A stretch of 32,000 bases of DNA from Burkholderiaceae bacterium (GTDB lineage Bacteria > Pseudomonadota > Gammaproteobacteria > Burkholderiales > Burkholderiaceae_C). Position numbers and translations under genes: made by a program. The DNA lies in assembly GCA_965234585.1 (NCBI GenBank), contig OZ248423.1, positions 1,073,884 through 1,105,883 of the forward strand, in the 5' to 3' direction. Positions within the stretch are counted from its first letter, which is position 1. Every line of letters begins with the position of its first letter. The notes below the pieces were generated by a model, which made no database searches, had not been told where the DNA came from, and worked only from the letters and a program-made list of their open reading frames with translations. Below are positions 1 through 32,000 of this stretch, in pieces.

Positions 1-31
1 CGGGTCTCGGCACGCCTTTGACCTCACTGGG

Positions 32-1051
32 ATGATGCCTGTGAAACGTGTGCTGATGGGCTTGCTGACCCTGAGCTTGCTGGCGGTGTTGGTGATGGCC
101 GGCAGCGTGTGGCTGTGGCTGGACCGCCCCTTGGGCATGCCCGCGACGGTGACGGCCCAACAACCCTTGGACGTGGCCATTGCCCCCGGCACATCGGCCC
201 GCGCCTTGTCCAAACAACTCACCCGTGCTGGCATCGACGCGCCCGGCTGGGCTTTGTTTGCTTATTTCCGACTCTCGGGCGAATCGCGCCGCATCCAAGC
301 CGGCAGCTACGAATTCACGCCGGGCCTGACCCCCAAGACCTTGCTCGACAAATTGGTTCGGGGCGACCAGGCGTTTCGCCAAATCACCCTGATCGAAGGC
401 TGGAACTACCGCCAGGTGTTCCAAGCCATCGAATCGGCGCGCGACGTGCAGCAAGACACGGCCGCCATGGACGTGTCTGAGGTCATGGCCCTGATCGGCA
501 AAACGGGTGTGCACCCTGAGGGGCAGTTTTTCCCCGACACCTACCGATTCCCCAAAAACGCCAAAGCCTCCAGCATTTTGCGCTCGGCCAGCGTGGCCTT
601 GGACCGAAAACTCGCCCAGGCTTGGGCCGAGCGTGACGACGGTTTGCCTTTGAAGTCGCCCCGAGAAGCCTTGATTCTGGCCAGCATCATCGAAAAAGAA
701 ACCGGTGCACCGCAAGACCGTGCGGACATCGGCGGCGTGTTTATCAACCGCATGCGCATCGGCATGCGTTTGCAAACCGACCCCACGGTGATCTATGGCC
801 TGGGCGAGCGCTTCGACGGCAATTTGCGCAAGGTCGACTTGCAAACCGACACGGTCTACAACACCTACACCCGGGCCGGTTTACCCCCGACGCCGATCGC
901 CATGCCCAGTTACGCTTCGATGCTGGCGGCGGTCCAGCCATCGGACACCAAAGCCTTTTATTTCGTGGCCCGCGGTGATGGCACCAGCCAGTTCAGCGTG
1001 ACCTTGGCCGAGCACAACGCGGCCGTGCGCCGCTACATTTTGGGTCGTTGA
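32..1051 (+). CDS. mltG: Endolytic murein transglycosylase MltG (YceG family)
   Basis: 339-aa ORF. N-terminal TM helix ([20 protein letters not shown]) followed by a YceG-like body ([30 protein letters not shown]). Conserved mltG-tmk-holB-ycfH gene order. Confidence 0.85.
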
Positions 1052-1055
1052 CACC

Positions 1056-1694
1056 ATGACGGGTTTGTTCATTTCTTTTGAGGGCATCGATGGGGCGGGC
1101 AAGTCCACCCACATCAGCGCTTTGGTTCAGGCCTTTGAAGCCCAAGGCCGGCGCGTGACGCTCACGCGCGAGCCCGGAGGCACAACCTTGGCCGAAAAGC
1201 TGCGCACCCTGGTGCTCAACGACGCCATGGACCCGCTGTGCGAAGCCCTGTTGATGTTCGCCGCGCGCCGCGACCATTTGCAGCAAGTCATCGAACCGGC
1301 CTTGGTGCGGGGCGACGTGGTGCTTTGCGACCGCTTCACCGACGCCACCTTCGCTTACCAAGGCCATGGCCGAGGGTTTGATTTGGCGGTGCTCAGTACC
1401 CTGGAGCGGTGGGTGCAAGACACGGGGCAGGGCATCCGCCAGCCCGACCTGACTTTGTGGTTCGACCTGCCGCCGGCCGTGGCCGCCGCCCGATTGGCCA
1501 ACGCCCGCACGCCGGACCGCTTCGAGTCCGAGTCACAAGCCTTTTTTGAACGCGTCGCCGGCGGTTACGCGGCACGCATGAAAGCCGACCCCCAGCGTTT
1601 TGCCCGCATCCCCGCCGACCAAGCCCCTGAGCAGGTGGGCCAAGCGGTGCGTGCCGCGCTGGTGGATCGCTCGTGGTTGTCGCCCAGCCCATGA
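1056..1694 (+). CDS. tmk: Thymidylate kinase
   Basis: 212 aa. P-loop [18 protein letters not shown] and DRF motifs typical of Tmk. Its stop overlaps the next gene's start (ATGA at 1691-1694). Confidence 0.95.
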
Positions 1695-2701
1695 GCGCCA
1701 CCGCCTTGGCCCCTTGGCTGAAACGCCAGCTCAACGATCTGCGCCAACAACGCGGCCACGCTTTGCTCTTGGCTGGCCCCTCGGGTTTGGGCCAATACGA
1801 ATTGGCCTTGGCCTTGGCGCGCAGCTGGCTGTGCGAAACGCCAACCGAACAGGGCGCCTGTGGCCAATGCGGCAGCTGCCACGCAGTGGATGTTCACACC
1901 CACCCAGACCTGTGCATGCTCATGCCCGAGACGCTGAGCTTGGAACTGGGCTGGCCTTTGGACGAAGTGACGCAAAAAAAGATCGACGAAAAAGACCGCA
2001 AAGCCAGCAAGCTCATCAAGGTCGAGGCTGCTCGGCAAGCCGTCATCTTCACCCAGTTCACACGTTCGCGCGGCAACACCAAGGTGGTTTTGGTGTACCC
2101 CGCCGAGCGCATGAACATGGAGTCGGCCAATACCCTGCTCAAGACCTTGGAAGAACCGGTGGGCTCGGTGCGTTTTGTCTTGGCCACCGAGGCTGCACAC
2201 CAGTTGCTGCCCACGGTGCGCAGCCGCTGCCTGACGCACCAACTGCAGTGGCCCAGCGAAGATGAAGCCTTGCCGTGGCTCATGTCACAAGCCAATACCC
2301 CCATGAACGCCGAGCAAGCCCGCGTGGTTTGGCGTGCAGCGGGTGGTCGCCCAGACGACGCCTTGCGCTGGGCATCCATGGGTTTGAGCGCCCAAACCTG
2401 GAGCCAGTTGCCCAAAGCCTTGGCGCAAGGTCAAGTCGAGGCCATGGCCGATTGGGAGCCCGCCTTGCAGTTGGAGGTGATGCAAAAAGTCTGTCACGAC
2501 CTGATGGCTGTGGCCAGTGGCGCCGCACCGCGCTTCTTTGAAGCCGAACATTTGCCCGCCAAGGCACACCTGTTTCGCTTGCAGCGCTGGAGCCAAGACC
2601 TGATGCACGCCGCACGCAGCGTGGAGCACCCCGTCAACGCCGGTTTGCGTTGGGAAGCTTGGGTGTCTCAAGCGCAACAAGCGCTCAGTGCACGCCGTTG
2701 A
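1691..2701 (+). CDS. holB: DNA polymerase III delta-prime subunit
   Basis: ORF 1673-2701. I prefer the ATG at 1691 because it forms an ATGA overlap with the tmk stop. Clamp-loader features: [11 protein letters not shown], Cys cluster [10 protein letters not shown], and SRC motif (TVRSRC). Confidence 0.8.
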
Positions 2702-2712
2702 CAAGGACCGCC

Positions 2713-3519
2713 ATGTTCACCGATTCCCATTGCCATCTGAACTTTCCTGAGCTCCGAAGCCAACTGCCCCAAATCTTGGCCGACATGAAAGCGGCTCAAG
2801 TGGACCGGGCGCTGTGCATTTGCTGCACTTTGGACGAGTTTGAATCCGTCCACCAATTGGCGCTGAACCACCCCAATTTGTGGTCGACCGTGGGGGTGCA
2901 CCCCGATTACGAAGACACGCCCGAGCCCAGCGTGGACGACTTGGTTCGTCGCTCGGCTTTGCCCCGCGTGGTGGGCATTGGCGAGACCGGCTTGGACTAC
3001 TACCGACTCAACGGCCGCAGCGTGGCCGACATGGCGTGGCAGCGCGAGCGTTTTCGGGTGCACATCCAGGCAGGCCGTCAAACCGACTTGCCACTCATCA
3101 TTCATACCCGCAGCGCCTCGGACGATACCGTGGCCATGCTCAAAGAAGAGGGTGGCTGCGCCTCCTCAGGTGGCGCAGCGGTGTCCAAAGGGGTGTTTCA
3201 CTGTTTCACCGAAACCCAGGCTGTGGCGCGCGCGGCGCTCGATTTGGGCTTCTACATTTCGCTCTCCGGAATCGTGACCTTCAAAAACGCCACCGAATTG
3301 CGCGACGTCGCTCGGTTGGTTCCCATGGACCGCTTGCTCATCGAGACCGACAGCCCTTACTTGGCTCCCGCACCGCACCGCGGAAAGACCAATACCCCCG
3401 CGTTCGTGCCCTTGGTGGCGCAGCAAATCGCCGAGGTCAAAGGGGTCTCGGTTGAGGCCATCGCGCACGCCACCAGCGAAAATTTCGACCGCCTGTTTGA
3501 TCGTGTACGGCCAACTTAA
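2713..3519 (+). CDS. ycfH: TatD-family metal-dependent hydrolase/DNase
   Basis: ORF 2650-3519. The ATG at 2713 gives the canonical N-terminus MFTDSHCHLNF. GETGLDY, IHTR and ETDSPYLAP motifs present. Position after holB matches E. coli ycfH. Confidence 0.9.
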   Translation: MFTDSHCHLNFPELRSQLPQILADMKAAQVDRALCICCTLDEFESVHQLALNHPNLWSTVGVHPDYEDTPEPSVDDLVRRSALPRVVGIGETGLDYYRLNGRSVADMAWQRERFRVHIQAGRQTDLPLIIHTRSASDDTVAMLKEEGGCASSGGAAVSKGVFHCFTETQAVARAALDLGFYISLSGIVTFKNATELRDVARLVPMDRLLIETDSPYLAPAPHRGKTNTPAFVPLVAQQIAEVKGVSVEAIAHATSENFDRLFDRVRPT

Positions 3520-3708
3520 TTCAATAAATCACTTTAATAAAACAAAAAAGCTTTATGATTTATAACGGTTATTTAATTAATTGAGTGGTGGTTATTCGGG
3601 TGGGCCGTGTCCCTGTGAGCGTGCTTACCCCTAGTCAGCGCTACGTGCAATTACTTAAATTTTGTGGCGGCTTTTGCAGGTTAAATCAAAGCATCTTTCG
3701 GAGGATGC

Positions 3709-4158
3709 ATGCGACACCGCGACACACAAGATTTGGTGGGCGGCCTGGCCTTGACGGCATTGGGTCTGTTCGCGGCTTATTACGCCAACGAGCACTATGA
3801 GATCGGCAATTTGCGCCGCATGGGCCCTGGATTTTTCCCGGTTTCTTTGGGTTTGACCTTGGCGGTGCTGGGCATTTTGGTGGCTCTGCCAGCTTGGTTT
3901 CGCCAGGGACCGGCCATTCAACCCGCTTGGAAGACCTTGGGTTTGGTCACGCTGAGCTTGTTGGTGTTTTCCTTCACTTTGAAATCCCTGGGTTTGATGG
4001 CCGCGACCGCACTGGCGGTTATGTTGTCATCCTTGGCTGACCGCAGCATCACATGGAAGACCCGCGGTTTGCTGTGTGCTGGCGTGGCCGCCGTCACTTA
4101 CCTGATTTTCATCGTGGGCCTGGGCATGCACTTGCCGGTTTGGCCTTGGAGCCCATAA
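3709..4158 (+). CDS. tctB: Tripartite tricarboxylate transporter small membrane subunit TctB
   Basis: 149-aa, 4-TM hydrophobic protein immediately abutting tctA (stop 4156-4158, next ATG at 4159). GGAGG precedes the ATG. Confidence 0.75.
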   Translation: MRHRDTQDLVGGLALTALGLFAAYYANEHYEIGNLRRMGPGFFPVSLGLTLAVLGILVALPAWFRQGPAIQPAWKTLGLVTLSLLVFSFTLKSLGLMAATALAVMLSSLADRSITWKTRGLLCAGVAAVTYLIFIVGLGMHLPVWPWSP

Positions 4159-5676
4159 ATGGACATTCTCAACGGTTTGCTGCTCGGCTTAGAGACAGCG
4201 CTGCAACCCACCACGCTGCTGTATTGCTTCATCGGTGTGTTTTTGGGCACACTTATTGGCGTCTTGCCCGGCATCGGCGCTCTGGCGGCCATTTCGCTGC
4301 TTTTGCCCATCACTTACCACATCCCCCCGACCGCCGCGATCGTGATGCTCGCCGGTGTGTACTACGGCGCGCAATACGGTGGATCTACCGCTTCGATTTT
4401 GCTGAACTTGCCGGGGACACCTTCGTCGGCTGTCGCATGTTTGGACGGTTACCCCATGGCCAAACAGGGCAGGGCCGGCGTAGCCTTGTTCATGACGACG
4501 ATTGCCTCCTTCGTGGGTTCCATGCTGGGCATTTTGGCTTTGGTTTTGTTTTCGCCATCCATCGCCGAGATCGGTTTGGAGTTCGGTGCGGCAGAGTATT
4601 TCGCCATGATGTTGGTGGGGCTGATCGCAGCGTCCACCTTGGCCACCGGTTCTCCAGCCAAGGGTTTAGCCATGGTTGTGTTGGGTTTGCTGATTGGCAC
4701 CATCGGTACCGACATCAATTCGGGTGTTTCTCGGTTCAACTTCGATATCCCCTCACTGATGGACGGCATCAACCTAGTGGCACTGGCCATGGGCGTTTTC
4801 GGTGTTTCAGAAGTGATGTCCAGCATCAATCTTTCTCGCGAAAACGAGGTCAAAGAAAAGATCACCATGCGCACCATGATGCCCACGCGAAAAGATGTGC
4901 ACGAGTCCATCCTGCCCATGTTGCGCGGCACCGGTATCGGGAGTTTCTTTGGGGCTTTACCGGGCACGGGGGCTTCGATTGCCGCCTTCATGGCTTACGC
5001 CGTTGAAAAAAAGGTTGCCACCGATCCAAGCAGATTCGGCAAAGGGGCGATCGAAGGTATCACCGCCCCAGAGGCTGCCAACAACGCCGCGTCTCAAACC
5101 GCGTTTGTGCCCACCTTGTCTCTGGGCATTCCTGGTGATGCGGTGATGGCCTTGATGTTGGGCGCTTTGATCATTCACGGCATCCAGCCCGGCCCCTTGC
5201 TCATGACCCAGCAGCCCGAGTTGTTCTGGGGCCTGATCGTGAGTTTTGGCATCGGTAACATCATGCTCATGGTGCTGAACTTGCCCATGATTGGCCTGTG
5301 GGTGGCCCTGTTGCGCATCCCCTACAGTGTGCTGTATCCGGCCATTCTGGTGTTCATCAGCCTAGGGGTTTACAGCGTTAACAACAACACCTTTGACATC
5401 CTGATCGTGGCTGTCATCGGCGTACTTGGCTATGCCATGGCTTTGCTCAAGTTTGATGCGGCGCCTTTGTTGCTGGGTTTTGTTTTGGGTCCTTTGATGG
5501 AAGAAAACCTGCGCCGCGCCTTGCTGTTGTCGCGTGGTGATTTGGGCACGTTTTTCGACCGGCCCATCAGCGCGGGCATCTTGGCTTTTGGTGGCGCCTT
5601 GGTGGCTTGGACCTTGTTGAGCGCATTGCGGCGTCAACTCAAAGGACAGCCGGCGGCCCAGGACTTTTCGGATTGA
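4159..5676 (+). CDS. tctA: Tripartite tricarboxylate transporter large permease TctA
   Basis: 505-aa polytopic membrane protein with a TctA-like N-terminus (MDILNGLLLGLETAL) and a GxxPGxG repeat (GVLPGIGA, GALPGTGA). Confidence 0.9.
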   Translation: MDILNGLLLGLETALQPTTLLYCFIGVFLGTLIGVLPGIGALAAISLLLPITYHIPPTAAIVMLAGVYYGAQYGGSTASILLNLPGTPSSAVACLDGYPMAKQGRAGVALFMTTIASFVGSMLGILALVLFSPSIAEIGLEFGAAEYFAMMLVGLIAASTLATGSPAKGLAMVVLGLLIGTIGTDINSGVSRFNFDIPSLMDGINLVALAMGVFGVSEVMSSINLSRENEVKEKITMRTMMPTRKDVHESILPMLRGTGIGSFFGALPGTGASIAAFMAYAVEKKVATDPSRFGKGAIEGITAPEAANNAASQTAFVPTLSLGIPGDAVMALMLGALIIHGIQPGPLLMTQQPELFWGLIVSFGIGNIMLMVLNLPMIGLWVALLRIPYSVLYPAILVFISLGVYSVNNNTFDILIVAVIGVLGYAMALLKFDAAPLLLGFVLGPLMEENLRRALLLSRGDLGTFFDRPISAGILAFGGALVAWTLLSALRRQLKGQPAAQDFSD

Positions 5677-5802
5677 TCCGTCTTTAAGCTTCTACGATGT
5701 ATATTATGTTAACAATGATGCAGGGCTCTCTGGTATCGTTTTGACGGCCTTTGCGGGACAACGTTCCGCAGACCTTTGTTTTCAACCAACCCCTCATCAG
5801 TC

Positions 5803-6612
5803 ATGAACACCATCAAACTCACCATGGCCATCGTGGCCACCGCCGCCTTGGTCGCCTGTGGTAAAACCGAAGCGCCTGTTGCCGCACCTGCTGCACCTGT
5901 GGCATTGCCTGAACTCAAGGTCGCCATTGACCCCACGTACGAGCCTTTCACTTTCAAAACCGCCGATGGCAAACCCACCGGTTTTGACGTGGACATCGCT
6001 GAAGCCTTGTGCGCCGAAATCAAGCGTCAGTGCGTTTACGTTGAACAGGTTTGGGACAGCATGATCCCCGGCTTGCAAGCCAAGAAGTACGACGTGATCA
6101 TCAGCTCCATGTCGATCACAGACGAGCGCAAAAAAGTCGTTGATTTCACCGACAAGTACTACAACACACCCAGCCGCATCGTCGTCAAGGCCGACACGGC
6201 ATTCACCGACTTGGCTTCGCTCAAAGGCAAAAAAATTGGCGTGCTCAAAGGCAGCACCCAAGAGAAATACGCCATGGGTGAGCTCAAAGGTGTTGGCGTG
6301 AAGGTTGTGCCTTACGAAGCTCAAGACCAAGTCTATTTGGACATCAAATCGGGCCGTTTGGATGGCACCGTGGCCGACTCGGTGGAAGTCAACGGTGGCT
6401 TCTTGAGCAAGCCCGAAGGCGCTGGCTACGGTTTCGTGGGCCCCGTCTTGGCCGACACCAAGTACTTTGGTTATGGCGCTGGTGTGGCCTTGCGCCAAGG
6501 CGAGACTCAGCTCAAGGACGAGCTCAACGCCGCCATCAAAGCCATCCGCACCAACGGCACCTACGACACCATCAGCAAGAAGTACTTCAGCTTCGACGTC
6601 TACGGCGAATAA
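5803..6612 (+). CDS. aotJ: Periplasmic basic amino-acid (Lys/Arg/Orn-type) ABC substrate-binding protein, lipoprotein
   Basis: ORF 5776-6612 starts at a TTG. The ATG at 5803 gives a signal peptide with lipobox LVACG. Family-3 SBP motifs are present (GFDVDIA, SSMSITDERK). First gene of a J-Q-M-O-P operon. Confidence 0.85.
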   Translation: MNTIKLTMAIVATAALVACGKTEAPVAAPAAPVALPELKVAIDPTYEPFTFKTADGKPTGFDVDIAEALCAEIKRQCVYVEQVWDSMIPGLQAKKYDVIISSMSITDERKKVVDFTDKYYNTPSRIVVKADTAFTDLASLKGKKIGVLKGSTQEKYAMGELKGVGVKVVPYEAQDQVYLDIKSGRLDGTVADSVEVNGGFLSKPEGAGYGFVGPVLADTKYFGYGAGVALRQGETQLKDELNAAIKAIRTNGTYDTISKKYFSFDVYGE

Positions 6613-6624
6613 GCTGATCCCCAC

Positions 6625-7311
6625 GTGAGCGGTTATTACCTCTCCATTCTCCAAGGCGCCCTCCTCACGGTGGGCGTCTCATTGGCCGCCCTTGGGGTGG
6701 CCATTTTGTTGGGGCTTATGGGTGCTGCAGCCAAGTTGTCCGGGCGTCCGGTGCTGGTGGCTGTGGCCACGGTCTACACGACGGTGATCCGTGGTGTGCC
6801 CGAATTGGTTTTGATGCTCTTGATTTTCTACGGTGGCACCATCGGCATGAACCACTTGATGGAGAGTTTGGGCAGCCGTGAGACGGTGGACATCAACCCG
6901 TTTTTGGCGGGTGTCATCACCATTGGATTTATTTACGGCGCCTACATGACCGAAACTTTTCGGGGTGCCATTTTGTCGATTCCCAAAGGTCAAATGGAGG
7001 CCGCTTGGGCTTTTGGCATGGGGCGTTTGCGCACCTTTTGGCGCATCACCTTGCCGCAGATGGTGCGCTATGCCTTGCCCGGCTTCACCAACAATTGGTT
7101 GGTCTTGATCAAAGCCACCGCCTTGGTCAGCCTGATTGGTTTGCAAGACATGACCTACTTGGCCAAACAAGCCAGCGCCGCATCGCGCGAGCCGTTCACT
7201 TTTTTTGTGTTCGTCGCCGTTTTGTTTTTGCTCTACACCTCCGCCTCCCTGTGGGTCTTGCGTCGTGTTGAGCGTCGGTACAGCTTGGGCGTCACGCGCG
7301 CCGAAGCTTGA
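6625..7311 (+). CDS. aotQ: Basic amino-acid ABC transporter permease (HisQ/AotQ type)
   Basis: 228-aa membrane protein, GTG start. EAA-loop-like segment (EAAWAFGMGRLRTFWRITLPQ). Confidence 0.85.
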   Translation: MSGYYLSILQGALLTVGVSLAALGVAILLGLMGAAAKLSGRPVLVAVATVYTTVIRGVPELVLMLLIFYGGTIGMNHLMESLGSRETVDINPFLAGVITIGFIYGAYMTETFRGAILSIPKGQMEAAWAFGMGRLRTFWRITLPQMVRYALPGFTNNWLVLIKATALVSLIGLQDMTYLAKQASAASREPFTFFVFVAVLFLLYTSASLWVLRRVERRYSLGVTRAEA

Positions 7312-7323
7312 AGGTGTGTTGAC

Positions 7324-8037
7324 ATGAATTGGTCGGTCATTGCCCAGCCTGAAACACTGCAGCTGTATGGCGAGGGCTTGATCACCACCCTGTGGCTGCT
7401 CTTGTCATCCTTGGCCATCGGTGCGGTGCTGTCCTTGGTGTTTGCCTTGGCCCTGGTCAGCAAGATCGCGCTGCTGCGTGGGGTGGTCGGGGCTTACACC
7501 TATGTGATCCGTGGCACTCCCTTGCTGATCCAGCTCTACCTCATTTATTACGGCTTGGCCCAACTCGAATGGATCCAAGCACGTTGGGACGACGTCTGGC
7601 CTTGGACGTATTTCAAAGACGCTTTCTTCTGTGCCTTGTTGGCGTTCAGCTTGAACACCGCTGGGTACACCGCCGAAATGTTGGCCGGTGCTATGCGCGA
7701 AACGGCACCAGGCGAAATCGAGGCCGCTCAAGCCATGGGCATGAGCCGTTGGCAGGTCTTGCGTCGCATTGTGTTGCCCAGTGCCCTGCGCCGGACCTTG
7801 CCCGGTTACAGCAACGAAGTCGTGATGATGCTGCACAGCACCAGCTTGGCCAGCACCGTGCCCGCCATGCTCGATGTGACCGCAGCGGCCAGTCGCATCT
7901 ATTCCGACTACTACCTGCCTTTCGAAGCCTATTTGTTCGCCGCAGGCATTTACCTTTGCATCACCTTCGCACTCATCGGCATGTTTCGAAGCGCTGAACG
8001 CCGCTTTTTGGCACACTTGGCTCCACGTACCCATTGA
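7324..8037 (+). CDS. aotM: Basic amino-acid ABC transporter permease (HisM/AotM type)
   Basis: 237-aa membrane protein. EAA loop EAAQAMGMSRWQVLRRIVLPSA. Confidence 0.85.
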   Translation: MNWSVIAQPETLQLYGEGLITTLWLLLSSLAIGAVLSLVFALALVSKIALLRGVVGAYTYVIRGTPLLIQLYLIYYGLAQLEWIQARWDDVWPWTYFKDAFFCALLAFSLNTAGYTAEMLAGAMRETAPGEIEAAQAMGMSRWQVLRRIVLPSALRRTLPGYSNEVVMMLHSTSLASTVPAMLDVTAAASRIYSDYYLPFEAYLFAAGIYLCITFALIGMFRSAERRFLAHLAPRTH

Positions 8038-9189
8038 ATGGCCCGCATGATCCGCACCGAACACGCTTTGCTCAGCCCGAGTTTGGGCCACCAAAAACAC
8101 CTGGTCAGCTTCACCTACGGTGACCCGAAAGCACGCCCCAAGGTCTACATCCAAGGCAGTTTGCACGCCGAAGAGTTGCCCGGCATGCTGGTTTCGCACC
8201 ACCTGCGCAGCGCTTTGGACGCGGCCGAGCGCGAAGGCCGCTTGAGCGGGTGCGTGGTGCTGGTGCCGGCGGCCAACCCCATTGGTTTGGCTCAGCGCCT
8301 GGACCACAAAGCCATGGGGCGTTTTGAGTTGGACACCGGTGAGAACTTCAACCGCCACTACCCCGATTTGGCGCAAGCGGTGTTAGAACAAGCCCGCACT
8401 GGCCTGGGGCAAGACGGAGAAGCCAACGTCTCGCTGGTGCGCCAATGGGTGGGGCAATGGCTTTACCAATGGACGCCGCAGACCGAGTTGGAGAGCCAGC
8501 GCCGCTGCCTCTTGCAGCTCTCGCACGACGCCGACGTGGTGATCGACCTGCACTGCGACTGGGAAGCTGTCATGCACCTCTACAGCGAGGAAGCCTGCTG
8601 GTCGACCATCCAACCCTTGGCCGCGACCTTGGGCTGCCGCGCCGTTTTGTTGGCCAAAAATTCGGGCGGTGGCCCTTTTGACGAGCGCCTATCGGGTTTG
8701 TGGTGGCAGTTGCGCGAGCGACTGCTCGCCGTGGGCGTGGACCGACCCCTGCCGCAAGGCTGCGCCAGCACCACGGTTGAATTGCGAGGCGAGGCCGATG
8801 TGGAGCACGCCCATGCGCAGACCGATGCCCAGGCCGTCCTGCTTTACCTGCAGCACCTCGGTGCGATCCAAGCCCAAGGCGCTGTGCCAACTTTGCCGCC
8901 CATGGCGTGTGAGGCCACACCTTTGGCTGGCTCGCAAACCCTCCAAACCCCGGTGCCCGGCGTGTTGGTGTACTTGGTGCCCACCGGTGCAACACTCAAC
9001 GTCGGCGACGCGGTGGCCCATGTCATCGATCCGACCGCGCCCGATGCATCGCGCGTGCACGTGGTGCGCGCCGACGTCGCGGGACTTTTGTACGCCAGGG
9101 TGGGTCACCGCTACTTGGTGGCGGGTGCCGAAGTCGGCAAAATCGCGGGCGCCCACGCCTTTCGCACCGGCGACCTGCTCGGTGCCTGA
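8038..9189 (+). CDS. aotO: Succinylglutamate desuccinylase/aspartoacylase-family (M14-like) protein, AotO-like position
   Basis: 383 aa. Zinc-site-like QGSLHAEELPG near the N-terminus. Inserted between the second permease gene and the ATPase gene, exactly as aotO is in the P. aeruginosa aotJQMOP operon. Confidence 0.7.
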   Translation: MARMIRTEHALLSPSLGHQKHLVSFTYGDPKARPKVYIQGSLHAEELPGMLVSHHLRSALDAAEREGRLSGCVVLVPAANPIGLAQRLDHKAMGRFELDTGENFNRHYPDLAQAVLEQARTGLGQDGEANVSLVRQWVGQWLYQWTPQTELESQRRCLLQLSHDADVVIDLHCDWEAVMHLYSEEACWSTIQPLAATLGCRAVLLAKNSGGGPFDERLSGLWWQLRERLLAVGVDRPLPQGCASTTVELRGEADVEHAHAQTDAQAVLLYLQHLGAIQAQGAVPTLPPMACEATPLAGSQTLQTPVPGVLVYLVPTGATLNVGDAVAHVIDPTAPDASRVHVVRADVAGLLYARVGHRYLVAGAEVGKIAGAHAFRTGDLLGA

Positions 9190-9207
9190 ACCTTCGAAGC
9201 TGTCCCC

Positions 9208-9996
9208 ATGAACGCCCCCTCTTCTCCTCGCACGCCCCTGCTCCAGGTCGACAACATCCACAAGCGCTACGGCAGCAACGAGGTGCTCAAAGGCGTGTCC
9301 TTGCAGGCTTTTGCGGGCGATGTGATCAGCCTCATTGGCAGTTCGGGCTCGGGCAAAAGCACGCTGCTGCGTTGCATCAACTTGCTCGAAAAACCCAACC
9401 AAGGCCAGATCACCTTGAACGGCGAAAGCTTGTCCCTCAAGGCCGATCGTCACGGCGAGTTGAACGCGGTGCGGGCCGAGCAGCTGCAACGCCTACGTAC
9501 CCAGTTGGCCATGGTGTTCCAGCACTTCAACCTGTGGGCCCACATGACGGTGCTGGAGAACATCATCGAAGCACCGGTGCACGTCTTGGGGGTGCCCAAG
9601 GATCAAGCGGTCGAGACGGCGCGCCGTTATTTGGAGCGGGTGGGCTTGCGCGGTGTCGAGGAGCGTTACCCCGCGCACATGAGCGGCGGGCAACAACAGC
9701 GCGTGGCCATTGCCCGGGCCTTGGCCGTGGAGCCGGCCGTGATGCTGTTCGATGAGCCCACCAGTGCCTTGGACCCCGAGTTGGTCGGGGAAGTCTTGCG
9801 CGTCATGAAGCTCTTGGCCGAAGAAGGCCGCACCATGGTGGTGGTCACCCACGAAATGGGCTTTGCCCGAGAAGTCGCCTCGCACCTGATCTTTTTGCAC
9901 CAAGGTCAGATCGAGGAGCAAGGTGTGCCGGCCGAGGTGCTCTCGCACCCCAAGAGCGAGCGCTTGGCACAGTTCCTCAGCGGCAACCTGAAATAA
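9208..9996 (+). CDS. aotP: Basic amino-acid ABC transporter ATP-binding protein (HisP/AotP type)
   Basis: 262 aa. Walker [10 protein letters not shown], signature MSGGQQQR, Walker [12 protein letters not shown]. Confidence 0.95.
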
Positions 9997-10002
9997 AGCC
10001 GC

Positions 10003-10908
10003 TCAGAGGTGGCCCCAGACCATCAAGGCGTCGCGGCCTTCTTGGATCAGGTCCACCTTTGCGCCCACGGGCAGCAAGACCTTGGTCGGCACATGGCCGC
10101 TGGGCATGGTGCTCAAGATCGGCGTCTTCACTTGGCTGCGCAACCACTGCACCACGCTGGCAAGCTTGAAGCCCCGGTCGTGGGGCACGGTTTTGTATTC
10201 GGTGAAGGCCCCCAAAACGATGGCCTTTTGCTGCGCCAACACCCCGGCGTGCAGCAGCTGCGTGAGCATGCGCTCGAGGCGGTAAGGGTGTTCGCCCACG
10301 TCTTCCAAGAACAAAACACCGCCTTTGACTTTGGGGAAGTACGGCGTGCCCAGCAAAGACACCAAGACGCTGAGGTTGCCACCCCAGAGTTTGGCGTTGC
10401 TGATGCGCAGCTCGCCGTCTTCGTTTTTGGGCAAACGCCAACCGGTGCCCTCGCCTTGCTCTAGCAGTAGGTCATCAAAGCAGGCTTGCATGATGTCATC
10501 GGGTTCTTCGCTGGTGCCGAAGTCGGCGATCAAGGCCGGTCCTTGCCAGCTGTGTGCGTCAGTTTTTGCCATGAGCGCGAGCTGCAAAGCGGTGAAATCG
10601 CTCAAGCCGACCCACTGTGTGCCCTGCTCCACCGAGCGCGCCATGGCCGCATAGGGCAGCTGGGGCAGCAAACGCGTGAGGCCATAACCGCCCCGTGAAA
10701 TCAGCGCCACATCGGCACCGCTGGCCGCAGCACGTGCCACGGCGGCCAAGCGGGTGGCGTCGTCGCCAGCAAAACGCTCGAAGCTGGTCAAGGCCGAGGG
10801 GTCGACCTCCACCTGATGGCCCTGGGCGCGCAAGCGCTTGAGGCCGCGGCGAAAACCCGCGGTGTCGCGCACCGCACCGGAAGGGGAATAAACGTAGATG
10901 TGTGCCAT
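10003..10908 (-). CDS. ldcA: LD-carboxypeptidase (muramoyltetrapeptide carboxypeptidase, peptidase S66)
   Basis: 301 aa. SRGGYGLTRLL, nucleophile elbow GLSDFTAL, FLEDVGEHPYRLERMLTQL and C-terminal GHV. All are typical of LdcA. Confidence 0.8.
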   Translation of the reverse strand: MAHIYVYSPSGAVRDTAGFRRGLKRLRAQGHQVEVDPSALTSFERFAGDDATRLAAVARAAASGADVALISRGGYGLTRLLPQLPYAAMARSVEQGTQWVGLSDFTALQLALMAKTDAHSWQGPALIADFGTSEEPDDIMQACFDDLLLEQGEGTGWRLPKNEDGELRISNAKLWGGNLSVLVSLLGTPYFPKVKGGVLFLEDVGEHPYRLERMLTQLLHAGVLAQQKAIVLGAFTEYKTVPHDRGFKLASVVQWLRSQVKTPILSTMPSGHVPTKVLLPVGAKVDLIQEGRDALMVWGHL

Positions 10909-10939
10909 GCGCCGATTGTCGGCGAAAACATGGCCCCGT

Positions 10940-11947
10940 TCAGCGTTGCCAGTGGCTGCTCGCCTGGCGATGCCCTTTGTCGGGGTAAGGAGCGTCGGCC
11001 CATGCGCGCGACCAAGCCGCCAAGGCGCTGCTGGGCGGCGCTTCGCTCTGCCAAGTTGGGTGGCCTTGTTCTTGGCGCAGCGCTTCCAGCTGCGCCCACC
11101 ACAGCGCCATCTCGGGCGGCACCCACCAGCGCAGCGTGTCCGTGGTGTTGAGCGTTTGCAACCAATCGGCGAGTACCGCGGCGTGCCAAGCCAAGCGGTG
11201 CTGAGTGGCTTTTTTGGGCTTGTCGCTCAAGCCAAAACCCAAAAAGTCCAGTGCCAATACCCCAGCGTCTTGGGCAACCGCGTCGCGGTAGATCGCCGAC
11301 CAGGTGTCGGGGCCGTGCAAGGCGATGGTGTGCACCACCGCACCACGTGCTTGACCCAAGGCGTGCACACGCCAACCCGAAGCGCTGGGCAAGTCGCGCC
11401 AGAACTGGCTCCATGCCTCGGGCCAATCTATCCAGGGCACGGTCGCAAGATCGGTTCGCAGTGCGTCCTCGCGCAGCGGGTCGGGGTTGCTGCGTCGGGG
11501 TTTGAAAAAGTATTTGAGCAACTGCGCAGAGGCCTCGGCGCACACACCGCGCGTGACTTGTGTGTGGTGGTTGAGCTGGGGCTGTGCGAACAGGTCCAAC
11601 ACAGAACCCGCAGCCCCCGTGCGTGCGTCGCTGGCGCCGAACACCACCCTTGCCAAGCGGGCGTGCAGCATGGCGCCGCTGCACATGGCACAGGGCTCCA
11701 AGGTCACGTACAGCGTGCAACCGTCGAGTCGGTAGTTGCCCAAAACCCGCGCGGCTTCACGCAAAGCCACGACCTCGGCGTGCGCCGTGGGGTCTTGACC
11801 GGCGATCGGTGCGTTGCGCCCGCTGGCGATCAGCCGCCCGTCTTTGACCACCACCGCGCCCACAGGCACCTCACCCGCCACCGCCGCCTCGCGGGCTTGG
11901 GCCAAGGCCAGCCCCATCCAGTGTTCGTCGCTGAGTGCCTCGTTCAC
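10940..11947 (-). CDS. tadA: tRNA adenosine(34) deaminase TadA fused to a truncated alpha/beta-hydrolase-like C-terminal domain
   Basis: ORF 10940-12067. I prefer the GTG at 11947, which forms a GTGA overlap with the upstream stop and gives N-terminus (M)NEALSDEHWMGLALAQA, like E. coli TadA. Deaminase motifs HAE (TAHAEVVAL) and PCxxC (EPCAMCSGA) are present. About 170 extra C-terminal residues resemble the first half of haloalkane-dehalogenase-type hydrolases (LHGPDTWSAIYR, LDFLGFGLSDKP). Confidence 0.8.
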   Translation of the reverse strand: MNEALSDEHWMGLALAQAREAAVAGEVPVGAVVVKDGRLIASGRNAPIAGQDPTAHAEVVALREAARVLGNYRLDGCTLYVTLEPCAMCSGAMLHARLARVVFGASDARTGAAGSVLDLFAQPQLNHHTQVTRGVCAEASAQLLKYFFKPRRSNPDPLREDALRTDLATVPWIDWPEAWSQFWRDLPSASGWRVHALGQARGAVVHTIALHGPDTWSAIYRDAVAQDAGVLALDFLGFGLSDKPKKATQHRLAWHAAVLADWLQTLNTTDTLRWWVPPEMALWWAQLEALRQEQGHPTWQSEAPPSSALAAWSRAWADAPYPDKGHRQASSHWQR

Positions 11948-12555
11948 ACCAAGCCCATGCGTTGCATCCAATCCGCCAACGCCTGTTCGTTCGCCCCACC
12001 CGCCCGGTAGGCTTGGTACATGGCGGTATGCGATTCGGGCCGGTGTTGGTTGAGCTTGACGGCACACTGCAGGTCTTCAACATCGAGCTCAAAGGCCACA
12101 ATGGCGTGGAGCATTTTGTCGGTGTAGTCCTCGGGCAAACCGCGCCACTGATCGGCGTAGGCCGGTTCGTGGTCCCCAATGAGTTGCTTGAGCAGCGAGT
12201 CTTTGGCCGCCTCACCCTCAAGCACGCGGGCCCTCACCCGGGCTTGCACCGCCACATAGCTCCAAGTCGGTACGCGCTGCAAGTCGGTGTAGACCTTGGG
12301 CGACATGTAAGCGTGAGGCCCCATGAAGCTCACCAGTGCCATCGGGCGTTGAAGCAAATGCTTCCACTGTGGGTTGGCGCGAGCACAGTGCCCGAGCAAA
12401 CGCTGCGCACCACCGGGCTGTGTCTCCAGCCGCAGCGGCAGGTACGTCACACACGGAAAACCATCGTCGTCGGTCGTGACCAAACTGCCCAGAGGGTGCT
12501 CGCGCATGACCGCGGCTGCCTGCGCGGGTTGATCAAATTGGCGCGGAACGTACAT
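11944..12555 (-). CDS. FMN-binding negative transcriptional regulator, PaiB family
   Basis: 203 aa. Characteristic MYVPRQF N-terminus and PaiB-like length. Confidence 0.7.
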   Translation of the reverse strand: MYVPRQFDQPAQAAAVMREHPLGSLVTTDDDGFPCVTYLPLRLETQPGGAQRLLGHCARANPQWKHLLQRPMALVSFMGPHAYMSPKVYTDLQRVPTWSYVAVQARVRARVLEGEAAKDSLLKQLIGDHEPAYADQWRGLPEDYTDKMLHAIVAFELDVEDLQCAVKLNQHRPESHTAMYQAYRAGGANEQALADWMQRMGLV

Positions 12556-12561
12556 GGCAAA

Positions 12562-12936
12562 TCAGGGTTTGACGATGCAATAGGCGGCCAGTTTGTTGCC
12601 GTCCAAATCGCGGAAATAAGCGCCGTAAAAGTCGCCGTTGCGCTGACCCGGTGGGCCTGCGTCTTGGCCGCCCAAGGCCAAAGCTTTGTTGTACAAAGCT
12701 TGAACCTGCTCGCGGTTGGCTGCAACCAAAGCCACCATGCTGCCGTTGCCCACAGTCGCGGGCTCCGCATCAAAAGGCTTGAACACGCTGAACATGGGTT
12801 TGTCTGGCGCAATGCCCCAGCCCACACCACGATCCGTTTTAAACGTGGGCTTGGCGCCCAGGAGGCTCAAGAGCTCGCCATAAAACGCCACAGCTTTGCT
12901 CAGGTCGTTGGTGCCCACACAGGTGTATCCGATCAT
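12562..12936 (-). CDS. VOC (glyoxalase/bleomycin-resistance fold) family protein
   Basis: 124 aa. MIGYTCVGTNDLSKAVAFY and FRDLDGNKL are typical of small VOC proteins. GGAGA RBS upstream. Confidence 0.75.
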   Translation of the reverse strand: MIGYTCVGTNDLSKAVAFYGELLSLLGAKPTFKTDRGVGWGIAPDKPMFSVFKPFDAEPATVGNGSMVALVAANREQVQALYNKALALGGQDAGPPGQRNGDFYGAYFRDLDGNKLAAYCIVKP

Positions 12937-12976
12937 TCATGTCTCCAAGGTGATAAAGAAATGAATGTACACCGGC

Positions 12977-12994
12977 TCACTCCCACTTAATAGC
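12977..12994 (-). repeat. att copy A (distal): degenerate duplicate of the guaA 3' end
   Basis: TCACTCCCACTTAATAGC. Its reverse complement reads GCT ATT AAG TGG GAG TGA, which is A-I-K-W-E-stop. 16/18 identical to copy B. Lies where G+C drops. Confidence 0.75.
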
Positions 12995-13115
12995 AACGCT
13001 GTGCTACTTAACGTGTAACTGTAAAGTCAAAGCCAATTTTAAACAACTATTTTTTGGAGTTCAATATACCCCCAATAAATTGGCTAATGATTTAGAGGGG
13101 ATATAAAATTTATCT

Positions 13116-13370
13116 TTATTCGTTATTTTTTTCAAAAATAATTAGCTCGCTGTTACCAAGAGTCCAGATGCCAAGTGTCAGCACTAAAATTAACAAGCGA
13201 AATAGCAAATGTAATATGTTGAGACTCTCTGAATGAATTAGATGTAAATTCCATCCTCTCACATTCATTTCCTCTACTTTTGCTTGTAATTTACCCTTTG
13301 AGCTACCTGCTATCAATCCATATAAACCACCAGCGTAAGTGATTCTTTCAACTTGATTACTTTTTGACAT
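13116..13370 (-). CDS. Hypothetical small membrane protein (84 aa)
   Basis: ATG preceded by AAGGA. Soluble N-terminal half, then one TM helix (LNILHLLFRLLILVLTLGIWTL). No family recognised with confidence. Confidence 0.45.
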   Translation of the reverse strand: MSKSNQVERITYAGGLYGLIAGSSKGKLQAKVEEMNVRGWNLHLIHSESLNILHLLFRLLILVLTLGIWTLGNSELIIFEKNNE

Positions 13371-13505
13371 ACATTCCTTTCAAGAGTTGTAAATCCAAAC
13401 TTAGATGACTAAAAAATTCACCTTTTTCAATCATATCAAAATTGGTTACATTTTGATGACGGTTTCTTAATTAACTAAGATTTTGAGCAATAGCAAAGCT
13501 GTACT

Positions 13506-13618
13506 GCTTTACGAGTAACTTTAACTTCGCAGCCCTTAAAAATCAACAGCTTAGCGATTTTGAGAAACTTTTGTGTAAGTAGAAAACCTATATAAATCAA
13601 CGACTTAGCTTCAAAAAG
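13506..13618. repeat. Arm of element 1 homologous to the int-proximal arm of element 2
   Basis: Hand alignment to 21751-21864. Two blocks of about 50 nt match at roughly 72-75% identity (37/49 and 36/50), separated by a 15-nt unrelated stretch with a 1-nt indel. Confidence 0.7.
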
Positions 13619-13636
13619 TCACTCCCACTCAATAGT
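13619..13636 (-). repeat. att copy B (internal junction between elements 1 and 2): duplicate of the guaA 3' end
   Basis: TCACTCCCACTCAATAGT. Its reverse complement reads ACT ATT GAG TGG GAG TGA, which is T-I-E-W-E-stop. 14/18 identical to the genuine guaA end (copy C). Confidence 0.8.
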
Positions 13637-13797
13637 TACTCGACTAAAATAGTCAATTAAATCAATAGGTTGTAGTTCACAACAATATGTGTGTAACATT
13701 TGTGTAAAAATAAGGTAAGTGAAATTTTCTTAATTTTTTTCCGAAACAATACTGTAGCGCTGGTTGTAACGGAATCTAGTTACACAATAAGCAAGAA

Positions 13798-14466
13798 CTA
13801 AGCAAAAACTCTTTCACGCAGTAATAAGAATGCTTCCGCAGCAAAAAAACCCGAAGACGAACCTCGATAACGAGCTAACGCCTCGATAGAAACTCGACTA
13901 CGCGGGAACGGAAACGAGCCAACTTCAGACGAGTAAATCTCCATAGCCTTAACCTTGAGATCCAAAAACTCGGAAATATCAACAAAGACATTTGGGACAA
14001 AACTGTGGCTCGCATCTAAGCCAAACTCTGTCTCGGAAATTGTTTCATAAGATAAAACTCGCTTAATGTATGGGTAACGAAACCATTTCGTACAGCTTAA
14101 AACAGCATTATGTATTATCTTATGATCAGAATGAATATCTCCTAGATGTGGAACAAATATCTCATCAGGGCGAAACAAACTTACCACTTCTGAAATTTTT
14201 TGTACTACATCGCCAAAAGGTAAAGCATCAAGTTTCGTTGTAGGGAAACCGAGCTTATAGACTTCATCGAAATCAAAAAATCGTGTGACCTGATTGATCT
14301 CTGCTTCTCTTTCCGAGATCTTATTTTGACTCCATCCATAATCAACTTTAAGGTCGGTAGCAATTAACCAAGCAACCGAAACACCTTGGGACTTATACTT
14401 TAATATGGTCCCGCCTACGCCTAGCACCTCATCATCTGGGTGCGGAGCTACAACCAAGACTTTCAT
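13798..14466 (-). CDS. PIG-L/LmbE-family N-deacetylase
   Basis: 222 aa. Metal-site motifs VVAPHPDDEVLG and HSDH. ATGA overlap with the upstream gene (14463-14466). Confidence 0.85.
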   Translation of the reverse strand: MKVLVVAPHPDDEVLGVGGTILKYKSQGVSVAWLIATDLKVDYGWSQNKISEREAEINQVTRFFDFDEVYKLGFPTTKLDALPFGDVVQKISEVVSLFRPDEIFVPHLGDIHSDHKIIHNAVLSCTKWFRYPYIKRVLSYETISETEFGLDASHSFVPNVFVDISEFLDLKVKAMEIYSSEVGSFPFPRSRVSIEALARYRGSSSGFFAAEAFLLLRERVFA

Positions 14467-15347
14467 AAGTAGATTCCTTTAGTCACCATAAAAACAGGCT
14501 CAGTGTAAATCAACTTAATAGCTTTATCTCCACACTTAACAACCGGAAAACCTGAACTATCAATATCAACAACTTTACCTGGTTCGATATTACTAACATC
14601 ACTTACAACAACCTCGGTCTTCCAGACTTTATAATTAACTTCATTGAAATGAAACTCAGCGCCGACGTAAGGCTTCCCTAAAGCCCTAACGAGGTTATGA
14701 ATTGAGATAGCACTCATTCTCCAGTCAATTACACCGTCTTCTCTGCCTCTTTTTCTCCACGTATTAGCTTTCGAATCGTCTTGCTCGATCCTAAAGTAAT
14801 CTTTAGCTATTAGTTTAGGAAGGAACTCTTCGATCTGATCTAAAGCTTTAGAGACCACCTTGTCATAAAGCGATCGAGCATTATCATAGTCATTGATTGG
14901 AATAAAAGATTGAGAAAGAATGTCACCACTATCAGCTCCTTCATTCATAAAAAAGAAAGTGGAAGCGGTTTCCGTTAGACCTAATGCGAGCGCCCAGATG
15001 ATTGGATGACGTCCTCGATTAGCTGGCAAAGCGGCAGGGTGAAATCCGACAACACCCATTGGTGCGACGTTTAGTATTCCGGATTTCAGCAAACGTGACC
15101 AACCAAAGCAGAACACTATGTCAGGATTGAGATTAGCAATCCAATCCAATGAAGTTGGTGAATTTATATCATCGACATATAAGCTTGGGATGTTTCGTTG
15201 ATTGGAACAAACAGTCAAATCGACGAAGTCAGAGTTGAACGAAGATGCTTTTAAGGTACAGACGCCAACAACATTGGCGTCAAGAGAAAGCACTTTCTCA
15301 AGCGCCTTTAACGAGAACTCGACAGCACCAATAAAAACTATCCTCAT
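14463..15347 (-). CDS. Formyltransferase (Fmt/ArnA-N-like, probable sugar N-formyltransferase)
   Basis: 294 aa. Formyl_trans N-domain with FHPAALPANRGRHP (compare HPSLLPxxRG) and a downstream acidic loop (ADSGDIL), plus a C-terminal Fmt-like domain. ATGA overlaps at both ends. Confidence 0.8.
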   Translation of the reverse strand: MRIVFIGAVEFSLKALEKVLSLDANVVGVCTLKASSFNSDFVDLTVCSNQRNIPSLYVDDINSPTSLDWIANLNPDIVFCFGWSRLLKSGILNVAPMGVVGFHPAALPANRGRHPIIWALALGLTETASTFFFMNEGADSGDILSQSFIPINDYDNARSLYDKVVSKALDQIEEFLPKLIAKDYFRIEQDDSKANTWRKRGREDGVIDWRMSAISIHNLVRALGKPYVGAEFHFNEVNYKVWKTEVVVSDVSNIEPGKVVDIDSSGFPVVKCGDKAIKLIYTEPVFMVTKGIYL

Positions 15348-16513
15348 TTCATCCTCAAATCGTAAAATTCTTTCTTTATTAATGAGTCATATTCTACTGT
15401 GCGTAAAACATCGATGATGCGTTCCGCAGATCCACCATCACCATATGGGTTGACCACGTTTAATATTTTGTGTCGAAATACAGGTGAATAAGAATACTCA
15501 ATTGCCAACCTAATCTCTTCCTTGAGGGGCTTACAATTGATCACACTTTCACATTGAAGTCTTCCTCTCTGTCGATCACCTATGTTAACAGTAGGCTTCT
15601 TAAACGTTGGGACTTCCGCAAGTCCACTCGAAGAGTTTCCGACAACAGCATCTACCTGCGCAACACAGCTAAGATATCTTAATTGCCCTAACGAAGTAAA
15701 AGCGTAAGCGTTATTATTATTAGAAACAAAAGTTTCTATCGCACTATAAATCGCTCGGCTATCGGTATCTGAATTCGGCATTGTAAAAATTAATCCAGTT
15801 CCCTTTAAGTCAGACAATGCGCTTAACAACTCATTCATTTGAGCTAAGGAAGTCTCCTTCTCTAGCGTAACCGGATGGAAAGTAACCAGTAAATTCTTTT
15901 TTCTAAACTTCATTCCTAACGAATCTTCAAGTTCAGACTTATTTAAAAGTTTAATATTTTTTATGGCATCAACACCGAGACCACCTACATTAAAAACAGT
16001 ATCTGGATTTTCACCTAGCTGGATAACTCTATTCCGATAATCATCATTTGCCACAAAATGTAAATGCGAAAATTTCGTTATTGAATGCCTAATCGCTTCA
16101 TCAATAAGTCCTTCTGTAAGCTCACCGCCATGTAAATGAGCTATCGGGATTCTGGCAAACATAGCCGCAACCACCGCGGATAAAATCTCAAACCGATCAC
16201 CTAGAACCAAAATTAGGTCGGGCTTAAGAGAATCAAAAGAATCAGCAAATCCTAATATGCCGAGAGAAGTAGACTTAGCTAATCCCACTGGAGTGTCGGA
16301 AACAAGAACAAGATCAATTTTTCTGTCAATTGAAAAACCATCCGACTCAATCTCCTTGTATGTCTCCCCATATTTTTTCGATAAGTGGCTGCCTGTAGCA
16401 ATTAATTGAAGTTCAAACTCGGCTGAAGTCTTTATCAACCCAATCAGGCGTCGCAGAAGTCCGTATTCAGCACGAGTTCCAGTGATGACACAGATTTTTC
16501 TCTTGACTGACAT
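15344..16513 (-). CDS. UDP-N-acetylglucosamine 2-epimerase (hydrolysing), NeuC/LegG-like
   Basis: 389 aa. N-terminus KICVITGTRAEYGLLRRLI, HLHGGE and the overall layout match NeuC-type enzymes. AAGGAG sits 5 nt before the ATG. Confidence 0.85.
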   Translation of the reverse strand: MSVKRKICVITGTRAEYGLLRRLIGLIKTSAEFELQLIATGSHLSKKYGETYKEIESDGFSIDRKIDLVLVSDTPVGLAKSTSLGILGFADSFDSLKPDLILVLGDRFEILSAVVAAMFARIPIAHLHGGELTEGLIDEAIRHSITKFSHLHFVANDDYRNRVIQLGENPDTVFNVGGLGVDAIKNIKLLNKSELEDSLGMKFRKKNLLVTFHPVTLEKETSLAQMNELLSALSDLKGTGLIFTMPNSDTDSRAIYSAIETFVSNNNNAYAFTSLGQLRYLSCVAQVDAVVGNSSSGLAEVPTFKKPTVNIGDRQRGRLQCESVINCKPLKEEIRLAIEYSYSPVFRHKILNVVNPYGDGGSAERIIDVLRTVEYDSLIKKEFYDLRMK

Positions 16514-16577
16514 ACCATCTCCTTAGCATTTGTGTTGTAACGACAAGCGATATCGAGGACACGTTACCAGATAGCAC

Positions 16578-16606
16578 TTGTTTGCTCAATCAATTATATC
16601 TAGAAT
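16578..16606 (+). promoter_or_regulatory. Possible sigma70-type promoter for the hns-like operon
   Basis: TTGTTT (16578-16583), 17-nt spacer, TAGAAT (16601-16606). About 30 nt upstream of the RBS-supported ATG at 16638. Confidence 0.3.
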
Positions 16607-16637
16607 GAACCGTCAACTTAAAAAATTGGAGAAAAAA

Positions 16638-16856
16638 ATGAGCCGTATCGACGAAATCCTCGCTAAACAAAAAGCACTTGCTGATGAGCTTGAGATGGCT
16701 AAGCAAGAGGAGCGTGACGCTGTACTGAAGGACATCAAGGAGAAGATCAAGCTCTTCAACTTCAAGACTACAGACTTCAAGGGCGTACTTGCCACACGCA
16801 AGAAGCGCGGCACAGCAACACCTAAGAAGACTGTTGCTAAGCGCACAGCGAAGTAA
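16638..16856 (+). CDS. Truncated H-NS-like protein (dimerisation coiled coil plus basic tail, no canonical DNA-binding domain)
   Basis: The ORF track starts at a TTG (16578), but GGAG at 16628-16631 supports the ATG at 16638 (72 aa). MSRIDEILAKQKALADELEMAKQEERDAVLKDIKEKIKLFNF resembles the N-terminal domain of beta-proteobacterial H-NS-like proteins. It ends in RKKRGTATPKKTVAKRTAK and lacks a TW(S/T)GRG-type C-terminal motif. Confidence 0.55.
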   Translation: MSRIDEILAKQKALADELEMAKQEERDAVLKDIKEKIKLFNFKTTDFKGVLATRKKRGTATPKKTVAKRTAK

Positions 16857-16867
16857 CTTGGTGCCGT

Positions 16868-17683
16868 ATGGCAAAGGCCTTTGCTCACGTACCCGTACCT
16901 AAGTTCAGCGCAAATCACCTAGCACTCGCTGAAGTTTGTGCCATTGAGCTGTGGAATGGCTTCGACTACCAGACTGGCAAAGAGTTTGACGTAAGCGATG
17001 AAGACTTGCTTGTGATGTTTTCAACGCCTACGTTTGCGATGTACAAAAGTGCGAGAACAAGACAACAACTTACCGAGCTAGACATACGTGAACTGATACG
17101 TGTAGCAAGACTTAAAGCATTATTTCGCTCGGAACAGCCGACGGACTTTCAAGGCGCTATTGCTGCCTACAGAGCAACAGCATTAGCGACTTACACTGGA
17201 TTTAAGAAGAAGAGCTTGCCGCTAGCCAATCGCTACGACTACGCAACAAAGGCAACACTGGACTGGAGTGTTAAGTTCGTTAATAACTCAAGCGTATCGA
17301 TAAACGGAAATCACCGTGTTCCGCTAGCTTGTCGTATCTTGTTCTTTGCGATGCCAGATATGATGGTATTCAACTTTTCAAACGGCTTGGCAAAGAAAAT
17401 GCGTCTTCAGTCACGTCCGCAAGCTGCCATCCCTTACTTTAATAAACTACTTTCCGATGGATTACAGCTTAACAAAGCCTTGCTGAAGAACTTGGATATG
17501 CCTAAGCCGACAACACTAAGCGAAGATATATGGACGGCGGCGAATAAAGGCGGCTGGTGGCAGCGTCGTGTGCTTGACCTAGCTCTGCTACTTCACTTTG
17601 GACTAGTGACAGCAACACCGCAACTACAAACTAAAGGTAGGCAACTTGCGGCAAGATGGACAGCAAGAAAGAAGACGCCTTAA
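16868..17683 (+). CDS. Hypothetical protein (271 aa), no family recognised
   Basis: Starts 11 nt after the hns-like stop, so probably co-transcribed. Coding-like composition. Its stop overlaps the convergent recombinase stop in the palindrome TTAA (17680-17683). Confidence 0.6.
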   Translation: MAKAFAHVPVPKFSANHLALAEVCAIELWNGFDYQTGKEFDVSDEDLLVMFSTPTFAMYKSARTRQQLTELDIRELIRVARLKALFRSEQPTDFQGAIAAYRATALATYTGFKKKSLPLANRYDYATKATLDWSVKFVNNSSVSINGNHRVPLACRILFFAMPDMMVFNFSNGLAKKMRLQSRPQAAIPYFNKLLSDGLQLNKALLKNLDMPKPTTLSEDIWTAANKGGWWQRRVLDLALLLHFGLVTATPQLQTKGRQLAARWTARKKTP

Positions 17684-18255
17684 ACCAACTCAACAGCCTT
17701 ACGCTTCATTGCGTCATTGACGTCAATGTATGCTTGCGTGGTACTGATATTACGGTGTCCAGCTAGACTTTGTAACACCCTAACACTGACACCTTTGTCT
17801 GCTAAATTGGTGATAAAAGTTCGACGAGGACTGTGACTGGTTGCGCCTTCAATGCCGCAACTGCGGAACAAGTAATGGAAAAACTGGCAGAGCGTATTAG
17901 CTGTAAATCCGTCTGCGTCTTTCTTCTGTGTGTAAAACAGCTTGTTGGTGACAGCTTTGTAGGGGACAGCACGGACGTAAGCTTGTAGCTCTTTGCGTAG
18001 CTTGTCGCTGACAAACACTACCCTACCGTAGCGTCCTTTTGTCTGCTCTGCGTCCAAACGGATTTCACTACGTACAGCGCCCACTGCGTCGAGTATGTCC
18101 TCGTAACGCAATGCGGCGCACTCCCCTACACGCAAGCCTGCCAAATACATAGTCATAAGCATCGCTCTATTTCGGGCTGCGTGACGATGTGTAGCTACGT
18201 AGTCCAAAGCCCTACGTAGCTCTTGTGTTGTCAGTGTTTTTGTTTGCTTGGACAT
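17680..18255 (-). CDS. Small tyrosine recombinase (catalytic domain only, 191 aa)
   Basis: AAGGAGAG RBS before the ATG at 18255 (the track's 18345 start is a TTG). Catalytic signature present: GLRVGE (Arg), HSPRRTF (H-x-x-R), GHRNISTT (His), QAYIDV (Tyr). No N-terminal core-binding domain. Confidence 0.8.
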   Translation of the reverse strand: MSKQTKTLTTQELRRALDYVATHRHAARNRAMLMTMYLAGLRVGECAALRYEDILDAVGAVRSEIRLDAEQTKGRYGRVVFVSDKLRKELQAYVRAVPYKAVTNKLFYTQKKDADGFTANTLCQFFHYLFRSCGIEGATSHSPRRTFITNLADKGVSVRVLQSLAGHRNISTTQAYIDVNDAMKRKAVELV

Positions 18256-18390
18256 TAGTGCTCTCCTTAATGTAAGCTTTCCAATGTCTAAAGTGTATTT
18301 TCTTTGATTTGCTTTTCCTACCGATTTTGGCTGTACGTGCGTCAATGTTTTTTCCTCAATGATTTCAAGCGGTTACGCTATGTGATGCTT

Positions 18391-18424
18391 AAAACCAAAG
18401 CTTTTGTATATTAGCTTTGGTTTT
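18391..18424. repeat. Perfect 11-bp inverted repeat with 12-nt spacer
   Basis: AAAACCAAAGC (18391-18401), TTTTGTATATTA, GCTTTGGTTTT (18414-18424). Lies in the ORF-free region upstream of the small recombinase. Confidence 0.8.
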
Positions 18425-18756
18425 GTATTTATCGGTAAGCTGTGGCACTTGAGCAACGATTGACGCAGACTTGCGTACAAGTCCTACACGCTGTTTTTAG
18501 CTAGTCCAGCTACCCAAGCCTAGCCCAGCTCCTTTTAAGCTGTTAAAGCTTGCTGTAGCGTGTCTGTGCTCACCTCTAGTCTTCTGCTACTTCCCTACTC
18601 TGCTTGCTGTACTAGCTCACTGTGTCAGTGTTGTCTGTAATGTTTGACTGTTTCAGTGTTGTTGTTTGAGTGTTTGTGTTTTGTATAGACGTAGCAAAGC
18701 AATTAAAGCATTGCGCTTTAATGGAAAGTAGCAAAAGGCAAACTAGGCCAGTAATG

Positions 18757-19281
18757 CTATTTGACGTGCGTCCAAAGCACGTTGTCGCTGTGCTTAGCCG
18801 CTGTCTCTTTTGTTATGTACTCAAGCCAACCGCTATCCGCAATATCTTCCTTGTGCTGTTCATCTATGTGCTCAACGTACTTCTTTGCTTCGCAGACTAG
18901 CGCATCGAACTGATTAAACCTAACGTGCTTTGGCAGATTGCCAATCGCAAAGTGTAGGTGTAAGTGCTTTCCGCTACGCTCACCCTCAACGACTGGCAAG
19001 TACTTCAATGTCTTTCCGTGTCTTTTGGCTGCGTGTCCATACACAGCAATGTTCAGCTTCTGCTGAAAGCGTTGCGTAATGCGTTCGCAATCTTGCTTTG
19101 TAATCGCACGTCGAACAGTACCCTTCGGCGTTTCTTCGACGATGGTTTGCTTAAGTGTCAATGTCAAAGCCAGCGGAAAATCATTAGCCATACCGCATAT
19201 CCACGTGCGTGTAGCTGCCTTAACAGTAAGCAACGCATTTGGGTTGTAGGCAGTACGTCTGCGGATTTCTTCTAGCTTCAT
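18757..19281 (-). CDS. Hypothetical protein with HUH-endonuclease (rolling-circle Rep/relaxase)-like motifs
   Basis: 174 aa. Motif-I-like ALTLTL (nt 19153-19170), motif II HLHLHF (nt 18949-18966), motif-III-like EYITKE, i.e. Y-x-x-K (nt 18805-18822). Order and spacing are compatible with small HUH Reps. Assigned by motif only. Confidence 0.45.
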   Translation of the reverse strand: MKLEEIRRRTAYNPNALLTVKAATRTWICGMANDFPLALTLTLKQTIVEETPKGTVRRAITKQDCERITQRFQQKLNIAVYGHAAKRHGKTLKYLPVVEGERSGKHLHLHFAIGNLPKHVRFNQFDALVCEAKKYVEHIDEQHKEDIADSGWLEYITKETAAKHSDNVLWTHVK

Positions 19282-19387
19282 ATATCTATTTATCCGAAAT
19301 CAAAGGAAAGAAGAAATTTTTTGTCTGGTTGTCCTTAAGCTTTTCTGAAGCTACAGTACAAATTCCACTTTACGAAACGGAGTTTTT

Positions 19388-19828
19388 ATGAGCGCACTAG
19401 CCAAACTGAAGCTTGTCAATAGCAAGCGTAGCCGTACTGTTAGCCCTATCGTTCATCGTCGTAACAAGTTGGTTGCGAAGATTGCTGAACAGATTGAGCT
19501 GGCAACAGCACAGAAAGAAGGACGTTTGTACGCACCTAAAAAGCTTAAGACTGTTACTAACGCAGACACTTGCGAACGCCGTACTATTGAGACGACCAAG
19601 CGTGTTAAGGAATGGTTTTGGACTGCTGATAGCGGCAAGATTAACTTCAGCGTACGCTACGGCAGCAAGGTGATTGAGCTTGCTAAGGGAAAAAACGCCG
19701 TAGAAGTTGCGAATACAGACGAATTGATTGGCACGTTGTCGCTGATTAAGGAAGCGGTAACGGCTGGCGAACTCGACGAAGCAATCAACACAGCCAGCGA
19801 CAAGCTACGCTCTGGCTTTTCCAAATGA
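19388..19828 (+). CDS. Hypothetical protein (146 aa)
   Basis: GGAG RBS 6 nt before the ATG. Divergent from the HUH-like gene. Followed by a strong terminator. Confidence 0.6.
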   Translation: MSALAKLKLVNSKRSRTVSPIVHRRNKLVAKIAEQIELATAQKEGRLYAPKKLKTVTNADTCERRTIETTKRVKEWFWTADSGKINFSVRYGSKVIELAKGKNAVEVANTDELIGTLSLIKEAVTAGELDEAINTASDKLRSGFSK

Positions 19829-19836
19829 CAGCACAA

Positions 19837-19872
19837 GGGCTGGCTTAGCGTAAGTCAGCCCACTCTCTTTTT
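19837..19872 (+). terminator. Rho-independent terminator
   Basis: GGGCTGGCTTA-GCG-TAAGTCAGCCC forms an 11-bp stem with one G-U pair (19837-19861). It is followed by ACTCTCTTTTT. Confidence 0.65.
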
Positions 19873-19900
19873 CTCACTAAATAAAAGAAAAGGAGAAACT

Positions 19901-20278
19901 ATGAGGTTCTTTGAGTTTGCGGATGCGGAAGCACAGCTTGGACTTCTGCGTACGATTATTGACAACACTTGGGCAGCTATCGCTAAGCAAGCAGAGGAAC
20001 AGAAAAAGGCAGAAGCACAGCGTAAGGCTAACGCCAAGCTCAGGCCACGTAAGCGTAAGGAAAGTATGGGTAAGGCAATAAAAGTTCCTACCCCCAAGCC
20101 ACCCCCACCACCACCCGAGCCTAAAGTTGCCAACCCCCAGCACAAGCCGCAGCCTAACGCACAGCTACCCACAGCACAACAGAACCTAGCCCAGCCTTAC
20201 AACGGCGCTGTGTCTCGCCTCAATAATGCGTCTTTCGGCGCCAAATCGCACACTTCTGGCGCTGATATTGGCTTTTAA
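19901..20278 (+). CDS. Hypothetical proline-rich protein (125 aa)
   Basis: AAAGGAGAA RBS. Helical, charged N-terminal half, then a low-complexity tail (PTPKPPPPPPEPKVANPQHKPQPN). Confidence 0.55.
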   Translation: MRFFEFADAEAQLGLLRTIIDNTWAAIAKQAEEQKKAEAQRKANAKLRPRKRKESMGKAIKVPTPKPPPPPPEPKVANPQHKPQPNAQLPTAQQNLAQPYNGAVSRLNNASFGAKSHTSGADIGF

Positions 20279-20413
20279 AAAAATCTTGGTTGCGGTGACG
20301 ATAGGCATAGCAAAAATGGTATCTGTACCCTTTAATTTTTGTTGCGTAATTTTCAGCACTGAAGTACTTACGCTTTCAGCCTGGCCGTTTTTACTCACCA
20401 CCCCAACCTAACT

Positions 20414-21703
20414 TTACTTTGGAATCAGTAAGCCATCCTTATAGTAAAACTCTGGCATTGCGTTTTCAATCATCTTGCGCTCTGTTGTATGGTAGTAAGT
20501 CTTCTCAATCTGCGCTGTACTTGTGCCGCAAGTCTCTGCCACTTGCGTCGGCGTAGCGCCTCTGTTAATTCTGTCTGTAATAAAGTAATGTCGGAAGCTG
20601 TACGGCACTAAGTCCCTAGTGTCCGTTTCCTTAATCTCCGCCATCTCAACTATTTTGTCAAAGTTGTATTGGATAGCACGTGCGGTGATTGATGATGTAC
20701 CGTTTGTGCTAAAGATAAGCGTTTGAGCAAATGGGACAAAATCTTTCTTGCCTTTAGTTGCTTTGATGTATCTCGGCTGTAGCAACTTAAAAAGTTCGTC
20801 AAAGTACTCCCAATCCTTAACAACAAAGCGTCTTGTCTTCCTTACCTTTGTCGTTTCTGCTCTTACTGTAATCTTAACAAGGCTGTAGGTTTCGTCTTCC
20901 GCTTTGCCTTTTACATTCTTTTGCATCCACTCAATGTCACACCAGCGTAGCTGTAACTGTTCGCCTCTGCGTAGTCCAGTGAGTATAGAAATCAGCAAGT
21001 AGTAGGCTGTAACAGCTTTGGTTATGTTACCTTTTTCGTTAATCGCTGCCTTTGCGCTAGCGATGTACGCCTCAAGCTTAGTCTTAATATTTACGATTTC
21101 TTCGTCCGTAAAAGTGCTTCTGCGTAGTGCTTCGTCACCTCTGTCTATGCGCTTTAATGGCTTAAAGTCAAAGCTGTCGATATACGTTTCGTTTCGCTTG
21201 TACAACCACGCCATCATTGCGTTAATCGTACTCTGCTCGTTAGCTACAGTCGTTTGACTGACATTAAGGCTACGCTTTGTTTTCGTGCGACTATGGAGAT
21301 AGTTTTCGCAATCAGTACGTTCCATCTCCTTAAGCTTAGTGTCACGCCCAATGTAGTTGAGCCAGTGCTCCAAGTGCGTTTTAATTGTTCCGTAACGTCC
21401 TTTAACGATAAGCTCAGCCTCGACGTCCTTAGCCCTCTGCTTTAAGTATTCCTCTACGCCTTGCTTAGCTGTCTTTGAGAAGTAAGTCTTACCAGCCAAC
21501 TGTTGCGCCATCAGTTCGTGATAATGCTTCTTAGCTTTGTCTATCGCCGTATCTCTATTTCTCGTACGTAGGCTAAATCGTGCGTACTTATTTTCCTTAG
21601 CGAGCCACATACGCATCTGCCAATACTCACCCCTTCTATACACGACAGCTTCGTCGTAGATTGGGATTTCGTCGTCGTTGTATGACTGTTTTTTGAGAGG
21701 CAT
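20414..21703 (-). CDS. int: Tyrosine integrase (site-specific recombinase, guaA-adjacent)
   Basis: ORF 20414-21775 begins at a TTG inside the conserved arm repeat. The first ATG is at 21703 (429 aa), so the start is uncertain. Catalytic residues present: GLRRGE, YSFRHYF, and the Tyr in IEKTYYH. Confidence 0.85.
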   Translation of the reverse strand: MPLKKQSYNDDEIPIYDEAVVYRRGEYWQMRMWLAKENKYARFSLRTRNRDTAIDKAKKHYHELMAQQLAGKTYFSKTAKQGVEEYLKQRAKDVEAELIVKGRYGTIKTHLEHWLNYIGRDTKLKEMERTDCENYLHSRTKTKRSLNVSQTTVANEQSTINAMMAWLYKRNETYIDSFDFKPLKRIDRGDEALRRSTFTDEEIVNIKTKLEAYIASAKAAINEKGNITKAVTAYYLLISILTGLRRGEQLQLRWCDIEWMQKNVKGKAEDETYSLVKITVRAETTKVRKTRRFVVKDWEYFDELFKLLQPRYIKATKGKKDFVPFAQTLIFSTNGTSSITARAIQYNFDKIVEMAEIKETDTRDLVPYSFRHYFITDRINRGATPTQVAETCGTSTAQIEKTYYHTTERKMIENAMPEFYYKDGLLIPK

Positions 21704-21750
21704 ATGGCGCTTAGAGTGACTACGTTTTTGAACGGCTACAGCTTTGTGTA

Positions 21751-21864
21751 GCTTTACGTGTAACTTTAATGCCAACGCCCAACTAAATCAACAACTTAGT
21801 TGGGCGTGTGTCTGTTTTGTGTAACTGCAAATTCTATATAAATCAATAACTTAAGTTAGAATTT
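21751..21864. repeat. int-proximal arm of element 2 with repeated motifs
   Basis: Contains two units, each TGTAAC followed 20-26 nt later by AAATCAAYRRCTTAG-like sequence. Homologous to 13506-13618. Confidence 0.7.
21776..21806. other. Perfect 11-bp stem / 9-nt loop hairpin between int and the guaA stop
   Basis: CGCCCAACTAA-ATCAACAAC-TTAGTTGGGCG. Located 59 nt downstream of the guaA stop on the minus strand, so it may act as an island-supplied terminator or as a protein-binding site. Confidence 0.5.
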
Positions 21865-21882
21865 CTACTCCCACTCGATGGT
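21865..21882 (-). repeat. att copy C: genuine 3' end of guaA at the island junction
   Basis: CTACTCCCACTCGATGGT. Its reverse complement reads ACC ATC GAG TGG GAG TAG, which is T-I-E-W-E-stop. Shares the ACTCCCACT core with copies A and B. Confidence 0.85.
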
Positions 21883-23475
21883 CGCAGGGGGTTTTGAGCT
21901 CACGTCGTAGGTCACGCGGTTGATGCCGCGCACTTCGTTGATGATGCGCCCCGAGACTTTTTTGAGCAGCGCGTACGGCAGCTCGGCCCAGTCGGCGGTC
22001 ATGAAGTCGCTGGTCTGCACCGCACGCAAGGCCACCACGTAGTCGTAGGTGCGGCCGTCGCCCATCACGCCCACGCTCTTTACCGGCAAAAACACGGTGA
22101 AGGCCTGGCTGGTGAGGTCGTACCAAGTCTTGCCAGTATCGTCGGTGAAGTTGCGCAGCTCTTCTATGAAGATCGCGTCTGCACGGCGCAGCAGGTCGGC
22201 GTATTCTTTTTTGACTTCGCCCAAAATCCGCACGCCCAAACCGGGGCCTGGGAAGGGGTGGCGGTAGACCATCTCGCGGGGCAAGCCCAGCGCCACGCCC
22301 AGCTCGCGCACCTCGTCTTTAAACAGGTCACGCAAAGGCTCGAGCAACTTCAAGCCCAGCTGCTCGGGCAAGCCGCCCACGTTGTGGTGGCTCTTGATGG
22401 TGACGGCCTTTTTGCTTTTGGCTCCGCCCGACTCGATCACGTCGGGGTAAATCGTGCCTTGGGCCAAGAAGGTCGCGCCCTTGTGTCCTCCGCCACCAGC
22501 TTTGAGTTTGGCGGCCTGTTCTTTGAACACATCCACAAACAAGCCGCCGATGATTTTGCGTTTGGCTTCGGGCTCGCTCACACCGGCGAGCTTGCCCAAG
22601 AACAGATCGCTGACGTCCACGCGGATGACCTTAGCGTGCAGCTTGCCCTCGAACATCTCCATGACCATGTCGCCTTCGTTTAAGCGCAACAAGCCGTGGT
22701 CCACGAACACGCAGGTGAGTTGGTCGCCGATGGCGCGGTGGATCAGCGCGGCGGCCACGGACGAATCCACACCGCCGGACAAACCGAGGATGACTTCTTC
22801 GTCACCGACCTGTTCTCGGATCTTGGCCACGGCCTCTTCGATGTAGTCGCCCATGACCCAGTCTTGGCGGGCTTGGCAAATGTCGAGTACGAAGCGGTTG
22901 AGCAGCGCCTGGCCTTGCACGGTGTGCGTGACTTCGGGGTGGAACTGCACGGCGTAAAAGCGGCGGGCCTCGTCGGCCATACCGGCAATCGGGCAAGCCG
23001 GTGTGGAGGCCATGACTTTGAAGCCCTCGGGCATTTGGGTGACCTTGTCGCCGTGGCTCATCCACACCTTGAGCATGCCGTGGCCTTCGGCCGTGGCGAA
23101 GTCTTCGATGCCTTTGAGCAATTCGGTGTGGCCGTGCGCGCGCACCTCGGCGTAACCGAATTCGCGCGTGGTGCCCGCCTCGACCTTGCCGCCGAGTTGC
23201 TGCGCCATGGTCTGCATGCCGTAGCAAATACCCAGCACCGGCACGCCGAGCTCAAACACCGCGTCGGGCGCTTTGTCGTCCACCTCGTACACGCTGGCGT
23301 GGCTACCCGAGAGGATCACGCCCTTGAGCTGACCGTCGGCGGCGAACTCGCGCACCCAATCGCTGCTCACGTCGCAGGGGTGAACCTCACAATACACATG
23401 CGCCTCGCGCACGCGGCGGGCAATGAGTTGGGTGACTTGCGATCCGAAGTCGAGGATGAGGATCTTCTGGTGCAT
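21865..23475 (-). CDS. guaA: GMP synthase (glutamine-hydrolysing)
   Basis: 536 aa from the ATG at 23475 ([13 protein letters not shown]). GATase domain and ATP-PPase motif SGGVDSS. Universal C-terminus KPPATIEWE. Confidence 0.97.
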
Positions 23476-24944
23476 CAATCAGCCCGGTAGTTCGGTGCTT
23501 CTTTGGTGATTTGCACGTCGTGCACGTGGCTCTCGCGGATGCCGGCAGTGGTGATTTCGACGAACTCGGCCTGGTTGCGCATGTCTTCGATGGTGGCGCA
23601 GCCGCAGTAACCCATGCTGGCGCGCAGGCCGCCGGCCATTTGGAAGATGATGGACACGACCGAGCCTTTGTAGGGCACACGGCCTTCGATGCCTTCGGGC
23701 ACGAGCTTGTCGGCGTTGGGGTTGCCGGTGCTGCTTTCTTGGAAGTAGCGGTCAGCGCTGCCTTGCTGCATGGCGCCGATGGAACCCATGCCGCGGTAGC
23801 TCTTGTAGCTGCGGCCTTGGAACAAGATGACTTCGCCCGGCGCTTCTTCGGTGCCAGCGAACATACCGCCCATCATCACGGTGCTCGCGCCCGCAGCGAT
23901 GGCCTTGGCGATGTCACCGCTGTAGCGAATACCACCGTCGGCGATCAGGGGCACGCCGGTGCCCTTGAGCGCCGTGGCCACGTTGTCCACGGCCATGATT
24001 TGTGGCACGCCCACGCCGGCCACGATACGGGTGGTGCAAATCGAGCCGGGGCCAATACCAACCTTTACGCCGTCGGCACCGGCTTCGACCAAGGCCAAAG
24101 CCGCCGCGCCAGTGGCGATGTTGCCGCCGATCACTTCAATGTGTGGGTAGTTTTGCTTGACCCAACGCACGCGGTCGATGACACCTTTGCTGTGGCCGTG
24201 CGCGGTGTCGACCACGATGGCGTCCACACCGGCGCGGGCCAGCGCTTCCACGCGCTCTTCGGTGCCCTCACCCACGCCCACGGCCGCGCCCACGCGCAGC
24301 TTGCCAGCGGCGTCGCGCGCGGCGTTGGGGAAGTTGAGTTGTTTGGTGATGTCTTTGACGGTGATCAGGCCCTTGAGCTCAAAGGCTTCGTTGATCACGA
24401 GCAATCGCTCAAGTTTGTGTTTGTTGAGCAGGTGCTTGGCTTGCTCGGGCGTGGTGCCTTCGGGCACGGTGATCAAGCGATCACGCGGGGTCATGATTTC
24501 GCTGACTTTTTGGTCGTAGCGGGTCTCAAAGCGCAAATCGCGGCCCGTGACAATGCCCACCACTTGGCGGCCGTCGCAAACGGGAAAGCCCGACACACCC
24601 AGCTCCACGCTGAGGGCCATGACTTGGCGCACAGTGGTGTCCGGGGTGATGACCACCGGGTCGCGCAAGACGCCGGATTCGTAGCGCTTGACCTTGGCCA
24701 CGTGCGCGGCTTGTTCTTGCGGGGTGAGGTTTTTGTGCACGATGCCGATGCCGCCCTCTTGCGCGATGGCGATGGCCAAACGGGCTTCGGTCACGGTGTC
24801 CATGGCCGCGGCGACCAGGGGCAAATTCAATAGGATGTTGCGGGTGAACTGGGTGGCCAGCGAGGTGTCCTTGGGCAGGACTTGGGAGTATGCGGGGACC
24901 AACAAAACGTCGTCGAAGGTCAGTGCTTTGCCGAGAAGGCGCAT
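23475..24944 (-). CDS. guaB: IMP dehydrogenase
   Basis: 489 aa. [10 protein letters not shown]-terminus, CBS pair, catalytic loop [11 protein letters not shown]. Stop and start with guaA share 1 nt (TGATG). Confidence 0.97.
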
Positions 24945-24998
24945 AGGTAGAGCTCCAAAAACACGATTGTACCCGTGTCCAAGGGACCCTTTGTGGGC

Positions 24999-25337
24999 TC
25001 AAGGCCTGGGTTTTCGGCGTGAAAACAGGCCCGCGCCGCGCACGCCCTGCCCTTTGAAGCGCTCGCGCCGCGCCACCTTGGGGTCGACCGCCAAAGGCCG
25101 CAACCACTCGATGCGGTCACCCTCGCGCAGCACGGTCGCGCCGTCGACCTTGCGCCCCCAGATCGAGGCACTCCAAGGCTGGCCGTGCGCGGCGCTGGGG
25201 TGACTGTGAACCCATGGAGTGTGTGACCACGCTTGTTTCACGGTACATCCAGCGGGCAGGCTCAACGGATGCTCCCAGACGGTGCGCGGAGCTGGGGCCA
25301 AGACCGCCGTGACGGCGATGGACTCAGTCGCTGCCAT
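24999..25337 (-). CDS. rnfH: RnfH-family ubiquitin-like protein (UPF0125)
   Basis: ORF 24999-25406. The ATG at 25337 gives 112 aa. REGDRIEWLRPLAVDPKVARRERF matches the conserved RnfH C-terminus. Follows ratA, as in E. coli. Confidence 0.75.
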   Translation of the reverse strand: MAATESIAVTAVLAPAPRTVWEHPLSLPAGCTVKQAWSHTPWVHSHPSAAHGQPWSASIWGRKVDGATVLREGDRIEWLRPLAVDPKVARRERFKGQGVRGAGLFSRRKPRP

Positions 25338-25770
25338 AGACCTCGTCGGCGCGCTTGACAAACGCATCAACCAAACTGCCAGCGATGCGGTCAAACACCG
25401 GGCCAACCAAGGTCGCCAAGGTGGTGCTGGAGAAGCCGTAGCTCAAATCGAACTCGACCTTGCAAGCGCGCAGGCTGCCGTCGCCCAAGGGGGTGAAGCG
25501 CCACGTGCCTTCGAGTTGAGAAAAAGGTCCGTCGACCAAGGCCATGTGAACTTGGCGGTCGGTTTCGTGGGTGTTGCGGGTGGTGAAGCTTTGGCGCACG
25601 CCGGCCATGGACATGCCCACTTGCGCGACCATGCCGTCGTCCTTGTTCTCTAGCACTTGGCCGCTGGCGCACCAAGGCAAAAACTCGGGATAACGCGACA
25701 CGTCGGTCACCAATGCGAACATGTCGTGTGCACTGTGGCTGAGCAAAACGGTCTTATGGAGGGTTTTCAT
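25324..25770 (-). CDS. ratA: SRPBCC/START-fold protein RatA (ribosome-association toxin / CoQ-binding family)
   Basis: ORF 25324-25923. The ATG at 25770 gives 148 aa ([34 protein letters not shown]). Divergent from smpB, the conserved arrangement. Confidence 0.8.
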
Positions 25771-25843
25771 ACAATGTCGGGTTGCAGCGTGCAATCGCTG
25801 TCGTCTATTGTATTGGCCGTGCGCGGCCATGAACCGATTGCCC

Positions 25844-26338
25844 ATGGCCAACAAACCCGACAACACCGACAAAAAAAAGACCGTCGAGACTCGCATTGCC
25901 GACAACAAAAAAGCCCTCTTCAATTACCACATTGAAGAACGCTTTGAAGCTGGTATGGTGCTCGAAGGCTGGGAGGTTAAGTCTCTGCGCTTAGGTAAAG
26001 TGCAGCTGACCGATGGTTACGTGGTCATTCGAGGTGGCGAGTTGTTTTTGATCGGCTGCCAAATCAACCCCCTGCACACCGCCTCCACGCACGTCAACCC
26101 CGACAACGTGCGCACCAAAAAATTGCTGCTCAACAAGGAAGAGATTCGCCGTTTGATCGGCAAGGTCGAGCAAAAAGGTTTCACCTTGGTGCCTTTGAAC
26201 CTCCACTGGAAAAACGGCAAGGTCAAATGCGAGATGGCCTTGGCCAAAGGCAAGGCCGAGCACGACAAACGCGACACCATTAAGGATCGTGAAGGCAAGC
26301 GAGAAGTGCAGCGTGCTATGAAGCACCGCACACGCTAA
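25844..26338 (+). CDS. smpB: SsrA-binding protein SmpB
   Basis: ORF 25721-26338. The ATG at 25844 (alternative 25829) gives about 164 aa. [32 protein letters not shown] is canonical SmpB. Confidence 0.9.
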
Positions 26339-26352
26339 GACCGAACCGCATG

Positions 26353-26387
26353 AAAAAAGCCCCGAGTGTTTGGCACTCGGGGCTTTT
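26353..26387. terminator. Bidirectional rho-independent terminator (smpB / tRNA-Lys)
   Basis: AAAAAA, then GCCCCGAGTG-TTTGG-CACTCGGGGC (26359-26383), then TTTT. A-run and T-run flank a 10-bp GC-rich stem. Confidence 0.8.
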
Positions 26388-26397
26388 GGTGTGTGGG

Positions 26398-26473
26398 TGG
26401 TAGGACGTACTGGGGTCGAACCAGTGACAAACGGATTAAAAGTCCGCTGCTCTACCAACTGAGCTAACGTCCC
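26398..26473 (-). tRNA. tRNA-Lys (anticodon UUU)
   Basis: Minus-strand 76-mer GGGACGTTAGCTCAGTTGGTAGAGCAGCGGACTTTTAATCCGTTTGTCACTGGTTCGACCCCAGTACGTCCTACCA. 7-bp acceptor stem (one G-U), D and T arms fold, anticodon loop CTTTTAA, encoded CCA. Confidence 0.93.
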
Positions 26474-26516
26474 ACGCTCTTCGACAAAGCAGCAGTGCAG
26501 CTCTGCGAAGCCTCAA

Positions 26517-26546
26517 ATTATAGCGTCAAAATTTTGGCTTTTTCAA
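26517..26546 (-). promoter_or_regulatory. Possible promoter of tRNA-Lys
   Basis: On the minus strand: TTGAAA (26546-26541), 18-nt spacer, perfect TATAAT (26522-26517). About 40 nt upstream of the mature tRNA 5' end. Confidence 0.4.
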
Positions 26547-27361
26547 GGGCGGCGATTTTTTTGCAAAGTTTTTGGCGCCACAGATGCCGTGCCCTTGGCG
26601 CATGCGTTGAGCACCGCACCGGCTGCGGCCAAGCCAAAGGATGCGGTGACGCTGACGGCCGAACCATAACCGTGGCAATTCAAGCTGCCGTCGCCCTCCC
26701 CCACATCGCACGATGCATCGGGCGGCGCCACGGATTCGCGGCTAAACACGCAGGCCACGCCCATGTGTCCGGAGCGGGCCGCGCCGTGCATTTTGCGCAG
26801 CCGGTAGCGCACGTTGGCCAGCAGTGGGTCGTGGGTGGTGTCGGCCAAGTCGGCCAAGTCCACGGCGTGGGCCAAGCGTTTGCCGCCGGCCGCACCCACC
26901 GTGACAAAAGGCACTGACGCCGTCAGAGCCCAAGCCGCCATTGCGGTCTTGGCGCGCACTTGATCACAAGCGTCAATCAGGGCAAAGCCCTGATTGCTGG
27001 GCTCAATTTGCTGCACGAGCGTGGGCCAATTCTCGGGGGTGACGAAGTCGTCGATCAACTCCACTTGGCAGCCGGGGTGGTAAGCGTGAATTCGGTCGCG
27101 CATGGCCAAGCCTTTGCTTTGTCCTATGGTGTGGCTCAAGGCGTGGATTTGGCGGTTGATGTTGGACTCACCCACGTGGTCCATGTCAATGAGGGTCAAG
27201 CGGGCCACGCCGCTGCGGGCCAGGGCTTCACAGGTCCAGGACCCCACACCGCCGATGCCCACCACGACCACGTGGGCCTCAAACAGGCGCTGAGCACCTT
27301 GCACACCATAGAGCCGGCGCAGACCACCAAAGCGCCGCTCGAATTCAGCGGTATCGATCAC
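26543..27361 (-). CDS. tcdA: tRNA threonylcarbamoyladenosine dehydratase (ThiF/E1-like)
   Basis: ORF 26543-27607 overlaps cpoB for 250 nt. The GTG at 27361 forms a GTGA overlap with the cpoB stop and gives 272 aa. Rossmann motif VVVVGIGGVGSW, DMDHVGESNINRQ. Confidence 0.8.
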   Translation of the reverse strand: MIDTAEFERRFGGLRRLYGVQGAQRLFEAHVVVVGIGGVGSWTCEALARSGVARLTLIDMDHVGESNINRQIHALSHTIGQSKGLAMRDRIHAYHPGCQVELIDDFVTPENWPTLVQQIEPSNQGFALIDACDQVRAKTAMAAWALTASVPFVTVGAAGGKRLAHAVDLADLADTTHDPLLANVRYRLRKMHGAARSGHMGVACVFSRESVAPPDASCDVGEGDGSLNCHGYGSAVSVTASFGLAAAGAVLNACAKGTASVAPKTLQKNRRP

Positions 27362-28209
27362 TGCCGCGGCAAGGTTTTGAGACGTTCGCGCGCCGTGGTG
27401 GCGGCTTCGGTTTTGGGGTGGTTGGCAATCAGGCTGTCCCATTCGGAGCGGGCCGATTTGGGATCGCCCAACTCTGCATGGGCATTGCCGATGGACAACA
27501 TGGCCTCCGCTACCCGCGAGTGTCTGGGGTACTGAACCACCAAGCGTTTGTGGGTATTGATAGACCCTTTGATGTCTTGGCTGGCGTACTGGGCATTGCC
27601 AAGCCAATAAAGCACCGAGGCGGTATAAGCGCTGTTGGGGTATTGATTCAACAGTTGAACATACGCCGCTGCGGCTTGGGTGAAATCCGATGCCAACAAC
27701 AAAGACATAGCACGGTCAAAGGCAGCTTTTTCTGGTGGCGAAACCAAGAGCGTGTAGCCGTCTTGTTCGATCGACAACGGCTCGAAGGTTTTGAGGCGAG
27801 CAGTCATGGCTGTCAAGGCCTCTTGCAAACGCTTGTTTTCTTGTTCCAGCTTTTCCTGTTCACCTCTCAAGACGCCCAACTCTTGGCGCCATCTTTCGGC
27901 TTGAGTGCTGACATCCAAAATTGACCTGCGCATCACAGCTGCGCCTTCTGAGTTAATACGACGTTGATCTTCAAACACCTGTTGTAATGCTTGGATCTCT
28001 TTGCGTGTATCGGTAATTTCTTTGCGTGTATCGGTAATCTCTTTGCGTGCATCGGTGAGCTCTTTGCGTGCATCGGTGAGCTCAATGCGAAGCTGAATGA
28101 TCGCCTTGCGAGCCTCGTCGTCACCAAACAAGGCCCACGCTGGGTTACCCAGCGTGAGAGCCATGGTGAGCAACGCAAATGCGCGGAGCTTGTGCGCAGA
28201 TTGGAGCAT
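27358..28209 (-). CDS. cpoB: Tol-Pal system protein CpoB (YbgF)
   Basis: 283 aa. Signal peptide (ALTLGNPAWA), coiled-coil region, C-terminal TPR-like repeats (YWLGNAQYASQD, LSIGNAHAELGD). Follows pal. Confidence 0.88.
   Translation of the reverse strand: MLQSAHKLRAFALLTMALTLGNPAWALFGDDEARKAIIQLRIELTDARKELTDARKEITDTRKEITDTRKEIQALQQVFEDQRRINSEGAAVMRRSILDVSTQAERWRQELGVLRGEQEKLEQENKRLQEALTAMTARLKTFEPLSIEQDGYTLLVSPPEKAAFDRAMSLLLASDFTQAAAAYVQLLNQYPNSAYTASVLYWLGNAQYASQDIKGSINTHKRLVVQYPRHSRVAEAMLSIGNAHAELGDPKSARSEWDSLIANHPKTEAATTARERLKTLPRQ
27998..28081 (-). repeat. 4 x 21-bp in-frame tandem repeat inside cpoB
   Basis: Plus-strand units are TCTTTGCGTGTATCGGTAATT, TCTTTGCGTGTATCGGTAATC and TCTTTGCGTGCATCGGTGAGC (the last twice). 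They encode ELTDARK-ELTDARK-EITDTRK-EITDTRK. Confidence 0.95.
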
Positions 28210-28835
28210 CAGCGGCTCAGCTCGACCCGGCGGTTGGCCGCATGGGCTGTTTCGTCAGCGCCAGCCGAAGCCAACTTTTCTTTGCCATAGCTCACCGCTT
28301 CCATTTGTGACTCGCTCACACCCAAGACAGCCAGGGAGCGGCGCACGGCTTCGGCACGCTGTTGACCCAAGGCCAAGTTGTATTCGCTGCCACCACGTTC
28401 GTCGGTGTGGCCTTCGAGTTTGACGCGACGGGTGCGATCGCCCTGCAGGTACTTGGCTTTGGCTTCCAGACCACCATTGAATTCGCTGCGCACTTGGGCG
28501 CTGTCAAAGTCAAAATAAACCACCTTGATCAAGGCGTTGTAAGCGGCTTCGTCAATGGCGCTGGAGCTGAGGTTGGCAGAGCCAGCCGCACCAGAGGTGG
28601 CGCCAGCAGCAGCACCAGAGGTGGCGCCAGCAGCAGCACCAGAGGTGGCGCCAGCAGCAGCACCAGAGGTGGCGCCGGCAGCGGCACCACCGGTGCGGTT
28701 GTCAACGGGTGCACCAGCCGCCGTATTCAGATCCACGGATGAACCACATGCAGCCAGCAACAAAGCCGCCATGAGCACGGACACACGAGTAGCCGAACGT
28801 TGAGTGAAAGAACGTTGTGATGCTGAAAAGCGCAT
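28209..28835 (-). CDS. pal: Peptidoglycan-associated lipoprotein Pal (OmpA-like)
   Basis: ORF 28209-28931. AAGGAG RBS supports the ATG at 28835 (208 aa). Lipobox LLLAACGSS. OmpA-like C-terminus (VYFDFDSAQV, LEGHTDERGGSEYNLALGQQRA, NRRVEL). Confidence 0.92.
   Translation of the reverse strand: MRFSASQRSFTQRSATRVSVLMAALLLAACGSSVDLNTAAGAPVDNRTGGAAAGATSGAAAGATSGAAAGATSGAAAGATSGAAGSANLSSSAIDEAAYNALIKVVYFDFDSAQVRSEFNGGLEAKAKYLQGDRTRRVKLEGHTDERGGSEYNLALGQQRAEAVRRSLAVLGVSESQMEAVSYGKEKLASAGADETAHAANRRVELSR
28589..28684 (-). repeat. 4 x 24-bp in-frame tandem repeat inside pal
   Basis: CACCAGAGGTGGCGCCAGCAGCAG occurs three times perfectly (28589-28660), plus one copy with 2 mismatches (28661-28684). 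Encodes (GAAAGATS)x4 in the linker after the lipobox. Confidence 0.95.
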
Positions 28836-28854
28836 GGTTATCTCCTTAAAAAAA

Positions 28855-30189
28855 TTATCGCAACAAGGGGCCCCAATGGGGCTCCCTGACTTCACCAGGG
28901 GCAGTGACCAAACGGGTTTTAACCCGACCATCCACCGTGGTTGTCATCAATGACTCACGGCCTTGGAATTTGGTTCCATAGACCAGCATTCGGCTGTTGG
29001 CCGAGAAGCTGGGATTTTCGTCGTCGTTGGTGTCGCTGACTGCAGACACCGCGCCGCTTTGCAAATCCATGACGTGCACACGGTAGGTGCCCCCACCGAG
29101 ACGAGAGACGTAGGCCAACCACTTGCCATCAGGGCTTGGGGCGGGCGAAATGTTGTAGCTGCCTTGAAACGTGACCCGCTGAGCGGCGCCACCGTTGGCG
29201 TCCATTTTATAAATTTGCGGTGAACCGCCGCGGTCGCTGACAAAGTAAATGGTGCGGCCATCGGGGCTGTAGACGCCCTCGGTGTCGATGCCGTTGGATT
29301 GCGTCAAGCGCTTGGGGCTGCCGCCTTGCGGGTTGATTTCGTAGAGTTGCGACGAACCCGACAGGGTCAAAGTCACCAACAATCGACTGCCATCGGGAGA
29401 CCAAGCCGGCGCACTGTTCGAGCCGCGCTGGTTGGATGCCAAGCGGCGAACGCCCGTGGCCACCTCATGGGTATAGACGATGGGTTTTTTTTGCTCAAAC
29501 GACACATAAGCCAAGCGAGCTCCGTCGGCCGACCAGTTCGGTGAAATGATCGGCTCGGTGCTGCTGAGCACCGACTTGGGGTTTTGACCATCGGCGTCGG
29601 CCAGCCACAAATGGTGTCGCCCGCCAGAACGTGTGGTGTAGGCAATGCGCGTGGAAAACACGCCGGGCGCGCCGGTCATTTTTTGGAAAATATCGTCTGC
29701 GATGCGGTGGGCCGCTGCACGCAAGTCTTGTGTGGCGACTGGGTAGCTCACCCCGCCCAAGCTCTTGTTTCCCAACACGTCCCACAAGCGATAGCGCACG
29801 TCCCAGCTTTGCCCTGCCATGGGGTTGACACTGCCCACCACCACCACGTCCACACCGCGGCTGCGCCACGGGCTCAAATCGGGTTGGCTGGTCTCGTCCC
29901 ACGCGCCGTGCGGCAGACCCACGTGCAAGAACTGACCGCTGCGCTCAAGATCCGCACGAACGATAGCCGCGATGTCTTGCGGCACGCCCGGGCTGGCGCG
30001 AAAAACGATGGCGGAAAACGGGTGTTGGGTCAGGCCGACACCGGCAACCTCCACCCGAAATTGGGCTTGTGCCCAATAGGGGGTCAACAAACCCAGTGCG
30101 CTCAGTCGAGCGGCATTCAAAAGGGTGTTTCTGCGGGCTATGCTGTGTGTGTTCAAAGCAATGTCGTTGGATTCATGGGACAAGCCCAA
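28855..30189 (-). CDS. tolB: Tol-Pal system beta-propeller protein TolB
   Basis: 444-aa ORF. TolB N-domain plus beta-propeller repeats (SPAWSPDG, YSPDG, SPAPSPDG). Start is uncertain: no in-frame ATG near the N-terminus, only TTG at 30189 or 30156. Confidence 0.88.
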   Translation of the reverse strand: MGLSHESNDIALNTHSIARRNTLLNAARLSALGLLTPYWAQAQFRVEVAGVGLTQHPFSAIVFRASPGVPQDIAAIVRADLERSGQFLHVGLPHGAWDETSQPDLSPWRSRGVDVVVVGSVNPMAGQSWDVRYRLWDVLGNKSLGGVSYPVATQDLRAAAHRIADDIFQKMTGAPGVFSTRIAYTTRSGGRHHLWLADADGQNPKSVLSSTEPIISPNWSADGARLAYVSFEQKKPIVYTHEVATGVRRLASNQRGSNSAPAWSPDGSRLLVTLTLSGSSQLYEINPQGGSPKRLTQSNGIDTEGVYSPDGRTIYFVSDRGGSPQIYKMDANGGAAQRVTFQGSYNISPAPSPDGKWLAYVSRLGGGTYRVHVMDLQSGAVSAVSDTNDDENPSFSANSRMLVYGTKFQGRESLMTTTVDGRVKTRLVTAPGEVREPHWGPLLR

Positions 30190-30256
30190 AGGATGGATCG
30201 GTGCATTGTCAATCTAACATGTTACCCCAGTGTGACGAGACCTGTTGAGAGGGATC

Positions 30257-31750
30257 TCACAACAGCACAATATCGTATTGAGCTTGAGTCATGGCGCTTT
30301 CACTTTGCAATGAAATGGGTTTGCCGATGAAGTCGGACAAACCGGCCAAATGTTGACTTTCTTCATCCAAGAATAGTTCCACGACCTTCGGCGAGGCGAC
30401 GATGCGAAACTCGCGCGGGTTGAACGATCGGGCCTCGCGCAAGATCTCGCGCAAGATGTCGTAACACACGCTGCGCGGTGTTTTTAAAGCGCCCTTGCCT
30501 TCGCACGCTGGGCAGCTTTCGCTGAGCATGTGCGCCAAGGACTCGCGGGTGCGTTTGCGCGTCATCTCCAGCAAGCCCAGTTGCGAAAACCCACCAACCA
30601 TGGTTTTGACGCGGTCTTTGGCCACTTGCTTGCGAAACTCACCCAGCACCGATTCGCGGTGGCCGTCTTTGCTCATGTCGATGAAGTCCACGATCACGAT
30701 GCCGCCCAAATTGCGCAAGCGCAATTGACGCGCAATGGCTTGGGCCGCTTCTAAATTGGTTTTGAAGATGGTGTCGTCGAAGTTACGCGCACCCACATAA
30801 CCACCGGTGTTTACGTCCACCGTGGTCATGGCCTCGGTTTGGTCGATGACCAAATAACCGCCCGACTTCAGATCCACGCGACGCCCCAAAGCGCGTGTGA
30901 TCTCTTCGTCCACATTGAAGAGGTCAAAGATGGGTCTTTCACCGGTGTAGTGCTGAATCTTCTCCAGCGTGGCGGTCATGAACTCTTTGGCGAACTGCTG
31001 CAAGAGCGCGGTCTGCTCTTTGGAGTCCACGCGGATGCTTTGGGTTTGCACGTCGACCAAATCTCGCAAGACGCGCTGCAAGAGGTTGAGGTCTTCGTGC
31101 AGCAAGCTCAGTGGCGGGCGGGTACTGGCGGCGGTTTTGATGCGTTGCCAAGTCTTGCGCAAGTAAGCGATGTCCTCGGCCAAGTCCTCGTCGGTGGCGT
31201 CTTCGGCGTTGGTGCGCAAAATAAAGCCGCCGTTGGACTCGGTCAACGTGACCAAGCGCTGACGCAAGGCCTCGCGCTGAGCGGGCGGTATTTTTTGAGA
31301 TACGCCGATATGCTGGTCTTGCGGCAGGTACACCAGCAAACGACCGGCGATGCTGATTTGAGAGGTCAGCCGCGCGCCTTTGGTGCCGATCGGGTCTTTG
31401 AGGACCTGCACCAAAATCGATTGGCCATCAAAGATTTGCTTTTCGATAGCCAAGGCCGGATCGCTGGTGTCTGAACTGGGCTCACCAAGTTCGGGTTTGA
31501 CCTTGGCGTGTTTGGCGGCGATGCTGGGCAACAAATCGGCCACGTGCAAAAACGCCGCTCGGTCCAAGCCGATGTCGATGAAGGCCGACTGCATGCCGGG
31601 CAAAACCCGCGAGACTTTGCCCAAGTACACATTGCCCACCAAGCCACGCTCGAGCGTGCGTTCTTGGTGCACCTCTTGCACCACGCCCTGCTCGATCACG
31701 GCCACCCGCGTTTCTTGCGGTGACCAGTTGATCAAAATGTCTTGTCCCAT
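30257..31750 (-). CDS. rng: Ribonuclease G (RNase E/G family)
   Basis: 497 aa. S1 domain (GNVYLGKVSRVLPGMQSAFIDIG), catalytic core DVNTG, Zn-link CPxC (CPACEGKG). RNase G size, and maf-rng synteny. Confidence 0.92.
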   Translation of the reverse strand: MGQDILINWSPQETRVAVIEQGVVQEVHQERTLERGLVGNVYLGKVSRVLPGMQSAFIDIGLDRAAFLHVADLLPSIAAKHAKVKPELGEPSSDTSDPALAIEKQIFDGQSILVQVLKDPIGTKGARLTSQISIAGRLLVYLPQDQHIGVSQKIPPAQREALRQRLVTLTESNGGFILRTNAEDATDEDLAEDIAYLRKTWQRIKTAASTRPPLSLLHEDLNLLQRVLRDLVDVQTQSIRVDSKEQTALLQQFAKEFMTATLEKIQHYTGERPIFDLFNVDEEITRALGRRVDLKSGGYLVIDQTEAMTTVDVNTGGYVGARNFDDTIFKTNLEAAQAIARQLRLRNLGGIVIVDFIDMSKDGHRESVLGEFRKQVAKDRVKTMVGGFSQLGLLEMTRKRTRESLAHMLSESCPACEGKGALKTPRSVCYDILREILREARSFNPREFRIVASPKVVELFLDEESQHLAGLSDFIGKPISLQSESAMTQAQYDIVLL

Positions 31751-31761
31751 GGCGGTGTTCC

Positions 31762-32000
31762 TCAGTACAGTGCTTGGCCAGCTCGGGCCATGAGCTGCGC
31801 GGTCTCATGTGCCGGCAGCCCCATGATGCCCGAATAACTGCCTTCAATCGATTCGATCCACAGCGAGGCCCGGCCTTGGATGGCGTAAGCCCCGGCTTTG
31901 CCCATGGGCTCTTCGCTGACCACGTAGGCTGCGATTTGCGCATCGCTGAGTTTGGCGAACTTCACGCGCGAGACGCTCAAAGCCACGCGAGCCGTGGCAG
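31762..32000 (-). CDS. maf: Maf-like nucleoside triphosphate pyrophosphatase (C-terminal part, gene runs off the window)
   Basis: C-terminal sequence [34 protein letters not shown] is typical of Maf. The reading frame stays open to nt 32000. Confidence 0.8.

Follow-up and report, generated by a model that had tools for sequence, protein, structure and literature searches.

In the 32,000-nt window analysed here, 8.9 kb of foreign DNA with a low GC content lie in the last codons of guaA, and we hold it to be highly probable (about 85%) that this block represents two related integrative elements placed in tandem at a single guaA attachment site by tyrosine-recombinase recombination. Judged from its sequence, the insert is an intact 8.2-kb integrative element (unit A, 13637-21864) plus the 0.64-kb scar of an older relative (unit B, 12995-13618). 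A tandem array had been proposed in the first-pass annotation of this DNA; its two units and three att copies stand, whereas the second unit appears to be an integrase-less scar and not a functional element. The biology involved, namely site-specific integration and tandem accretion, is known, and it is met here in an uncharacterised family.

The GC content is 0.32-0.48 over 13001-22000, against about 0.62 on either flank (the genome has about 62% GC), which agrees with the drop described earlier. The gene guaA (GMP synthase; 21865-23478, minus strand; Pfam GATase, NAD_synthase and GMP_synt_C) encodes a protein with the C-terminal end ...TIEWE, followed by TAG, and its terminal 18-mer is present in three direct copies, starting at 12977, 13619 and 21865. 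These are C1, the last 18 nt of guaA itself (21865-21882, CTACTCCCACTCGATGGT), C2 (13619-13636, TCACTCCCACTCAATAGT) and C3 (12977-12994, TCACTCCCACTTAATAGC, composed of host TCA, ACTCCCACT and element TAATAGC). The degenerate pattern YNACTCCCACTYRATRGY recovers from the 32 kb exactly the three copies that the first-pass annotation had reported, and finds none in 100 shuffles; identity to the guaA 18-mer is 14/18 for the middle copy and 12/18 for the left one. A point overlooked by that annotation is that the repeats reach well past 18 nt: positions 13471-13635 form a homologue of about 165 nt of the spacer between guaA and the integrase (21712-21881; about 73% identity), and one module of the same spacer recurs a third time, incompletely, at 12992-13058. 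All three copies have in common with the empty attB the 9-nt identity block ACTCCCACT (21867-21875, 13621-13629 and 12979-12987), and the crossover region, which reads GAGTGGGA on the strand of guaA, lies within this block.

The insertion and its exact boundaries are supported directly by an empty site, found on a metagenome scaffold (L001; ENA ERZ28594447) from a relative of about 95% identity, in which guaA and a gene of the VOC/glyoxalase family form an uninterrupted locus. In the window, this host gene lies at 12562-12936 (minus strand; Pfam Glyoxalase), and the comparison identifies it as the native downstream neighbour of guaA. The VOC proteins are 100% identical and the flanks align at 95.4% and 93.5% nucleotide identity. 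The scaffold joins window position 12987 to 21867 through ACTCCCACT, with alignment blocks that overlap by exactly 9 nt, and therefore the insert measures 8,888 bp. Such an empty site near the VOC gene, with a junction coinciding with the 18-mers, had been anticipated; the junction of L001 indeed falls inside them, within ACTCCCACT, and the guaA stop is 40 nt from the VOC gene. This stop is TGA, and compared with it the TAG of the present guaA and all DNA left of 21867 are element-derived; the native TGA now resides at the far-left copy, in line with the earlier reasoning on the stop codons. The empty site belongs to a different population; no excised circle or repaired site of this strain was seen.

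We propose that both elements entered the last guaA codons by site-specific recombination and now lie in tandem. The attP of each would carry a pseudo guaA 3' end (A/T-I-E/K-W-E-stop), so that strand exchange inside GAGTGGGA would leave GuaA unchanged, swap the stop codon and carry the native one to the opposite end of the insert. The position of the crossover is indicated by the related loci described below: to the left of GAG, the bases vary with the host at 115 junctions on the guaA side and are of the element type at 38 distal ones, and the last Glu codon ends in G in 111 of the 115 proximal junctions and in A in 25 of the 38 distal junctions, which places the crossover within GAGTGGGA.

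Unit A has the features predicted for an intact element. As noted in the first-pass annotation, a tyrosine integrase is encoded next to guaA (20414-21703, minus strand; Pfam Phage_integrase, PF00589, E = 1.1e-11). The protein has 429 aa; the mechanical ORF runs on to a TTG at 21775. A 100% identical protein of 429 aa exists (P0001), along with more than 1,500 homologues. A long N-terminal extension precedes the catalytic domain, to which the Pfam match is confined. The integrase-proximal att arm, or P arm (21704-21864, minus strand), matches an nhmmer profile kept in about 140 loci, with E values down to 1e-50, and the profile of the distal P-prime arm (13622-13707, minus strand) recognises the corresponding end in about 45 related elements. 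With arms of about 170 nt (P) and 90 nt (P-prime), attP would span about 260 nt around a short core. Sites matching the IHF consensus by sequence occur at 21786-21798 and 21841-21853 in the P arm and at 13660-13672 in the P-prime arm; all five matches to this consensus (WATCAANNNNTTR) in the 32-kb window fall in att arms of the two units, on one strand, against 0.61 expected. Heptamers of the GTTACAC type are conserved in both arms and are candidate arm-type sites; in unit A, GTGTAAC is found at 21758 and 21819 (P) and at 13691 (P-prime), but with five occurrences window-wide against 3.1 expected it is not enriched, and it is suggestive solely by its location in the arms.

This layout resembles that of phage lambda, with a short core identical in attB and attP, repeated heptamers on both arms, a tyrosine-recombinase catalytic domain and predicted IHF sites, two on P and one on P-prime, and suggests that unit A would assemble a lambda-like intasome in which IHF and the arm-type sites may play their usual roles. 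Once excised, the circle would bear a P-prime-ACTATTGAGTGGGAGTAG-P junction. Unlike lambda, unit A is an island and not a phage, and it lacks a recognisable Xis-like gene: Pfam scans of the insert ORFs of at least 50 aa returned no excisionase of the AlpA/Xis type, that is, no recombination directionality factor. One of the four uncharacterised backbone ORFs could fill this role.

Beyond the integrase, the backbone of unit A includes an ORF of 125 aa (19901-20278, plus strand), identified by tblastn synteny, which has no Pfam family and whose N-terminal 60 aa or so are kept in relatives, and a DUF6641 gene (19388-19828, plus strand; PF20346, E = 7e-15), also syntenic in relatives. Then comes a putative small rolling-circle Rep of the HUH type (174 aa; 18757-19281, minus strand), an assignment based on motifs and a sub-threshold Pfam match. 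Its sequence contains the motif I (uTLT), HUH motif and catalytic Tyr (YxxK) expected of this class, and the segments LTLTLKQ, LHLHFA and GWxEYITKE are invariant or nearly so in 21 sequences. The match to PF23343 (REP_ORF2-G2P) has E = 2e-5 and 25.2 bits, below the gathering cutoff of 27.8, and the same family is precomputed on many of the homologues; in Foldseek, the top matches are AAV Rep nuclease domains, at non-significant values (E about 0.03, TM about 0.39). Such a Rep would allow rolling-circle replication of the excised circle, or its nicking for mobilisation. The region between rep and the next gene (18346-18756), with short tandem repeats at 18607-18681, is a candidate origin. That next gene encodes a second, small tyrosine recombinase (17680-18345, minus strand; Pfam Phage_integrase, E = 8e-28), a 221-aa ORF for which gene calls in relatives give 191 aa, with Xer-like and invertase-like NCBIfam matches, every one below cutoff. 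Two further ORFs on the plus strand (16638-16856, 72 aa; 16868-17683, 271 aa) are assigned to the backbone by alignment with a Vibrio cholerae element, and bring the uncharacterised backbone ORFs of unit A to four.

The conserved backbone stops at 16638, the edge of that alignment, and the slot adjoining the distal arm (13798-16513, minus strand) holds variable cargo, here three genes for glycan modification. They encode a hydrolysing UDP-GlcNAc 2-epimerase of the NeuC type (15344-16513; Pfam; TIGR03568 NeuC_NnaA, 484 bits against a cutoff of 236), a formyltransferase (14463-15347; Pfam) and a deacetylase of the PIG-L family (13798-14466; Pfam). The insert has no genes for a relaxase, for type IV secretion or for a capsid. 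We infer both the present-day mobility of unit A and any route of transfer between cells.

The element is not a one-off, and this refines the first-pass annotation: it is a member of a large conserved family. More than 140 related loci were collected from Beta-, Alpha-, Gamma- and Deltaproteobacteria, Nitrospira and Bdellovibrionota, with elements of 5.2-11 kb and defence-type cargo, and the family is apparently widespread and undescribed. Its specificity for guaA is observed directly, as the integrase starts about 167 nt past the guaA stop in almost every one of 61 genome loci and, with the same spacing, in the metagenome loci that reach far enough upstream. Conservation is likewise direct, both of the P and P-prime arms, at the nucleotide level across the family, and of the backbone: an element at guaA of V. 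cholerae (GCA_026613975.1) shares a 5.3-kb backbone at 93.2% nucleotide identity, from window position 21948 to 16638, where the identity ends. Its cargo is different, and the cargo genes of unit A are not found in it. The match reads as a recent wide transfer of the backbone.

Unit B would be the leftover of an element from another subfamily that lost its integrase and body. It retains an integrase-proximal arm and both core copies, and has neither an integrase nor a canonical distal arm. Its P arm (13471-13618, minus strand; IHF-consensus sites at 13541-13553 and 13595-13607) ends about 10 nt short of the expected position of the integrase ATG. Over its first 135 nt or so, this arm is very close to those of four other loci (L063, L142, L056 and L050; E of 1e-28 to 1e-32, against 1e-11 to 1e-12 for the arm of unit A), whose subfamily also typically has the stop type of unit B, TGA-CTTTTT; this difference in subfamily argues for separate origins of the two units. 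The AT-rich filler (13059-13470) has no nhmmer match outside the window among about 145 related loci, and an ORF of 84 aa within it (13116-13370, minus strand) is unsupported, with no Pfam, NCBIfam or PHROG family match. At the left end, C3 passes without a gap into a partial P-arm module (12977-13058, minus strand; the module, 12992-13058, corresponds to profile positions 79-145), and the profile search found no canonical P-prime arm there. Because a partial P-arm module occupies the place of the P-prime arm, simple integration followed by one internal deletion cannot explain unit B. It was probably the earlier arrival, an order that we infer.

The arrangement is reminiscent of the accretion described for ICESt1/ICESt3, in which integration, decay to a cis-mobilisable element and a second integration beside the target gene succeed one another (PMC5704250). 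As in these CIME-ICE/IME structures, an intact element adjoins the target gene, a decayed relative without integration genes lies beyond it, a direct att copy separates the units, and these derive from related but distinct elements. In contrast to ICESt1/ICESt3, the present elements reside in Proteobacteria, are very small (5-11 kb) and lack a conjugation module. Moreover, since the canonical distal arm of unit B is gone, its mobility, and in particular cis-mobilisation as in the CIME paradigm, is doubtful.

A comparison with GIsul2 had also been made in the first-pass annotation, and it holds for the target and for the 8-bp crossover region, but not for the integrase. The core of GIsul2 is GAGTGGGA, in the 3' end of guaA (PMC9376610), and GIsul2 and related guaA islands with int and alpA comprise BcenGI2, the IncP island and the 'PIME' elements (bioRxiv 10.64898/2026.01.12.698999). 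Like these islands, the family of unit A integrates in the guaA 3' end with crossover in the same core and restoration of the gene end, and its small, non-conjugative members combine a replication gene with variable cargo. The integrase of unit A has no detectable similarity to the Int of GIsul2 from pAB3 (BLASTP best E = 1.7), which has Arm-DNA-bind_3 and Phage_int_M domains, whereas Pfam matches only the catalytic domain here. A tblastn search of 72,556 plasmids with the integrase of unit A gave no match to GIsul2, which is present there on pAB3, and a single weak one to a Nonomuraea record (E = 1e-6). AlpA, RepA/RepC, trbJKL and resG are lacking among the scanned island ORFs of at least 50 aa (Pfam/NCBIfam), and the backbone combines instead the HUH Rep, the small tyrosine recombinase and DUF6641. 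The tie to GIsul2 is one of target only.

A likeness that bears on the nature of unit B is the presence of three direct att copies, two of which enclose a unit without an integrase. GIsul2 has exactly such a layout (attL/attLR/attR), and the CR2-sul2 unit, which has no integrase of its own, is moved by that of GIsul2 (PMC9376610). The insert might thus be a single composite element that has its third att site inside, with the 642-bp unit as a cassette movable by the integrase, alone or with unit A; its two cores, near-complete P arm, two IHF-consensus sites and GTTACAC-type repeat adjoining the left core would suit this role. We regard it as unlikely, given the missing P-prime arm at the left end, the interior with neither a homologue in the related loci nor a supported gene, the absence of any identical or similar mini-unit elsewhere, and an arm whose subfamily points to separate origins. 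Far less probable still is an origin of unit B from unit A itself, whose end would have been duplicated or rearranged in place: the direct orientation of the repeated modules and their position beside unit A would fit this, but the arms of the two units are only about 73% identical, that of unit B is far closer to the four loci named above, and unit B has its own stop type.

For the insert as a whole, a degraded prophage or phage satellite, for instance of a filamentous phage, packaged rather than conjugated, would account for the lack of conjugation and mobilisation genes, the weak match of Rep to the ORF2/G2P family (PF23343) and the match of DUF6641 to PHROG 31551 (E = 6e-26). It is nonetheless very unlikely, as no capsid, coat, assembly or lysis genes were found, the integrase has no relative in IMG/VR, 50,697 phage records yielded no close integrase relative and no match to Rep, and the size range and defence-type cargo of the family also speak against it. 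Two related elements in tandem, the distal one reduced to a decayed scar, is the reading that we prefer.

Tandem and residual copies occur elsewhere in the family. Junctions of the attP type, P-prime-core-P, are found in eight other loci, with a core identical to that of the empty site, and in one of them (L080) the contig ends overlap over 338 nt at 98.5%, giving a unit of 5,414 nt; such contigs could reflect tandem arrays instead of circles. Another locus (L131) carries two full elements in tandem, and about a dozen genomes have internally truncated remnants next to guaA.

The window has a G+C content of about 62%, but the 500-nt bins across 13001-22000 fall to 0.32-0.48, and this low-GC block separates guaA (21865-23478, minus strand, C-terminus ...T-I-E-W-E-TAG), with guaB upstream of it, from a VOC/glyoxalase gene (12562-12936) and an FMN-binding gene on the far side. 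The terminal 18-mer of guaA (21865-21882) has two further copies, one at 13619-13636 with 14 of 18 positions identical and one at 12977-12994 with 12 of 18; a pattern degenerate enough to cover all three has no other match in the window and none in 100 shuffles. In addition, a tyrosine recombinase gene (20414-21703) begins 161 nt from the guaA stop. The first-pass annotation, made from the sequence alone, had read the recurring 18-mers, the integrase beside guaA and the drop in G+C as a tandem array of integrative elements in the guaA 3' end, and each of these observations is confirmed.

It had also predicted that an empty site would bring the guaA stop to about 40 nt from the VOC gene. This arrangement is seen in a 753-bp metagenome scaffold (ENA ERZ28594447), retrieved by exact-protein look-up of the VOC protein, where the last 30 guaA codons are followed by 40 nt and then by the VOC gene. 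The reverse complement of this scaffold is 95.4% identical to 12320-12987 and 93.5% identical to 21867-21958. Because these two blocks overlap by exactly 9 nt, ACTCCCACT, the insert measures 8,888 bp, and its junction lies inside the shared 9 nt and not away from the 18-mers. The insert is split into two units. Unit A, an intact element, has a core-to-core period of 8,246 bp and occupies 13637-21864 inside its flanking 18-mers; the shorter unit B, of 642 bp, occupies 12995-13618 inside its own. The native guaA end, as read in the empty site, is ACC ATC GAG TGG GAG TGA; the TGA at the left copy is that of the host, the present TAG of guaA came with unit A, and the middle TGA with unit B, in the pattern of swapped stop codons already proposed. 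The feature is real, its initial interpretation is supported, and the mechanism of insertion is of a known kind.

The 18-mers are only the cores of the attachment sites. The ∼165 nt that separate the integrase start from the guaA core are repeated at 13471-13635 with ∼73% identity, and one module of this integrase-proximal arm, or P arm, is present a third time at 12992-13058, where it abuts the left core. Profiles of the arms match ∼140 related loci: the P arm, of ∼170 nt, is found with E-values down to 1e-50 and contains three GTTACAC-type repeats, and the distal P-prime arm, of ∼90 nt, closes ∼45 elements and contains two GTTACAC repeats at ∼65-85 nt from the core together with a TTGATTT motif. 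The IHF consensus WATCAANNNNTTR has five matches in the window, as compared with 0.61 expected by chance, and all are on one strand and in attachment arms, namely two in the P arm of unit A, two in that of unit B, and one in the P-prime arm of unit A. The layout, with an attP of ∼260 nt, resembles that of lambda attP, and the consensus matches are putative IHF-binding sites.

Regarding the point of exchange, 115 guaA-side junctions show the host sequence 5' of GAG, and 38 distal junctions show the element type (ACTATT) there. The final Glu codon ends in G in 111 of the 115 proximal junctions and in A in 25 of the 38 distal ones. This switch at GAG and the base statistics place the exchange within GAGTGGGA, and the AAG of the left copy in the window narrows the crossover to AGTGGGA. 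The crossover core of this family is the one reported for GIsul2 (PMC9376610).

Read from the P arm, unit A encodes the integrase, a 125-aa ORF, a DUF6641 gene and a 174-aa Rep-like protein, followed by a repeat-bearing intergenic region, a small tyrosine recombinase, a 271-aa ORF, a 72-aa ORF, and three cargo genes (a NeuC-type epimerase, a formyltransferase, and a PIG-L deacetylase) that precede the P-prime arm. An exact look-up of a 453-aa integrase ORF gave no match because the actual product has 429 aa. The small recombinase has every catalytic residue. In the 174-aa protein, the rolling-circle Rep motifs LTLTLKQ, LHLHFA, and EYITKE are invariant, with Tyr155 as the putative catalytic residue, and the match to PF23343 is sub-threshold; its structure model is of moderate confidence (pLDDT 72), and the best PDB matches, which are not significant, are AAV Rep nuclease domains. 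Family searches of the island ORFs found neither AlpA nor Xis, and no genes for a relaxase, type IV secretion, or phage structure; one of the ORFs without a family match is a candidate excision factor. How the Rep and the second recombinase act, by what route the element is transferred, and whether it is still mobile today are matters of inference.

Two repeats inside unit A deserve mention. The 410-nt gap between the rep and small-recombinase genes contains, at 18607-18681, short tandem repeats with 28-nt and 14-nt units rich in TGTTTCAGTGTTG, which may be a replication origin or nick region. Moreover, a perfect 16-nt inverted repeat (17995-18010 and 19795-19810) has its arms in the small recombinase gene (rec221) and in the DUF6641 gene. 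Its candidacy as an inversion site for the small recombinase was rejected, as the arms differ by 0-5 nt in relatives and show no consistent covariation; both arms encode the peptide S-D-K-L-R in frame, and the repeat is best read as a by-product of this shared peptide.

The array proposed at the outset holds in that two units lie between three cores, but the second of them is a scar that lacks a canonical distal arm and not an intact element. Over its first ∼135 nt, the P arm of unit B is very close to those of a different subfamily (L063, L142, L056, and L050 among the loci surveyed), and it is recognisable until ∼10 nt before the position of the integrase ATG, where the homology ends. It is followed by ∼410 nt of AT-rich DNA and then by a partial P-arm module (profile positions 79-145), which meets the left core at a CTATT motif also present at the canonical P-prime/core boundary. 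On these grounds, the sequence identifies unit B as a scar left, after rearrangement, by one or more other members of the family and not as a duplication of unit A. Neither its interior nor its 84-aa ORF (13116-13370, minus strand) has a homologue in ∼145 related loci or a match in Pfam, NCBIfam, or PHROGs; the C-terminal half of this ORF is hydrophobic, and it is probably not a gene. Since unit B has no canonical distal arm, only unit A, by recombination between the guaA core and the middle core, is expected to excise. Such an event would leave guaA ending in the TGA of unit B, with the predicted site reading guaA ...ACCATCGAGTGGGAGTGACTTTTTG... and running into the arm of unit B, and the circle would be closed by the predicted junction ...GTAACTATTGAGTGGGAGTAGAAATTC..., in which 13637-13707, reverse-complemented, is joined to 21864 downward.

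More than 1,500 homologues of the integrase were found, mostly in lake metagenomes, and over 100 of them exceed 82% identity. The loci surveyed come from 61 species-level genomes and 80 metagenome contigs, and in nearly all of those that extend far enough beyond it, the integrase begins ∼167 nt after guaA. Their hosts are Beta-, Alpha-, Gamma-, and Deltaproteobacteria, Nitrospira, and Bdellovibrionota, with isolates of Limnohabitans, Chromobacterium, Sapientia, Jezberella, and Roseomonas among them. Close relatives share the order int - orf125 - DUF6641 - rep - small recombinase - orf271 - orf72, and distant members retain at least int, DUF6641, and the small recombinase; from arm to arm, the elements range from 1.5 kb (remnants) through 5.2-5.5 kb (minimal) up to 11 kb. 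A 7.6-kb member is found at guaA in Vibrio cholerae (GCA_026613975.1, JACYRV010000002.1, 9756-15056), with a backbone 93.2% identical to that of the window element over 5.3 kb of nucleotide sequence and an integrase 96% identical. The identity stops exactly at the orf72 start, where the cargo begins, and the V. cholerae cargo is different, being an Antibiotic_NAT-family acetyltransferase and a DUF4910/DUF2172 protein.

A census of 66 non-backbone ORFs from 40 elements places AT3 acyltransferases among the commonest cargo (nine ORFs, six of them fused to an SGNH domain in the architecture of O-antigen acetyltransferases), along with NeuB, formyltransferases, FkbM methyltransferases, and GNAT acetyltransferases. 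Restriction-modification components, likewise among the commonest, are Eco57I, MmeI, D12 and C5 methylases, ResIII, AlwI, and an EcoRI methylase. The trio in the window fits the glycan-modification class.

Junctions of the P-prime-core-P type, which would arise in attP or where two tandem units meet, were found in L077, L080, L092, L093, L097, L113, L120, L131, and L050. Among these, L131 is a tandem of two full elements, and L050, from a Jezberella isolate, and L092 have partial P arms after the distal core, as in the window. The ends of contig L080 overlap by 338 nt at 98.5%, giving a 5,414-nt unit, an overlap compatible with either a circle or a tandem array; an exact terminal overlap was found only in L129, a distant cousin with another target. 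Internally truncated integrase remnants lie beside guaA in about a dozen genomes. Taken with the tandem and the partial-arm loci, they indicate that decay and accretion are routine for the family, in keeping with the three-step accretion model reviewed in PMC5704250. Cargo always adjoins the distal arm, the side where an older resident would sit, and this position suggests that cargo is gained by accretion followed by deletion.

The low-GC block is not inherited by descent, as Limnohabitans strains with a GuaA 95-96% identical to that of the window have other family members, with integrases 60-83% identical. Kinship with GIsul2 was considered as well and rejected. The GIsul2 of plasmid pAB3 encodes a 400-aa Int with Arm-DNA-bind_3 and Phage_int_M domains and also holds AlpA, RepA/RepC, trbJKL, ars genes, resG, and CR2-sul2; BLASTP of the window integrase against this Int gave no detectable similarity (E = 1.7). 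Searches with tblastn found no meaningful relatives of the integrase among plasmids and phage records and no Rep in phage records, and IMG/VR held no relative of the integrase. With dissimilar integrases and no close relative in these collections, the element resembles GIsul2 and PIME in target and outcome, and CIME-ICE arrays in tandem structure, yet lies outside those families. No description of a guaA-targeting freshwater or DUF6641 element family was found in a literature search whose coverage largely excluded subscription journals, and the family appears uncharacterised. Its abundance, its host range, and a guaA core shared with an unrelated integrase family make it notable.

Our most far-reaching interpretation, to which we assign a probability of roughly 0.45, slightly short of even odds, is that the window element belongs to a very abundant, hitherto undescribed family of integrative elements, 5-11 kb long, that combine a Xer-like integrase and DUF6641 with a small HUH Rep and a small tyrosine recombinase, and whose target would be the 8-bp guaA core of the unrelated integrases of GIsul2 and related islands. 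Such elements would move between bacterial classes without recognisable transfer genes, as the 93% nucleotide identity between a Limnohabitans-like betaproteobacterium and Vibrio cholerae would reflect, with the HUH Rep perhaps serving as a relaxase or in single-stranded export. They would shuttle anti-phage cargo (O-antigen acetyltransferases, nonulosonic-acid enzymes, and restriction-modification systems) and acquire it by tandem accretion and then deletion, a process of which the window would be a snapshot.

Resistance islands such as GIsul2 are known to insert into the last codons of guaA, and other guaA-targeting integrases are those of PIME, Tn5801, ATE-1, and phage ZX5. The use of the same 8 bp by an unrelated integrase family, in three or more phyla, suggests that the site is targeted for its near-invariance (GuaA ends in ...IEWE) and not through shared integrase ancestry. 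Lake bacterioplankton, Limnohabitans and Polynucleobacter among them, commonly carry the family, which is also found with a near-identical backbone in Vibrio cholerae, and its surface-glycan-modification and restriction-modification genes shape phage susceptibility. With a minimum of ∼5.4 kb, it is also a compact and tractable system for the study of integration over a broad host range and of how cargo is replaced through accretion and deletion.

Several minor observations were made along the way. A second, milder G+C dip (0.49-0.59) at 3501-8000 of the window holds genes for a TctA/TctB tricarboxylate transporter and an amino-acid ABC transporter, all of an ordinary housekeeping kind, with no sign of mobility genes. 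In two metagenome contigs, L129 (whole contig, 12,480 nt) and L130 (9812-12701), an integrase 62% identical to that of the window has a recognisable P arm and is preceded by another core (...GCGCCAATGGCGTCAGAGTAG), guaA being absent upstream, and these loci may represent a subfamily with a different target. The terminal overlap of L129 is of 99 nt, so that this contig may be circular; its long ORFs look, at the level of motifs (an N6-methylase-like NPPF), like a type I restriction-modification system, and over 2,890 nt it matches part of a 162-kb contig at 100% identity. Many metagenome contigs end at this locus, either starting within the guaA 3' end, ∼100-300 nt in, or breaking off within the integrase, which makes the element a recurrent assembly breakpoint; for annotation, it accounts for the recurrent contig break and the low-GC patch beside guaA in freshwater metagenome-assembled genomes. 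Finally, several lake MAGs with the element are implausibly labelled as Klebsiella pneumoniae, Bordetella parapertussis, or Lautropia mirabilis, and their GuaA is like that of freshwater Burkholderiales.

Follow-up and report, generated by a model that had tools for sequence, protein, structure and literature searches.

In Candidatus Kuenenia stuttgartiensis, a Leg-type gene cluster includes a deacetylase and a formyltransferase gene, and the CMP-nonulosonic acids bear a free amine and an N-formyl group, one of each (bioRxiv 10.64898/2026.04.20.719630). In Halorubrum sp. PV6, legG lies beside a predicted formyltransferase gene with which it is co-transcribed, and the glycan ends in 5-N-formyl-legionaminic acid (PMC6137143). 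Acetamidino and N-methyl derivatives of legionaminic acid are associated with PtmG and PtmH of Campylobacter jejuni, whose genes lie among the core leg genes (bioRxiv 10.64898/2026.04.20.719630). Seroconverting prophages and islands carry gtrABC glucosylation genes or Oac/OafA O-acetyltransferases (PMC9558356). Another integrative element, GIsul2, inserts at the 3' end of guaA with the core 5'-GAGTGGGA-3' (PMC9376610). The locus analyzed here lies in a 32-kb stretch of DNA (the window), in which an 8.2-kb island (13637-21866), framed by direct repeats of the guaA 3' end, carries as its only cargo three genes of the LegG, formyltransferase and deacetylase families (Table 1).

Table 1. Features of the guaA island and its borders (window coordinates).
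Feature	Position	Strand	Evidence and remarks
Rest of decayed second guaA-type element	12977..13499	.	third att copy AAGTGGGAGTGA at 12977-12988; GC 32.6%
84-aa ORF of decayed second element	13116-13370	-	ORF
Arm-like sequence of decayed tandem element	13500..13618	.	66-74% similar to integrase-proximal arm 21745-21864; families D1, D2
attL, distal attachment site	13619..13636	-	guaA 3'-end direct repeat ACTATTGAGTGGGAGTGA, core GAGTGGGA
PIG-L/LmbE-family de-N-acetylase, 222 aa	13798..14466	-	PF02585 2e-23; PHPDDE and HSDH metal-site motifs
ArnA/Fmt-like two-domain formyltransferase homologue, 294 aa	14463..15347	-	Formyl_trans_N and Formyl_trans_C
LegG/NeuC-type hydrolysing NDP-sugar 2-epimerase, 389 aa	15344..16513	-	first gene of the trio; HMM and PDB match
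AAGGAG ribosome-binding site	16519..16524	-	5 nt ahead of the NeuC-like ATG (16513); read from sequence
p92, backbone gene, 92 aa	16578..16856	+	divergent from trio; tblastn synteny in L089-L100 and L103
p271, backbone gene, 271 aa	16868..17683	+	sister-island synteny
Small tyrosine recombinase, backbone, 221 aa	17680..18345	-	Phage_integrase 7.9e-28; kept in sister islands
Short direct repeats upstream of Rep-like gene	18607..18675	.	28-nt pair and TGTTTGAsTGTTT twice; families D6, D8
Rep-like protein	18757..19281	-	weak REP_ORF2-G2P, 2e-5, 25 bits, below cutoff 27.8; kept in sister islands
DUF6641 backbone protein	19388..19828	+	PF20346 7e-15; sister-island synteny
Island integrase, tyrosine recombinase, 453 aa	20414..21775	-	Phage_integrase 1e-11; phrog_1 integrase 4e-27
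attR core	21865..21876	-	genuine guaA 3' end GAGTGGGAGTAG, encodes ...EWE-stop
guaA (GMP synthase), integration target	21865..23478	-	GATase, NAD_synthase and GMP_synt_C domains

The initial annotation had assigned the three proteins to their families from visible motifs, and HMM searches uphold each assignment (Epimerase_2 and TIGR03568; Formyl_trans_N and Formyl_trans_C; PIG-L). Its proposal of a single translationally coupled operon is likewise borne out: behind the one AAGGAG, the NeuC-like and Fmt-like genes are joined by a 4-nt ATGA overlap at 15344-15347 (...ttg agg atg aaa TGA / ATG agg ata) and the Fmt-like and PIG-L genes by another at 14463-14466 (tac tta TGA / ATG aaa gtc). All three reading frames are intact, with zero internal stops. 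No promoter or terminator signal rises above chance. The NeuC-like protein matches Epimerase_2 at 3.6e-90 and scores 484 bits against TIGR03568 (NeuC_NnaA; cutoff 236). Its best PDB match, over the full length, is 5zlr (E 8e-97, 328 bits), a GDP/UDP-N,N'-diacetylbacillosamine 2-epimerase (hydrolysing), as against 173 bits for the human GNE epimerase and at most 54 bits for bacterial UDP-GlcNAc 2-epimerases. By these sequence relationships, the trio epimerase is of the LegG type. The PDB relatives of the PIG-L protein are TT1542, diacetylchitobiose deacetylase and BshB.

These scores bear on the suggestion that the cassette acts on the UDP-GlcNAc pool. The epimerase would hydrolyse UDP-GlcNAc to ManNAc, which would then be deacetylated and formylated, and the effect could be a remodeling of cell-wall precursor supply or a defense resembling abortive infection. 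TIGR03568 does span true UDP-GlcNAc NeuC enzymes, and defense systems do occupy the cargo slot of sister islands (see below). However, the best structural relative is a diacetylbacillosamine (LegG) enzyme, family members lie in a legionaminic-acid locus in 44 of 47 genomes, none of the proteins matches a PADLOC defense model, and the cassette lacks a sensor or regulator. We regard this as the least probable of the readings considered here and highly improbable in itself.

A relative is encoded in 414 species genomes, and context was counted in the 47 loci whose flanks extend for at least 6 kb in both directions. A PIG-L gene is adjacent in all 47, NeuB is found within 10 kb in 44, and 42 have NeuA. 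The usual order is LegB-LegC-PglD-NeuB-NeuC-Fmt-PIG-L-PtmE-like...NeuA, with LegI (NeuB) ahead of the trio and a PtmE-like nucleotidyltransferase behind it. The nearest known counterpart of the window trio is the deacetylase/formyltransferase variant of the Leg loci (LegB, LegC, LegH, LegG, LegI, LegF and PtmE). The trio is homologous to the NeuC-Fmt-PIG-L block that is contiguous in 38 of the 47, within a canonical legionaminic-acid locus, and has its gene order; the product expected from such loci, N-formyl or free-amine legionaminic acid, is the one that we propose for the trio. It differs in lacking LegB, LegC, LegH, LegI, LegF and PtmE and in residing on a mobile island. Searches of the 32-kb window by tblastn detected no NeuB, NeuA, LegB, LegC or PglD homologue, the island is flanked by housekeeping genes, and nothing in the window supplies the substrate of the trio or uses its product. 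The orphan status initially ascribed to the cassette within its mobile element is thereby confirmed. A search of the host's 2.43-Mb contig with NeuB as bait gave no match, a result that is uninformative either way.

One could envision that the trio operates without a synthase, drawing on a host bacillosamine-type pathway (LegB/LegC/PglD or PglFED) to make a 2-formamido or 2-amino 2,4,6-trideoxyhexose for another glycan or as a free metabolite. Three loci (L017, L018 and L024) have the six-gene set PglD-LegB-LegC-NeuC-Fmt-PIG-L with no NeuB in the flanks examined, which reached 10 kb on both sides in L024, 10 kb downstream in L017 and less than 1 kb downstream in L018; the set may thus function without NeuB nearby. 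However, NeuB may lie elsewhere in these three genomes, and it is adjacent in 44 of the 47 loci. Moreover, a hydrolysing 2-epimerase frees the sugar from its nucleotide, so that re-activation would be needed, and the gene for this is absent. We consider such a synthase-free role quite improbable.

The carrier resembles GIsul2 in its target gene, in the 8-nt core GAGTGGGA, in the integrase beside guaA and in the flanking direct repeats. A further likeness is that additional att copies, internal or in tandem, mark off sub-units without an integrase: CR2-sul2 in GIsul2 and, here, the remnant at 12977-13636 and a mini-element in another genome (L001). Unlike GIsul2, the island has a backbone of DUF6641, a Rep-like protein, a small recombinase and p271, and its kind carries glycan tailoring or restriction-modification genes rather than sul2 or arsenic resistance. 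With the window integrase as tblastn query, no GIsul2-type integrase was found among PLSDB plasmids. The repeats upstream of the Rep-like gene are possible iterons. The order guaA-int-p125-DUF6641-Rep-recombinase-p271-p92-[cargo]-attL recurs in the longer ones of 15 metagenomic relatives and in Vibrio cholerae. Throughout these sister islands the integrase, directly downstream of guaA in the window, keeps its place beside that gene, and p92, for which no Pfam or PDB match was found, forms the inner edge of the cargo slot. Copies of p271 with at least 90% identity occur in many metagenomes and in V. cholerae. Like the window island at attL, the sister islands L090, L092, L094, L095, L097, L099, L100 and L106 end in a GAGTAACTATTGAGTGGGAGTAG-type repeat.

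The contents of the slot vary. Of the 13 related islands whose cargo was read, four have type II restriction-modification systems (AlwI, SinI, XhoI and Eco29kI types) and eight have further incomplete sets for the tailoring of glycans or nonulosonic acids. Besides restriction-modification, the slot of sister islands holds partial pseudaminic-acid sets (PseI, 486-488 bits against a cutoff of 340, plus genes of the formyltransferase-like, PIG-L and GNAT kinds), a set with acyl-ACP and a PglD-like N-acyltransferase, a polysaccharide deacetylase, an Acyl_transf_3 (OafA-like) protein in L097 and an AAC(3)-like N-acetyltransferase. That the slot is shared with restriction-modification or partial sugar-tailoring sets suggests that the trio is a plug-in module re-decorating a host surface sugar. 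In general terms, the idea of a glycan-tailoring module riding on an integrative element finds support.

The GC content of the trio is 40.0% (GC3 33-36%), compared with 45.5% (GC3 46-49%) for the island backbone and about 60% for the host (guaA GC3 82%). In composition the cassette thus stands apart from its carrier and, as the slot also varies among sister islands, its separate acquisition, proposed at the outset, is upheld. The description of the cassette as the most AT-rich part of the sequence holds in that the trio falls below the backbone; however, the lowest-GC stretches (30-33%) are non-coding spacer and remnant element (12989-13797) and not trio genes.

Is the trio then a mere fragment? 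The initial annotation asked whether such trios travel without neuB and neuA, and recognized that their always being embedded in complete loci would make this copy just a fragment. For the most part they do not so travel, given NeuB near 44 of the 47, but a sub-clade recurs as sole cargo at guaA-type att sites: besides the window, the trio adjoins such repeats in two further hosts (L001 and L106), with 24% and 55% GC against 60% for the window host. In L001, a 3.2-kb integrase-less unit lies between guaA and a guaA-end repeat, its trio having 35-39% GC in a 24% GC host; it is 72% identical to the window at the nucleotide level over 2.7 kb, and the arms are common to both. In L106, the end of the trio is followed by attL and then by a jump in GC from 40% to 55%. 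Recurrence in such different hosts argues that the window copy is not just a random fragment.

It is also worth considering that the trio is an inert hitch-hiker, a piece of a legionaminic-acid locus that the island acquired in a previous host (about 38-40% GC) and that is functionless now and heading to decay. The pathway is incomplete, and the window contains no partner genes. In the closest relative (P0001, 93% amino acid identity), a PtmE-like gene and an epimerase come after the trio in the manner of ordinary loci, a setting compatible with recent capture. In addition, PIG-L is frameshifted in L106, and in L001 the NeuC start is thrown out of frame by an A11 tract, so the trio cargo is not always maintained. 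On the other hand, the window copy retains intact reading frames, catalytic motifs and ATGA coupling, and dN/dS relative to the L004 trio (81-84% identical) is 0.14 for the NeuC-like, 0.17 for the Fmt-like and 0.16 for the PIG-L gene. Coherent late-step nonulosonic-acid sets are found on sister islands as well. Finally, exactly these three genes stand beside guaA-type att sites in hosts of 24%, 55% and 60% GC, in copies diverged to 71-79% amino acid identity, which implies long retention or repeated capture of a precise unit. On balance, we think it rather unlikely that the trio is inert.

The Fmt-like protein calls for particular caution. It aligns with the ArnA N-domain at 9e-37, and its FHPAALPANRG motif conceals the loss of the canonical catalytic Asn (ArnA N102, Fmt N108), whose place is taken by Gly (G101, within G101-F102-H103) here and in 44 of 44 aligned family members. 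Thus, of the formyl-transfer step proposed in the initial annotation, the presence of a formyltransferase homologue stands, but the transfer itself is not secure because the canonical Asn is absent across the family. The comparison with PseJ (PDB 6ci2, 6ci4) is instructive. The two share the formyltransferase fold, though only distantly (E 3e-6). PseJ acts on a nucleotide sugar and so determines which N-acyl group the nonulosonic acid will bear, as the Fmt-like protein would do on our reading. However, PseJ has a single domain and adds formyl to a free 4-amino group without need of a deacetylase, whereas the window protein is ArnA/Fmt-like, with a C-terminal domain, a PIG-L partner and no catalytic Asn. 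Conceivably, then, the trio edits the sugar but the Fmt-like protein adds another group or has a non-catalytic role (scaffolding or substrate channeling), the product being a free-amine or otherwise N-substituted legionaminic acid. Along with the Gly, two extra residues (N110 and H114) show no variation across the 44 relatives, and a free amine does occur among the Kuenenia CMP-nonulosonic acids. Yet the triad residues H103 and D139 are equally invariant, the protein retains a folate-binding-type fold and its C-terminal domain, and N-formyl legionaminic acids are known from organisms that have a formyltransferase gene in or beside their leg genes. We find this departure from formyl transfer very doubtful.

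We believe, with moderate confidence, that the trio serves as a portable branch for N-acyl editing, turning N-acetyl into N-formyl or a free amine, and depends on a host legionaminic-acid pathway; it would be a LegG-Fmt-PIG-L sub-operon captured by a guaA island. The host is assumed to make NDP-2,4-diacetamido-2,4,6-trideoxyglucose (diNAcBac) and to possess LegI, LegF and a transferase. The C2 N-acetyl group comes from GlcNAc and can therefore be changed only through deacetylation and re-acylation; it would be removed by the PIG-L enzyme, and the amine would be re-acylated by the Fmt-like enzyme, most likely with formyl from N10-formyl-tetrahydrofolate. The co-transferred LegG paralogue would then hydrolyse and epimerise the edited nucleotide sugar to a 6-deoxy-mannose-type substrate of the host NeuB, to yield 5-N-formyl (or 5-amino) legionaminic acid in place of Leg5Ac7Ac. 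We infer from gene linkage only in which order these reactions occur and that a dedicated LegG is needed. The order originally put forward, with nucleotide release ahead of deacetylation, is not established, and the opposite order may hold.

This scheme recalls PtmG and PtmH, as extra genes would act on a precursor of legionaminic acid and alter its N-acyl group; however, the enzyme families and chemistry are unrelated, and the ptm genes do not move as a unit of their own. With seroconverting elements the trio shares an integrative carrier and a small, incomplete glycan module reliant on a host pathway, and an OafA-like gene is found in the L097 slot. In contrast to those elements, which act on assembled polysaccharide at or across the membrane, the trio, whose families are cytoplasmic in characterized members, would rewire precursor synthesis, and with it N-acyl identity, before transfer. 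The benefit may be serotype conversion or phage masking, an idea indirectly strengthened by the restriction-modification systems and the OafA-like acyltransferase occupying the same slot in sister islands. If our interpretation is correct, the edited legionaminic acid would alter a surface glycan of the host on flagellin, LPS, capsule or S-layer, and a likely advantage would be altered phage recognition, the selective niche that restriction-modification systems fill in the sister slots.

Read from their sequence, the three minus-strand genes form one translational unit. Both junctions are ATGA start/stop overlaps and an AAGGAG ribosome-binding site lies 5 nt upstream of the first ATG, in agreement with the coupling and the single ribosome-binding site proposed in the initial annotation; the family calls made there from motifs were confirmed for all three proteins by profile searches. 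The epimerase matches TIGR03568 (NeuC_NnaA) over residues 5-370 of 389 at 484.3 bits (cutoff 235.9) and Epimerase_2 (PF02350) at 3.6e-90. Its best solved relative, over the full length, is the hydrolysing GDP/UDP-N,N'-diacetylbacillosamine 2-epimerase 5zlr/5xvs (328 bits, E 8e-97); GNE scores 173 bits and WecB-type UDP-GlcNAc epimerases 54 bits at most. Judged by these structural relatives and by the Leg-locus context of its relatives, the enzyme is predicted to be of the LegG (diacetylbacillosamine) subtype and not a UDP-GlcNAc NeuC. This identity disfavors the alternative, raised when the genes were first noted, that the trio acts on the UDP-GlcNAc pool. The PIG-L protein matches PF02585 (83.7 bits, cutoff 28.2, E 2e-23), carries APHPDDE at residues 7-13 and HSDH at residues 112-115, and aligns across both motifs with TT1542 and diacetylchitobiose deacetylase; BshB also aligns, and the protein scores under the BshB and MshB equivalog cutoffs.

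The Fmt-like protein is the least conventional of the three. It contains Formyl_trans_N (PF00551) and Formyl_trans_C (PF02911), at 64 bits each and both above cutoffs, and is similar to the formyltransferase domain of ArnA (9e-37) and to Fmt. Since it falls below every NCBIfam equivalog cutoff, it is neither ArnA nor Fmt nor another named equivalog. Its catalytic triad is incomplete: Gly101 stands opposite ArnA Asn102, so that G-F-H replaces N-x-H, and His103 and Asp139 (ArnA H104 and D140) are kept. In an alignment of Fmt-like proteins (A1), G101 is invariant in 44 of 44 relatives, as are N110 and H114 within LPANRGRHP. With the Asn gone, formyl transfer to an amino sugar is only a homology-based expectation, which the literature backs indirectly, and the same substitution means that the "formyltransferase" may do something other than transfer formyl groups. 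No second Fmt-like copy on the host contig was found among the top 120 matches of the Fmt search, and the host probably has no second close copy.

Features of the window (positions in window numbering)
Feature	Position	Strand	Size or sequence
LegG/NeuC-type gene	15344-16513	minus	389 aa
Fmt-like gene	14463-15347	minus	294 aa
PIG-L gene	13798-14466	minus	222 aa
Trio island	13637-21866		8.2 kb
guaA stop codon, end of low-GC block	21865-21876		…ATCGAGTGGGAGTAG
Direct repeat of guaA end	13619-13636		ACTATTGAGTGGGAGTGA
Copies of att core	21865-21876, 13619-13630, 12977-12988		GAGTGGGA
Decayed second element	12989-13636		0.65 kb
Third att copy, of decayed element	12977-12988		GTTGCTATTAAGTGGGAGTGA
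Arm of decayed element	13500-13636		
ORF of decayed element	13116-13370		84 aa
Candidate iterons	18607-18675		
TadA-type ORF	10940-12067		375 aa
tRNA-Lys	26398-26473		

What is the usual setting of these genes? Homologues of the Fmt-like protein number about 6000, with lengths of around 294 aa, and a scan of one genome per species placed relatives in 414 species from many phyla and the Archaea. Reference Leg proteins served as tblastn queries on the 80 best loci, and partner genes were counted in the 47 that have at least 6 kb on each side. The conserved order is LegB-LegC-PglD-NeuB-NeuC-Fmt-PIG-L-PtmE-like nucleotidyltransferase, with NeuA further on. A PIG-L gene adjoins in all 47 loci, NeuA is present in 42, and the trio is contiguous in 38 and accompanied by NeuB in 44. 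By these gene orders, the trio is no unusual assortment but a core sub-operon of a widespread variant of the Leg locus. Two published systems fit this assignment: in Ca. Kuenenia, a Leg-type cluster with deacetylase and formyltransferase was linked to CMP-nonulosonic acids that carry an N-formyl group and a free amine, one of each (bioRxiv 10.64898/2026.04.20.719630), and in Halorubrum PV6, legG is co-transcribed with a predicted formyltransferase and the glycan ends in 5-N-formyl-legionaminic acid (PMC6137143).

In the window itself the trio is the orphan it was first taken to be. tblastn with two reference sets found no homologue of NeuB, NeuA, LegB, LegC or PglD in the 32 kb, and thus none of the synthase, CMP-synthetase, dehydratase, aminotransferase and N-acetyltransferase of a complete Leg locus; the same queries match in 38-44 of the 47 genomic loci, by a method that divergent genes can escape. 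A LegI bait from the related Burkholderiaceae genome ZE-4 gave no match on the 2,433,530-bp host contig among the best 120 of at least 8000 hits. One could ask whether the trio is used independently of NeuB, as is suggested by three genomic loci in which NeuB was not found, although such use would be chemically awkward after a hydrolysing step. These loci (L017, L018 and L024, from Pseudomonadota and Rickettsiales MAGs) read PglD-LegB-LegC-NeuC-Fmt-PIG-L, and their flanks of up to 10 kb (less than 1 kb downstream in L018) contain no NeuB, NeuA or PtmE-like gene; this six-gene set may be used with no nonulosonic-acid synthase nearby.

The trio is poorer in G+C (40.0%, GC3 33-36%) than the rest of the island (45.5%, GC3 46-49%); the host flanks are at about 60% and guaA has a GC3 of 82%. 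Each of its three genes shows a dN/dS of 0.14-0.17 between the window and the homologous locus L004. In a signal scan, promoter and terminator counts around the trio were no better than in shuffled sequence. The flanking genes are housekeeping ones (YceG, Tmk, HolB, TatD, transporters, TadA, GuaA, SmpB, Tol-Pal proteins and RNase G, among others); the gene between guaA and SmpB, named IMP dehydrogenase by the source, shares a 90%-identity cluster with the IMPDH of a Limnohabitans strain. The TadA-type ORF, which is separated from the outermost att copy by about 900 bp and two small genes, has its deaminase domain at residues 46-192 and a C-terminal extension of about 180 aa with no Pfam match.

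The low-GC block ends at the guaA stop codon, and the guaA-end sequence is repeated directly at both sites on the far side of the trio. The nearer of these repeats places the trio inside an 8.2-kb element, which reads, along the minus strand, guaA, integrase (453 aa), p125, DUF6641, Rep-like gene, small tyrosine recombinase, p271, p92 (p125, p271 and p92 being backbone genes named by protein size), NeuC-Fmt-PIG-L and attL. In its insertion at the guaA 3' end, between direct repeats with an identical core, the island is like GIsul2, whose target is the guaA 3' end with the 8-nt core GAGTGGGA (PMC9376610). A tblastn search of PLSDB plasmids with the island integrase returned one irrelevant 22% match, in a collection that may not include a full GIsul2 int; as no GIsul2-type integrase was matched there, we claim only a shared target site and core, as read from the sequences, and not family membership.

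Next to the island, in tandem with it, lies a decayed second element of the guaA type. It has an arm of the integrase-proximal type, 66-74% similar to 21745-21882 (repeat families D1 and D2), no integrase, a third att copy and a single ORF; together, 12977-13636 resembles an integrase-less and possibly trans-mobilisable unit. Within the island, between the small recombinase and the Rep-like gene, a 28-nt direct-repeat pair and two copies of TGTTTGA(C/G)TGTTT are possible replication iterons. PADLOC-DB v2 defence models matched none of the 10 island proteins scanned, a set that left out p125. A phage or satellite origin was rejected: p271 and the Fmt-like protein found no match among IMG/VR viral contigs, PHROGs recognised only the recombinases and DUF6641 among the island proteins, and the element is not a recognisable prophage. 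Integration linked to a tRNA was also rejected, the sole tRNA gene lying far from the island, and the suspicion from sequence that p92 is an H-NS-like silencer was dropped for want of Pfam or PDB support.

The neighborhood survey found the trio mostly embedded near NeuB, yet the orphan state recurs, in the window and in two further copies, L001 and L106. On L001, a metagenomic contig of 161 kb whose host has a G+C of about 24%, a trio of 35-39% G+C directly follows guaA and is itself followed by the guaA-end repeat AAGTGGGAGTAA; an integrase is absent, and within 10 kb of the trio there are no Leg genes. Over 2.7 kb the DNA of L001 is 72% identical to the window, and the arm of L001 next to guaA matches the two arms in the window. 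By this likeness L001 is an integrase-less mini-element of the same system as the window island. The related locus L104, 91% identical to L001, was considered as its full parent island, which was not upheld: an att motif is missing from L104, and the gene downstream is unmatched among the compared loci. In L106 the end of the trio is followed by an arm and GTAACTATTGAGTGGGAATAG, after which G+C rises from 40% to 55%; this attL-type repeat and jump in G+C indicate a third host for the mobile trio. In a neighbor-joining tree of Fmt-like proteins, the window, L001 and L106 copies share one clade, intermixed with the locus-embedded homologues P0001, P0003 and P0005; the P0001 protein is 93% identical to the window copy and its gene is followed by a PtmE-like gene.

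Two of these mobile copies are damaged. In L001 (8814-8860) an ATG precedes an A11 tract that puts the NeuC-like start one base out of frame, where A10 would give MSPSQAELPSKKKICVV...; phase variation, decay and a homopolymer error in the assembly are all possible causes, and the NeuC-like gene of L104 is intact (395 aa). In L106 the PIG-L gene (1058-1725) is frameshifted and split into calls of 116 aa and 101 aa, pointing to cargo decay in that host or to a sequencing error. Such damage, and the fact that a nonulosonic-acid pathway has gone unseen in the host, would suit the view that the trio is an inert captured fragment, which is plausible, though less favored than a working module.

Two other arrangements are worth recording. 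On the contig of P0005 (JGI 3300059473), the neighbors of a trio are a DUF1153 gene and an ORF in which HTH_Tnp_1 is joined to an Epimerase_2 fragment, then NeuB and PglD; it looks as if the trio had been inserted, in association with an IS, into a resident Leg locus and had disrupted the NeuC there. In L015 (7580-13101, Alphaproteobacteria chromosome OZ253937.1), an Fmt-like and PIG-L pair without NeuC lies 850 bp downstream of guaA, close to host G+C (about 60% versus 64%), and after it come a deaminase gene and a low-GC restriction endonuclease of the Mrr type; the pair looks like an old, ameliorated two-gene orphan linked to guaA.

The backbone of the island is found with other cargo. A metagenome scan with p271 gave 15 related elements, the longer of which show the same backbone beside guaA, and a look-up in the 90%-identity cluster of p271 led to the same island at guaA in Vibrio cholerae (L107 7590-16541, JACYRV010000002.1), the cluster member there being 92% identical, counted by the backbone start codon. 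Islands with both ends on the contig are all closed by the same attL-type repeat, so that p92 and attL clearly bound the cargo. From this census of 15 metagenomic relatives and a few look-ups, the slot alternates between classical phage defence and incomplete sets for late steps of amino-sugar or nonulosonic-acid tailoring.

Cargo carried between p92 and attL in sister islands
Island	Cargo
L089	PIG-L + Fmt-like + GNAT (PseH-like, below cutoff) + unknown + PseI (488 bits, cutoff 340)
L092, L094	DUF218 + Formyl_trans_N protein + PseI
L090	KAS III-like + SDR + ACP + PglD-like N-acyltransferase + AMP-ligase + SDR
L091	Polysaccharide deacetylase + GNAT-like protein
L097	593-aa Acyl_transf_3 protein
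L107 (V. cholerae)	DUF4910/DUF2172 protein + AAC(3)-like (Antibiotic_NAT) N-acetyltransferase
L093	Type II restriction-modification: AlwI + D12 methyltransferase
L095	Type II restriction-modification: SinI + C5 methyltransferase
L099	Type II restriction-modification: XhoI + N6/N4 methyltransferase
L100	Type II restriction-modification: Eco29kI + C5 methyltransferase
L103	Methyltransferase-like genes

How might the trio work? By established chemistry, the N5 acetyl group of legionaminic acid comes from the N-acetyl at C2 of GlcNAc, and its replacement needs deacetylation followed by re-acylation, which would explain the obligatory pairing of PIG-L with Fmt. Because this pair travels with a LegG of its own and LegI stays outside the mobile unit, editing at or immediately around the LegG step is favored; that it should precede LegG is preferred to the order first proposed, with hydrolysis ahead of deacetylation, only because the dedicated LegG travels with the editors. 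In such a scheme, PIG-L would de-N-acetylate NDP-diNAcBac at C2, the Fmt-like protein would formylate the freed amine, and the dedicated LegG would hydrolyse and epimerise the edited sugar, passing the product to the LegI, LegF and transferases of the host. The outcome would be 5-N-formyl (or 5-amino) legionaminic acid at the cell surface. From the restriction-modification and OafA-like genes that sister islands have in this slot, and from what is generally known of seroconversion, we infer that the benefit would be altered phage recognition.

These considerations lead us to propose, tentatively and as a possibility that we would not yet call probable, that a family of small guaA-targeting elements spanning Alpha-, Beta- and Gammaproteobacteria uses one slot interchangeably for restriction-modification or for plug-in nonulosonic-acid modules (LegG-Fmt-PIG-L; PseI with a formyltransferase-like protein; acyl-ACP/PglD) that rewire the Leg or Pse pathway of the host to another N-acyl variant. 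Precursor-level editing would then be an anti-phage trait exchanged by horizontal transfer. The trio itself would be a self-contained N-acetyl-to-N-formyl switch, with a LegG paralogue of its own that takes the edited nucleotide sugar as substrate.

Each element of this proposal is already known separately: Leg loci that include a deacetylase and a formyltransferase gene (a very recent finding), guaA-targeting islands and seroconverting mobile elements. What is new is their combination, a three-gene, precursor-level branch for nonulosonic-acid editing as the sole cargo of a small integrative element found across classes, together with sister elements bearing analogous partial Pse/acyl modules or restriction-modification systems; our literature search found no description of such mobile editing-branch cargo. 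Apart from this, a very large, phylum-spanning Fmt-like family (414 species genomes) that lacks the textbook catalytic Asn in all 44 aligned members is a worthwhile target for enzymology.

Nonulosonic acids such as legionaminic and pseudaminic acid cap flagellins, LPS, capsules and S-layers, and their N-acyl groups are major determinants of phage and immune recognition; to our knowledge, little is understood of how this N-acyl diversity arises and spreads. Should the trio work as proposed, a 2.7-kb, three-gene plug-in could switch N-acyl identity; it would ride on an 8-kb island that passes from one bacterial class to another, and would share its genomic niche with restriction-modification systems. 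Serotype conversion would then extend from membrane-level decoration (gtr, oac) to the rewiring of a pathway at the precursor level, and would offer a concrete route to surface-glycan micro-diversity in freshwater and marine bacterioplankton.
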